Assembly (NCBI GenBank): GCA_030446435.1
Contig: JASURT010000001.1
Span: 1 to 51,595, forward strand
From: Candidatus Ozemobacter sp.
Lineage (GTDB): Bacteria > Muiribacteriota > Ozemobacteria > Ozemobacterales > Ozemobacteraceae
Direction of reading: 5' to 3'
Length of the DNA: 51,595 bases
Under the pieces are notes generated by a model that had not been told where the DNA came from, ran no database searches, and saw nothing but the letters and a program-made list of their open reading frames with translations. Each line of letters starts with the position of its first letter. Position 1 is the stretch's first letter. Of this stretch, positions 1 to 51,595 are shown one piece after another. A program made the translations under genes and the position numbers.

Positions 1-1382
1 GTGTGCTCGGTAAAGGCTTCGCCGGTTTCAAAATCCACCAATTGCTCGGCATTTCCGTGGTCTGCGGTGATGATACAATCATAACCCAGCTCGTAAGCAA
101 CGGGGATGGCTTTCGACAAAACCGAATCAACAGTGCTGACAGCTTTAACAGCCGCGTCCATGACGCCGGTGTGGCCAACCATATCGCAGTTTGCGAAATT
201 CACGAGAATAAAGGGGTATTTCTGGGTTCTGATTTTTTCAATCAGAAAATCACCGACTTCGAAGGCAGCCATTTCCGGCTTGAGATCGTATGTTTTCACC
301 TTTGGAGAAGGTACCATCTGTCGATCTTCAAGGTCGAAAGGAGTTTCGTTGCCGCCATTGGTAAAGTAAGTTACATGCGCATATTTTTCAGTTTCAGCCA
401 GGCGCAGCTGAGGAATCTGATTTCGAGCCAGCACTTCACCAAGAACCTCATCGAGAACCTGTGGCGGGAACGCCACCGGGAAATCGAAATCGGCTGAATA
501 CCTGGTAAAGCTGGCATAATGCACTTTCATTTCTTTGCGTTTGAATAGATCAAAGTTTTCAGCGGTGAAAACCTTTGAGATCTGGCGCATTCTATCGGCT
601 CTGAAGTTAAAAGCCAGAATGGCGTCGCCTTCACTGATCGTAGCGATTGGCTGGCCATTTTCTTCAATTACAACCGGAACCACAAACTCATCGGTCACGT
701 TGACCTTGTATGATGCTTCCATGGCTACAACGGGGTCAGTCGCACGATTTCCGACACCATGAACCAGTGCAGAGTAAGCTTTTTCTACACGGTCCCAGCG
801 GTTATCTCTATCCATGGCGTAGTATCTTCCGGAGATAGAGGCGATTTTGCCGACTCCGATCTTTTCCGTTTCTTCAACAAGCTCGCGAATAAAATGAACG
901 CCGCTGGTCGGCGAAGTATCGCGGCCATCAGTAAACGCATGAATAAAGACCTTTTCGAGACCTTTGCGTTTGGCCAGCTGCAAAATGGCGAAGATATGGT
1001 CGATATGGCTATGTACACCGCCATTCGAAACGAGACCATAAAGATGAAGCGCCTTGCCATCTGCTTTTACTTTATCCATGATATCGTTCATGGTTTTGTT
1101 TTCAAAAAACGAACCATCTTCGACTGATTTGTTGATGCGGGTTATGTCCTGATAAACCACTCTGCCGGCCCCAATATTGAGGTGGCCCACTTCAGAGTTG
1201 CCCATCTGTCCTTCGGGCAGACCCACAGCCAGCCCTGACGCCGCAAGTCTGGTACAGGGGCGTTCGTTGAAAAGCTTGTTGATAAATTCAGGGTTAGCAG
1301 CTTTAACTGCGTTTCCTTCAGCTTTTTCAGAGATTCCGAAACCGTCGAGAATGATTAGAAGTACTTTTGTTTTTGGTTCCAT
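1..1382 (-). CDS. gpmI: 2,3-bisphosphoglycerate-independent phosphoglycerate mutase (3' end cut by window edge; about 460 N-terminal aa present)
   Basis: Absent from the supplied ORF track because it runs off the left edge. Manual minus-strand translation from ATG at 1382-1380 gives MEPKTKVLLIILDGFGISEKAEGNAV...GLPEGQMGNSEVGHLNIGAGRVVYQD...LHLYGLVSNGGVHSHIDH...FIHAFTDGRDTSP...ITADHGNAEQ, the classic iPGM motifs. I checked every + strand triplet in this phase from 3 to about 1140 and found no TTA/CTA/TCA, so the frame is open to the edge. Confidence 0.9.
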   Translation of the reverse strand, partial: MEPKTKVLLIILDGFGISEKAEGNAVKAANPEFINKLFNERPCTRLAASGLAVGLPEGQMGNSEVGHLNIGAGRVVYQDITRINKSVEDGSFFENKTMNDIMDKVKADGKALHLYGLVSNGGVHSHIDHIFAILQLAKRKGLEKVFIHAFTDGRDTSPTSGVHFIRELVEETEKIGVGKIASISGRYYAMDRDNRWDRVEKAYSALVHGVGNRATDPVVAMEASYKVNVTDEFVVPVVIEENGQPIATISEGDAILAFNFRADRMRQISKVFTAENFDLFKRKEMKVHYASFTRYSADFDFPVAFPPQVLDEVLGEVLARNQIPQLRLAETEKYAHVTYFTNGGNETPFDLEDRQMVPSPKVKTYDLKPEMAAFEVGDFLIEKIRTQKYPFILVNFANCDMVGHTGVMDAAVKAVSTVDSVLSKAIPVAYELGYDCIITADHGNAEQLVDFETGEAFTEH

Positions 1383-1497
1383 AATTGTTAAAAACCTTAA
1401 AATTTTGAGGAATAAAACCTCAGGTTTGGCGGATTATACCCGGCAAAACCTGCAGATGTCAAATCAGGTAGCAAAACCCGCTGTTGTAACGAATTCA

Positions 1498-1527
1498 TTG
1501 ACTTATCAGAATCAGTTTGCTAATAAT
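1498..1527 (+). promoter_or_regulatory. sigma70-like promoter candidate for pth (TTGACT-18-AATAAT)
   Basis: TTGACT at 1498-1503 and AATAAT at 1522-1527. Only 11 nt separate the -10 from the pth ATG (1539), and no Shine-Dalgarno motif lies between them. Confidence 0.4.
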
Positions 1528-1538
1528 CTTCTTCAGTT

Positions 1539-2135
1539 ATGATAATTGCAGGTTTGGGAAATCCAGGAAAAGAGTATGAACGCACCAGGCACAACGCGGG
1601 GTTCTGGGCGGTCGATGCCATTGCAGAAAAATTCAGAGGCGAATTTGACCACAAAGCCCACCAGGCATTGATCTGCAATCTGCAATTTCATGGCCGGCCG
1701 CATATTCTGGTCAAACCACAAACCTATATGAATCTTTCAGGCGAATCTATTTCGGGTATCATGATCGAAACAGAAACATCGCCAGACAATCTTCTGGTGA
1801 TAACAGACGATATCAACCTGCCAATCGGAAGAATTCGACTGCGTGCCTCGGGCAGTGACGGCGGCCACAATGGTTTGAAATCGATAATAAACCATATCGG
1901 CAAAGGCTTCTGGCGCCTGCGCATTGGCGTAGGCCTGCCTGTTAATGAAGAAGAAGATGATGATGATTCGCACGCCCAGCTTGTTGAGCACGTTCTTGGC
2001 TCGGTAAGCAAAGAAGAAAACGAAATTTTTGCCGCAATCAATAAAGAAATGCCAGAGCTTGCTGCCCTGTGGCTGATGGGAATGGGCAATAAAGCCATGA
2101 CTCGCTATAACGGGGCTGTTTTTTCTAATTTGTGA
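1539..2135 (+). CDS. pth: peptidyl-tRNA hydrolase
   Basis: MIIAGLGNPGKEYERTRHNAGF...QTYMNLSGESI...ITDDINLPIGRIRLRASGSDGGHNGLKSI...FWRLRIGVG are canonical Pth motifs. Contains an extra acidic EEEDDDD run. Confidence 0.95.
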   Translation: MIIAGLGNPGKEYERTRHNAGFWAVDAIAEKFRGEFDHKAHQALICNLQFHGRPHILVKPQTYMNLSGESISGIMIETETSPDNLLVITDDINLPIGRIRLRASGSDGGHNGLKSIINHIGKGFWRLRIGVGLPVNEEEDDDDSHAQLVEHVLGSVSKEENEIFAAINKEMPELAALWLMGMGNKAMTRYNGAVFSNL

Positions 2136-2151
2136 AAAAATCCCGCAGGCC

Positions 2152-2180
2152 TTGCATTCTGGTTTCCACTACTTTATAAT
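2152..2180 (+). promoter_or_regulatory. sigma70-like promoter candidate for the cheC-cheD-x-fliA unit (TTGCAT-17-TATAAT)
   Basis: TTGCAT at 2152-2157, a 17-nt spacer, and a perfect TATAAT at 2175-2180. An AGAGG RBS at 2201-2205 precedes the ATG at 2212. Confidence 0.5.
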
Positions 2181-2211
2181 GACTTGGAATTGTATCTGTC
2201 AGAGGTTATGA

Positions 2212-2829
2212 ATGGAAGACATCACGAATCTAACCAGAACACAGCTTGACGCACTCAGAGAGATAGGTAACATCGGTTCAGGCAACGCGGCCAGCGCCCT
2301 GGCCCAGTTTCTTAACCGCAAAATCGACATGGCCGTTCCATCGGCCAAGATACTTGATTTTAAAGACATTGCCGATTTAATCGGCGGTCCGGCACAAAGT
2401 GTCATGGGTATTTTTCTCAAGGTTATGGGCGAAATTTCCGGTCGCTTTCTGCTTCTGATACCAGAAAAAACATCTCTTAAGCTGCTTCACACACTTATAC
2501 CCGGCTGTGAACTCGATTCTCCTTTAAACATGGGCGAAATGGAAAATTCATGCATGAAGGAAGTGGGCAATATTCTTGCCGGTGCCTTTCTAAATGCACT
2601 TTCTGTTATCACTCAAACTCCCATGCTCAACTCTCTTCCATCTATGGCATTTGACCTGTCGGGCTCGTTGATTAACTACGTAGTAGCCGATATGGTGGCG
2701 GTCAGCGACAAGGTTCTGATGATCGAAACGTCGTTTATCGAAGAAGAAGAAGATTTGAAAATTCATATTTTTCTTCTCCCTGACCCGGATTCACTGCAAA
2801 AATTACTAAAATCCATCGGAGTTGCTTAA
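2212..2829 (+). CDS. cheC: CheC-family CheY-P phosphatase
   Basis: Both CheC active-site signatures [D/S]-x3-E-x2-N-x22-P are present and were counted residue by residue: DALREIGN...(22 aa)...P and SCMKEVGN...(22 aa)...P. Length is 205 aa. Confidence 0.9.
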   Translation: MEDITNLTRTQLDALREIGNIGSGNAASALAQFLNRKIDMAVPSAKILDFKDIADLIGGPAQSVMGIFLKVMGEISGRFLLLIPEKTSLKLLHTLIPGCELDSPLNMGEMENSCMKEVGNILAGAFLNALSVITQTPMLNSLPSMAFDLSGSLINYVVADMVAVSDKVLMIETSFIEEEEDLKIHIFLLPDPDSLQKLLKSIGVA

Positions 2830-2832
2830 CTG

Positions 2833-3318
2833 ATGACAGACTTTATCCCGGTAGGCATGGGAGAATTTAAAATTGCCAGACATCCTTCATGTCTGGTCGT
2901 TTATGGCATTGGCTCCTGTGTGATTCTTTCTTTGTATGATGAAAAAAACAAAATCGGTGGATTTTCTCACGTAATGCTGCCAGACTCAACCGGCATAGAC
3001 CAGGAAAAAGTTAATCCTTCAAAATTTGCCGATACCGCCGTACCGATGCTTTACGAAAAAATGGCCGAAGAAGGCGCTTTTAAAAGCAAACTGGTGGCAA
3101 AAATAGTGGGCGGCGCAGAAATGTTTCCGCCAACCGAAGATTTCAACAGCAATATCGGCAAAGACAATGTGGAAGCAGTAAAAAAAGCTCTTGAAGCTCT
3201 TAAAATACCGATTATAGCTGAAGACACCGGCGGCAACCGTGGCCGATCACTCGAATTCGACCTGGAATCAGGAGTATTAAGACTCTCAGTTCTGGGTGAA
3301 GAAACAAGGGAACTCTAA
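2833..3318 (+). CDS. cheD: chemoreceptor glutamine deamidase CheD
   Basis: 161 aa with GIGSCVILSLYD...GGFSHVMLP and KIVGGAEMF...IGKDNVEAVKKAL...IPIIAEDTGGNRGRSLEF, typical of CheD. It starts 4 nt after cheC. Confidence 0.9.
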   Translation: MTDFIPVGMGEFKIARHPSCLVVYGIGSCVILSLYDEKNKIGGFSHVMLPDSTGIDQEKVNPSKFADTAVPMLYEKMAEEGAFKSKLVAKIVGGAEMFPPTEDFNSNIGKDNVEAVKKALEALKIPIIAEDTGGNRGRSLEFDLESGVLRLSVLGEETREL

Positions 3319-3321
3319 CCT

Positions 3322-3720
3322 ATGTCGCGACTTTCATTATTAATGGGTCTTTTTCTCGCCGTTACCATTACCGGCGTGGTATTATTAATGGCAGCAATGG
3401 CTGAAGTTGATGCCGCGACAATTATTTTTCGAGGTCTGGTAGTATTTTTTATCTTCGGAATGCTGGGAACGGTTCTCGGCAGCTTTCTCGAAGTTGTCTT
3501 GATGCCGGTTACCACCGAAAAAGAAACGGAAAAACTTAAGAATGAACTTCTACTGGAAGACGAGCAGCTTCGATCAGAACTGGGAGATCTTCTGGATGAT
3601 AATGAAGAAAACAGATACGAAACATTTGGCACCCCTACCGATGAGTCCAAGCCAATCACCGCGGAAAACTCCAGCAAAAACGGGAGAATGATTCATGGCG
3701 ATTCAGCAGCAGTCTCATAA
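3322..3720 (+). CDS. hypothetical small membrane protein (2 predicted TM helices plus an acidic C-terminal tail)
   Basis: Hydrophobic stretches LLMGLFLAVTITGVVLLMAAM and GLVVFFIFGMLGTVLGSFLEVVLM, followed by an E/D-rich tail. Tightly packed between cheD and fliA. No family recognised. Confidence 0.6.
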   Translation: MSRLSLLMGLFLAVTITGVVLLMAAMAEVDAATIIFRGLVVFFIFGMLGTVLGSFLEVVLMPVTTEKETEKLKNELLLEDEQLRSELGDLLDDNEENRYETFGTPTDESKPITAENSSKNGRMIHGDSAAVS

Positions 3721-3744
3721 GGCAGCCAGACACGGAGGGATGAA

Positions 3745-4581
3745 GTGAATAAAGAACTTCTGGTAGGCAACGAACAGGAAATCACTGATCCTAAACTGAA
3801 GAATCGTCTTCAGGACGAGGAAGACCAGAAACTCTGGGAACAATACAAAACCAATCATGACCAGCGAATCAAAGATGCGCTGATCATGAAATACGCTTCT
3901 TTCGTTAAGTATGTAGCAGGGCGTATCGCGGTTAACCTTCCCAGCAACGTTGAATTTGATGATCTTGTAAGCTATGGAATTCTGGGTCTGATCGATGCAA
4001 TCGACAAATATGACCCCGAAAGAAACGTCAAATTCAAAACCTATGCAAAAACCAGGATTCGCGGCGCGATTTTCGATGAACTTCGTGTTCTCGACTGGAC
4101 ACCAAGATCGATAAGACAAAAAGCCCGAAAGCTCGAAAAGGCCTACGCAAAACTCGAAGGCAAACTCGGACGCGACGCGAAAGATGAAGAAATCGCAGAA
4201 TATCTGAATATCGATATTTCAGAACTTCACAAGCTTTTTGATGAAACCAAGAAATCACTTCTGCTGTCGCTTGATGAAATTTTCTACGACGACGAAGAAG
4301 GCTCATCAAGATTCGATTTCATTGAAGACCAGAAAAGTGACAACCCGCAGATGAAAATCGAAGAAGCCGAAGCCAAGAAAATTCTGGCTGACGCCATCTC
4401 GAAACTTTCTGATCGCGAAAGAATGGTTATCACTCTTTACTACTATGAAGAACTGACTTCAAAAGAAATCGGCAAGATTCTGGGGGTTTCGGATTCACGC
4501 GTATCTCAGCTTCATACCAAGGCCATTCTACGCCTGAGAGGCCGTTTAAGCCGCATCAAAGAAGCGCTGGTTCCAGATTGA
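3745..4581 (+). CDS. fliA: flagellar sigma factor sigma-28 (FliA/SigD/WhiG family)
   Basis: Region 2: FDDLVSYGILGLIDAIDKYDPERNVKFKTYAKTRIRGAIFDELR. Region 4.2 HTH: ELTSKEIGKILGVSDSRVSQLHTKAILRLR. GTG start at 3745, 5 nt after the GGAGGGA RBS (3733-3739). Confidence 0.9.
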   Translation: MNKELLVGNEQEITDPKLKNRLQDEEDQKLWEQYKTNHDQRIKDALIMKYASFVKYVAGRIAVNLPSNVEFDDLVSYGILGLIDAIDKYDPERNVKFKTYAKTRIRGAIFDELRVLDWTPRSIRQKARKLEKAYAKLEGKLGRDAKDEEIAEYLNIDISELHKLFDETKKSLLLSLDEIFYDDEEGSSRFDFIEDQKSDNPQMKIEEAEAKKILADAISKLSDRERMVITLYYYEELTSKEIGKILGVSDSRVSQLHTKAILRLRGRLSRIKEALVPD

Positions 4582-4604
4582 GCCCCCAACAACTAAACAT
4601 GATA

Positions 4605-4640
4605 AAAGGCCCCGAAAACAAGTTTTCGGGGCCTTTTGCT
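4605..4640. terminator. bidirectional rho-independent terminator between fliA and the convergent HAMP gene
   Basis: GGCCCCGAAAAC (4608-4619) pairs with GTTTTCGGGGCC (4622-4633). An A-run lies upstream and TTTTGCTTT downstream. Confidence 0.75.
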
Positions 4641-4652
4641 TTATCTTAAATA

Positions 4653-5285
4653 TCAGGCTTTAGCTGAGTCTTCTTCGTCAACTTCTGTTTCTATGCCATC
4701 AAGGGGTTTTTCGTTTCTCTTGGCTTCAATCTTGAATTCATCTATCAGCTGGGTCAATTCGGCAGCTTCTTTTGCCAGCTGCTTGAATTTCGCGTCTTCT
4801 TCAAGACCTTCAAGTTTAACAGAGAGATCAACACTCAAGGTTTTGGCTTTTGCCAAAGTGGTTCTGAACTTCTTCAGAAGGTCGTTAAGCGCTGAGGCAA
4901 GCTCTTTAAGGTTGTCGTTACGCCTCAGGCTAACCTCGAAAGTCAGATCCCCCTCGGTAATTCGCTGAATACTCTTCTCGAGTTTGTAGGCCGGGCCTGC
5001 GGTCTGATGAGAATACATGACGCTGACGATAAAAATGATAATTACGTTCACAAAAATCAGCAAAAGCAATCTGGGCCAGAATTCTGTGAAAAAATGCTGC
5101 ATAATACTGGTTACGCCCCTGGCTTCTACCAGAGTTGTTTTGGTTGAAACAAAAAACGAACCCAGCACATAAATATTGCAGGCAGTAATTACCGCAACGA
5201 GAAAAGCAAGAAGCAGAATGGTTCCTGCGAACTTGCTCTGCATACCTTTTGAAATAAAATAATTCTTTCTCTGACTCAAAATCAA
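4653..5285 (-). CDS. membrane protein with a HAMP domain and C-terminal coiled coil, no recognisable output domain
   Basis: Two TM segments, then PAYKLEKSIQRITEGDLTFEVSLRRNDNLKELASALNDL (HAMP-like). The listed start is a TTG only 2 nt after AGGAGG (5289-5294, minus strand). The next in-frame TTG (5279-5277) has better spacing, so the true start is uncertain by a few codons. Confidence 0.7.
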   Translation of the reverse strand: MILSQRKNYFISKGMQSKFAGTILLLAFLVAVITACNIYVLGSFFVSTKTTLVEARGVTSIMQHFFTEFWPRLLLLIFVNVIIIFIVSVMYSHQTAGPAYKLEKSIQRITEGDLTFEVSLRRNDNLKELASALNDLLKKFRTTLAKAKTLSVDLSVKLEGLEEDAKFKQLAKEAAELTQLIDEFKIEAKRNEKPLDGIETEVDEEDSAKA

Positions 5286-5319
5286 AGCCTCCTGAAGGCG
5301 GAAATCGATTTATTCTTGT

Positions 5320-5348
5320 ATCTTACTTAATGCAAATTTATTTGTCAA
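5320..5348 (-). promoter_or_regulatory. sigma70-like promoter candidate for the HAMP gene (TTGACA-17-TAAGAT on the minus strand)
   Basis: The minus strand reads TTGACA (complement of 5343-5348), a 17-nt spacer, then TAAGAT (complement of 5320-5325). The AGGAGG RBS follows. Confidence 0.45.
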
Positions 5349-5420
5349 CGGAATTGCGCCTGTTACAAATTGGTCGAATAAGGTTAAACAGGAAGCAAGA
5401 GTTGTCGATATGGGCATATC

Positions 5421-5831
5421 ATGAAAGACAAACTGATTAAATGCCTGATTCTTTTTCTGTTGCCTCTTTTTTTGACCGGCTGTACTGACGCTGATTCAAG
5501 CTCAGACAATTCGGTCGTTTTTCCGACGGCTGGTATTTACCAGACAGGCATAGCGTCATGGTATGGCGCTGAATATCAGGGGTTGCCAACAGCTTCGGGT
5601 GAAGCGTTCGATCGAAATTCGATGACGGCTGCCCATAAAGAGCTGCCTTTTCAAACCTGGGTTGAAGTTACCAATCTTGAAAATGGCCGGCAGGTAACGG
5701 TTAGAATCAATGACCGTGGGCCTTTTGTCGCCGGCAGAATAATAGACCTGTCTGAAAAAGCCGCTGACGAACTGGGAATGAAAAACGCCGGGCTTGCTCA
5801 GGTCAGTCTGAAGATTGTAGGCGCTCCCTGA
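5421..5831 (+). CDS. rlpA: RlpA-like lipoprotein (double-psi beta-barrel, septal lytic transglycosylase family)
   Basis: Lipoprotein signal LFLTGC, then GIASWYGAEYQGLPTASGEAFDRNSMTAAHKELPFQTWVEVTNLENGRQVTVRINDRGPFVAGRIIDLS, the RlpA/DPBB signature. Confidence 0.85.
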   Translation: MKDKLIKCLILFLLPLFLTGCTDADSSSDNSVVFPTAGIYQTGIASWYGAEYQGLPTASGEAFDRNSMTAAHKELPFQTWVEVTNLENGRQVTVRINDRGPFVAGRIIDLSEKAADELGMKNAGLAQVSLKIVGAP

Positions 5832-6293
5832 TCAGAGTCCGTTTTTCTGGGCGTCTTCTTCTTCTTTCGGAACATATCTGTGATTTTCATAGATTGCCCA
5901 GCCGGTCATGCGTCCGGATTTTCCTTTAAACGGAGCTTCAACCTTACCGCCCTTTGGATCATGGGTATATTCACCATAGAATTGGACCAGACGACCAATT
6001 TCAAACCTGATGGTATCTGAACCGGTAATATTGAAAACAAAGTCATATTCATGACTGCTGTCGCGGCTTTTGAGCCTGCAACTTACCGAATCTGTCGCAA
6101 CCTGAGGGTAAACCTTGACCACGTTTCCGCCATCGCGAACCTGGGCTTTGGGCAATTGCTGTTCAAAAGCAGAAGCCACGTTAGGGTCCTGGCTGAAATA
6201 ATTGGCAAGAATGAAAATTGTGAAAACTACTATGGGTATGGCTATCAGGATAGCTTTATCCTGCCAGGTCAATTCAGGTGCTTTCTTACTCAC
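5832..6293 (-). CDS. membrane-anchored DUF3465-like protein
   Basis: N-terminal TM (AILIAIPIVVFTIFILANYF). The C-terminal GRLVQFYGEYTHDPKGGKVEAPFKGKSGRMTGWAIYENHRY resembles the DUF3465 core (G..V.FYGEY....GG......GR..GW...N.R.Y as I remember it), but the HWTHHDP-type His motif is absent. Confidence 0.55.
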   Translation of the reverse strand: MSKKAPELTWQDKAILIAIPIVVFTIFILANYFSQDPNVASAFEQQLPKAQVRDGGNVVKVYPQVATDSVSCRLKSRDSSHEYDFVFNITGSDTIRFEIGRLVQFYGEYTHDPKGGKVEAPFKGKSGRMTGWAIYENHRYVPKEEEDAQKNGL

Positions 6294-6542
6294 AGATTTT
6301 TTCTCCAGTTGGGTAAGTGTTTAAACTGCTTATCAAGGGCAGCTCAGGTTCAAACAATATCACATTAGGCCTCATGCGTCCAATACCATTTCTCAATTTT
6401 TTAAAACTTTTTAAATATTCTTCTAAATTGAGCGCACATCTTTGTCGATTTATTTACTACGGATTTAAAGCGAAAGATCAAGGACGATTTTTCAAAAGTA
6501 GATAAGAAAACTCCGGTTCGCCGGAATTGCAAGGAGCGCATT

Positions 6543-8327
6543 GTGTGGAATAATCTAAGAGCCAGGCACTATTCAGTCCTTATACTGTTAGCTATCGTTG
6601 CCCTCGAAACTTCAGCGATCGCAATCGATAGATTCATTAATCGTGAAGGCGATACCGCTTTTGCTATCGAAAGCCCATTTCAGAACAACAATTTTATACA
6701 GAGCTTCAAAGTTGCCGAAGCCAGCTGTAAAAAAGTTCCGGCTGCGCTGAATTCAACTAAACCTTCCACACAGGTTGAAGTTGCCAAAGCTGCTCCAGTT
6801 AAACCCCAGATCGTCAAGGTCGAAAAATCGGTCAAAGCCGATTTCATCGCCGCAGCAAGCAAAAAAAGCGCTTCTGATAAAGTTTATGTTGAATACTCAA
6901 TTCAACCCGGCGATTCTCTTTCGCATATCGCCAAATTGTTCGGCTCAGATACCAACCTGATCAAAAACGCCAACAAACTCGAAGACAAACACACCATCAT
7001 GGCCGGACAGACCATTAAGGTCCCACTTCCAGCCAAAGATATGACCTATACCGTTAAACGCGGCGATTCTCTTTCGAAAATTGCCAACCGATTCAGAGTT
7101 CCACTTCAGAGCCTTATCGCTCACAACTCTCTTAAATCTCACCGCCTTCAGGCTGATCAGAAATTGAGAATTCCGGTTAAAAACAACCCTAACGAGCTCA
7201 AACTTATCAGCAACCGCGAAACTATCAAAAAAGCCAAGCAGCGCCTGGCAATCGTTAAAGAAAGCAAGCCGGCAATGGTTGCCAGCAAGCCCCGACTCGA
7301 ACCGGTAAAACTCAGCAAGATTCAGATTGCTCAGGCACCGGCCAGTAAACCCGACATAAAATTCATCGAAAAAGAACTTCTTAAAACGCCTCCGACAGTT
7401 AAAACCGCCAGGGCTGAAGTTAAAAAAGCCGATGACGCAGTTGCGGTAAAAATTGAAAAAGTAACTGAGAAGCCTGAAGCGAAAGCTGTTGTGGCTAAAG
7501 CTGCCCCGGTTGCAAGCAAAAAAGCAGAGAAAAAAGAAGAAGAAAAGGCTGAAAAGCTCGTTTATACCGTGAAAAAAGGTGACAACCTTCTTAAGATTTC
7601 ACATCGCTACAACACAACCGTAGCCCAGATCAAAACCGAAAACGGCCTGGACTCAAATCTGCTGAAAATCGGCGATAAACTCAAACTCAGCCCGGGCAAA
7701 AAGCTTTATCGTGTGGTTAAGACTCCGGCCAAAAAAGTGGCAAAGAAAGAAACCACAATTGTTGCCCACAGAGTTAAAAAAGGTGAATGCCTCTCGTTGA
7801 TCGCAAGAAAATACCGCACCACCATTGGCGCAATCGTTTCTGAAAACAACCTGAACAGCACGATCGTAAAGGTCGGTCAGAAACTCAAAGTTCCTGCTGA
7901 CAAGAAAAAGTATAAAGTAACCAATAAATCCAGCGTCAGAAGAAAATTGATGAAAATGCCGGTTCGTGGCAGATTGTCTGACCGTTATGGCTGGCGCAAT
8001 CACCCGGTTTACCGCAAAAGACTTTTCCATGCCGGTATCGATGTTGCTGCCCCGAAAGGAACCCCAATCGTCGCGGCCATGAGCGGTAAGGTTATCTATT
8101 CAGGCAGACGTTCTGGTTACGGAAAAATCGTTATCCTTAGCCATTCGAGCGGATACTCTACCAGATATGGTCACTGCAGCTCACTTCTCGTGAAAAAAGG
8201 CCAGTATGTTAAAGCAGGCCAGACAATAGCAAGAGTCGGTGCTACAGGTGTCGCAACCGGCAATCACCTTCACTTTGAAGTCAGAAAGAACGGCAAAACC
8301 GTTAACCCACTTACTTATTTGAAATAA
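6543..8327 (+). CDS. LysM-repeat (x4) M23-family metallopeptidase (NlpD/EnvC-like murein hydrolase or activator)
   Basis: Four LysM modules (YSIQPGDSLSHIAKLF..., YTVKRGDSLSKIANRF..., YTVKKGDNLLKISHRY..., HRVKKGECLSLIARKY...). C-terminal M23 motifs HAGIDVAAPKGTPIVAAMSGKV and GNHLHFEV. GTG start 6 nt after AAGGAG (6531-6536). Confidence 0.9.
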   Translation: MWNNLRARHYSVLILLAIVALETSAIAIDRFINREGDTAFAIESPFQNNNFIQSFKVAEASCKKVPAALNSTKPSTQVEVAKAAPVKPQIVKVEKSVKADFIAAASKKSASDKVYVEYSIQPGDSLSHIAKLFGSDTNLIKNANKLEDKHTIMAGQTIKVPLPAKDMTYTVKRGDSLSKIANRFRVPLQSLIAHNSLKSHRLQADQKLRIPVKNNPNELKLISNRETIKKAKQRLAIVKESKPAMVASKPRLEPVKLSKIQIAQAPASKPDIKFIEKELLKTPPTVKTARAEVKKADDAVAVKIEKVTEKPEAKAVVAKAAPVASKKAEKKEEEKAEKLVYTVKKGDNLLKISHRYNTTVAQIKTENGLDSNLLKIGDKLKLSPGKKLYRVVKTPAKKVAKKETTIVAHRVKKGECLSLIARKYRTTIGAIVSENNLNSTIVKVGQKLKVPADKKKYKVTNKSSVRRKLMKMPVRGRLSDRYGWRNHPVYRKRLFHAGIDVAAPKGTPIVAAMSGKVIYSGRRSGYGKIVILSHSSGYSTRYGHCSSLLVKKGQYVKAGQTIARVGATGVATGNHLHFEVRKNGKTVNPLTYLK

Positions 8328-8360
8328 TCGAGAAAGACTATTGAAACCTTCGGAAAAAAA

Positions 8361-10241
8361 ATGAAGCGGTCCGCCAGAAAGCACATGCTGATTCTGGCGG
8401 CGTTTCTGATTTTAATCGGAAGCGGCTTTACCGCCAGAACATTCGACGAAGTAACCGAACGCGAATCCCTTGAGGAGAAACGTTCGGTTAATTTGCATAC
8501 CAGCCCGGACATAGCATATTTCAACCCTCTTGCCATTCCAGAGTTGAAAGAGCCTGTTCAAGTCAGGCCTGTTGCAATTGCACAACCGGCGCAAATGGTA
8601 GAAACCGCGGCCGACCCAAGATTTGACACCCTCACAAATCCGCACAGAATTCCATTCATACCGGCGTCTGAACAGCGCCCACCAAAGGTTGTGCAAAGCA
8701 TTCCCATACATGACTCGCGGCCCAGGCACCATTACGATATGAATGAATGGGAAGAAGAACGGCTTTTCAGTTCCAATCTCTATACTGATACCAGTTTTTA
8801 CGCGACGAGAATCGATGGTGACCGTTCGCTTTCTTACCGTGATGAAGGCGAATTTTACGAAGAAAACATGCGTTATGAAATGTTTTCTTCGCGAAATGAC
8901 GGCGATTCAATTGCCCTGAACGTAGATACCACATATACCAACGATCGACGACCATATCGCAATGGCTTCACTCTTAACCAGCTAACCCTTGATTCCAGAA
9001 CACAGCGATCAAGACTGGTTATAGGTCACGCTTTTCCGGAAATGTCAGAATTTTCGATGACCCAGAGTGTGCTTGGGCTTTATGGAGTTCAGGAATACGA
9101 ATACACGAAATTAAGCGGCTTTGCCGGCTATTATGCCACCGAGAAGGATGATCTGAAAAATCCGCGTTATGTTGGCGGAATGAGAATCGAACATTCGCGC
9201 GATGATTCGGTTAGAATTGGCCTTAACCTGGTCGGCACCGAAGACGAACGCGACAACGCCGGGGCCAACTCAAAACTGCCGGCCATGGCAAACAGGCTAT
9301 ATTCTCTTGATGTTCGCCTGAAACCGACAGAAAACATTTATCTCGATGCCGAAGTCGCCCAGAGTGATACAGACTTTGATAAACAAGACGACCAGGGTGA
9401 ACTCAAAGGCGATGCCTACAGATTCAAAGCCGGTTATGAACGAGAGAATGCCCGAATAGAAGCCGGTTTCGAAAGCGCCGAAACCTCGTTCGTTTCACCA
9501 CTCGGTCAGTCCCCCAGAGATGAAAGAGCTTATTTTGCCCGTTTCTACTACGAACTGAACCGATACATCAGCACCAGATTCAGCCAGCGACAATCACGAG
9601 ATAACATCGACAATTATCAGCGTTCGACCATTGTCAGAGACCAGCCCGAGTTGCAGGTAACTTTAAAGCCAAGTGAATATTACAAAGATCTGCGCATAGA
9701 CTTTTTTTATCAGCCTTTACACGAGTATTCAGAAAACTCGAATTTCATGGACAGGTTTGTCGATCTGATGTGGCTTGAATTGAATCACAGGGCCGGTCAG
9801 ATGCGCTACTATGCCGGGTTGAGCCAGACCATAGACAAAGATGATGTAAACGTTCTCAACGATCGCGACATTCAAAAGTTTGATTTTACTCTGACCTGGG
9901 AATACGACCGGTTCAGAAAAGTTTACAGCTCTTACAGTTTTGAAAAACTCAGTTATAAACGCGCCGGCGGAATCGATGAAACCGAGATTTTCGGTTTTGG
10001 CGGCAGTTCAAAATTTCATAACGATATTTTTATCGGCCTCGATTATTTAAGAGAATCTGTAGATCCGACAGTTGCCGGGCTGGACTCGCAACATGACCGG
10101 GTTAACTTCTCTGTAACAAGAGAATACAGCCCTTCGGCGCGGTTGATCTTGAATCTTGAAGGAAATCGCAGTCGTTTTGGCAATGCGAACCGTGATTACG
10201 ATGACTATACCGCGAGATTAAGATACTTGAGGGCATTTTGA
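8361..10241 (+). CDS. putative outer-membrane beta-barrel protein (family not recognised)
   Basis: Signal/anchor MLILAAFLILIGSGF. Long alternating aromatic/polar composition rich in Y, D and R. The C-terminus ...RLRYLRAF ends in Phe, as in OM barrel sorting signals. Its stop overlaps the next start (ATGA at 10238-10241). Confidence 0.6.
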   Translation: MKRSARKHMLILAAFLILIGSGFTARTFDEVTERESLEEKRSVNLHTSPDIAYFNPLAIPELKEPVQVRPVAIAQPAQMVETAADPRFDTLTNPHRIPFIPASEQRPPKVVQSIPIHDSRPRHHYDMNEWEEERLFSSNLYTDTSFYATRIDGDRSLSYRDEGEFYEENMRYEMFSSRNDGDSIALNVDTTYTNDRRPYRNGFTLNQLTLDSRTQRSRLVIGHAFPEMSEFSMTQSVLGLYGVQEYEYTKLSGFAGYYATEKDDLKNPRYVGGMRIEHSRDDSVRIGLNLVGTEDERDNAGANSKLPAMANRLYSLDVRLKPTENIYLDAEVAQSDTDFDKQDDQGELKGDAYRFKAGYERENARIEAGFESAETSFVSPLGQSPRDERAYFARFYYELNRYISTRFSQRQSRDNIDNYQRSTIVRDQPELQVTLKPSEYYKDLRIDFFYQPLHEYSENSNFMDRFVDLMWLELNHRAGQMRYYAGLSQTIDKDDVNVLNDRDIQKFDFTLTWEYDRFRKVYSSYSFEKLSYKRAGGIDETEIFGFGGSSKFHNDIFIGLDYLRESVDPTVAGLDSQHDRVNFSVTREYSPSARLILNLEGNRSRFGNANRDYDDYTARLRYLRAF

Positions 10242-11902
10242 TGTTTAAAAGATTTATCGTAAAAATCACTGTGTTGACTTTGTTCATAGCCCTGTTAACG
10301 CTTGGCACTGCTTACGGCAAAGAAGAAACCGGCCGTCTGGCTCTCATTTCTGACCATGGTTATGTCGAGCAGCAATTGACAGTGCTGTTTTGCGACGGCC
10401 CGGTCTATTATCGCAACTACAACGAAAACAGCTGGCACAGGGTCACGGCCCACCAGTCGCTTATGCATGGCGATTCGCTACGCACAGGCAATCATGGCTA
10501 TGCCGTTCTGGCATGGTCTGCAGACAACCTCATCATGGTAAAACCAAAATCAGGCCTGCGATTCACCATTCATCCTGATAAATTGCCTCAGGTTGGCATT
10601 CAGCTGTTCAAAGCAACACTCATGCTTTCAGCCCGAGAATCAGGGTTAATCGAGATAGAAGGAAAACATGGCAATGTGGTGGTAAATCATGGTGAAACTT
10701 CATTGCAATCAAATGATAATCACGAAATAATAAAGGCGGTAAAAGGCCAGGCGGCGGTAAGATTAAGCGGCATGGCAAATGCAAAGATAGTTCCTGAAAG
10801 TTATCAGCTCGAAATACTGCCTGACGGCAGGGAAAAGCCACTTGCAATGTTTGACCCGGCTGCCGAATATCATGCTTTCAGAAGATTTTCCTCCTGGCTG
10901 AACCGCTTTGCTGAACTACATATTGGCACGTCGCTCGAAATTCCTTTTCAGATCGATTCGGTTAAAGTGAATGGAAATTTTCTAAGCAACCTCGCAGTTA
11001 ACGAAAAAGGTTTTTACATGCTCGATTCAGGTCACGAAAAAATTCCGGCCAAAATTCACCTTCAAATGAAAATCTCACCATATCCTGGCCCACGCGACAA
11101 ATTCGAGCTTTATCTTGGCAAAGATCTTGTTTATGCACTAAGAGAAGGCTCAGAAGGCTACCACGAAGTTGTTTTTCCGGTTCCTTCAATACCCGATTTT
11201 CTTTGCGCCATTCACTCGGTCGATTCACTGGGTCGTAAGGTAAGAATTTTCAGAGCTGGTTTCGAAGTGCAAAACCAGAGAGCAAAAAAAGAAATTGCCA
11301 GAGCTTTCTGTAAAGAAATGGTTACGGCGATGCAAAAACGAGACCATATTTGGCTGCGCGATCATGTTTCTCGCGATTACCGAGATTGGCAGGGCAACAC
11401 CTATTTTGATTTTCTTAAAATGAGTGAAGATACCTTGAGAAATTATCGTGATGTCAGATTGTCTCTGCACCCGTTTCGTTTTGAATTTCGTGATGGAAAA
11501 ATCGTCGTTCACCTTAACTACCGACTTTCTGCCCTGACTTCAAACTGGGGGTTCAGATATGAAGACCGGGGAAGTGATATCTTTACCATTGCTTACGAAG
11601 AAGGCTTCTGGCGGCTGACCAGCAAAGTTTCCGGCCTGTTTTTCGCCAGACTTAAAGTTGCGGTCGATCTGCGACAGGGCGTTTTGAAAGGCCGGGTTAC
11701 CGACGAAAGAACCCGGTCGCCAATTTCGGGTGCGACTGTAAGCATACGTGGCACCAGATTCACCACCACAACCGATTCAATGGGCGAATACATGTTTTAC
11801 AATGTTCCACCCGGAGAATACGATCTGAAGTTTTTCAAAAATGGCTATGGCGAGCTGACCGCAACCAGAGTCACTGTAAAACCAGCGGGAGAACAGTTTT
11901 AA
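10238..11902 (+). CDS. secreted protein with a FecR-like N-domain and a C-terminal CarboxypepD_reg-like domain
   Basis: Signal peptide ...LGTAYG. FecR-like segment HGDSLRTGNHGYAVLAWSADNLIMVKPKSGLRF. C-terminal GRVTDERTRSPISGATVSIRGTRFTTTTDSMGEYMFYNVPPGEYDLKF, the carboxypeptidase regulatory-like fold signature. Confidence 0.7.
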   Translation: MMFKRFIVKITVLTLFIALLTLGTAYGKEETGRLALISDHGYVEQQLTVLFCDGPVYYRNYNENSWHRVTAHQSLMHGDSLRTGNHGYAVLAWSADNLIMVKPKSGLRFTIHPDKLPQVGIQLFKATLMLSARESGLIEIEGKHGNVVVNHGETSLQSNDNHEIIKAVKGQAAVRLSGMANAKIVPESYQLEILPDGREKPLAMFDPAAEYHAFRRFSSWLNRFAELHIGTSLEIPFQIDSVKVNGNFLSNLAVNEKGFYMLDSGHEKIPAKIHLQMKISPYPGPRDKFELYLGKDLVYALREGSEGYHEVVFPVPSIPDFLCAIHSVDSLGRKVRIFRAGFEVQNQRAKKEIARAFCKEMVTAMQKRDHIWLRDHVSRDYRDWQGNTYFDFLKMSEDTLRNYRDVRLSLHPFRFEFRDGKIVVHLNYRLSALTSNWGFRYEDRGSDIFTIAYEEGFWRLTSKVSGLFFARLKVAVDLRQGVLKGRVTDERTRSPISGATVSIRGTRFTTTTDSMGEYMFYNVPPGEYDLKFFKNGYGELTATRVTVKPAGEQF

Positions 11903-12540
11903 TGAACAGTTCAACACAACTGAAAAGCAACCGAAATCTAAAATTCCTGATGATTTTCATCTTTTTCGTGGTTACTGCACTTCTACAAGGCTGCCTTTCA
12001 AGCACCACAAATAAAACAAGCCTTGGCACCCTGACCGGAGAAATCATGCATCTGGCACAGTCTGAGCTTCTAATTATGGGCGAAAACTCAAAAACGCTTG
12101 TAAAAACTGATGAAAACGGAAAATTCGCCGCATCTCTGACACCAGGGCGTTACCAGCTTTTAATGCAAAGTTCGAATGGTGAGCTTGTGGTTATCAAACG
12201 AGACATTCAGATTGAAAACAACCTGACTTTCATCGTTACAGATGTAGATCTGATACCTGTGCCCCAGGTAATCTCGGTTTCAGTGCCTTTGATCTACGAT
12301 ACATCGGCGATCATCGAATGGGAAACGAACATTGAATCAGACGGTCTTATCGAATACGGCACCAACGAACTTTACGGATTTGCGAGCTACTCAGATACAG
12401 ACTTAAAAACCAGACACCGTATTCAGCTTTATGATCTTCTGCCAGACACAACTTATCATTTCAGAATTGCCGCCAGCAGATACAATCTGGACTCAGCCCG
12501 CAGCTATTCTCGTGACTATGCCTTTACCACAACACCCTGA
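11902..12540 (+). CDS. lipoprotein with a CarboxypepD_reg-like domain and a fibronectin-III-like domain
   Basis: Lipobox LLQGC. TDENGKFAASLTPGRYQL (CarboxypepD_reg-like). TSAIIEWETNIESDGLIEYGTN...HRIQLYDLLPDTTYHFRIAAS...YAFTT (Fn3 / Pur_ac_phosph_N-like pattern). Start overlaps the upstream stop (TAATG). Confidence 0.7.
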   Translation: MNSSTQLKSNRNLKFLMIFIFFVVTALLQGCLSSTTNKTSLGTLTGEIMHLAQSELLIMGENSKTLVKTDENGKFAASLTPGRYQLLMQSSNGELVVIKRDIQIENNLTFIVTDVDLIPVPQVISVSVPLIYDTSAIIEWETNIESDGLIEYGTNELYGFASYSDTDLKTRHRIQLYDLLPDTTYHFRIAASRYNLDSARSYSRDYAFTTTP

Positions 12541-12596
12541 ACGGCTTCTTCTGCGCAAGGTACATTAAGCCTTTAACCACAAAGCGACGATACTAT

Positions 12597-12636
12597 TACC
12601 GGGGAGAAAAAAATAGATTCCCCGGTATTGTATTTT
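12597..12636 (+). terminator. rho-independent terminator candidate ending the 6543-12540 operon
   Basis: TACCGGGGA (12597-12605) pairs with TCCCCGGTA (12619-12627) around a 13-nt A-rich loop, followed by TTGTATTTT. Confidence 0.55.
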
Positions 12637-12649
12637 CTGGAGGCAAATA

Positions 12650-14032
12650 ATGAACGCATTTTTCGTCGGAATCGGTGGCATGGGCATGAGCGGGCTCGCC
12701 AAGATTCTGCACAATTCAGGCTTCGAAGTGGCAGGCTCAGACAGAAACCTCGATGGCGAATACTGCCAGCGCCTTATAAAAATGGGTGTAAGAATTTATT
12801 CGCAGGATGGCGAAGGCCCCAGAAAATTCATGAAAGAGGCCAACCTTTCGGCCGGTGATTTCAAAATAGTAAAATCAACCGCCGTCGAAGATCATGTGCC
12901 AGACATTGTAACCGCACGCGAACTCGGTCTTGAACAAATTATGCGTTCTGACTTACTGGCCATGATGTTCAACGAAAAGTCAGGTCTGGCAATCGGCGGA
13001 ACCGCCGGCAAAACAACAACAACCGGGCTGGTGGCCTGGATTCTGAAATATGGCGGCAAAGAGCCTTCGTGCGCAGTGGGCGGCATTATTGCCGGGCTCG
13101 ACACCAATGCCTTCAAGGGGAACGGACCAAACTTCATCATTGAAGCAGATGAATCTGATGGTTCCATTATAAAATATAGACCCTGGGCATCTGTGGTCAC
13201 CAACATTTCTCGCGATCACAAAACCCTCGAAGAGCTGCAGAATCTGTTTGCCACTTTCCTTAACAATACAGAGAAGGAAGGGCTTAGACTTGTCTGCGGC
13301 GAAGACGAATCTGCCAGACAGCTGTTAAATTCTTGCCCGCACCCTGTGGAGACCTATGGTTTCAATTCAGACTGCGACCATAAAGCGCATGAGGTCAAAA
13401 TTGACGAAAATTCGTCATCGTTTACCTTTGAAGGCATTAACTTCACCATGAAACTACCGGGCGAACACAATGTGCTGAACGCTCTGGCGGCGATAATTGT
13501 ATCTAGACACGCCGGGGTCGCGCTTGAAGATATTGCAGAAGCTTTAAAAGCATTTCCCGGCATGAAAAGAAGGTTCGAAAAAGTTGGCACCACTGCCGGG
13601 GTAACCGTTATCGATGATTTTGCCCATAATCCGGTTGAAATTGAAGCCGCAATCAAAACCGCCCGAAAATCTTCTTCAAGAAGATTCATTGTTTATCAGC
13701 CTCACGGCTATGGTCCAACCAGCTTCACCAGAGATCAGCTGGTGGATGTCTTCAGCAATCTCGAAGAGAATGAGTTTCTCTTTTTAGATGAAATCTTCTA
13801 CGGAGGCGGAACCGTTAATCGCAACATTTCTTCAGAAGAGATTGTCAGAGCGGTCAAACAGAGATTTTCAAATGCCTGGTATATGGCCGATCGCGAGCAA
13901 CTTGTCGAAAAAATTTCTTCAGAGGTTCGCAGCGGAGACATGGTTCTGGTAATGGGTGCCAGAGATATAAATTCTATCTGTCAAAAAATTCTCGACCGTA
14001 TTTGGCAGGTCAAAAATCAGCAGATAGCTTGA
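12650..14032 (+). CDS. murC: UDP-N-acetylmuramate--L-alanine ligase
   Basis: FFVGIGGMGMSGLAKILHNSGFEVAGSD (MurC N-terminal Rossmann), GTAGKTTTTGLVAWIL (P-loop), EADESDGS, DDFAHNP. 460 aa. GGAGG RBS at 12639-12643. Confidence 0.85.
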   Translation: MNAFFVGIGGMGMSGLAKILHNSGFEVAGSDRNLDGEYCQRLIKMGVRIYSQDGEGPRKFMKEANLSAGDFKIVKSTAVEDHVPDIVTARELGLEQIMRSDLLAMMFNEKSGLAIGGTAGKTTTTGLVAWILKYGGKEPSCAVGGIIAGLDTNAFKGNGPNFIIEADESDGSIIKYRPWASVVTNISRDHKTLEELQNLFATFLNNTEKEGLRLVCGEDESARQLLNSCPHPVETYGFNSDCDHKAHEVKIDENSSSFTFEGINFTMKLPGEHNVLNALAAIIVSRHAGVALEDIAEALKAFPGMKRRFEKVGTTAGVTVIDDFAHNPVEIEAAIKTARKSSSRRFIVYQPHGYGPTSFTRDQLVDVFSNLEENEFLFLDEIFYGGGTVNRNISSEEIVRAVKQRFSNAWYMADREQLVEKISSEVRSGDMVLVMGARDINSICQKILDRIWQVKNQQIA

Positions 14033-14084
14033 AGTTTAATATGCTATGCTTAAGTTGTAACATTTTGAAACAGGTTGGATTTGA

Positions 14085-14765
14085 ATGAAAAGCGAAATTA
14101 TATTGTCACTGCCGCCCAGCAAGCTAAGACTGGGCATCATAGAAGCATTGAACCTCAAGGTAAAACCAGTCACCGATAGCTATTTAAGCAAAATCAACTC
14201 TGATATCTCTCATTTGCTCGAAGAAGATTTCGTTTACCCGGACCATCTTCAGAAAGGCATCAGAGGGCTTCTAAAAAGCTTTGGCTTTCACCCTTCCGGG
14301 CGAAACAGGCCTGCATCAGAGTATCTTTTCAAGGATCTGCAGAATCGAAAAGAGTTTAACAGCATCAACAACATCGTTGATATCAACAATCATATTTCTT
14401 TGAAGTATCATTTGCCCATCAGCGTGTTCGACCTCGATGCATCGGGCTTCAATCTTTGTGTCAGAATCGGGCTCGAAGACGAAAATTATGTTTTCAATAG
14501 AGAAGGCCAGGTTCTTTCGTTAAAAAAACTTCTTCTGGTTGCCCGCCACGGCGAGGACCGCACAGCAATCGGCAGCCCGGTCAAAGATTCTCAGGCAACC
14601 AAAGTATTCGAAGCAACCCGAAATGTAATCATGTTCATTTACACTTCTGCGAACCTGACAACCGAAGAAGAACTTGGCAATATTCTCGATGAAACCGCAC
14701 AACTGATCAAGACTGAAGCCGAAGCAGAAACCGTAGAAACCTGTATCATCGATTCTTTACCCTGA
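14085..14765 (+). CDS. B3/B4 tRNA-binding-domain protein (PheT-B3/4-like stand-alone protein)
   Basis: RPASEYLFKDLQNRKEFNSINNIVDINNHISLKYHLPISVFDLD and IGSPVKDSQATKV match the B3_4 domain pattern as I remember it. Confidence 0.65.
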   Translation: MKSEIILSLPPSKLRLGIIEALNLKVKPVTDSYLSKINSDISHLLEEDFVYPDHLQKGIRGLLKSFGFHPSGRNRPASEYLFKDLQNRKEFNSINNIVDINNHISLKYHLPISVFDLDASGFNLCVRIGLEDENYVFNREGQVLSLKKLLLVARHGEDRTAIGSPVKDSQATKVFEATRNVIMFIYTSANLTTEEELGNILDETAQLIKTEAEAETVETCIIDSLP

Positions 14766-14785
14766 AAAATACCCGGGAGACGACA

Positions 14786-15049
14786 ATGAAGAAACTTTTC
14801 TTACTGTTCTGCATCGCTTGTTTACTTTTAACCGGCTGCTTCGGCAAGGCAATCGAATCAAAATGCGCTGAAGATCTGAACTCAGAAAATGTCGAAACAA
14901 GAATTAAGGCTGCCCGCAAGCTTGGTGATGTTGCCACACCTGAAGCAGTCAGACTTTTACTGCTTCATGAAGATGACGAAGATTATCGGGTAAAACAGGC
15001 AGTTAAGGAAGCCTTGAAAAAGATCGACAAAAGAACCTTTTTGAACTGA
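14786..15049 (+). CDS. small lipoprotein with a HEAT-like repeat
   Basis: Lipobox LLLTGC. ENVETRIKAARKLGDVATPEAVRLLLLHEDDEDYRVKQAVKEAL resembles a HEAT/PBS-lyase repeat. GGGAG RBS upstream. Confidence 0.6.
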   Translation: MKKLFLLFCIACLLLTGCFGKAIESKCAEDLNSENVETRIKAARKLGDVATPEAVRLLLLHEDDEDYRVKQAVKEALKKIDKRTFLN

Positions 15050-15050
15050 T

Positions 15051-15344
15051 TTAAAAGATTATTTCGAAATTTAAATCGGGTTCATCGCTGATTCTTTGGC
15101 TTTCAAGCTCTTCAAATTCATCTACTCTTGAAAAGAACGAACCTTTTTCGACCTCGTCGTAAAAGCTTCTTACCCTTTCTTCAAGGCCTCGGGCTTCTAT
15201 CGTTACGGTTCCGTCAATATTGTTTTTCACCCAGCCACCAATTTTGTGACTGTGCCCGAGCTTGCTCACAAAACTTCTGAAACCCACGCCCTGAACTCTT
15301 CCGTGCACTCTTATACGGTGAATCAGATATTTACTCATATTCAT
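15051..15344 (-). CDS. acyP: acylphosphatase
   Basis: IRVHGRVQGVGFRSFV...GGWVKNNIDGTVTIEARG is the acylphosphatase signature. 97 aa. Start overlaps the upstream stop (ATGA, 15341-15344). Confidence 0.85.
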   Translation of the reverse strand: MNMSKYLIHRIRVHGRVQGVGFRSFVSKLGHSHKIGGWVKNNIDGTVTIEARGLEERVRSFYDEVEKGSFFSRVDEFEELESQRISDEPDLNFEIIF

Positions 15345-17248
15345 GCTCTCGTTAAAGGAAGTGATGCAACTTCCAGCATACGCACAAAATCCGGCTGAAA
15401 CAGATACAAAAACAGCTCGCGACGACCGTAGCGATTATGAATGACCCGAATCAGACTGTATGTGTCGCTTTTAATTCGCTTACCACCTGAAAGCTGCAAT
15501 GCCTTCTGTTCAAGCTTGCCTACCAGTTGGGCATCGATTTGCCCCTTTACCATGGCAACGAACCGACGCAGATTCAAGCGTTCGGTCAGGCATACCAGCA
15601 ATGAATCAGTGAATTTTTGAAATCTTTCAAGCAGCATCTGATCATCGCCTTCGATAAAGTGAGGCCTTTTGCCACATTCAGTCTGATAATGCATTGAAAC
15701 CAGGAAGGTTATCTTTTCAGCGGCGGCTATCTGGCGCAGAGCCTGCAATTTGTCACAGGCATTGTCGCCAAGCATTTCAAGAGTTAAAGACTCAAGTATC
15801 ACCAGTCTGTCAGAACCTTCCGGAAGCATTCTCGCCAATTCGAGAACTTCGTCGACATCGAGCTCAGCACGACAATTCTCGGCGCCACTGAAAAAGAAGT
15901 TTTCTGGTAGCGAGTTTGTGAATTTTTCTATGCCGGCTGCCATTACTTTTCTGGCTTCGACCCCATTCGCATCTGGCAATGCAATCATGCCAAGCAGATC
16001 GTTCAAATTGACATTACCGCCCGATAATGCAGAACGAAGAGCAAATTCGCGCAGACCATGTTCAAAAGAAACATAAAGAACCGTGGTGTTCTGTCGTGAA
16101 ATAATGGCCTGTTGCATAAGAAAAGAGGCTTTGCCGCTACCAACCGGCCCGGCAATAAGATGAACGCAATTCTTGGTCCAGCCTCCGCCAAGGCATTTGT
16201 CGAGACCTGCTGAAACCGACTTCAATGCCGGCGGAAGTTCTTTAAAGCATTCACCCGCACCGGCAAGTTCTTCTAAAAGAGGCTGAAATCTGCCGCTAAA
16301 GGCCTTGGCGACAGCCTTACCTGTCGCACCGATGCCAACTTTTGCCCCCGGCCGGGGTATTTCGGGCAGGGCTTCGATCTTTTCCTTCAGCCCCGCAACC
16401 GGCGGCAACTGGGTTTGAACGAATTTTATCCAGTTAAGGCTTTCCTGAACACATTCCTGAACAGATCTCTTTTTTGCACAAAAATCTGAGAAAGCGGCCA
16501 CACCGTAAGCAAAATGAGATGGTCCGACACTTACTTTGGTTCGATGTAAAATCGGATGGGCACTGCCGGGAATTAGAATCTGATATTCAGGGTTACAGCT
16601 CGAAAGAACCATCGTTTTTATTGAAGTTTTGGCGGGTTTTCCATCAAGATCACGAATCTCGGCCACCTGACAAAGAAGACGATAATAAAAAGAGCCTGTA
16701 TCGGCATTTCCTTCCAGGCCCAATACCCCCGGGTGAATTTCGATGCAAATTTCTTCCGGGGTGGCGTAAATTGCCATGGTTTCAGCCGGAATACCCATCT
16801 TTTTCAACGTATCGATACATTTTACCGAATCATCGTAAACCTGTTGAAAGCCAAACACCTCTGTTGAAGGTTTGTAAGGGTTGCCATCGACATGAATCAA
16901 GCAATCATCAGAACTCAAAATCTTCTGCAACTCACTCATACCAGGAAGCTGGGGAAGTTTTCTTCCGCCGGTTTCTATTTCAATGCCAAGCCCCTGATAT
17001 TCACAACCCTCAGTCAATAAATCGCGCGCGCGTCTTACCGAAAAAACCAGAGTCAAAGGCCCAAAATGCTTGTCGCTTGCGCCACCGACAAATTTTTTAA
17101 AGGCCTCGTGGTTATCAGATTCAAGAAAAAACGGTGCCCTGAAAAGACCTTCAGGCGACTTTTTCAGTTCTTCGGGAACCGAACTCAATTCACAAACTTT
17201 TGATCCATCATCAAAAGAAGAGTTAAATAACAGGGCAAAATGCGTCAT
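15341..17248 (-). CDS. two-domain protein: unassigned N-terminal domain (possibly AEP-primase-like) fused to a DnaB-C/RecA-like P-loop ATPase
   Basis: C-terminal half: LDKCLGGGWTKNCVHLIAGPVGSGKASFLMQQAI (Walker A in DnaB-C-like context), VLYVSFEHGLREFALRSAL, DRLVILESL (Walker B-like). N-terminal half: GLGIEIETGG, EEICIEIHPGV, YQILIPGSAHPILHRTKV (see finding). GAGGGGGA RBS upstream. Confidence 0.75.
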   Translation of the reverse strand: MTHFALLFNSSFDDGSKVCELSSVPEELKKSPEGLFRAPFFLESDNHEAFKKFVGGASDKHFGPLTLVFSVRRARDLLTEGCEYQGLGIEIETGGRKLPQLPGMSELQKILSSDDCLIHVDGNPYKPSTEVFGFQQVYDDSVKCIDTLKKMGIPAETMAIYATPEEICIEIHPGVLGLEGNADTGSFYYRLLCQVAEIRDLDGKPAKTSIKTMVLSSCNPEYQILIPGSAHPILHRTKVSVGPSHFAYGVAAFSDFCAKKRSVQECVQESLNWIKFVQTQLPPVAGLKEKIEALPEIPRPGAKVGIGATGKAVAKAFSGRFQPLLEELAGAGECFKELPPALKSVSAGLDKCLGGGWTKNCVHLIAGPVGSGKASFLMQQAIISRQNTTVLYVSFEHGLREFALRSALSGGNVNLNDLLGMIALPDANGVEARKVMAAGIEKFTNSLPENFFFSGAENCRAELDVDEVLELARMLPEGSDRLVILESLTLEMLGDNACDKLQALRQIAAAEKITFLVSMHYQTECGKRPHFIEGDDQMLLERFQKFTDSLLVCLTERLNLRRFVAMVKGQIDAQLVGKLEQKALQLSGGKRIKSDTYSLIRVIHNRYGRRELFLYLFQPDFVRMLEVASLPLTRA

Positions 17249-17270
17249 TTATTCCCCCTCTGTAAATCTT

Positions 17271-18536
17271 TTATTGCTTCAGGCCGGTAATCAAAGAAAG
17301 TCGTTTTATAAAATCTTCATAAGACATGAGTCCACCGAGAAGACCGGCACCAACTCCTCGTGAAAAAGCAACAAAACCAGCCTGACCAGGCATTCGGCCC
17401 TCAGCCGAAAAGCTGATTGAGAATTTTTCGGCAAGAGCCTGTTGAAATCTTACCGAAATACTGCGCGAATCCTGGGCTTTAACCAGATCAAGAATTGTGT
17501 TTTCATCAATGCCGGCAAGAAAATCATACTTTTCTTTGAGCTGCGAAAGACTATCAGGATTACTTACCAGATCAACTGCGGCTTTATTGATTTCTGAAGC
17601 AGACCTGACAAAGTCTGCCAGCTTGAAATCTTTTCTGTAAGAGTAACTGCCTGCATCAAGATCTTCGACTATAATAACCAAAGTATCTTTTCGGCCTGAA
17701 ACAAAATAGTTGATCTGATGCATTACTTTTTCCTGAATTTTAAGGTGCTCCAGCATATCGGCAAACCGGCCTTCATCGCGTGCTTTAGCTGCACCCTTCG
17801 AGCCGACAAGCAAAAGAAAACCATTTTTTTCTACCGACAGTCGACTTAAAGTCGCGGTGACCAGCTCATCAAAATATGGTTGCGAAATGTCACCAACGGT
17901 CGCCGCACCCAGTGGGTTTCGTTTGAAACACCCAACTACCTTTTCAGCTTTTCCTGAAAACAGGCGATCGAGATCTCTTCGGTTGGTGGCATATTCGATG
18001 TTTCGGCCGCTGAACTTTTTGACCAGTTTGCCGCGCTCTTCCTCATTCGTGAAATCGGCAAGACTGAGAGCCATCTTGGCCCGATCAAAAAGCTCGGTGG
18101 TTTTCATCCGCAAAAAATCACAGGCCGATGAACAGTCAAATTCAGAGTCAGAAACGATACCAGCAACCCGGCCATTGCCGGTAAGAAAGCTTATAAGGTC
18201 GATCTGCCGTCTTTCAGATGCTGCGCATATCGTGGGCAGAACGATCTGCATGCTTTCCATTTCATTTATTTCATGTTTTCTTTGACGCAAAGTCCGATAA
18301 ATTGAAGCCGTTTCGCCCAGAAACCCTGAGCCGAAAAGAATGATGATATTCCGTGCCGGCTTCTCATCGAGCAAGCCCCGTTTTCGTGCGACCTCTTCGA
18401 AGGTCAGGGGTTTGATATTTACCGGGGTTATCAAATCAGTTTCGTCTATGGTCGGCGGGTTGATAGGAAGGCTTTGCTGAGCATGACAAACACAAGCAAT
18501 CATCATAATCAACAGAATCAGATTTTTTTTCAGCAT
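17271..18536 (-). CDS. secreted alkaline-phosphatase-fold protein with most catalytic metal ligands substituted (predicted pseudoenzyme)
   Basis: Signal peptide MLKKNLILLIMMIACVCHA. Block-wise similarity to E. coli PhoA: KPARNIIILFGSGFLG vs KPAKNIILLIGDGMG; KNGFLLLVGSKGAAKARDE vs KGFFLQVEGASIDKQDH; DTLVIIVEDLDA vs NTLVIVTADHAH; GRMPGQ vs EHTGSQ. GGAGG RBS upstream. Confidence 0.7.
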   Translation of the reverse strand: MLKKNLILLIMMIACVCHAQQSLPINPPTIDETDLITPVNIKPLTFEEVARKRGLLDEKPARNIIILFGSGFLGETASIYRTLRQRKHEINEMESMQIVLPTICAASERRQIDLISFLTGNGRVAGIVSDSEFDCSSACDFLRMKTTELFDRAKMALSLADFTNEEERGKLVKKFSGRNIEYATNRRDLDRLFSGKAEKVVGCFKRNPLGAATVGDISQPYFDELVTATLSRLSVEKNGFLLLVGSKGAAKARDEGRFADMLEHLKIQEKVMHQINYFVSGRKDTLVIIVEDLDAGSYSYRKDFKLADFVRSASEINKAAVDLVSNPDSLSQLKEKYDFLAGIDENTILDLVKAQDSRSISVRFQQALAEKFSISFSAEGRMPGQAGFVAFSRGVGAGLLGGLMSYEDFIKRLSLITGLKQ

Positions 18537-18753
18537 GTTTGTCCTCCGGTATTTTGCATTTTTATATGGTATCTCAGAAAACAGCCTTACTGCAACAAAA
18601 CTGAAACCACCGAAAAATAGCTTTGCTGTTTACGGCAAAATCTTCAGTGCAGGTAATTGCAGAGCGTTAGCTAACGAAAGGCTTCCCTGACTCTCTGAAC
18701 AACCTTCCATAAAAGCCCCGGCGACCTTCATGATGACGGGGTTCAAGGTTTTC

Positions 18754-18783
18754 TTGCACAACGTTTTGGTCTTGCGATAGAAT
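18754..18783 (+). promoter_or_regulatory. sigma70-like promoter candidate for the alpha-2-macroglobulin/pbpC operon (TTGCAC-18-TAGAAT)
   Basis: TTGCAC at 18754-18759 and TAGAAT at 18778-18783. The -10 overlaps the ORF-track ATG at 18782, which argues for the downstream ATG at 18818, preceded by GAGGTG. Confidence 0.4.
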
Positions 18784-18817
18784 GATTGCAGAAAGAAAAG
18801 TAGAGGTGCGGCAAATA

Positions 18818-21800
18818 ATGCGAAATTCCCTTTTTAAAGCCATTTTTATCGGTTTATTTTTTCTGATTTTAATTGCGAACGGTACCCAGGCCATGGAATC
18901 TGGAATGAAATACCAGATGACCGCAGAAGGGCGCTTGCAGCCGGCCAACTGGCAACTAAAGCTTACATTTGATCAACCCGTCTCGATTCTTGAGATTTCG
19001 CGCCGGATTTCTCTGAAATTCAATGATAAAAAAGCCGAATTCAAAATCTGGAACGCAAAAGAAATCGGCGAAGAAGAATCAAGAAAATCGCTGCCACCTG
19101 AAAGAAATGTGTTCATACTCAGACCGGCGGTGGTTCCTGACGCTTCAGGCACTAATCGCGTCACCATCAGCAGACACCTGATCACGGTCAATAAGAGCAA
19201 ACCCCTGAAGACTGACAAAGAAATCGTTTTTGATTCTGCCATAGGCACGACTATGCTCGGCTTCGAAGCCTATTTCAACTCGCCGACCAATAAAGGCGTA
19301 AAAATATATCTCTCAGATCGAATTTCTGATCATATGCTGAAAAAGAAAATCAGAATTTTTCCACCGATTGGCTATTTTTCAGTCGACAGACAATACAGCC
19401 GAACCACAAACGAATACAAGGTTTCAGGAAAATTTTTAACCGGGCAGAAATATAAAATCGAATTGCTGGGCGGTTCTCTGGGGGAAAAAGACAAGGTTCT
19501 GACCCCCACTTCTTTCGAATTTGTTTCGTGCGGCCCCAAACCCGAGATCAGGTTTGCTGCTGACCGCTCAGTACTTGAATTGAAAAGTCGGCAGATGATT
19601 CCGTTAAGCTTTGCCAATATCGGTAACTTCAAAACCCAGATCATGAAAATACCGGCTTATTTCGGTCCGTGGCTCGACTCTCTAACCGTCTTTCCCGAAG
19701 CCGAAGAAAAACGACCTACTGAAGTAACTTCTTTTAGACTTGAAGGAGCAGAAAAGAAAGCTCTCGAAAGCTCGGCCGCAGAACTCGACAACCTGATGCT
19801 GACATGCGTCAATCGATTCGCAGAGCTGAAAAATATGCCGAACAAAAGCGACCTGATCGGCATTGAAGATTTTCTGACCCCTGAATTCTCATCTAACAGT
19901 GAAGGCTATATGGGTTCAGATGACCCCGACAAAGAATATTATTTTGCGCTGCCACTCGATTCAAGGCCAGACCCGACCGTTGGCGGCAATGTATTGATCA
20001 GAGTTAACGAAGCCGATATCGAGAATGGACAGCAGGCCACCAGACTGTTTCAGTTAACCGACCTTTCGATAACTTACAAATTCAGCCGCAAAGAGCTTCT
20101 TCTCTGGGTAACCTCCATCGAAACCGGAAAACCCGTAAGCGGTGTTTCGACAATGGTCATGCTGCAACCTGATCAGACCATTTTTCCGGGAAAAACCGAC
20201 AAAGACGGCATAATCAGGATTTCACAGCGAAATGAATACCCTGCAATCAGCTGGTCTGGTAACACACCACAAATCACAAGAATAAAACCCATTATCCACA
20301 ACATGCTGATTGCCGCGGCTGCAACGCCTGAAGACAGCTGTTTCATCAGGCTGAGCACAAACCGCTTCATTCCATCTTCGGTCAATATGGCCAGCCCCGA
20401 TACAAAAAGTGAACTCGGCGCAAAAGCCCACCTTTTCACGGAACGCGGGGTTTACAAACAAAAAGAAACCGTCTACTGGAAAGCCACGGTGCGCGAATAT
20501 ATCGACAAGACGATCAAGCCAGTCAGTGGCGAGAAAGTCAGGGTGAAGATTTATGACCCGAGAGGCGAAGAAATTTTTTCAGCCGATAAAGACCTGAGCA
20601 ATTTCGGAACCTGCTCTGACGAGCTTAAACTCACTGCTTATGCTCCTTTAGGTCAGTATAACATTAAACTTTACCGCCTGGTCGATTCTGAAGAAGGTGA
20701 AAAAAAAGGGCTCGACCCCAAATGGGATTTTCTCATGAATCGCAAAGCAACCAGAAACACTGACAAGCACAAAGAAACTCGCGTGGCCAACGCAAAAAAA
20801 ATGGAAGCCTTTCTTGTTTCAACAGGCTTTCAGGTTCAGGAATTCGAACCTCCAAGACACTACGTTGATATAAATCTGAAACTCGACAAGCGCACCGTAA
20901 AAATGATTGTCGGCAAAGAAACCGAACAGCCCTTTCTGGAATGCCGCATCAAAAGTCTCTATTATACCGGTGGACCTCTTAGACATGCCAAGGTTCAATG
21001 GACCGCATATCTTACCGAACGCGACAGCAATGTAAAAGAATACCCGCTCTTTCAATTCGGCAATAATGAAGCCTTTAAAGATCTTATTGAATCGGGCAAT
21101 TCGGTTCTGGACAAAAACGGCGAACTGGTTCTGGCTATTCCGGTATCCCAGTCAGTTTTAAGCGGAATCAACAGCATAGAGGTCAGTGCCACAGTATTGG
21201 ATGTTGACGCAAGGCCATCAACCGGAATAGAGCGGTTCTCGCATCAGCCTGAATTCAAGGTCGGTATCTGCAAACTACCCGGATCCATGTCTCAGGGCCA
21301 GGAATTCCCGGTTCAGGTAATAGTTCTCGACCAGAATGGCACCAGGTTGAAGTCAGGCGAAGTTCAGCTTGAAATAATGCGCAAGAAATGGTTTTACACC
21401 CAGAAACGTGACGAATCAGGAGGAATTTATTACCATTGGGCAAGCGGCTGGTTGCGCAATCAAAGTGCAAAACAACAAATCAAAAATGATTCGGCGACAT
21501 TTGAGCTTGTTCTGGCTGAAGGCGGCGATTACATGCTTCAGGCCACTTTTAAAAACAGTGCCGGCGAATTTAAATCTGCTTACAGCTTTTACGTCGATTA
21601 TTCTTACTCAAGCTTTACTGACATGAATGATGTTTCTCGCATGCGAAGCGAGAATGAAATAATTCTTCTGGCCGACAAATCGGTTGCGCCAATAAACGAT
21701 AAAGTAAAAATCAGATATTCTCTACCAGAGGTTTGCGAATACGCCCTTCTTACAAGAGAAACAGACGAATTGCTCAGCGCCAGAGTTGTTAAGCTCGACA

Positions 21801-24406
21801 AACCACAGGGCGAATTTGTCGAGCTTATAAGCGAAGAATGCAGACCGAATGTCTTTATAAGCATGACCGCTCCGACACGCCGCAATTCTTTCCCGGTTTA
21901 TACAAGTCAGATGGACAGCGATTACCCGCGCACTTATTTCGGTTTTACCAATATTAAAGTGCAAAACACCGTAGATAAGCTGAACATTGCCATCGCACCC
22001 GGCAAAGCCGGAGAGCTTAAAGCTTTGCCCGGTGAAGAAGTTGAACTGAACTTTAACGTTACCGACAAAAACGATAAACCTGCTAAAGCTGAGGTTGCAA
22101 TTTGCGTTGTCGACGAAGCGGTTCTCTCACTTACCGGCTATTCAACCCCTGTGCTCGACGCACTAGCAGATTTTATGCTACCCCTTTCTGTTTTTACCGG
22201 CGACCTGCGCACCTCGCTTATAAGCCAGGAACTTTTCAGGCTTATTACTACACGTGCATTGACCGGTGGTGATGGCGGCGCCGGGGCAATAACCGCTGAC
22301 CTTGACATTAGAAAAGATTTCAGGCCGGTGGCCTTCTGGAACCCTGCATTGTTACCTGATGCTCAGGGCAACATAAGAATAAGTTTCAAGCTGCCCGACA
22401 GCATGACGTCTTATCGAATTTACGCCGTAGCTGTTGATCAGGGCGCGGCCTTTGCTTCAGCCCAGCGCCAGATGAAAGTCAGCAAAGACTTTTATCTCGA
22501 ACCGGGTTTGCCGAGGTTTCTCGTTGCCGGCGACCGGGCTGTTTTTCCTTTAACTTTTAACAACAAATCAGAGCAACAAGGCAAAGCGACGTATCAGATC
22601 GTTCAGGCCAAAAACCTTACATTAACCCCGATGCAGGGCGAAGTCGACATGAACTCGTTCAGCAATTCTCTCAGTAAGCTCACACTCGAAGCTGCAAATG
22701 GAGCAGGAGACAGCAGCCTGATCGTATCAGGCAATTTCAATGGCATGACCGACGCGATAGAACGCAGTTTGCCTATCAAGCCGGCCGCCACAATCATAAA
22801 CCGGCAGATAAGCGGTCATTTCACGAAAGATCATAGTGCCAGACCTGAAATTCCTGACCATGTCAAAAGTCTCACCGCTCAACAAAAATCCGGAACACTG
22901 ATGGCGCGCCTGAGTATTTCGACCAGTCAGTGGTCACGCATTGTTCCGACCCTTTCTTATCTGCTCAGATACCCTTACGGATGTGTCGAACAGACAAGTT
23001 CCGGCATAATTCCACTTGCGGCTATGCGAGCATTGATCAAAGAAGGTCGACTGCCCGGCATCAGTCTCGAACAGGTGGACAACTACCTTGAAGACGGAAT
23101 TAATCGTCTGTTTGTGATGCAAAGACCTTCAGGCGGCTTTTCTTATTGGCCCGGCAGTAACTATGAGTCATGGTGGGGAACCCAATACGCGGTTCTTGCT
23201 CTGACTATGGCAAAGCGTTCAGGAATTGATATCGATGAAGAGCGTCTGGCAAAAGCAATAAGCCATATTCGCACCGGCCTTTTTGCCAGAACCGGTGAAA
23301 ATCGATATCAGTATGGTTTAATGGCCATGGCCGTAGTAAATCTGGCAATGAACAGCAAAATTAAACCCGCCGACATGGATATTCTCAAGGCAAGGTTCTC
23401 AGGCATTGGTGGTGAATCTGATCCATTGATGATTCTCGCAGAGTCCATCGCTGCGACATCAGATAAAAACAAGCTTCACGCAATGCTGAAAAATCTTAAA
23501 CCGGTTTCAAAATCTGTAGACCACAGCTGGTATTACTCTTCTACGCGACAAAACGCCTTTTCTTTGATGGCAATTCTTTCGGCATCGGGTAACATGAAAC
23601 AGGCCGATGAATTTGCCGGCGAGCTTTTAAACAATATTGGCAGCAAAGGTTACTGGAACTCGACTGCCGACACAGGCATAGCTCTTCTGGCTCTTGCAGA
23701 ATACTTCAAAAAGACGCAAACCGGAGAGAAAGAGAATGTAGATGTGGTCATCAAGACTATCAGCGGCGAAAGAACGGTTAATACTGGCAAATATGGTGTC
23801 GTAACCGAGCTTTCCCAGGATGAACTGCTTGATGAAAAAGGGTTTACTCTGGTCTGCCAGGACAAAGTTCTCGTTAACTGGAGCCTTGAATACAGCTACC
23901 CTGACCTGGAAAACCGCAAAGACGATCTTCATCACGGCTTTTCTATAGAAAAAACTTTCAGAAACCTTAATGGGGAAGAAGAAATTCATGTCGGTGACCT
24001 GATCAAAGTCACCGTCGAATTTGAAGACAAATTCAGCGATGATGAAAAGTATTCGATTCTTCACTATCTCGCCATCGAAGACCCGATTCCGGCTGGTTTC
24101 ATACCGGTGAATTCTTCGCTTAAAAACGATAGTCTGCCGGCATCTGAAAGAGACAACGAAGAAGCTTACTGCGGCTGGCGGGAAGGGGCATATACATTCT
24201 ACGCCGACCACCAGGAAATGCAGAACGACAAGCTCGTGGCTTTCAAAAACAGATTCTGGTCCGGCCGATTTCGCCTCGTTTATTACGTAAGAGCCGTGTG
24301 TGAAGGCGACTTTAAAATGAAGCCGACCCGAATTTCACTGATGTACGACCCTGAAATTTACGGTATGACCGCACCAAAAACAATATCAGTTCTGCCTAAC
24401 CAGTAA
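18818..24406 (+). CDS. bacterial alpha-2-macroglobulin family protein with an intact thioester motif
   Basis: YPYGCVEQTSSG thioester site (CVEQ encoded at 22982-22993). Size is about 1860 aa. Sec-type signal MRNSLFKAIFIGLFFLILIANGTQA. Immediately followed by pbpC, as in the E. coli yfhM-pbpC pair. Start moved to 18818 (signal peptide plus RBS). Confidence 0.9.
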   Translation: MRNSLFKAIFIGLFFLILIANGTQAMESGMKYQMTAEGRLQPANWQLKLTFDQPVSILEISRRISLKFNDKKAEFKIWNAKEIGEEESRKSLPPERNVFILRPAVVPDASGTNRVTISRHLITVNKSKPLKTDKEIVFDSAIGTTMLGFEAYFNSPTNKGVKIYLSDRISDHMLKKKIRIFPPIGYFSVDRQYSRTTNEYKVSGKFLTGQKYKIELLGGSLGEKDKVLTPTSFEFVSCGPKPEIRFAADRSVLELKSRQMIPLSFANIGNFKTQIMKIPAYFGPWLDSLTVFPEAEEKRPTEVTSFRLEGAEKKALESSAAELDNLMLTCVNRFAELKNMPNKSDLIGIEDFLTPEFSSNSEGYMGSDDPDKEYYFALPLDSRPDPTVGGNVLIRVNEADIENGQQATRLFQLTDLSITYKFSRKELLLWVTSIETGKPVSGVSTMVMLQPDQTIFPGKTDKDGIIRISQRNEYPAISWSGNTPQITRIKPIIHNMLIAAAATPEDSCFIRLSTNRFIPSSVNMASPDTKSELGAKAHLFTERGVYKQKETVYWKATVREYIDKTIKPVSGEKVRVKIYDPRGEEIFSADKDLSNFGTCSDELKLTAYAPLGQYNIKLYRLVDSEEGEKKGLDPKWDFLMNRKATRNTDKHKETRVANAKKMEAFLVSTGFQVQEFEPPRHYVDINLKLDKRTVKMIVGKETEQPFLECRIKSLYYTGGPLRHAKVQWTAYLTERDSNVKEYPLFQFGNNEAFKDLIESGNSVLDKNGELVLAIPVSQSVLSGINSIEVSATVLDVDARPSTGIERFSHQPEFKVGICKLPGSMSQGQEFPVQVIVLDQNGTRLKSGEVQLEIMRKKWFYTQKRDESGGIYYHWASGWLRNQSAKQQIKNDSATFELVLAEGGDYMLQATFKNSAGEFKSAYSFYVDYSYSSFTDMNDVSRMRSENEIILLADKSVAPINDKVKIRYSLPEVCEYALLTRETDELLSARVVKLDKPQGEFVELISEECRPNVFISMTAPTRRNSFPVYTSQMDSDYPRTYFGFTNIKVQNTVDKLNIAIAPGKAGELKALPGEEVELNFNVTDKNDKPAKAEVAICVVDEAVLSLTGYSTPVLDALADFMLPLSVFTGDLRTSLISQELFRLITTRALTGGDGGAGAITADLDIRKDFRPVAFWNPALLPDAQGNIRISFKLPDSMTSYRIYAVAVDQGAAFASAQRQMKVSKDFYLEPGLPRFLVAGDRAVFPLTFNNKSEQQGKATYQIVQAKNLTLTPMQGEVDMNSFSNSLSKLTLEAANGAGDSSLIVSGNFNGMTDAIERSLPIKPAATIINRQISGHFTKDHSARPEIPDHVKSLTAQQKSGTLMARLSISTSQWSRIVPTLSYLLRYPYGCVEQTSSGIIPLAAMRALIKEGRLPGISLEQVDNYLEDGINRLFVMQRPSGGFSYWPGSNYESWWGTQYAVLALTMAKRSGIDIDEERLAKAISHIRTGLFARTGENRYQYGLMAMAVVNLAMNSKIKPADMDILKARFSGIGGESDPLMILAESIAATSDKNKLHAMLKNLKPVSKSVDHSWYYSSTRQNAFSLMAILSASGNMKQADEFAGELLNNIGSKGYWNSTADTGIALLALAEYFKKTQTGEKENVDVVIKTISGERTVNTGKYGVVTELSQDELLDEKGFTLVCQDKVLVNWSLEYSYPDLENRKDDLHHGFSIEKTFRNLNGEEEIHVGDLIKVTVEFEDKFSDDEKYSILHYLAIEDPIPAGFIPVNSSLKNDSLPASERDNEEAYCGWREGAYTFYADHQEMQNDKLVAFKNRFWSGRFRLVYYVRAVCEGDFKMKPTRISLMYDPEIYGMTAPKTISVLPNQ

Positions 24407-24433
24407 AACTCCGATCTGCTTAACGGATTAGTA

Positions 24434-26800
24434 TTGAAGAAATTAGTTCTAAAAGCTGCTCTGATATCAACCATATGTCTGTTGGGCATATGGTTGATTC
24501 GTATCGCCTGGTTACCGCTTATCGCGATCGATCCGACCCCATTGATTCAAAACCGTTTCAGTTCCGGAGGAACTTTAGTCGACCGCAACGAAAACCTTCT
24601 TCGGCTTTTTCCCGACCAGAACGGCGACTATTCTTGCTATTTGTCTTTGGCAAGTCATTCTCAGGAAATAATCTCGGCTTTGCTGACTGCCGAAGATCGC
24701 AATTTTTACTCTCACCCAGGGTTTGACCCGGTTGCAATTTCCCGGGCTTTGATACAGAACATTTCAAGCATGAAAATTGTATCTGGTGCTTCAACCATTT
24801 CTCAACAGCTCATTCGTATTCTTAAACCGCGACCTAGAACGCTTTCAACCAAGATTTCAGAATTACTTGCCGCCCTGTGGCTTGAAGAAAAATTCAGCAA
24901 AAAACAAATTCTTGAGTTCTACCTGAATTCAGTTCCAATGTTCGGCAACATAAGAGGCTTTTATCTCGCATCATTATTGTTGTTCAAAAAATCGCCCGAC
25001 CTGCTGAATCTTGGCGAGGCCGCCACTCTTGCGGCGATAGTTCAATCACCCGGCCGACTTTCGCCTTTTAACCCTAAAAGCAACCGACTTCTGCGCAAAA
25101 GACGAGACTGGATTATCAGAGAAATGCTTAAACTTGGCCTATGCACTATCGACGAAGCAAACAACGCATTCAAACTGAACATTCCCGAATATCGTTCGCA
25201 AATGCCCTTCAATGCCCCCCACTTCTGCGATCTGTATCAAAAAGTGCGTGGCGCGCCAAAAGGAAAAAAGAAAACGACCATATCTCTGCCACTGCAAAAT
25301 CTGCTTTATCAGACGCTTCGGTCACATCTTCCACGAATTGCTAAATATGGCGCACGCCAGACCTGCGGCCTCATCCTTTCGGCCGAAAACCTTGAAATTC
25401 TTGCAATGGTAGGCTCAAGCGAGTTTGGCCCAATAGCTGGCGGTTTCAACAACGGCTGTGTCGCAAAGCGCTCCGGAGGTTCGATTCTAAAGCCCTTTCT
25501 TTACGCATTGGCACTTGACCGCGGCTTCTATCCTTCTTATGTGATTCCAGACACGATGCAGCCTTTTAAAACACCCCAGGGCGAATACCTTGCCTATAAT
25601 GCCGATCGAAAGTCATACGGCCCGGTAACCATCAGAAACGCTCTCGGTAACAGTCTTAATATATCGGCGGTAAAAATGCTGAATCAGGTAGGAATAAGTG
25701 ATTTTTACGGCCTGCTCGTCGATCTCGAGCTTCTGCCCGCCCAGAAGGGGGCTGCAGACTATTATGGCCTTGGGCTGGCAATCGGCAACCCAGAGTTGAG
25801 AATGCTCGATGTTGCAAGAGCTTATTCTGTTTTTGCCAATAAGGGAAGGCTGAAAAGCCTTTCATTTCTACTGCAAGATAAAACCGAAGAAAAGCAGATA
25901 ATATCGGCGCAGAGTGCTTTTCTGATTTTTGACATCCTGGCAGACCCATCGGCACGCCTTTTCACCTTTGGAACGCCCTCATTTTTCAAATTTTCCCAAA
26001 GATGGGGTTTAAAAACAGGCACCAGCACCAACTATCGTGACAGCTGGCTGATAGCTTTAAATGGCAACTATATTATAGCTCTGTGGGTTGGAAATTTTGA
26101 CGGCTCCCCCACCCGCTCGCTTTCTGGAGCCAGCGCCTGCGGACCCATTGCCAGAAATATCATCGACAATCTTGAAAAAGGCGCGACCGAGAGAATTATC
26201 ACCTGTCCACCGGGAATTCAGAAAGTTAAAATCTGCTCCATATCCGGGCAAAGGCCTGGAAAATTCTGTCCAAATATCGGCTATGACCTGTTTGAAGGGA
26301 ATGCCGACGAGCTGTTACCCTGTCAGTTTCATCAATCAGCGACCGCAACTCATGAACTGGCACCTGATTACGCACGCTGGATTCAGAACCGGGCCAGGCA
26401 AAACAACTCCGACCCGTTCAGGCTAAGAGGCAATCCTGAAATTCAGGACCCTTATCAGATTGCGGGTATATACCAGGAAGAAGATGCGTCGGCATCTGAA
26501 ACTTCAAGGCTTGTTGCCGGCGGCGCATTACCTGATGCAGTATGGAATGATATTCGTATCATTTCTCCGCACGATGGCGACAGGTTTGTAATGAGAAGCA
26601 CCAATGAAAATTTTTTGCATCTCAGGGCTATTCCGGCAGCACCGGTTTCTGAACTGATATGGCTTATCAATGGCAGAGAATTTATCAGAACTGCACCGCC
26701 ATTTGAGGCTTACTGGCCCATGCGGGCGGGAAAGCATAGAATAACAGCCATCAGCGAAGGTGAAGCTGCCGCCGAAGTTACTGTTTATATAGAGAACTAG
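24434..26800 (+). CDS. pbpC: penicillin-binding protein 1C (bifunctional glycosyltransferase/transpeptidase)
   Basis: GT51 motifs EDRNFYSHPGFD and GASTISQQL. Transpeptidase motifs SILK (SxxK), SLN (SxN) and KTGT. C-terminal PBP1C-type domain. TTG start. Partner of the alpha-2-macroglobulin gene. Confidence 0.9.
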   Translation: MKKLVLKAALISTICLLGIWLIRIAWLPLIAIDPTPLIQNRFSSGGTLVDRNENLLRLFPDQNGDYSCYLSLASHSQEIISALLTAEDRNFYSHPGFDPVAISRALIQNISSMKIVSGASTISQQLIRILKPRPRTLSTKISELLAALWLEEKFSKKQILEFYLNSVPMFGNIRGFYLASLLLFKKSPDLLNLGEAATLAAIVQSPGRLSPFNPKSNRLLRKRRDWIIREMLKLGLCTIDEANNAFKLNIPEYRSQMPFNAPHFCDLYQKVRGAPKGKKKTTISLPLQNLLYQTLRSHLPRIAKYGARQTCGLILSAENLEILAMVGSSEFGPIAGGFNNGCVAKRSGGSILKPFLYALALDRGFYPSYVIPDTMQPFKTPQGEYLAYNADRKSYGPVTIRNALGNSLNISAVKMLNQVGISDFYGLLVDLELLPAQKGAADYYGLGLAIGNPELRMLDVARAYSVFANKGRLKSLSFLLQDKTEEKQIISAQSAFLIFDILADPSARLFTFGTPSFFKFSQRWGLKTGTSTNYRDSWLIALNGNYIIALWVGNFDGSPTRSLSGASACGPIARNIIDNLEKGATERIITCPPGIQKVKICSISGQRPGKFCPNIGYDLFEGNADELLPCQFHQSATATHELAPDYARWIQNRARQNNSDPFRLRGNPEIQDPYQIAGIYQEEDASASETSRLVAGGALPDAVWNDIRIISPHDGDRFVMRSTNENFLHLRAIPAAPVSELIWLINGREFIRTAPPFEAYWPMRAGKHRITAISEGEAAAEVTVYIEN

Positions 26801-28049
26801 ATTTCAGCAAATTGAATGCCCGTTGATATTTGCTGCTCGTTCCATATTCAGTTTTAACATCGATCCGGGCCAGCGCCTCCGCAACTATTTCAGCAACTTT
26901 TTTCAAATCATGCAAAAAAGCGGCCTTTGTCGCGATTAATCGGCGTTTTTCGCTTTCATTGACACAATTCTCTAACTCATAGTCTAAAGCAGCCTGAATA
27001 TTCCTTTCAAACTCGAACTCAATTTCGGTAAAACAACCAACCGGTTTCAAGGCCGATCTGAGCCTTTTTGCCAGTCTTGGCGTCAATGAATTACGGGCGC
27101 ATGCATAAACGGCATATCTATACAATTCTAAAAACTCAACTGAATAGATCTCAGATGTATCCAGGGTAATCAAAATTGCCTGAGAAGAATTGACCGCAGA
27201 CCCCATGCCGCGTTCGGCGGCCTTCAAACCGAATTCATTCGGCAGACCAAGATGAATGCGCCGGCGCGAAGTAATCAATATCAGGCTGGGTTCAAGAAAG
27301 ATACTTTCAAAACTTTTCTGCAGCTTCTTTTTCAGATACAAAGCATAATCGTAAGCAGTAAAAACCGTGAAGTTCTTGTATTTGCCAGTCATTGCGGGTT
27401 TTATGAATTTCTCGAAAGGCCAGGGTGGCAAAGGCGCAGAATCGTCTATTTTGAACGGAAAAGATTCATTACGATACTCGAACCTGGTTTCACTACAACT
27501 ATTGAACCCTTCATTCCAGGCTTCATCATAAATTTTGAGTTGATACTCACATCTATGTGGGTAATCTGTCATCGTATGACTTTGTGTCACATACTTAAAC
27601 AGTGAAGATCTTGAATGCCATCGATATCTCACCCGGTATGAGATATTGTTTTGCAGGTTAATCATTTCAGGAGAGTCAAGATAGATATCAAGAAAGCTGA
27701 AAGTTCCCAGACCGGTTTTCAGAATCGAATAGTTTGAACCGGTAAATTTGGGCGCACGCCAGAGTAGATCATTTAACAATGCACGTTCCAGAGCCCTTTT
27801 TATGACAGACAAAACGTAAGAACTGCGATTCAGAATTTCGGCCGGAGCCCTTACCGCCAGCTTAAACTCATTTTCTTCGCGACCTGGAGTACCGGCTGGT
27901 TGAGAATTCAGAATCTCAACCAGGTTCATTTGAGCCGAAAAAGGCCTGTTTTCTTCTGCAAAACTTTTCGCAGAAAGCGCAAACAGTGCTATCATAAAAA
28001 GCATGAAACAGACTTTCCAGCTTCTCATTTTCATAAGTCTATGCCTCAT
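26778..28049 (-). CDS. signal-peptide-bearing CYTH-like (triphosphate tunnel metalloenzyme fold) protein
   Basis: Signal peptide MRSWKVCFMLFMIALFALSAKSFA. ENEFKL (ExExK motif). FLDIYLDSPEMINLQNNISYRVRYR, CEYQLKI, RRRIHL, ITLDTSE and FTEIEFEFE follow the CYTH strand pattern. Start set at ATG 28049, which has AGGTG 5 nt upstream; a GTG at 28055 is also possible. Confidence 0.6.
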   Translation of the reverse strand: MRHRLMKMRSWKVCFMLFMIALFALSAKSFAEENRPFSAQMNLVEILNSQPAGTPGREENEFKLAVRAPAEILNRSSYVLSVIKRALERALLNDLLWRAPKFTGSNYSILKTGLGTFSFLDIYLDSPEMINLQNNISYRVRYRWHSRSSLFKYVTQSHTMTDYPHRCEYQLKIYDEAWNEGFNSCSETRFEYRNESFPFKIDDSAPLPPWPFEKFIKPAMTGKYKNFTVFTAYDYALYLKKKLQKSFESIFLEPSLILITSRRRIHLGLPNEFGLKAAERGMGSAVNSSQAILITLDTSEIYSVEFLELYRYAVYACARNSLTPRLAKRLRSALKPVGCFTEIEFEFERNIQAALDYELENCVNESEKRRLIATKAAFLHDLKKVAEIVAEALARIDVKTEYGTSSKYQRAFNLLKSSSLYKQ

Positions 28050-28605
28050 ATTCACACCTGCTTTATCAGGGCAAGCCCCGCGAAATCTAGAACAAGATCT
28101 GCAATTTTTCGAAAGTCAGCTACAACAGTATCCAGAAAGTCCTGATTTAAACTATAACATGGCTCAGGTGTATTTTTTAATGGGAAACATGGACCAGGCA
28201 ATCAGATTTCTTGAAAGAACCATATATCTTGCAGATGATGACAGTGAAGCAATGTTGAAACTTGCTTCCATCTACCGAAAAATCGGCAAGCTGGCCGATG
28301 CTCGCAATTTATTGAAAAGAGCAGCGGATATTTCACCGAAAAACTTCGAAATCTGGTATGAATTGGCCATAGCCTACTCTGATCTCGCCAACAGCGCTGC
28401 CGCTCTGGACGCTTTTCAAAAAGCCCTTCAATACAGCTCGAATCAGAAGCAAACCGATATGGTGATTTACTACATGGGTCTGCTACATCTTTCTAATCGG
28501 GATTATGAAAGGTTTAAATACCACCTTGACCGCTTGAAAAAATCAGGCGAATACTATGAACCGCTAAAAAAACTTGGGCAACTCTGGAAACCCGATCTCG
28601 ATTAA
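28003..28605 (+). CDS. secreted TPR-repeat protein
   Basis: Signal peptide MKQTFQLLIFISLCLIFTPALSG. Repeated TPR-like units (YNMAQVYFLMGNMDQAIRFLERTI, LKLASIYRKIGKLADARNLLKRA, WYELAIAYSDLANSAAALDAFQKAL). Confidence 0.8.
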   Translation: MKQTFQLLIFISLCLIFTPALSGQAPRNLEQDLQFFESQLQQYPESPDLNYNMAQVYFLMGNMDQAIRFLERTIYLADDDSEAMLKLASIYRKIGKLADARNLLKRAADISPKNFEIWYELAIAYSDLANSAAALDAFQKALQYSSNQKQTDMVIYYMGLLHLSNRDYERFKYHLDRLKKSGEYYEPLKKLGQLWKPDLD

Positions 28606-29348
28606 ATGATCAACCTTGAATCCTGGCGTTTTTCAAGCAGCAGCTTCAGAGCACAGGCGTATTTAGAAAAGCTTTGCTGACCTGCTTTCATTCTTTCGAG
28701 TTGAGACAGAACAGAATCCGGCGCAGGGTTATAAGACTTAATTTCAAAAACTCTGCCAATTCTTTGAAATCGTGCCGGTGTTGCAAAATCGAACTCCTGA
28801 GACAAAATTGGCTGCGAGACAGAAACCCCCGCCAAATCTGCGTCAAAAGTAAATCTCAGGCCCTGAACACCTTTAAATTGCATGGCACGCCTTTTATAAT
28901 AAACCGCCACCACAGGATTCAGGATTTTCCCGCCAAGACATGACAAAAACTTTGAATCAACTGAATTATTCAGCATCAATGCTCTGGCATCAGGCCAGCG
29001 AATGTAAGGCTCGACAAGCTCGCTGCGATCAAAATTCAGTTTAACCCTGACCTTTTTGACGAGCTGACCATTTCGCTGCTTAATTTCAAGACATGGGTCA
29101 TGCCAGAAGTTTTCAGTAAAATTACGATAAAATCTGATTCGTATCTTGGTTTTACAAAATTCACCATGGATCTTATCGTTGAAAAATTCAAGATCAGGCG
29201 TGTCGTAATAGATGCTAAGAACTTCATAATTTCCCTGAAAGCCGTGTGAATCTGCAACTGTCAGTTTTGCCAACAGATTTTGCATTTCGACTATTTGTGC
29301 AGCTGTCAGAAGAAATTTGCTTTCAAAATAAGGTTTTACCCTAGCCAT
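28602..29348 (-). CDS. VTC-domain (polyphosphate-polymerase-like, TTM fold) protein
   Basis: PYFESKFLL...YEVLSIYYDTPDLEFFNDKIHGEFCKTKIRIRFY matches the VTC domain pattern. Start preferred at ATG 29348 (MARVKPYF), which overlaps the CotH stop as ATGGCTAG. The ORF-track start 29378 is also possible. Confidence 0.8.
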   Translation of the reverse strand: MARVKPYFESKFLLTAAQIVEMQNLLAKLTVADSHGFQGNYEVLSIYYDTPDLEFFNDKIHGEFCKTKIRIRFYRNFTENFWHDPCLEIKQRNGQLVKKVRVKLNFDRSELVEPYIRWPDARALMLNNSVDSKFLSCLGGKILNPVVAVYYKRRAMQFKGVQGLRFTFDADLAGVSVSQPILSQEFDFATPARFQRIGRVFEIKSYNPAPDSVLSQLERMKAGQQSFSKYACALKLLLEKRQDSRLII

Positions 29349-31086
29349 TTTTTTTGTTTCTCCAGGAATGTAAAACAACGGGGTTTGGCTTTATTTCAAG
29401 GGTTTCACCAGAGACTTCATCTAAATATTCAAGTTCGATTTTCTTACCGGTGATTGAATTCACACCCTCTCTACGCAGAAATTTCAGACAATCAGCATAT
29501 CGTTCTTCAGACAAGCCAAGCACGTAGTTTTGATAATCAGGCTCAAGCACAAAGTTGCACCAACGACTTTTAAGCATTAGCCACAGCGGCGCATCAGCAG
29601 GTTTTTCGCCCAGCCCGGGAAAAAATTGCTGAACGCTGTAAAACTCAGGCAAAACAGAATCTAAGCGGTTATCGAAGTCAAAGTCGGGCAGAATAGCATT
29701 CCCGAAGCCTTTGAAATCGAAAGAAATGGGGCTATGCCCTTTAACTCTTACCAGAACATGGGTAAACCATCGACCGGCAATGTTCGATCTTTGCGGCAGT
29801 TTGATAATCTGCCCGGTTGTGGCATCGAGAACTTCAAGCAAATACTTTCTTCTGGCCGCCATAAAATCAAGTAACCTCTGGGCGTCAGCCAGCTGTGTTT
29901 CAGGGGCAACCGGGATCTTTCGCGAAAAAAGAACGATCGGAACATTTACGAGCGCACTCGCATAGGGTTCTTGATAATAAAGTGGCCGAAGAATCTTCAA
30001 AAAATTTTTAACTGTTTTTTCCATTGCTTCAGAGCCAAGCTCAGAATTCAACAGGCGATACAGAATAAGATTTCTTTTGTATTGAAATTCAGGATTACGA
30101 AAAAAAGCATTGAGTAAAGGGGTAAGAAATTCGTAAGGCGGCACCCTTATATCAACCTCTTTATGAGTTGCCGCCATAGAAGTGATGACACCAAAGCCGG
30201 TTGAATCAGCAATTGCCGGGAAAAGGCGCGAGGTTTTAAAATCGTAAACCAGAAGATTGCCGAGAAAGTCACTTGTATGAATGCTTGCGATTCCCGACAT
30301 CAAAGCTGACCACAGCGCCATACGATCAACGTCAACCAGCTTCGAAAATTTTTCCAACCCCGCCAGATCGACTGGCGTTTTAACCATATTCAACAAGCTG
30401 GTAAGCGCTGACAAAGCAGTTGAATCATCAGTTTCCAATGTACTACGAATTTCCCAGAGATTTGGATGCAACCACATTTTCGAATTCCGCATGTTTCCTT
30501 CAATTACCGAACAGCGCTCTAATCCCTGATTAAACAAAGTTTGTGGGTTCATTGGTTCTGCAAGATGGTAAAGACCGCGGTAATCACCATTCAGATTTAC
30601 CGTCGCGAGAACGGTTCTGGGTGACGGTACATTCATTCTGACCGCAATGTTGTCGGCGACTAGATTTGCAAGCATCGATGCATCATCAGGGTTGATAAAA
30701 TCAAAAATGCCGCGTGAATTGTATTTTCGATCGCCTTTAAGACGCATTCTAAAGGAAGGTTTGCGCTTATCCCAGTTCCAGGCGTGGGTTCCTCTGATTC
30801 GTATCTCGGCCTTAAATTTAACAGGCTTTCGATTTATCACCATTTCGGCATCCTGATAAACGAAAAAGCTTTCGGGGCGATCTGAAAAAAAGAATTCGTA
30901 ATCGTCTTCATTCAGTCCTATGGTGAAGTGGTCGACACTGAAAGGCCGATATGATGAGGCTTTTGGCCGATCAACCACAGCTGAAGTTTTCGATTCGGGC
31001 CTTGAAAGAAAGAAAAAAGACAGCATAACGCCGGTAATCAGCAGCCAACCCGCAATGGCTTTTATCTTTCTAACCCTGAACTTCAT
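29341..31086 (-). CDS. CotH kinase-family protein with an N-terminal membrane anchor/signal
   Basis: KPSFRMRLKGD...FDFINPDDASMLANLVADNIAVRMNVPSPRTVLATVNLNGDYRGLYHLAEPMN is the characteristic CotH core. N-terminal IAGWLLITGVMLSFFFL. Confidence 0.85.
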   Translation of the reverse strand: MKFRVRKIKAIAGWLLITGVMLSFFFLSRPESKTSAVVDRPKASSYRPFSVDHFTIGLNEDDYEFFFSDRPESFFVYQDAEMVINRKPVKFKAEIRIRGTHAWNWDKRKPSFRMRLKGDRKYNSRGIFDFINPDDASMLANLVADNIAVRMNVPSPRTVLATVNLNGDYRGLYHLAEPMNPQTLFNQGLERCSVIEGNMRNSKMWLHPNLWEIRSTLETDDSTALSALTSLLNMVKTPVDLAGLEKFSKLVDVDRMALWSALMSGIASIHTSDFLGNLLVYDFKTSRLFPAIADSTGFGVITSMAATHKEVDIRVPPYEFLTPLLNAFFRNPEFQYKRNLILYRLLNSELGSEAMEKTVKNFLKILRPLYYQEPYASALVNVPIVLFSRKIPVAPETQLADAQRLLDFMAARRKYLLEVLDATTGQIIKLPQRSNIAGRWFTHVLVRVKGHSPISFDFKGFGNAILPDFDFDNRLDSVLPEFYSVQQFFPGLGEKPADAPLWLMLKSRWCNFVLEPDYQNYVLGLSEERYADCLKFLRREGVNSITGKKIELEYLDEVSGETLEIKPNPVVLHSWRNKKNG

Positions 31087-31101
31087 CGCCGAAACTCTCG
31101 A

Positions 31102-31773
31102 TCAATCAAGAAGAACAGATGCTTTTATATCGGCATCGATATCACAAATTTGCTTTATAAGGAGAGAAGATTGAGATTCTTCTTTCAAGGTAACTTCGAT
31201 AAGCATTTCAGAGTATTTTGAATCGGCAAGATTTTCTTCGCTCAATAGTCGATGATTCAAAACAGAACTCTCGATTTTTTCGACAATTTTGCCGCTGAGC
31301 TCTGATTTCAGCGGGTAAGCTACCCTGAGCATTGCCACCCTGGTCATGGGCGCGTCAGGCATAAATCTTTCTACCAGAACGATAAAAATCGCAAATAAAG
31401 CCGCTGCGCCGGTGGCGATGGCGAAATATCCGCTACCGCAAGCCATACCTACCGCAATAGACATGAAAAGATAAGCTAGATCATTGGTGCTTTTAACGGC
31501 GGTTCGAAATCTGATCAGGCTAAGTGCGCCAATAGCGCCGAAAGCGCGAGCAAGACTGTTGCCTATCACAGCCATTATCAGACTGACAATTGCGCCAAGA
31601 AAAATCATTGTTTTAGCCAGATTTTTATCGCTTGCCGCATTTGCCGGCGAAATTCTAAGCAGGCGGCTGAGAAAGGCGCAAAGCAAAAAGGCCAGAATCA
31701 TGCCCGCAAAAACATCATATGCGTTTAAATCAATCATTTTCAATAATGGCGGCGAGAATTGATTTGTGTTCAT
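31102..31773 (-). CDS. DUF4956-family integral membrane protein
   Basis: LSLIRFRTAVKSTNDLAYLFMSIAVGMACGSGYF matches the DUF4956 core. Start placed at ATG 31773 (GAGG 5 nt upstream); the ORF-track start at 31803 is a TTG. Confidence 0.8.
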   Translation of the reverse strand: MNTNQFSPPLLKMIDLNAYDVFAGMILAFLLCAFLSRLLRISPANAASDKNLAKTMIFLGAIVSLIMAVIGNSLARAFGAIGALSLIRFRTAVKSTNDLAYLFMSIAVGMACGSGYFAIATGAAALFAIFIVLVERFMPDAPMTRVAMLRVAYPLKSELSGKIVEKIESSVLNHRLLSEENLADSKYSEMLIEVTLKEESQSSLLIKQICDIDADIKASVLLD

Positions 31774-31908
31774 AAAAACCTCATCTGCATCGTTGTGCAA
31801 CAATCTGTTTTTATACAGTATAAAGTAAAACCTAATAATGTAATAGAGCTAAAATTTCGGGATCTAATTCGTTGGTTAAAATAAGCATATTATGTTATTC
31901 TTTAATAT

Positions 31909-32631
31909 ATGAAACGGGGAAAATTGCTGCTATTAATACTGCTGTTGATGATTGGTGCATCGCAGATCAAACAGGCTTTTGCCTGCAGCCTTGCAGTACA
32001 TGACTGGAAACTTGTTTTTTTCATGAAGCTGCCAATCAGCGCTCCCATTTTTCCTCTTGCTGAATTCAATTTTCTCAAGGCCAATTTTCGCGAAAAACCT
32101 GCTGACAAGGTTTTCTGGGTTTCAAAGCATGGTTGGCTGAACCATTTTCTTTCGGGGTTCGTTCATGCCATACCGGGCTGGCCTGCAGAAATGACCTGGA
32201 ATCTGATCAATTCTCAAACTTCTATTCTGGGGCTTGCTCAGCAAAACAGTTCAGATGCCACAGCCCCGATAATTATGGGTAGCGACCTGAATTTTCTTAA
32301 AATCGCTTTTTTTTCTGATTACAATTCAAATTACAGCTGCCACCAGTTGGTAGTAATGAACAACAGCAGAATTCGCGGGGTTCTGGTAAATCCTGACACC
32401 CCCTGGGCCCAGGAAATGAACGGAATGTCCTGGGTCTCTCTGATTTTTTATCAGCTGCCTTATCCCGGCCGAATTATGTCTTTTTCTGCTTTTCCTTATC
32501 AGTCGGCAAGAGTTAGCCTTTTCGAAGATCATGATTACGTAGAAAGCCTTTTGATGCATAAATTATTAAAACGCAGGCCAGACATGGAAATAGACCCTTT
32601 TATTTTTGATTTTCCGGAGTTACCAGACTAA
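31909..32631 (+). CDS. hypothetical secreted protein, first gene of the pseudopilin/Skp-like locus
   Basis: Signal peptide MKRGKLLLLILLLMIGASQIKQAFA. W/F/P-rich with no family recognised. Its stop overlaps the next start (TAATG). No Shine-Dalgarno motif upstream. Confidence 0.65.
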   Translation: MKRGKLLLLILLLMIGASQIKQAFACSLAVHDWKLVFFMKLPISAPIFPLAEFNFLKANFREKPADKVFWVSKHGWLNHFLSGFVHAIPGWPAEMTWNLINSQTSILGLAQQNSSDATAPIIMGSDLNFLKIAFFSDYNSNYSCHQLVVMNNSRIRGVLVNPDTPWAQEMNGMSWVSLIFYQLPYPGRIMSFSAFPYQSARVSLFEDHDYVESLLMHKLLKRRPDMEIDPFIFDFPELPD

Positions 32632-33299
32632 TGTGTAAAAATTTTTTGCATCTGTTAAGTTTTTTTGTCATATTTTTGTCTTTTTCTGCAGAAGCGCAAA
32701 CCTTTAAGGTACATGACCTTGAAAGGCTGATAAAAAATCATCCCATGATGAAAAACTACGACCCGAAAACGAACCGCTTCAGAAATACTCCGAGTGAAGC
32801 CAGACCGCTGGAAGAAATTGATGCCGGTATAATCTCGACGAAAGAGGAAATTTCCGCTCTCGAAAAAGAGAAAAAAACCGTTTTAGGCTCTTCGATGAAA
32901 AAAACTCTCGACGCAGAAGCAGAAAAAGAGCTCTGGAAGAAGCTTAACGACATGGGCAACAGAATAAAGGAATTGAAACAAAACCTGCTCGATTTAACCG
33001 AACTACAGGCCACCAACGGGGTCCCGCCGGCATCGAGATTGTTGCCGATTGCCCGTGAAATACTTCTGGATATCAAAGAAGAGATTACGACAAATGAAAA
33101 CGAAATAGTATTGAACTATTTGCCCAGATTCTACCAACCACCCCCAAACCTGATTAAAAACCCTCTTAAAAACTTTTTTGCAAATCCAGACCAAACCGAA
33201 AGTCTTTTAAACTATATTAAACATGCCAATCTAATGTCGCTTCTTTTTTCAGGCGTCGCTGCGCCAGTTCTTTACAATGAAAGGAATCTGAATAACTGA
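32631..33299 (+). CDS. Skp/OmpH-like periplasmic chaperone paralog 1 (short form)
   Basis: Signal peptide, then FKVHDLERLIKNHPMMKNYDP (compare E. coli Skp KIAIVNMGSLFQQV), a long K/E-rich coiled coil, and ENEIVLNYL near the C-terminus (compare Skp DIDLVVDAN). Confidence 0.55.
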   Translation: MCKNFLHLLSFFVIFLSFSAEAQTFKVHDLERLIKNHPMMKNYDPKTNRFRNTPSEARPLEEIDAGIISTKEEISALEKEKKTVLGSSMKKTLDAEAEKELWKKLNDMGNRIKELKQNLLDLTELQATNGVPPASRLLPIAREILLDIKEEITTNENEIVLNYLPRFYQPPPNLIKNPLKNFFANPDQTESLLNYIKHANLMSLLFSGVAAPVLYNERNLNN

Positions 33300-34237
33300 T
33301 GAAAAATATTTACCGACTTATCACTATATTCATCTGCCTTTCGCTTGCATTTTCTGCACAGGGCGCAGTTCGTAAGATCGGAAAAGTGAATCTGGGCCTG
33401 GCAGTGAGTCTTCACCCCCAGATGTCATTGTTCGATTTCGACCGAATGGGCTTTTTCAAAATCGCGCCCGGCCTATCAGAAGAGGAATTCATCAATGAAC
33501 TGAATAAGCTTAAAAATGCCCCGGTTTCGCAAGAATTTGCCAGACAAGAAGCCGAACTTCAAAAATCCCTAGCTGAACTCGACCGCAAAAAGGCCGCTTT
33601 AATGGATAAAATGGTCGGCATAACCTTAGAAGAAGGTCAAAAGCTTGAAAAGCAGTTGAATCAGGTCTCCATCGAATCTGAACAACTGAGAAAGAAATTG
33701 TCAGACATTGAATATCAGAGGCTTTGCCCCGATCTCACCTCTCCGAAAGAAACCCGTGAGACACTTAACAAAATAGAGAAAGAAGTAGTTTCTGAATTGA
33801 AGAAACTGGCTGAAGAAAAAGGCTATGAGCTGGTTCTTAATTCTTCAATAACCATGCCGTTCAATTTTCCGGTCAAATATTCATCAGGAGAGCTTTATGG
33901 ACTGGGTGTTCCAGGCATTGACTTCAGCCTGTTTTATTCGTTTCTGGCCAATAAAGACCATATTCTTCCCGGTGATGAAATGCCTGAATCAAGAAAACTG
34001 GTAAACTGGCTTGAACTTATCAATTCTCCTGACGCTCTGAGCATGTTGCCTTTAAAGCCCTACCCGTTGGTATTGCATGGCGGTGAAGATTTCACATCTG
34101 ATCTGATTCGGACTGTTTATAAAAATCACAAAATTGACCAGAGAGTTTTACAGGCAGTAATGGCCGTTCTTGACACATTGAAGCAACACGAAAAGAATTT
34201 TGATTCAAATATTGAAAGTCTGATTGGTCCCAAATAA
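33299..34237 (+). CDS. Skp/OmpH-like periplasmic chaperone paralog 2 (extended C-terminus)
   Basis: KIGKVNLGLAVSLHPQMSLFDF, a coiled-coil body, KGYELVLNSS, then after an insertion of about 70 aa VLHGGEDFTSDLIRTVYKNHKID (compare the Skp C-terminus DVKDITADVLKQVK). Confidence 0.65.
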   Translation: MKNIYRLITIFICLSLAFSAQGAVRKIGKVNLGLAVSLHPQMSLFDFDRMGFFKIAPGLSEEEFINELNKLKNAPVSQEFARQEAELQKSLAELDRKKAALMDKMVGITLEEGQKLEKQLNQVSIESEQLRKKLSDIEYQRLCPDLTSPKETRETLNKIEKEVVSELKKLAEEKGYELVLNSSITMPFNFPVKYSSGELYGLGVPGIDFSLFYSFLANKDHILPGDEMPESRKLVNWLELINSPDALSMLPLKPYPLVLHGGEDFTSDLIRTVYKNHKIDQRVLQAVMAVLDTLKQHEKNFDSNIESLIGPK

Positions 34238-34284
34238 TTAATGGCACTAAATTTGCGTTTACTAATCCCAGGGAGAAAAATACA

Positions 34285-35097
34285 ATGAGAAATTTCAGAG
34301 AAAACAAATCGGGCTTCACTCTGGTTGAAGTTCTCATTGCTGCCGGCGTTCTCGGCCTTTTTCTCACCGGATTGTTTTCATTTTACCGAATGGGAAGCCG
34401 GATGTTCATGTCCGGCAGCTGGAGGCTTCAGAAACAAAAAGAAGCCGAGAGATTTCTGGTCGTGCTTAAAGAGCGAATTGAACAGGCTTCCAATGCGACT
34501 GCCATAAACCCGACCTCTGACCCCCAGATGGTCGTTTCGCAATCACCTTTTGTCGTATTAAAAGACAACACAGCAGTTGCAGACATCAAAGCTGATCAGC
34601 GTCTGATGCTTTTCAGCGTATGCAAGCCAGACATGAGCGCCTTTGGCACCAACACGGGCATTCCAGGCCAGGGCCCCGGCCTGATTCTTTACCATTGCCT
34701 CATGGCCCGACCAGCTGAAAAAAATCTTTACACTCTTTATTTTCATGCAAATACTCAACAGGTTGCCAATAACGGAATAGACTATTTCAATACCTCAGCG
34801 GTATTTTACCCGGATTTAACCAAGTTTTCAGCCCCACTGGGCAACTTTGGCGCTGCGCCATCGGCCTTTTCACTTGGTGGAGCTCCTTTCACCATTAAAC
34901 TTTCTGATGTTGTACTGGCAAGCTTCAGCGTTGAAATAGCTTCAGGAACAGGTGGTCTTCAGGAAGTCGAAAAAGTTGTCGGTATTTCAATTCAATGTCA
35001 ACACCCAAAATATGAGCAAACTCAGGTTGTTCACGGGGTAAAAGCCAAGGTCGACTACTCTGTTCCCGTTGTCGAAAAGGATTTAGGAGATTTCTAG
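34285..35097 (+). CDS. prepilin-type N-terminal cleavage/methylation-domain protein (GspJ/PilW-sized pseudopilin)
   Basis: Canonical class III signal: KSG|FTLVEVLIAAGVLGLFLTGLF (Gly -1, Phe +1, Glu +5). 270 aa. Confidence 0.85.
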   Translation: MRNFRENKSGFTLVEVLIAAGVLGLFLTGLFSFYRMGSRMFMSGSWRLQKQKEAERFLVVLKERIEQASNATAINPTSDPQMVVSQSPFVVLKDNTAVADIKADQRLMLFSVCKPDMSAFGTNTGIPGQGPGLILYHCLMARPAEKNLYTLYFHANTQQVANNGIDYFNTSAVFYPDLTKFSAPLGNFGAAPSAFSLGGAPFTIKLSDVVLASFSVEIASGTGGLQEVEKVVGISIQCQHPKYEQTQVVHGVKAKVDYSVPVVEKDLGDF

Positions 35098-35676
35098 ATG
35101 AATAAACATATCAGAAAAATTTCATCGAGATCGGCCATGACCCTGACAGAAATAATTCTGGCCATGGCGTTACTGGCTTCGGCCTTCATTCCCATCATCG
35201 GGGTAATGGGTTCGTCAATGAAAGTAACCGAAAAGGACAACCGTACAATCAGAGCGGTTAACCTCTGTCAGGAAAAAATGAACCAGGCTTTGCAGTTTCC
35301 GTTTGGAATACTCGAAAAAGATGCAAACCCAACCAAAGTCTATGGGCAAAACAGCCAGGAAGTTATTCAATCGAGCACGGGTGCAAATAAAATCATTCTA
35401 ACCCTCGGCCCTGAAGAAATTGACGGCTTTGAATTCAGAGCAGAACTGAAAGTTCAGGATCGCCCGGGCACTTTTGTCGTTCCAATGTATGATCCGTTCG
35501 AAAAGGCTAAGCCGGCCAATAGAACCGACCCCAGCAAATGGGGCTGGAGCGAAGAAACCATTGCCTACAACAAAATGTATTACCAGTATACAATGACGAT
35601 TTTCTGGAGTGATAAAGGCGACAGCCAACAGAAAGAATACTCGTTGTCTTCATTCAAATCGAAGGTGAGAGAGTAA
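35098..35676 (+). CDS. pseudopilin-like protein with a non-canonical leader junction (Ala at -1)
   Basis: SRSA|MTLTEIILAMALLASAFIPIIGV has Glu +5 and the hydrophobic helix, but Ala replaces the invariant Gly -1. 192 aa (GspI/PilV-like size). Confidence 0.7.
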   Translation: MNKHIRKISSRSAMTLTEIILAMALLASAFIPIIGVMGSSMKVTEKDNRTIRAVNLCQEKMNQALQFPFGILEKDANPTKVYGQNSQEVIQSSTGANKIILTLGPEEIDGFEFRAELKVQDRPGTFVVPMYDPFEKAKPANRTDPSKWGWSEETIAYNKMYYQYTMTIFWSDKGDSQQKEYSLSSFKSKVRE

Positions 35677-35677
35677 T

Positions 35678-36181
35678 ATGAATAAAACCCGTAAAAATTC
35701 GAAAAAGGGAATGGCACTGGTCATGGCGCTGGTGTTTGCTGTTGTTCTTCTGCAGATGGCCATTGCTTTCAGCAGCATGACCCAGACAAGCAAACCCCAG
35801 ACGGTTCAGATCGACGAAAGAATTAAGCTCGATTACCTTGCCCACGGCCTAACTGAACTGGCTCTTCTAAAATTTCAACTCTACCCTGGAGATTACTACG
35901 CCTGCTGGGAGGCCCATGAACTTGGCACAGACAACTACCTGAACCGTTTTACCATCAATGCACCTGAATTTACAATTGCCAACTTTACCGACTCAAAATC
36001 TTCTTTCAATGATCAGGCAATCGGTATTCAGCTTGCCAGTATGGCAATTTATACAGACAACCGCTGGAAAACAGAAGCGCTTTTCATTCAGGCAGGCGCA
36101 GAGTACACTGACCAGTTTGGCCGTGAAATATCTAAAGATGCTGTTCGCATCGTATCGTTACAGAGAGTTCTAAAAAAGTAG
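35678..36181 (+). CDS. pseudopilin-like protein lacking Glu+5 (GspK/PilX-like class)
   Basis: KKG|MALVMALVFAVVLLQMAIAF has Gly -1 and a hydrophobic helix, but Met sits at +5, as in the GspK/PilX-type minor subunits. 167 aa. Confidence 0.6.
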   Translation: MNKTRKNSKKGMALVMALVFAVVLLQMAIAFSSMTQTSKPQTVQIDERIKLDYLAHGLTELALLKFQLYPGDYYACWEAHELGTDNYLNRFTINAPEFTIANFTDSKSSFNDQAIGIQLASMAIYTDNRWKTEALFIQAGAEYTDQFGREISKDAVRIVSLQRVLKK

Positions 36182-36194
36182 CAAGAGGAAACAG

Positions 36195-37166
36195 ATGACT
36201 GTAAAAAGCAAAAAAATTCAAAGCCCGATTGTAATCCTGGCAGGGCTGTTTATATTAATCGCTGCTTGCGCCTGGCAAGCAAATGCTGCAACCAAAGCAC
36301 TTATCGGCAAAATAGACCTGAAAGCAGTCATACTGCTTCACCCGGGCATGAGATCATATGACCCTTACCTGCAAGCCTTCAAGGTTGATCCGGCAAAGGT
36401 TCCCCAGACGATTATGCAGCAAAAATCAGATCAGCATAAGGGCGAAATCGAAAGTCTTACAGCCCAGGCAAGACTCTTGCAAGGTCGCATTCATGAGCTT
36501 CAGCGAAATTTCAATCGCGAAATAGACCGTATTTCAAGCAACTACCTCGACGGGCTTGATACACTTGCTACAGGCCCAAGAGCTCTGAAACGACAGCAGT
36601 ATGAGTTATCCAAGAATCGCGCAGAAACTTCGTTCAATGCAAAACTTCATGCACTCGGCGCTCAGTTGTCACAGGCCGAAGAAAGACTGAACCGACTCGA
36701 AAAGATTGCATATCATGTGGGTTACACCGATCCCGAAAACACGCAAAAGCAGTTTTTGGCGATCATAAACGAAATTCGCCAATACACTCAGCAAATTGCC
36801 AATCAAAAAGGCATAGAAGTGGTGCTGAACTCTAAAAGCCGCGAACTTAAAGCTCTTAAAAACGAAAATCCTGTTCTGGCACCTGACCTTGATTATGAAA
36901 AAATCTTTCGCCAGCCTTTTCCAAATGAAATTCGCAATGATTCTGCTGCCATTAGCGGCTATTACCAGAATATCACCAGTCTGGCCCATAACTGGCTCAG
37001 CCATGGTTCTGACATTCTGCAGCCATTTTCAAATCAGATTATCGATAACGACATTTTTATCGGCGGCACTGATCTTACCGTAGAAGTGCTTGCCGCCATT
37101 TTCAGAACTTACAAAGTCGACTCGAATATTGGCAACGCCGTTATTCAGGCGATTTACAACAATTAG
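36195..37166 (+). CDS. Skp/OmpH-like periplasmic chaperone paralog 3 (extended C-terminus)
   Basis: LIGKIDLKAVILLHPGMRSYDP, a coiled-coil body, KGIEVVLNSKS, and IFIGGTDLTVEVLAAIFRTYKVD, which aligns with paralog 2 VLHGGEDFTSDLIRTVYKNHKID. Confidence 0.65.
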   Translation: MTVKSKKIQSPIVILAGLFILIAACAWQANAATKALIGKIDLKAVILLHPGMRSYDPYLQAFKVDPAKVPQTIMQQKSDQHKGEIESLTAQARLLQGRIHELQRNFNREIDRISSNYLDGLDTLATGPRALKRQQYELSKNRAETSFNAKLHALGAQLSQAEERLNRLEKIAYHVGYTDPENTQKQFLAIINEIRQYTQQIANQKGIEVVLNSKSRELKALKNENPVLAPDLDYEKIFRQPFPNEIRNDSAAISGYYQNITSLAHNWLSHGSDILQPFSNQIIDNDIFIGGTDLTVEVLAAIFRTYKVDSNIGNAVIQAIYNN

Positions 37167-37197
37167 CATGCCCGCAGGTTTATGAAGGAGGGAGTAT

Positions 37198-40100
37198 ATG
37201 TGTGCCATGATTAAGAAAAGGGGTTTGGTTTTACTGCTATTGCTTATTTCAATTCTATTTTCGGTTACGGCTAACGCCGCCCTGAAACCGGAATATAGAA
37301 GAAATGGCGAATGCTATCTTCTCATCGGTGAAGGCCCTACTTCAATGCGAGGTATTTACCGCCTCAACAACCCGGAAAGGAACAAGCTTTACGACCCACC
37401 CAAATACCTGTTCAAGCCTAACAGCTCGATCGGTTTTTCGGTCGACCTTGAAAGAAAAATCTATACTTTTTCTGAAAAGGTAGTTCCAGGTTACACCATG
37501 CTCAGCGAGCCTCTTAAGCGCCAGGTTCTCGATTCCGGCAGCACAGATCTCGCCGACTGGGGTTATCATGCATATATTCACTACGATCACCGTTCCTGGG
37601 GAAGAAACACCAACGTTTATCGTACAGGCCCCAAAAACCGTTACATTCGCCGAAACGGCAGAGGCTGGTGGCCTTATTTCAGATCAGCCGGCCCCGGTAG
37701 CCCTATTCCCACCCCTGCAGGCAACCCATTGCCGAATGTTCCATCAGTTCCACTCGGAGTATACTCAGGTAAGCGCTGGTATTCGATCCCTAACGGTTCA
37801 TGGTATTCAAGCTGGAGAAGAAAAAGCGCACGCGGCGGCCCTGGCGGTGGTATCTTTTATGTAGTTTACGGCGACAAAGTTACCGGACAACCTCATAACT
37901 GGACCCTCTACACTTATAAACCCGACAATATAAACGCCGACGCACCGAATTACAGCTCGAATGCGGGCTCGGTAGTTGCGGTTTCCTACGACAAAAAAAT
38001 TACCCGCCAGATTTTTGCCGGCTGTCTTGACGGCTGTGGTGGAGCAAGCGGCTCAGGCGGCGGTGTTGCTGACCCTATGGTTAACGACCTTGCCTTCATG
38101 CCCCCGATCAAAGATCAGCCTTCAAGAACCTATTTTTATTCTAGACCAGAAGGAAAATCCGATTATACGGTAACCCTTAACAGAAGTTCTTATGCTCCCC
38201 CTTCGCCTCGTGGAAACCCTATCATCGGAAGCCCCGAAAGCACAGACACCTACTGGATCGGCGTTTCTATGCGAAATGTAAGTTCTGATTACGTCTATTG
38301 TATTGGCACAAACAACATTCGTAACTGGTATAAACAGGCAACCAATTCATCAGGAGCAGGGATCAACATTTCTGCGGTTGCAGTTTCAAATCAATGGAAT
38401 CAGAAGGGCGGTATCGTTTTCGCCTATGATAAACGCGCCAAGGTCGTTTACAAATTTGAACGCTACGAAAACGACCCGAACGAACCGCCCATCTCAAGAA
38501 GCAGATACGAAGGTATCGACGTTTCTGACCTGATGTCTTTGATCAATGCCAGAGCAGACTCTGAGATCGATGATATTAAAGCAGACGGCTTCGGTAGCTT
38601 GTATTTTGCGATGTCTTATCCTTCAAAAAATGTTAACGCCTATGACCCCAGAAAATACTTCAAGGTCAATGACACGATCAGAATTTACCCTGATCCGGTT
38701 CAGGACCCCGAAGAACTGGCAACAGTATGGCTGATTTATCGTCAGCAATATGGTAAAGCCGTTTTTGAAAGAAGCATCTATAGCTCCGTTCCCAAAGAAA
38801 TCGGCAAAAAGGTCTTTGCAGAAAGATACTACAATCTGCATGTGAAACTTCCTCATGCCGGTATGGACGAACTTGTGAAATCAGGACCAGTACCGCACAA
38901 CAACGTTGAAAACATTCTTTCAAGCTGGTCAGCCCAGATTGGTAACAACGACGGAATAATCAACAAGGACGATTTCTCATACGGCAGTAAAGGCCTTTAC
39001 TACGATTACAATTTCGGCGACCCTGGCCATGCCAAACTTGCGGTTATCAATATCCCGACACCGCCCGAAGTCATAAGCCTTGGTGGCAAAAAATCATGGC
39101 TCGACATCTGCGGCCCCTATTCTGATTACCCGGTTTCAACAGATATGAACAGCACCCAGCAGGACCAGAATCTTATTTCTCCTCCACCTGCAAAGCTTTC
39201 ACTTGATACAGTCTATTTCTATATGGTTGAAAACTACCCGTTAACCACAGGTGCCTGGAACCCCACCGACCAACCCGACTGGGATGGCGACGGGCGCAGA
39301 GGCGGGTTCATCACTTCAATCAGTGACACAAATTCTTCGACTGCAGGCGGCAGCGTGGCTTATCGCTGGAGAACCTGGCACGTTGAAGATCTCTTCGGTA
39401 ACCCGGTTTATCCTCCGGTACCTTATCCGAAAGTCGCTGCCCCTAGAAACGGCACCAACACAGGGCAAGATCACTTCACCGTCTTTTATTCACCAGTAAG
39501 AGGTAAGTATATTATCACTTGCCAGGTAATCTATGACTGGTATGACTATGACCTGCTACCATTCGGAAGTACAGTTGATGACCTTCCATCAGTCTTCAGA
39601 TCAAATGCCAAAGCCAGCCCTGTCACCACAGGTGGTATGGCCATGCAAACCGCCAATAGTCAGTTGAATTCGATCATGAGCACCCCTGATTTCAAATTCA
39701 TGCAGGCTTCTGCCAGTGCCTACATCTCTTACATTACTGAAAGAATGGAAACAGGCGCGAATGATTCATACTTCGCCTGTGTTCCTGTAGTTGCTGGTGT
39801 TGCAACAGAACCACAGCCCATTCCTTCGGATTTGATCGCGAGAATCGACAGATGTGACGGCTGGGCCCCTAACAACGTTGCTAAATCAACTCACTGGTCA
39901 GCAGCATCTGACTATCACGGCATAGTAGCCGGAAAGCCCTATTTCTGGCGAATCAATCTTGCATCGCAAACCGTTTTGTTTGACGATATCAGTAAGTCAG
40001 GAGCGTCAAGAAACTTCATCGTTAAGAAAATGACCACCCCTGAATATGATAAAGACGGCAACCAGATCAACACTCTTTTCGTCAATACCAGAGGCACCAA

Positions 40101-42006
40101 AGTAACCTTTGACAATGTCGGCGATGACCTGCGCTGGAAAACCGAAGCAAGCAATCCTGACGCAATCGAACTCGAATCATATCTTGAATATGCAATTCCT
40201 GATGACGAAGGCAACCCCAAGATTGTAAAACTGCCGCTGCTTGCATCTTCAAGTAGCGCATTGCCTTCAAAGAAGCCGATTATTGCTTCTACTTCGACCG
40301 ACCTGCCGCCAACCGACCCATACTTCGCCGAGCTGGTCATTAAAATGACACGCACAATTCTTTATGACTTGAGAATCAAGAATAAAGACGGCCGAGTCAT
40401 GGGTATGGCGACAAACATTCCGCTTCGTTTTACCCTTTACGGTAAAACAAAGGTTCTGATTGTAGACAAACAGGCGCCCAAGATTCTCTATGCCCATACC
40501 AAACCGGTCAATCTTTTTGCTGACGCTGGTTTTGCAATCCAGGCAGGCAAAGGCCCCCTCGGTGGTAACCCGGCATCAGTCAGTATCAGATTGTCTGATA
40601 ACAACCCCTGGGAAGCAGTCGATAAAGTGGTCGGCATTAAAAGCAAAAGCACCTGGTTGAGTAACTACAATCATAACCAGGGAGCTCCGACCGGCGCTCC
40701 GACCTCAAGGTTCAATTATAAGCCGGTATTTGCCAAGACCTTGAACCGCAACGTTTCATTGTCATTCGACCGGGCCAGTCGACTCGATTCTGGTATCGTA
40801 AAACTCTTCCCACCTGACCAGGCCGCGCCAACTTCTGCACCGACAGTTAAACATAACTTTGCTCAGGCGTTTGGTGATATGTATACTCATAAATACATAA
40901 TGAGCGGCGGCAACTGTATACCTGTCGAAAAGCGACTGCAGCGCGAGTACCAATCTACCAAAGATGTAATCAATGGCACAGAACTTTACTTTGCCACCAT
41001 CGGCTTCAGAATTCCGCTGAACTTTCTTGCCGTCGATTCTAAGAACATCCACACCAACGTATTACCCAAAGGCTATGCCAACAATACTCCTGGCTACGAT
41101 GACGGCGGCAAAATCAGACCTTACAAGTTCTATCTGACTGCCAAAGATTCATCGGGCAACCTGCTCAGTAATAAATCTCTGAATATCGCAATTCATCCCC
41201 GGGATATTCATAAGCCCAACCCCTATGGCTTCTTTACTGAACACAAAGATGATACGACCAGCTACTTCCCGCTGCTTAGAGCCGCAACCGATGCTTCTGA
41301 TTCCGACAGCTCGCCACAGAACGTCGATCTAAACTCATTTAAAGAAAATTATTTCGACAGCAACAACTGGCTTGCCGACAAAACAGGCAGCATCAAGGTT
41401 AAAAACAGCGACGGACTTGCGTTCCCATACTATAAAGCCCTGCCTTCACTTGGAGACAACATTAAATTCAAGTTCACCAGTGATTCGACTCTTGATTACT
41501 ATGAAAAGCTGATTGAAAAGAAAATTCCGCCAACTTTCATCGAAGACAACGTCGAGTTCACAATTGGCTGTGGTGTCAGCGATAACGCCGGCGAAGCCGT
41601 AGCCACGCTGACCTTCAAATACATTGACACCAAAGGCAAGGCCCAGACTCGCGAAACAAGCTCAAGCTGGACAAGTGCAATGAAAGTTGCCGGCACTACC
41701 GGCAGCGACCCCGATATTGCTTCAAGTCCAACCGAAATAAGAGGACTTTTCCGTGGTGACACCGCTAATTATCCGATGGCGGTACCGGTTAAGATCGTTG
41801 CCGAAGACAACGCCAGAGACTGGGATTATTACATCGGTCAGGGCGGGGAACTTGCTGATCCGGATAATCCCTGGAGCGACTGGAAATGGGGTCCGTATAA
41901 AAAAGGTAACGATAAAAAGAATGTCAGAACCTTTAAAACCAGTATTCCGGTATATGGCACTGATTTGATTATCAGGACCATCGACAAGGGAATGAGAAAC
42001 AAATAA
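37198..42006 (+). CDS. 1602-aa secreted protein of unknown family (candidate cargo or tip protein of the locus)
   Basis: Strong RBS AAGGAGGGAG (37185-37194). Sec signal ...LLLLLISILFSVTANA|A. Composition rich in W, Y, P, G and N. DWDGDG (DxDxDG-type Ca-binding-like loop) encoded at 39277-39294. The operon terminator follows. Confidence 0.85.
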   Translation: MCAMIKKRGLVLLLLLISILFSVTANAALKPEYRRNGECYLLIGEGPTSMRGIYRLNNPERNKLYDPPKYLFKPNSSIGFSVDLERKIYTFSEKVVPGYTMLSEPLKRQVLDSGSTDLADWGYHAYIHYDHRSWGRNTNVYRTGPKNRYIRRNGRGWWPYFRSAGPGSPIPTPAGNPLPNVPSVPLGVYSGKRWYSIPNGSWYSSWRRKSARGGPGGGIFYVVYGDKVTGQPHNWTLYTYKPDNINADAPNYSSNAGSVVAVSYDKKITRQIFAGCLDGCGGASGSGGGVADPMVNDLAFMPPIKDQPSRTYFYSRPEGKSDYTVTLNRSSYAPPSPRGNPIIGSPESTDTYWIGVSMRNVSSDYVYCIGTNNIRNWYKQATNSSGAGINISAVAVSNQWNQKGGIVFAYDKRAKVVYKFERYENDPNEPPISRSRYEGIDVSDLMSLINARADSEIDDIKADGFGSLYFAMSYPSKNVNAYDPRKYFKVNDTIRIYPDPVQDPEELATVWLIYRQQYGKAVFERSIYSSVPKEIGKKVFAERYYNLHVKLPHAGMDELVKSGPVPHNNVENILSSWSAQIGNNDGIINKDDFSYGSKGLYYDYNFGDPGHAKLAVINIPTPPEVISLGGKKSWLDICGPYSDYPVSTDMNSTQQDQNLISPPPAKLSLDTVYFYMVENYPLTTGAWNPTDQPDWDGDGRRGGFITSISDTNSSTAGGSVAYRWRTWHVEDLFGNPVYPPVPYPKVAAPRNGTNTGQDHFTVFYSPVRGKYIITCQVIYDWYDYDLLPFGSTVDDLPSVFRSNAKASPVTTGGMAMQTANSQLNSIMSTPDFKFMQASASAYISYITERMETGANDSYFACVPVVAGVATEPQPIPSDLIARIDRCDGWAPNNVAKSTHWSAASDYHGIVAGKPYFWRINLASQTVLFDDISKSGASRNFIVKKMTTPEYDKDGNQINTLFVNTRGTKVTFDNVGDDLRWKTEASNPDAIELESYLEYAIPDDEGNPKIVKLPLLASSSSALPSKKPIIASTSTDLPPTDPYFAELVIKMTRTILYDLRIKNKDGRVMGMATNIPLRFTLYGKTKVLIVDKQAPKILYAHTKPVNLFADAGFAIQAGKGPLGGNPASVSIRLSDNNPWEAVDKVVGIKSKSTWLSNYNHNQGAPTGAPTSRFNYKPVFAKTLNRNVSLSFDRASRLDSGIVKLFPPDQAAPTSAPTVKHNFAQAFGDMYTHKYIMSGGNCIPVEKRLQREYQSTKDVINGTELYFATIGFRIPLNFLAVDSKNIHTNVLPKGYANNTPGYDDGGKIRPYKFYLTAKDSSGNLLSNKSLNIAIHPRDIHKPNPYGFFTEHKDDTTSYFPLLRAATDASDSDSSPQNVDLNSFKENYFDSNNWLADKTGSIKVKNSDGLAFPYYKALPSLGDNIKFKFTSDSTLDYYEKLIEKKIPPTFIEDNVEFTIGCGVSDNAGEAVATLTFKYIDTKGKAQTRETSSSWTSAMKVAGTTGSDPDIASSPTEIRGLFRGDTANYPMAVPVKIVAEDNARDWDYYIGQGGELADPDNPWSDWKWGPYKKGNDKKNVRTFKTSIPVYGTDLIIRTIDKGMRNK

Positions 42007-42020
42007 AACTGGAATGAAAA

Positions 42021-42057
42021 GCGGTCTGCTCTATTGGGGCAGACCGCCTTTTTTTTA
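42021..42057. terminator. bidirectional rho-independent terminator (giant gene / M42 peptidase gene)
   Basis: Perfect 9-bp stem GCGGTCTGC (42021-42029) / GCAGACCGC (42039-42047), then a CTTTTTTTTT run. GAAAA lies upstream for the opposite direction. Confidence 0.8.
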
Positions 42058-43098
42058 CTTAAAGCTTTTCAGGTAAGATATTAGAAGCTCACTGGTAGCA
42101 TTAAGTCCCTTTAAATGAGTTCTTTCGTTACCGTGCGAGGCAGAAACCCCTGGTCCGATGAGTCCGACTTTTGCATCCAGACCGGCTCTAAGAGCAGCTG
42201 ATCCGTCTGAGCCATAAAATGGAAAAACGTCAGGCTTAAAATTGATTTTATTTTTTCCGGCAAGCTTTATAAGCCGCTTTCGTAAATCGTAATCATAAGG
42301 ACCAGAAGAATCTTTTACACATATAGAAACTGAGTATTCATCTCCGGCAACTCCGTCACCAACCACACCCATATCGACTACCAGAAGTTCTCTGACAGTG
42401 TCAGGTATTCCGGCACATGCACCATGACCGACTTCTTCATAATTCGAGAAAAAGTACATGACCGGTATCTTCTGTAATGCTTTGGCCCCTAGCTTTAAAA
42501 ATGAAGCGATCATTGCGGCACAACCAGCTTTATCATCAAGAAAATGACTCTTCACGAATCCGGTGTCGGTAAACTCAAAATCGGCTTCAAATGCGATAAA
42601 ATCGCCAATTTCTATGCCCAGCTTCCGGGTTTCTTTGGCATTCTTTACTTCGGCATCGAGACGAATATGCATATTTGCATCGTTTCGGGGCATATCTGAG
42701 GCTTTGTTGTTCACATGAGCAGCAGGATTGTTGAGAACAAGGGTTCCGGAAAAGATTTTACCGTTTTCAGCGAAAATGCGCACGGTTTGTCCTTCAAAAG
42801 CAGGCAAGACAGGTCCGCCCAGACGCGTAAAAGACAGGTTACCATCGCTGCGAATCTCTTTTACCATCAACCCAAGAGTATCAACATGACCGGCAATTGC
42901 CAGCTCAGGTTTTGGGTGCGATCCAACAATCAAAGCACCTTTATTGGTATATTTGCAGGCAATTCCAGCTTTTTTGGCGATATTTTCGACATGTTTGAGA
43001 ACATCTTCAGTCATGCCGGTAGGCGAATAAATGTTTGATAATTCTCGCAGAATGCTTACTATCTGAGGCTCTTTGCCGACTTTTTCTTTTCGGGCCAT
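42055..43098 (-). CDS. M42-family metallopeptidase (FrvX/YpdE/glutamyl aminopeptidase-like)
   Basis: IAGHVDTLGLMVKEIRSDGNLSF, FLDDKAGCAAM, SNYEEVGHGA and GPGVSASHGNERTH are the M42 metal-ligand blocks. 347 aa. Confidence 0.85.
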   Translation of the reverse strand: MARKEKVGKEPQIVSILRELSNIYSPTGMTEDVLKHVENIAKKAGIACKYTNKGALIVGSHPKPELAIAGHVDTLGLMVKEIRSDGNLSFTRLGGPVLPAFEGQTVRIFAENGKIFSGTLVLNNPAAHVNNKASDMPRNDANMHIRLDAEVKNAKETRKLGIEIGDFIAFEADFEFTDTGFVKSHFLDDKAGCAAMIASFLKLGAKALQKIPVMYFFSNYEEVGHGACAGIPDTVRELLVVDMGVVGDGVAGDEYSVSICVKDSSGPYDYDLRKRLIKLAGKNKINFKPDVFPFYGSDGSAALRAGLDAKVGLIGPGVSASHGNERTHLKGLNATSELLISYLKSFK

Positions 43099-43249
43099 AA
43101 TAGTTCCTTTCGGGGTTCGATTATGCTGAAAATAGCAGATTTCAACCTGTCAGACAAACATGAATATTTGCTTATATCTGTTTGATTATCTTAAGGAATG
43201 GGTTTAAAGTGGGATTACCATAAAAAATACAAATCGGGGCGAGTGACAA

Positions 43250-43621
43250 ATGGCCAGGGCAATTCAAAATTTATTCGTAAAAGCCTCAGAAATCTGCCGC
43301 AGCAGAGCGACGGCAACTTTCTTTCTCACACTGATGATTGAAGCCGTAACATTGCTTTTTCGCTTCGGGTTTGGCCTTAAATCGACTCAGCATACGGCAT
43401 CTACGGTTGGTCGACTGACATTCGGCATCCGAATTCATCATGGTTACATAGGGCTTCTAATGCTGATAATTCTTGTGATTCCGCGGCTGCGAAAATCTTC
43501 ACTTGAACCCCTGATAACCGTAATTGGCACAAGTCTTTTCGTTTCAGATATTATTCACCATACCATTCTTTATTACGTTACCGGCTCTGCCGATTTAGAC
43601 CTGATTTACCCTAATTACTGA
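43250..43621 (+). CDS. hypothetical small membrane protein, translationally coupled to the first helicase-nuclease gene
   Basis: About 3 hydrophobic segments (TFFLTLMIEAVTLLFRFGF, YIGLLMLIILVIP, LITVIGTSLFV). Its stop overlaps the next ATG (TGATG at 43619-43623). Confidence 0.55.
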   Translation: MARAIQNLFVKASEICRSRATATFFLTLMIEAVTLLFRFGFGLKSTQHTASTVGRLTFGIRIHHGYIGLLMLIILVIPRLRKSSLEPLITVIGTSLFVSDIIHHTILYYVTGSADLDLIYPNY

Positions 43622-46600
43622 TGAGCCTTCAAGAAGACCTTAAACGACTTAATTCTCAACAAGCTGATATAATCAGAAAATTCAACCGGCCATCTCTGGT
43701 TGTTGCCGGACCGGGAACGGGTAAAACCAGAACCGTTTCGGTCTTGATCGGCGATTTACTGCATAAAGACATTCGCCTGAAAGAAATTCTGGCTCTGACC
43801 TTCTCAGACAAAGCCGCCACAGAACTGAGAGAAAGAGTTCTGCAATACTATCCGCACAGCTTTGATGAATGCTGGATCTCAACCTTTCATTCTTTCTGCG
43901 CCAGAATTTTACGCGAACAATATTTCAGAATTTTTATAAAACCAGACTTCAAGCTTCTTACAGGTTTCAAAGAAGCTCTTATGATGTCAGGAATCTGCAA
44001 GAAACAAGATGCAAACGCTTTTTCAGAATTTGGCAAGGTTATGCATAAACGTGGTTTTCAGCAGGAAATTCTGACATTCATATCTCTGCTGAAGTCGAAT
44101 CTTGTCAGCTGTGAAGAATTCGCGGCAACGGTTCAAAAGCTTGAGGACCCGGGCAAGCGAACCAGAACCAGACTTCATGAAATTGCAAATCTTTATCAAC
44201 TTTATGAAAAAGAGCGTATTAAAACCGGTTATCTTGACTTTCGTGATCTGATTTCTTTAACGATCAAGGTCATGCAGATTCCAGAAGTAGCTGCGAGCTA
44301 TCGCAGTAAATTCAAAGTCATTCTCGTAGATGAATTTCAGGATACCGACCCGGCACAGTATTTACTTCTATCTTTGCTGAAAGGTGAAGGCGAGAATGTT
44401 AAGATCGCCGTCATCGGTGACCCCAAACAGAGTATCTACAGATTTCGCGGTGCTGACCCGGGAATGATGACTTTCAACGGACCATTCAGAAAAGAGTTCA
44501 AGGCAAGGGTTTTTCCGCTGCAAATTAATTACCGATGCGCCAGAGAAATTGTCGAAACCGCCATAAGGCTTGACTGGAAAGAAAAGTCTGAAATGGATAA
44601 AAGCCTCGTGGCCTGCAGTGAAAATCAGGGATTCGTCAAACTTTTCAAAGCCCGAGATGAGCTTGAAGAAGCCAGATTTCTAACCAGAAAAATTGCTGCT
44701 CTGCTGATCTACGGCGAAACCCGCAAATACAGGCCGGAAGAAATAGCCATTCTGGTCAGAAACAATTATCAGGTAGATCTTCTGGCCGAAAACCTTCAAG
44801 CGCTGCATATTCCATTCGAGATTGCCGGTGATATGAAATTTTTCAGATCAGAAGAAGTCATTGTTCTGGCTTCAATGCTGAAAATTGCAGCTCTGCAGGG
44901 CAATGAGCGAGAAGAAGCAATGAAAAGGGCTTTTTCATCACCTCTTTTTGAACTTGATCCGCTATGGGTACAGGCCACGCTTACCGAAGCCGGGCCGCAA
45001 AACAGCATGGCTGAGATTCTCGAGAAAATCAGTGAAGAAAAATTTGCTGAGCTTCCCGATGCCTCTGAAGAGCTGAAGGTAAAAGCGGGCTATTTTGCAG
45101 AATCAATCAAGATTCTCGACCAGTGCGCCAGCCTTCCCCTTAACGCGGTGTTCGCCCGACTTTTACTTAGTCTTAAAGGGGTCATGGTAAACCCATCGTC
45201 TGAACCAGCCCGCAACGCACTTCATTTTAGAAACATGATTGCAGATTACTGCGAAATGTTTCTGCGCCAAAATGGCCGAGAAGCACTGGTAAGCGATTTG
45301 ATTTCTGAATTCGATGAATGGCTTACTTATTATGCCTCTACCCTCGAACAAGATCAGACTTTCAGCCAGACCGGGGTAAAGATAATGACCGTTCACCAGT
45401 CAAAGGGGCTCGAGTTTCCCGTTGTCGCTATACCTGGCCTTTGTGAAGGACAGTTTCCGGTGAAATTAAGAGAGAATTTACTGATAAACACAGGCAACAT
45501 CGAACTGCTGAAAAACACATTCAATTCTCAAAATCGGGCGGTCAGCTTTTTCAATCCTTACCCCTGCAATTATGAAGATCATCTCGAAGAAGAACGAAGA
45601 CTGTTTTTTGTTGCGCTTACAAGAGCAAAAGAAGGCGTTATAATGTCTTACCCTCTCAGGCAAGGAACAGATATAGCAATTCCGGCACCATATTTAAAAG
45701 AGGTTGGTTTGATTGCCAGCCATGAAGAAACCGAAACAAGACCGCTTAATATAAGCGAGTTTCGCACCAGACTCGCCTCTTTATCAGTAGAAGATCTTAA
45801 AGAAATTGAACCTCAGCTGCAAACACTTGACAGGCTGATTGACAGCGAAATTTCGGTTCACGGTATCAGGCCACGAAATTTTGAAAAACCAGGGCTCGAC
45901 GAGACCAGTCTGCCAGATAACTTTGTCTTTTCTGCAAGCTCTTTGAAAAACTATGTTGATTGCCCAAGACGCTTCTTCTTTTTGAATATTCTAAAAATAA
46001 AAGACCCGCTTCAGGCCAAACAATCCTGGTTTCAGACCGGAAATGCTTTTCATGCAATTCTTGAAGAACTGCACCGCCCCGGAAGCATATGGGAAAACGG
46101 CAAGCAGCCAGACGATAACGACCTCGAAAAATTGTTCACAGATAAGGCAGTGCCGCACCTTGAAGATTTAGAGTTCTTTCAAAGATACCAGGAAATTGAA
46201 AGCATTAAGCAATCTTTACCTAACTACATCAGCGCAATATTTGAAACGAATCAGCTTCCTCCCAGGCAAACCCGGGGCGTCGAAGAGGGGTTCGAATTCA
46301 CCTTTCACAACCACCGTTTCAGAGGCAGATTCGACCGACTTGTAGAAACAGAAAGCGGCCTTCTGGTAATCGACTACAAAACCACGCAAAATGCAGGCCT
46401 GAGTTCAGAAAAGGTCTTCGAACGGGCCTTTACCGAAAACGAATTCCCGCAGGAGATTCAAATGCCTCTTTATTTGCTGGCATGCAAGCAAATGGGTGCG
46501 AAAAATGCATGCGCGACTCTTCTTTATGTCCGCCAGGACCTCTATAAAAGAAAACATCGTCAAATGCATCCGGGATTCATGCGATCAGCTGCCCTGAATT

Positions 46601-46845
46601 TTGGTTGTGGGCCAGAATATGGTTACGAAGTAGATCAGCAGTCTTTCGCCAGGTTTGAAGATCAATTAAAAATCATCCTGGACGAGATAATGCAGAACAA
46701 AATTTTTGATTGCCGACCTTCAGCCAACCCCGATGCGAGATCATGTCTGAATTTTGATCGCAGCCGCAAACCCAAATGCGAATTTTTCTCTTTCTGCCAG
46801 GAAAGGCTGGAAGAATTGCGTCAGGAGACCTCGACGAATGGCTGA
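43621..46845 (+). CDS. UvrD-like SF1 helicase fused to a PD-(D/E)XK nuclease with Cys cluster (helicase-nuclease subunit 1)
   Basis: Motor motifs: VVAGPGTGKT, DEFQDTD, GDPKQSIYRFRGA, VHQSKGLEFPVV, RRLFFVALTRAKE. Nuclease: CPRRFFF, GNAFHAILE, GRFDRLVETESGLLVIDYKT, QMPLYLLA, and a C-terminal C-x10-C-x5-C (SCLNFDRSRKPKCEFFSFC). Confidence 0.85.
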   Translation: MSLQEDLKRLNSQQADIIRKFNRPSLVVAGPGTGKTRTVSVLIGDLLHKDIRLKEILALTFSDKAATELRERVLQYYPHSFDECWISTFHSFCARILREQYFRIFIKPDFKLLTGFKEALMMSGICKKQDANAFSEFGKVMHKRGFQQEILTFISLLKSNLVSCEEFAATVQKLEDPGKRTRTRLHEIANLYQLYEKERIKTGYLDFRDLISLTIKVMQIPEVAASYRSKFKVILVDEFQDTDPAQYLLLSLLKGEGENVKIAVIGDPKQSIYRFRGADPGMMTFNGPFRKEFKARVFPLQINYRCAREIVETAIRLDWKEKSEMDKSLVACSENQGFVKLFKARDELEEARFLTRKIAALLIYGETRKYRPEEIAILVRNNYQVDLLAENLQALHIPFEIAGDMKFFRSEEVIVLASMLKIAALQGNEREEAMKRAFSSPLFELDPLWVQATLTEAGPQNSMAEILEKISEEKFAELPDASEELKVKAGYFAESIKILDQCASLPLNAVFARLLLSLKGVMVNPSSEPARNALHFRNMIADYCEMFLRQNGREALVSDLISEFDEWLTYYASTLEQDQTFSQTGVKIMTVHQSKGLEFPVVAIPGLCEGQFPVKLRENLLINTGNIELLKNTFNSQNRAVSFFNPYPCNYEDHLEEERRLFFVALTRAKEGVIMSYPLRQGTDIAIPAPYLKEVGLIASHEETETRPLNISEFRTRLASLSVEDLKEIEPQLQTLDRLIDSEISVHGIRPRNFEKPGLDETSLPDNFVFSASSLKNYVDCPRRFFFLNILKIKDPLQAKQSWFQTGNAFHAILEELHRPGSIWENGKQPDDNDLEKLFTDKAVPHLEDLEFFQRYQEIESIKQSLPNYISAIFETNQLPPRQTRGVEEGFEFTFHNHRFRGRFDRLVETESGLLVIDYKTTQNAGLSSEKVFERAFTENEFPQEIQMPLYLLACKQMGAKNACATLLYVRQDLYKRKHRQMHPGFMRSAALNFGCGPEYGYEVDQQSFARFEDQLKIILDEIMQNKIFDCRPSANPDARSCLNFDRSRKPKCEFFSFCQERLEELRQETSTNG

Positions 46846-49800
46846 TATGAAAAAACTTCTGGAAGGGTTGACTGAAGATCAGAAAAAGGCGGTGTTCGCC
46901 CCCCCTCAGGGCTGGTTGAGAATTGCCGCAGGAGCCGGCTCGGGCAAAACCGAGGTTCTGACAAGAAGAATCATGGGTATGCTTGCATCAGGGGTTAATC
47001 CTGAAGAGCTGGTAGCGATTACCTACACACAAAAAGCCGCCGCTGAAATGAAAAGCAGATTGGTAGAGCGACGAAAATTACCCCCGTATCTTCTTCGCGA
47101 CATGAGAGTGTCTACATTTCATGCTTTCATTGGTGATTTCATAAAGCAAGATCCGTTCGGCGCGGGCATTGACCGTTCGGACGCAGTAATTTCAGAAAAT
47201 GACCGACAGCTGATTCTTGCAGAATTGAAAGAAAAATTTGCCGAATTGCACGGCACCGAAATAATTTCCGGCCCGGAAAGCCTTGGCGCAGGTGCAGCCG
47301 CCAGATTGATCAAGGAATTTCCCGATGCTCTTGGAAAAATTCGCCGCTTTCTTTTGAAGCCGGCAGAATTTTACAATCTGACCCGAAGTCGGTTCAAAAA
47401 ACGAGGCGCCGAGGTAACTCAACTTGAGAAAAACACACTTGAATGGTTGTTTCGCTTTTCAACTTACTTCATTGAAGAACTACAAAATCGCAGTTTGCTC
47501 GATTTCGATGAAATATTAATCAAAGGCAGAAGCCTGGTTAAAGATATGGTTGAGAACGGCGATAAGCCGGCACAAAAGGTGTTTCTCATCGATGAATTTC
47601 AGGACAATAACCCGGATCAGCTCGAAATTGTCAAATTGTTTGCGGGGCAGAACGAGGGTCATATTACTGTTGTCGGCGACGAAAAACAAAGCATCTACAG
47701 GTTTCAGGGAGCTGATGTCTCTACTTTCAGAAATTTTGCCAGCAATGATGATATAATTCTGGTCGATAATTTTCGTTCATATTCAGAAATTATCGAACTA
47801 GCCGACAGTTATCTGCAAATCGGCGGAGACACGGGAAAATTGACCGTTCCTCAGGTCGCTTTTCGGGGCAACTCTCCGCGCAAACCGCCGGTGGTCTGTT
47901 TAACAACGCCTGATGCAATGACCGATGAAGAAGTTTGCAATCAGATGACTGATTTCATCAAAGAAATCGTCGATTCGGGCATGTCAATATTTGACCGTAA
48001 AACCAATGAAGAGCGATGCATAAAATATGGCGACATTGCCATAATTCTCGGCAGCGTAAAATCATTACCTTCAGACTTTGAAGATGCTCTGGCAATGCGA
48101 CAGATACCCTATGTAATGTCAGGGGGCTTCAGCTTTTACGCCCGAAGCGAAATTGAAGAAATAATGTCGTTTTTGAAACTTCTGGTTCAACCTGATGACG
48201 ATTATTCAGTAACCAAGATTCTTACCGGCCCGCTTTACGGGCTAAAGGATTCAGAGATTGCCGGGCTGGCTCTGGCGGGAAGAAACGAAAAAACTTCACT
48301 GCTTCCGCACATTCTTGCCCAAAAAGATAGCTTACTGCCTCAAGCGGCGATTGAATTCAGAAAACTCTTTCTTTATCTGAAAAACAGAAGTTCGCGACCC
48401 GGCTTGCTTGAACTTTGCCACACCATACTTGAACAGGCCGGATTTTACGAATTTGCGGCAGTACAGAAGTCAGAACTTAAACGCCGAAGAATGGAAAATA
48501 ATCTGAACAAGTTTCTCGCGATAGTTCGAAACTTTGAGCAAAACGGAATTTTCACTTCATTGAGAGATTTTCTCAATCATATAGAAAAAGTTCTTCTTTC
48601 GGGCATCGATGAAGACGAAGCGGGTCTTGGACTTGAAGAGGGCGACGCGATCAAGATTCTCACCATTCATAAGTCAAAGGGCCTTGAATTTCCAATAGTT
48701 TTTTGCCCCTTTTTAAAAGCAAGACATTACAAAGCTGACGCAAAGATATACTTCGATCCCCAAAACGGCCTGATGGTTGCAGACCCAGAGCAGAAAAACC
48801 GCAAAGGTTTTACCGAAACACTGCTGAAGCATGTAGAGGAAGATCGGCTTGCTGCAGAGTCAGAAGACCGGCGTAAACTTTATGTCGCCTTCACCAGAGC
48901 AGAAGACCTTTTAGTTGTAAGTGGTGAAGAAAGCAGAAGTGTTCTATCAGAAGAGAATGAATCTAAATCTGTTGCTGAACCCCTGGCCGAAATTAAATCG
49001 ATAATTGAAAGCAAACCCGACCTGGGCCTGTGTAAAACTTTGTCAGATTGGCCGAAAGTGCTTGAAAAATGGCTTGAACATGGAACCAGGCAAGAACCCG
49101 AAGCCAAATCCGATTCAATCCTGCAAACTGATTTAAATGAAATTAAAAGTCAGCTTGGCAACATGACTGATTTTCTTGCGCAAACACCAACAGGTAAGGC
49201 CGAAGAAAAGCCGGTCGAGGACATTTTTTCACTACAGGATCTTGGGCTTTATAATAACTGTCCGCGCAAATATTTTTTTACCAGCCGACATATAAACTCA
49301 TTTTCTGAAAAACAGGTCAGCTATTCAGGTCTGGCCGGCACCATTTTTCACGAAACGGCAAGAATTTTTCATGAAAAATCTGGTCATGAGCTTCACAGCA
49401 TTGTAGAAAAAGTCAGACTTGCAGATGTAATAATCTCTGACCTGTGTGAACTGCACGAAGAAGACGGGAAACTGGTAAAAGCAAAGGTGCATCGTTTGTT
49501 CAGAACCTATCTTGAGTCTGAACTTTCGAGTCGAAAACCCTGGCAGCTAGAAGCAGAAGTAAATATAAAATTCTCGGCACCCACAGCCCCGTTCTTTTTA
49601 CGAGGATTTGCCGACCGGGTTGAAAAAGAGGGTGCAGAAGTCAGAATAATCGACTTTAAAACCCGAAGCTACCTTCCTGAAGTTCACGAAAAATATTCAG
49701 ACCAGCTTGCCCTTTACATGATCGCTGCCACCCGCGGGGTTTTAGGCGAAACCGGAAAACTGAATTTTGCCAGCGCTTACATTGCATATCTGGATGAAGC

Positions 49801-49990
49801 AAAACTTAGACTTGTGGAGCTTAACCCTGATTTGATCGCCTTCGAGAAATACGCGATTGAAACCGTAGAAAAAATTCGCAATGATAAAACATGGCTGCCA
49901 AACCCTGAAACTGATTGTGAAAGCTGCGGATTCGCCGTTCTTTGTCACCAATCTTCACAGACAAATTCTTCACAATCAGATTCATCATAA
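46838..49990 (+). CDS. UvrD-like SF1 helicase fused to a Cas4/AddB-type Fe-S PD-(D/E)XK nuclease (helicase-nuclease subunit 2)
   Basis: Motor motifs: IAAGAGSGKT, DEFQDNN, GDEKQSIYRFQGA, IHKSKGLEFPIV, RRKLYVAFTRAED. Nuclease: CPRKYFF, GTIFHETA, GFADRVEKEGAEVRIIDFKT, QLALYMIA, CESCGFAVLC (C-x2-C-x5-C). Start taken at ATG 46838 or 46847, not the ORF-track 46754. Confidence 0.85.
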   Translation: MADMKKLLEGLTEDQKKAVFAPPQGWLRIAAGAGSGKTEVLTRRIMGMLASGVNPEELVAITYTQKAAAEMKSRLVERRKLPPYLLRDMRVSTFHAFIGDFIKQDPFGAGIDRSDAVISENDRQLILAELKEKFAELHGTEIISGPESLGAGAAARLIKEFPDALGKIRRFLLKPAEFYNLTRSRFKKRGAEVTQLEKNTLEWLFRFSTYFIEELQNRSLLDFDEILIKGRSLVKDMVENGDKPAQKVFLIDEFQDNNPDQLEIVKLFAGQNEGHITVVGDEKQSIYRFQGADVSTFRNFASNDDIILVDNFRSYSEIIELADSYLQIGGDTGKLTVPQVAFRGNSPRKPPVVCLTTPDAMTDEEVCNQMTDFIKEIVDSGMSIFDRKTNEERCIKYGDIAIILGSVKSLPSDFEDALAMRQIPYVMSGGFSFYARSEIEEIMSFLKLLVQPDDDYSVTKILTGPLYGLKDSEIAGLALAGRNEKTSLLPHILAQKDSLLPQAAIEFRKLFLYLKNRSSRPGLLELCHTILEQAGFYEFAAVQKSELKRRRMENNLNKFLAIVRNFEQNGIFTSLRDFLNHIEKVLLSGIDEDEAGLGLEEGDAIKILTIHKSKGLEFPIVFCPFLKARHYKADAKIYFDPQNGLMVADPEQKNRKGFTETLLKHVEEDRLAAESEDRRKLYVAFTRAEDLLVVSGEESRSVLSEENESKSVAEPLAEIKSIIESKPDLGLCKTLSDWPKVLEKWLEHGTRQEPEAKSDSILQTDLNEIKSQLGNMTDFLAQTPTGKAEEKPVEDIFSLQDLGLYNNCPRKYFFTSRHINSFSEKQVSYSGLAGTIFHETARIFHEKSGHELHSIVEKVRLADVIISDLCELHEEDGKLVKAKVHRLFRTYLESELSSRKPWQLEAEVNIKFSAPTAPFFLRGFADRVEKEGAEVRIIDFKTRSYLPEVHEKYSDQLALYMIAATRGVLGETGKLNFASAYIAYLDEAKLRLVELNPDLIAFEKYAIETVEKIRNDKTWLPNPETDCESCGFAVLCHQSSQTNSSQSDSS

Positions 49991-50079
49991 AAGTTGCATT
50001 ATAACTGTAGCAATGCTATATATTCAGCAAATTCAAGAACTCTTTTTTTCAAATATTAACAGGAAAAGGAAAGACAACC

Positions 50080-51060
50080 ATGGCATTTAATTTGATTGGA
50101 CGAAGCCTTCTTACACTCAAAGATTTTACTCCTGACGAAATTCGTTATCTGCTTAACCTGTCAGCCGACCTTAAGCGCATGAAATATGCAGGTATCAAGC
50201 CAAGAAACCTTGAAGGAAAAAACATCGCTCTCATTTTTGAAAAGCCTTCAACCAGAACCAGATGTGCCTTTGTCGTGGCCTGTTATGACGAAGGTGCCCA
50301 CCCTGAATATCTTGGTAAGGGCGACATTCAGATTGGCAAAAAAGAAACCGTAAAAGATACCGCAAGAGTGCTTGGAAGAATGTTCGACGCGATACAATTC
50401 AGAGGTTTCAAACATGAAACCGTAGAAACACTTGCAAAATACGCCGGCGTTCCAGTCTGGAACGGTCTGACCGATCAGTATCACCCGACTCAGATTCTCG
50501 CTGACCTGCTTACAATCGAAGAATACTTCGGCACACTCAAAGGAATCACCTTCGCATACGTTGGCGACGGCCGCAACAACATGGCCAATTCTCTGATGAT
50601 CGGTTGCGCCAAAATGGGTATGGAATGCCGCATCGTATCACCAAAAAGCTTGTTCCCTGAAAAATCACTGGTTAAAGAAGTCGAGAAAATCGCCGCAGAA
50701 ACCGGCGCTAAGATTGTCGTAACTGATGATGTAGCCAAAGGCGTAAAAGGCGCCGATGTTCTTTATACCGATGTTTGGGCCAGCATGGGCGAAGAAGCCG
50801 AAATGGCAAAACGCATCAAGCTGCTGAAGCCCTATCAGGTAAACATGAAAATGCTCAAAATGACAGGCAAAGAAAAACCCCTGTTCTTGCATTGTCTGCC
50901 CGCATTCCATAACGATGACACCGAAGTTTCAAAAGACGTTGGTGCAATGGAAGTCACTGAAGAAGTATTCGAAAGCAAATACTCAAGGGTTTTTGACCAG
51001 GCCGAAAACCGTCTGCATACAATCAAGGCAGTTATGGTTGCAACTCTGGGTTCAAAATAA
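50080..51060 (+). CDS. argF: ornithine carbamoyltransferase
   Basis: [30 protein letters not shown] and [11 protein letters not shown]...[33 protein letters not shown] closely follow E. coli ArgI/ArgF-type OTC. An anabolic versus catabolic role cannot be decided. Confidence 0.9.
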
Positions 51061-51095
51061 CTGATCTGAAAACTTAAAATACCTGGAAACTGAAT

Positions 51096-51140
51096 CCGGC
51101 CATGTAGACATTTAAAAGTGTCTTCATGGCCGGTTTTATT
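51096..51140 (+). terminator. rho-independent terminator after the OTC gene
   Basis: CCGGCCATGTAGACA (51096-51110) pairs with TGTCTTCATGGCCGG (51119-51133) with one mismatch, followed by TTTTATTATTT. Confidence 0.7.
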
Positions 51141-51198
51141 ATTTCTGAGGTTTTAAACACCATTAATAAAGCGTTCACATAAAAAGAGATAGCTTTAT

Positions 51199-51595
51199 TT
51201 AATCAAGCAACTTCAGCTCTGCTGAAAGTTTTTGCATCTCTTCGCTGTCCTGACGCCGGGCAGCATCATAATAGAGCTTCAAAATTCTCTGGCGGGCAGC
51301 ATTGTTGTTTTGCGAACTTTCTACCTTTATTTCAGGCTCAACAAAAGGGTTAACCGTCTTTTCAGACTCATTTTCTGCGGTCTGAACCGAGACCTCGTCT
51401 TGAACGGGCTGGTTCGGTGGCTCTGTGACAAAGGTTCCGAGATTTTTTTCAAGGCTTTTGTCAAATTTCTTTTCGCCAAAAACCGCCATTGCTCCAACAT
51501 GATCAGCAACAACGTCTTCTTTGCTTCTTGAACCATCAGGGTTGAGAAAAGAACCGTCAATGGCCTCTTTTATCAATCCGACGGCCATGGTAATT
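51199..51595 (-). CDS. hypothetical protein, probably 5'-truncated by the window edge
   Basis: The ORF is open from 51588 to the right edge (upstream codons ATT ACC, no stop), so the listed Met may be internal. The C-terminus is a charged/coiled region. No family recognised. Confidence 0.45.
   Translation of the reverse strand, partial: ITMAVGLIKEAIDGSFLNPDGSRSKEDVVADHVGAMAVFGEKKFDKSLEKNLGTFVTEPPNQPVQDEVSVQTAENESEKTVNPFVEPEIKVESSQNNNAARQRILKLYYDAARRQDSEEMQKLSAELKLLD

Follow-up and report, generated by a model that had tools for sequence, protein, structure and literature searches.

Eight genes on the forward strand occupy positions 31909-42006 of the window, by which we mean the whole 51,595-nucleotide stretch of Candidatus Ozemobacter sp. 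DNA that was analysed, and a check of its open reading frames placed them at exactly these coordinates. The genes, g1 to g8, are tightly coupled, with successive junctions of -1, -1, +47, 0, +1, +13 and +31 nt and stop/start sequences TAATG at 32631, TGATG at 33299 and TAG-ATG at 35097/35098. On the 5' side, a spacer with 22.9% GC (31804-31908; window, 44.9%) lies between g1 and a divergent DUF4956 gene (31102-31803). It presumably contains the promoter, and its only sigma-70-like match (31810-31839) is weak, with 9 of 12 consensus positions. On the 3' side, the operon is closed by a forward-strand intrinsic terminator (42021-42057), a hairpin of 12 bp (8 of them G-C) around a 3-nt loop (42021-42047) that is followed by T8. 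Beyond it comes a convergent M42 peptidase gene. An earlier note on this DNA had described the same-strand coupling, the divergent AT-rich region and the strong terminator, and all three were confirmed. The best sigma-70-like match of the region (TTGACA-17-AAGAAT, 10 of 12, forward strand, 34170-34198) is a possible internal promoter, by consensus match only, at the g3/g4 junction. It falls at the boundary between the blocks [g1 g2 g3] and [g4 g5 g6], which are rearranged relative to one another in other genomes. All eight products carry export signals: Sec-type signal peptides in g1, g2, g3, g7 and g8, prepilin leaders with Glu5 in g4 and g5, and a GspK-like leader lacking Glu5 in g6.

The gene set recurs in approximately 60 loci of the uncultured phylum Riflebacteria (Rifleibacteriota), to which the window itself belongs and where it is inherited as a unit while the flanking genes vary between lineages. 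The eight-gene cassette, which we call type A, was found in about two dozen loci and in four gene orders that shuffle three blocks, [g1 g2 g3], [g4 g5 g6] and [g7 g8]. There are also 12 complete cassettes of a paralogous type B, with the order g5-g6-g4-g2-g3-giant, where giant stands for the g8 family, and at least 13 genomes have both types. The giants of the two types align as homologs from end to end (hhalign probability 100%, E 1e-135), and divergence is similar in the other components (17-30% identity), which points to an ancient duplication of the entire module. One might think of a chance adjacency of unrelated genes, which the earlier note would have read from a lack of conservation in related genomes, or of an annotation artefact. 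The same families, with tight junctions and identical gene content in rearranged orders, were found in these roughly 60 loci across the phylum. This refutes chance and artefact, in favour of which we found nothing and which we regard as vanishingly improbable. The locus is thus a real and strongly conserved eight-gene envelope module of Riflebacteria.

The N-termini of three products are pseudopilin-like, as the earlier note described them: G↓FTLVE in g4, A↓MTLTE in g5 and G↓MALVM, without Glu5, in g6. The product of g4 (34285-35097; 270 aa), a GspJ/PilW/ComGF-like minor pseudopilin, has a canonical leader that is kept across about 50 loci, and matches Pfam N_methyl with 27.1 bits, over the cut-off of 21.2. 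Its family profile aligns with E. coli GspJ over the N-terminal ~60 residues (hhalign probability 93.7%, E 1.9e-7), and of 17 orthologs, 14 match ComGF, 11 GspJ and 9 the Verru_Chthon cassette protein C, all below cut-off. The product of g5 (35098-35676; 192 aa) is a GspI/PilV/ComGE-like minor pseudopilin. Most of its orthologs have a leader of the form G↓xTLxE, Glu5 is invariant in the alignment, and the matches are below cut-off both in the window (N_methyl 11.9 bits, ComGE E 1.7e-4, GspI E 0.011) and among 20 orthologs (ComGE 14, GspI 14, XpsI 12, PilV 9). The I/J-type matches of g4 and g5 are under the curated cut-offs and come mainly from the N-terminal helix. The third gene, g6 (35678-36181; 167 aa), is directly 3' of g5 in every gene order. 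Its product has the N-terminal sequence KKG↓MALVMALVF..., and all orthologs keep the pattern (K/R)G↓(M/T/S)A(L/I/V) ahead of a hydrophobic helix. This resembles the N-terminus of E. coli GspK (QRG↓VALLIVLMLL), with which hhalign aligns just 21 residues (probability 23%). No Pfam family was matched by any of 19 g6 orthologs, and nothing in the PDB, so that no profile supports it as a pilin. From the N-terminal pattern only, we infer that g6 is a pseudopilin, namely a GspK/PilX-like cap subunit.

Judged by their profiles, g2, g3 and g7 are mutual paralogs of a Skp/OmpH-like type. The periplasmic protein encoded by g3 (33299-34237; 312 aa) scores 32.1 bits against Pfam OmpH (E 1.6e-7), 0.3 bit short of the cut-off of 32.4. 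Of 20 g3 orthologs, 15 match the family. A precomputed PF03938 match exists for about 20 of 71 homologs, and some homologs are named OmpH or Skp family by NCBI or JGI. The profile of g7 (36195-37166; 323 aa) aligns with that of g3 over 253 columns, including a C-terminal GG.D(I/L)T..V motif (probability 99.9%, E 3.4e-31). Its copy in the window is sub-threshold for OmpH (12.7 bits, E 0.15), and 12 of 15 orthologs match (best E 1.3e-5). The shortest and most divergent paralog, g2 (32631-33299; 222 aa), carries, besides its signal peptide, the VD..L...HP.M..FD motif common to the paralogs near the N-terminus, and is also related to g3 by profile (probability 98.9%, E 1.3e-17); a Pfam scan of the window copy gave no OmpH match. 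The Skp-likeness of g2 and g7 in the window therefore derives from their paralogy to g3 and from matches in orthologs. OmpH is the sole Pfam family that these genes match consistently, any other being found in at most three orthologs, and the proteins called Skp-like in the earlier note are not generic coiled coils.

How far does this likeness go? Like canonical Skp/OmpH (PF03938), the paralogs begin with a signal peptide and a beta strand and continue with a long helical hairpin. A segment of helix plus strand (...VLN) then gives a local alignment with the IDLVVD region of E. coli Skp, and most orthologs match the OmpH profile. The paralogs differ by their length, which is about double, by an insertion and a helical domain at the C-terminus, by an invariant HP.M..(F/Y)D motif, and by sitting with pseudopilins and a giant gene, whereas E. 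coli skp is next to bamA (bamA-lpxD). An hhalign comparison with E. coli Skp alone was not significant. The AlphaFold2 model of g3 (pLDDT 74.5) has a short beta body and a long helical hairpin, and its top three Foldseek matches in the PDB are SkpA chains of 8GL8, all weak (E 0.13-0.49, target-normalised TM 0.32). SkpA is a structural element of the type 9 translocon rather than a holdase: it has a C-terminal extension, grips the N-terminus of SprA and is structurally required in the extended translocon (PMC10994853). The proteins studied here might likewise be docking elements. A trimer of g2, g3 and g7 would then close around one terminus of the giant, hold it in an ordered state and anchor it to an envelope complex, with contacts made by the family-specific C-terminal extensions. 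This fits the conserved extension of ~130 aa and the invariant HP.M motif of g3 and g7, to which E. coli Skp does not align, and three co-conserved paralogs would suit a fixed hetero-oligomer. Yet, the Foldseek scores are weak and type B and reduced cassettes have just two paralogs. SkpA itself belongs to another secretion system and phylum, and is a homotrimer from a housekeeping operon, whereas the three paralogs here are encoded with their presumed client. We find a docking role improbable; it is compatible with the tip and cargo readings discussed below.

The two remaining genes encode exported proteins of lineage-restricted distribution. The 240-aa product of g1 (31909-32631), of unknown fold, matched nothing in Pfam, NCBIfam or PDB sequences, and all of its 26 homologs with a source name are from Riflebacteria. 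Its alignment has an AxA-type cleavage site followed by the invariant C26, H31 and W33, and a second invariant Cys, C144. Cleavage of the signal peptide would expose an invariant Cys in the mature N-terminus Cys-Ser-Leu-Ala-x-His-Asp-Trp. The giant g8 (37198-42006; 1,602 aa) is predicted to be Sec-exported, mostly beta and globular, with a signal peptide visible in the sequence and a mature length of 1,575 residues. We found no Pfam or NCBIfam match at E<=1 and, with its profile, nothing among PDB sequences at E<=10. Foldseek searches of PDB and BFVD with the model of residues 1-1200 (pLDDT 85.9, pTM 0.65) gave nothing convincing, and in particular no outer-membrane barrel. The C-terminus lacks the aromatic terminal residue that is usual for barrel proteins (the beta-signal rule). 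An exhaustive search of 1.84 billion representative proteins gave 101 relatives. There are 82 full-length homologs (29-69% identity), and conservation is uniform over ~1,600 residues. On these searches, g8 represents a lineage-restricted family with no known domain. The Pfam, NCBIfam, PDB-sequence and Foldseek results rule out a PilY1 or a known adhesin family, the routine explanation against which the earlier note had weighed its proposal.

The Skp-like genes and the giant are linked beyond the full cassettes. A Skp-like gene lies directly 5' of the giant in type A, in type B, in Wallbacteria (L065) and in a lineage with 31% GC (L068), and in type A g7 adjoins g8, directly upstream, in every gene order except that of L015. 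The Wallbacteria and L068 loci are reduced to two Skp-like genes and the giant, with no adjacent pseudopilin trio, and L069 has the giant gene alone. The Skp-giant pair is thus the conserved core, the link to pseudopilins being lineage-specific, and the reduced form favours the giant rather than the pseudopilins as the client of the Skp-like proteins. The pair might even be independent of pili, the giant being an envelope protein in need of its own Skp-type chaperones for transit, and the pseudopilin trio of Riflebacteria a secondary neighbour with a separate function. The neighbourhoods of the reduced form are suggestive in this respect, since the Wallbacteria pair adjoins an AsmA-like DUF748 protein and the L068 pair is flanked by an LptF/G permease on one side and an ABC ATPase on the other, and outer-membrane protein biogenesis is the established role of Skp (PMC10994853). 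But the Riflebacteria loci keep trio and pair together in both paralogous cassettes, in four gene orders and next to many different flanks, and neither the modelled residues nor the C-terminus of g8 suggest a barrel. We consider such an envelope-biogenesis role quite unlikely.

The machine that the trio would serve is not encoded in the window. In a Pfam scan of every credible ORF of at least 150 aa we found neither an ATPase nor a platform protein, a secretin or a prepilin peptidase, and when all ORFs of the window were searched by phmmer with E. coli GspC-O, only g4 was matched, via GspJ; the absence of nearby assembly machinery pointed out in the earlier note is true of the window and of most loci. 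Elsewhere in the phylum we found secretins (L025:20696-22081 and L061:130-2004) and a GspF/PilC homolog (L046:20426-21643). The ~1.1 Mb of flanks examined contained neither a GspE/PilB ATPase nor a prepilin peptidase, and a complete machine was therefore seen in none of these genomes.

Type II secretion offers one point of comparison. The most specific matches of g4 and g5, sub-threshold as they are, are to GspJ and GspI, the g6 leader lacks Glu5 like that of GspK, and three members make up the minimal core of the GspI-J-K tip trimer. In contrast, all scores fell short of the equivalog cut-offs, g6 has half the length of GspK and no T2SSK match, the operon lacks GspG, C, D, E, F, L and M, and T2SS operons have no giant partner or Skp homologs. 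The module could be specific to one cargo: the giant would be secreted rather than built into a filament, the I/J/K-like trio would be a cargo-matched pseudopilus tip driving it through a secretin, and the Skp-like paralogs would retain the cargo, folded or still folding, in the periplasm until loading. The sequence evidence for this is identical to that for the tip reading preferred below. The T2SS models GspJ, GspI and XpsI are among the closest matches of g4 and g5, every giant paralog comes with a diverged trio of its own, and the uniformly conserved, globular giant is nearer to an enzyme or structural protein than to a repetitive adhesin. Still, no GspC, L, M or E gene was found near any locus, no enzymatic domain was detected in the giant (Pfam, NCBIfam, PDB sequences), and we know of no T2SS with a separate minor-pseudopilin set per cargo. 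We consider a cargo module rather unlikely.

Two other systems combine pilin-like genes with a large protein. In Verru_Chthon cassettes (TIGR02596, TIGR02598, TIGR02599 and TIGR02600; proteins A-D), which we take to be repeated cassettes, from Verrucomicrobia and Chthoniobacter, where three prepilin-type proteins accompany a single very large one, the likeness is to protein C, but the g4-family matches are far under its 256-bit cut-off and our giant does not match protein A at E<=1. To our knowledge, these cassettes have no Skp-like genes. Also close is the priming/tip complex of type IVa pili (fimU-pilVWXY1E; Myxococcus xanthus clusters 1-3), where minor pilins are also encoded with a large Sec-exported non-pilin protein, in several paralogous sets per genome apart from the core machine, and where there is a precedent, TfcP, for a cluster-encoded periplasmic helper of the large protein (PMC8833165). 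Riflebacteria differ by three pilin-like genes instead of four or five, a giant without PilY1/PilC propeller signature (Pfam E<=1) or fold match, three Skp-family helpers instead of a cytochrome-like protein, and the extra gene g1.

Our preferred reading, to which we give a probability of roughly 0.45, is a PilY1-style tip/priming module with its own Skp-like holdases, accessory to a type IV filament machine (type IV pilus/type II secretion) encoded elsewhere. It follows, by analogy, the earlier note's proposal of a priming/tip-complex module, which the analysis supports in part. At the inner membrane, g4 (J-like), g5 (I-like) and g6 (the K-like cap without Glu5) would form a minimal minor-pilin tip/priming complex. 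In the periplasm g2, g3 and g7, possibly as a mixed trimer, would receive the mature giant and either preserve its competence for assembly or serve as a dock for one end. The giant would sit atop the trio, as PilY1 does on PilVWX, and filament polymerisation would push the complex through a secretin, with the giant displayed at the tip or released. The conservation of the unit, the identity of the pseudopilins and Skp-like proteins, the Skp-giant linkage and the machinery in the phylum count in favour of this tip/priming module, and the type 9 translocon indicates that secretion machinery can contain a built-in Skp homolog (PMC10994853). Several observations count against it. Reduced loci lack the adjacent trio or, in L069, everything except the giant; g6 lacks profile support and the I/J-type matches are below curated cut-offs; the SkpA fold match is weak (E 0.13, TM 0.32) and that to E. 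coli Skp not significant; the ATPase and the peptidase are absent from the examined flanks; and the giant is uniformly conserved, unlike the variable domains of typical tip adhesins. Since the giant has neither a PilY1 domain nor a detectable fold relative, its placement on a filament is pure analogy. Overall, this conserved envelope module of Riflebacteria is most likely an undescribed tip or cargo module for a pilus or a secretion machine whose genes lie elsewhere.

The module comprises eight genes on the + strand, and our ORF table agrees exactly with the coordinates that the earlier note had assigned to them: an exported protein (g1, 31909-32631, 240 aa), two Skp/OmpH-like proteins (g2, 32631-33299, 222 aa; g3, 33299-34237, 312 aa), a pseudopilin-like trio (g4, 34285-35097, 270 aa; g5, 35098-35676, 192 aa; g6, 35678-36181, 167 aa), a third Skp-like protein (g7, 36195-37166, 323 aa) and a giant (g8, 37198-42006, 1,602 aa). 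The tight coupling described for these genes also holds, since the successive junctions from g1 to g8 measure -1, -1, +47, 0, +1, +13 and +31 nt, as do the proposed boundaries: an AT-rich spacer of 105 nt (22.9% GC vs 44.9% in the window) in front of a divergent upstream gene, and a terminator at 42021-42057, where a hairpin with a 12-bp stem is followed by T8. The region's best sigma-70-like match, TTGACA-17-AAGAAT at 34170-34198, lies inside the 3' end of g3. Its position coincides exactly with the boundary between blocks that other genomes carry in rearranged order, so it may serve g4-g8 as an internal promoter. The window encodes no assembly machinery, as the note had stated: none was found in Pfam scans of all credible ORFs of at least 150 aa, and the sole match of E. 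coli GspC-O among all window ORFs (phmmer) was g4, via GspJ.

The neighbours of the module in the window include, by Pfam, chemotaxis and sigma-factor genes, a LysM-M23 peptidase, an M42 peptidase and an aspartate/ornithine carbamoyltransferase-family gene. Directly upstream, on the - strand (28602-31803), a divergent trio encodes VTC-domain, CotH kinase-like and DUF4956 membrane proteins, a set found upstream of the module in the five closest loci only. At 18782-26800, the gene for a bacterial alpha-2-macroglobulin of 1,874 aa precedes one for a bifunctional penicillin-binding protein of the PBP1C type, which makes a classic A2M-PbpC pair; in ten loci, the PBP1C gene is also a conserved neighbour of eight-gene cassettes like the window's (hereafter type A). 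An uncharacterised cluster at 8361-12540 has three tightly spaced genes on the same strand; their products have, in order, 626 aa (no Pfam match), 554 aa (CarboxypepD_reg domain) and 212 aa (purple-acid-phosphatase N-terminal domain). On the other side of the module are a 123-aa ORF without Pfam match (43250-43621) and two adjoining proteins of ~1,075 aa (43621-49990), each with a UvrD-like helicase and a PD-(D/E)XK nuclease, which make an AddA/AddB-like pair.

The arrangement recurs in related genomes. When GTDB species were scanned with one genome each, 60 loci were found, whose phylum, where the record names one, is almost always Riflebacteria; ORFs were then called locus by locus and classified by iterated HMMs from the eight window proteins. 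Flanking genes vary between lineages and the same families are nevertheless kept across the 60 loci, which excludes a chance juxtaposition. About two dozen type A loci have all eight families, mostly in the window's order; the other orders are g1g2g3-g7g8-g4g5g6, g4g5g6-g7g8-g1g2g3, and g4-g8 followed by inverted g3g2g1. These orders indicate that the set moves as three blocks, [g1 g2 g3], [g4 g5 g6] and [g7 g8]. A paralogous cassette (type B) is complete in twelve loci, where g5-g6-g4-g2-g3 precede a giant of ~1,400 aa and a conserved gene of ~240 aa. The giants of the two types are homologous over their full length (hhalign probability 100%, E 1e-135), and thirteen assemblies have both cassettes. 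Extra tandem giants or partial cassettes occur in some rumen, gut and digester lineages (L001, L015, L016 and L059). At these loci, two or three tandem giant paralogs are accompanied by extra Skp-like and pseudopilin genes (L001:15512-25187; L015:4874-14998; L016; L059), in MAGs from anaerobic digesters, rumen, and reindeer and goat gut; this points to a lineage-specific expansion.

Homologs of the giant are all full length, with 29-69% identity, and those with a named organism come nearly always from Candidatus Riflebacteria, Rifleibacteriota or Ozemobacteraceae. The few records labelled Erysipelotrichia or Pusillimonas look like binning or naming errors. Two further MAGs with unexpected labels have the full cassette: DYKG01 (Candidatus Methylomirabilis sp.; loci L007 and L039), whose giant is 69% identical to the window's, and JAZRWI01 (Candidatus Avigastranaerophilus sp.; L015), with 39% identity. 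This suggests mislabelled or misbinned Riflebacteria contigs.

The earlier note had counted three pseudopilins, and its description of their leaders was accurate: canonical G|FTLVE in g4, Ala at -1 in g5, no Glu5 in g6. As for the proteins themselves, g4 passes the prepilin cut-offs, but g5 falls below them and g6 has no profile match. The score of g4 is 27.1 bits against N_methyl (PF07963, cut-off 21.2) and 19.8 bits against TIGR02532 (cut-off 16.3); with Gly at -1 and Glu at +5, and a leader conserved across loci, it has a prepilin domain. In the window, g5 reaches 11.9 bits (PF07963) and 13.5 bits (TIGR02532), under the cut-offs, and 12 of 20 orthologs match TIGR02532 at E<0.1; most orthologs have G|xTLxE, and Glu5 is invariant. 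None of 19 g6 orthologs gave a profile match, nor was there a match to T2SSK, and without Glu5 this protein does not qualify as a prepilin-domain protein. Its leader, (K/R)G|(M/T/S)A(L/I/V), and hydrophobic helix are conserved and resemble GspK or PilX, from which we infer a K/X-like cap.

Resemblance to type II secretion pseudopilins extends to other comparisons. The g4 family profile aligns with E. coli GspJ at 93.7% probability (hhalign), and orthologs match, below curated cut-offs, ComGF, GspJ and Verru_Chthon cassette protein C for g4, and ComGE, GspI, XpsI and PilV for g5. A less likely rival reading, a cargo-specific type II secretion module, has these I/J-type matches in its favour. 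The matches lie mainly in the N-terminal helix (~60 N-terminal residues), and there is no GspI/J/K equivalog match over the globular domain (TIGR01707, TIGR01711, PF03934). At the sequence level, the likeness supports the notion that the trio works like GspI/J/K, not that it belongs to these families.

The earlier note's assignment of Skp-like paralogs is borne out for g3 and g7 by their orthologs, most of which match OmpH, and for g2 by paralogy to g3; the window's g2 has no match to OmpH (PF03938) in the Pfam scan. The window's g3 scores 32.1 bits against this model, 0.3 below the cut-off of 32.4 (E 1.6e-7), and g7 12.7 bits. Of the g3 orthologs, 15 of 20 match OmpH at E<0.1, as do 12 of 15 for g7, and any other family is matched by three at most; about 20 of 71 g3 homologs have a precomputed PF03938 match, and NCBI or JGI have given some OmpH/Skp names. 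Profile alignment (hhalign) relates g3 to g7 (probability 99.9%, E 3e-31) and to g2 (98.9%, E 1e-17). All three proteins have a signal peptide. Their N-terminal strand bears an invariant HP.M..(F/Y)D motif, and a long coiled segment as well as a helix-plus-strand segment (...VLN) are also common to them; a C-terminal GG.D(I/L)T..V element occurs in both g3 and g7. Since OmpH is the sole family matched consistently, generic coiled coils are ruled out as their identity.

Structure prediction agrees with this assignment. The AF2 model of g3 (pLDDT 74.5 overall, 85-95 in the core) has the Skp-type fold, a small beta body (strands 27-30, 51-53 and 178-181) with a long alpha-helical tentacle hairpin (helices 78-104, 110-142 and 149-173). 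Its top three PDB fold matches are the three SkpA chains of 8GL8, the extended translocon of the T9SS; these matches are weak (E 0.13-0.49, probability 0.54-0.72, TM 0.32 normalised to the target). Against PDB sequences, profiles of the Skp-like genes retrieved mainly coiled-coil noise and nothing significant, with OmpH-like 4KQT at E 0.04, and hhalign against E. coli Skp alone gave non-significant alignments of the helix-plus-strand segment only (2-10% probability). We accept these proteins as Skp-family members with a large family-specific extension. There is precedent for a Skp homolog as a built-in part of a secretion translocon (PMC10994853). A less likely rival explanation sees the Skp-like proteins as structural docking elements; it is in line with the SkpA matches, and has to be weighed with their weakness.

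The giant carries a signal peptide of the Sec type and lacks a pilin leader. The earlier note had raised the case that it is a routine PilY1 or a known adhesin; by profile it is neither: g8 has no Pfam or NCBIfam match at E<=1, a profile of 21 homologs finds nothing among PDB sequences at E<=10, and the PilY1/PilC propeller (PF05567) is not detected by profile. The model of residues 1-1200 (pLDDT 85.9) is almost all beta with three very long hairpins. With this multi-domain query, which limits sensitivity, Foldseek returned no convincing match in PDB or BFVD, weak generic beta-propeller-type matches only (E 0.05-0.1), and no PilY1 entry among the top 50. Conservation is even along the whole length, which rules out a repetitive or hypervariable adhesin. 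Among 1.84 billion representatives, searched exhaustively with HMMER, there are only 101 relatives. What g8 shares with PilY1/PilC is that it is Sec-exported and encoded with a minor-pilin set. Proteins of ~470-580 aa cover only the N-terminal ~550 residues of the giant (P0229, P0222, P0226, P0231, P0232 and P0236), so that this part may be an autonomous unit. P0229 (577 aa, L066:10001-11734) is encoded in the only such locus looked at, from which the module is absent; three of the other five are from Riflebacteria.

The g1 family was found in Riflebacteria only, with no detectable relatives elsewhere. Cleavage at an AxA-type site leaves an invariant Cys at the N-terminus, with S-L-A-x-H-D-W next to it, and C144 is a second invariant Cys. 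That g1 is a classical lipoprotein is doubtful, because K, R, E or Q often occupy positions -2 to -4; possible roles of the exposed Cys are lipid anchoring through an atypical lipobox, that of an N-terminal nucleophile, or a disulfide. The unrelated-looking ~240-aa gene 3' of type B cassettes (L039:14167-14883 and orthologs) begins A-C-S-D/E-Y-x-H-x-W, so that A-C-S-x-x-x-H-x-W after the signal peptide is common to both; hhalign gave a probability of only 41.6% for the pair.

Outside these lineages, the module shrinks. One distant homolog of the giant, from Candidatus Wallbacteria, has two Skp-like genes directly 5' (HMM E 2e-35 and 5e-22) and no adjoining pseudopilin trio. The same Skp pair and giant lie between an LptF/G permease and an ABC ATPase in L068, from a lineage of 31% GC, and L069 has the giant alone. 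The Wallbacteria and L068 loci indicate that the conserved core consists of the Skp-like genes and the giant; only Riflebacteria loci showed the pseudopilin trio and g1. In Wallbacteria, the neighbours (L065:4541-9812) are an AsmA-like DUF748 protein and an M48 peptidase, and in L068 (6944-17115) the LptF/G permease and ABC ATPases. Such envelope-biogenesis neighbours may point to a role of the core pair connected with the outer membrane, or be a coincidence. The corresponding, less likely rival, an envelope-biogenesis pair without relation to pili, draws on these reduced loci, and faces the association with the trio throughout the complete cassettes of types A and B.

Filament machinery is rarely close to the cassettes. 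There is a secretin gene 4-6 kb from a type B cassette (region L061:130-2004), with a LytS-type histidine kinase in between (L061:130-5646), another 4-6 kb from the type A cassette of Ca. Ozemobacter sibiricus (L025:20696-22081), and a GspF/PilC gene 6 kb from a type B cassette (L046:20426-21643); this proximity is occasional, not conserved. Searches of the locus flanks with E. coli GspC-O (phmmer) found secretins in two loci, GspF in one and no GspE or GspO, and the GPTGSGKT motif retrieved only ClpX. With no ATPase or prepilin peptidase in roughly 1.1 Mb of flanks, these searches mostly rule out that the machinery is hidden there.

The system that the module works most like is the minor-pilin/PilY1 set, but membership is not supported in PilY1, the GspI/J/K equivalogs or the Verru_Chthon cassette (TIGR02596-02600). 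The last is ruled out since g8 has no NCBIfam match at E<=1, hence none to cassette protein A (TIGR02600), and g4 is weak, its family reaching at best E 9.1e-5 against TIGR02599 and the window's protein 12.9 bits against a 256.5-bit cut-off. Placement in a known family is possible only for g4 (prepilin domain) and g3/g7 (Skp family). Such a composition is not described in the literature that could be searched on Riflebacteria pili or type II secretion, on Skp with pseudopilins, and on the Verru_Chthon cassette. A related precedent comes from genomes that have several minor-pilin/PilY1 sets, with a periplasmic helper encoded in the cluster (PMC8833165).

In the reading that we favor, with a probability of about 45% for the mechanism as a whole, g4-g5-g6 would assemble into a minimal tip or priming complex of the I-J-K type, the giant would bind atop the trio in PilY1 fashion, the Skp-like paralogs would hold or dock it in the periplasm, and a filament machine encoded elsewhere would extend the complex through a secretin. 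Parts of such a machine, the secretins and the GspF/PilC homolog above, do occur in the phylum. What the analysis establishes is the gene content with its conservation, the paralogy and the family resemblances, while every physical interaction and the giant's final location are inferred. An undescribed class of type IV filament tip module, in which the three Skp-family paralogs form a dedicated heterotrimeric cage that hands one giant novel-fold tip protein to a minimal I/J/K-like pseudopilin cap, seems to us unlikely. If it were so, the Skp-like genes and the giant would represent an older envelope device that stands on its own, as in Wallbacteria, and was later coupled to a filament machine in Riflebacteria and then duplicated.

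What type IV pili or type II secretion machines bind or export is determined by minor-pilin sets with a large partner protein, and how very large partners survive in the periplasm and are loaded is poorly understood. The module, confined to uncultured lineages, combines a set of this kind with Skp-family proteins of its own and a 1,600-residue family without known domain or fold relative. It thereby links two current topics, the loading of tip proteins onto filaments and the non-canonical roles of Skp, and would extend the reuse of the Skp scaffold in secretion machines, as in the T9SS, to type IV filaments. For an uncultured phylum, it is a well-defined and strongly conserved gene set, whose chaperone-client and pilin-partner pairs are directly testable.
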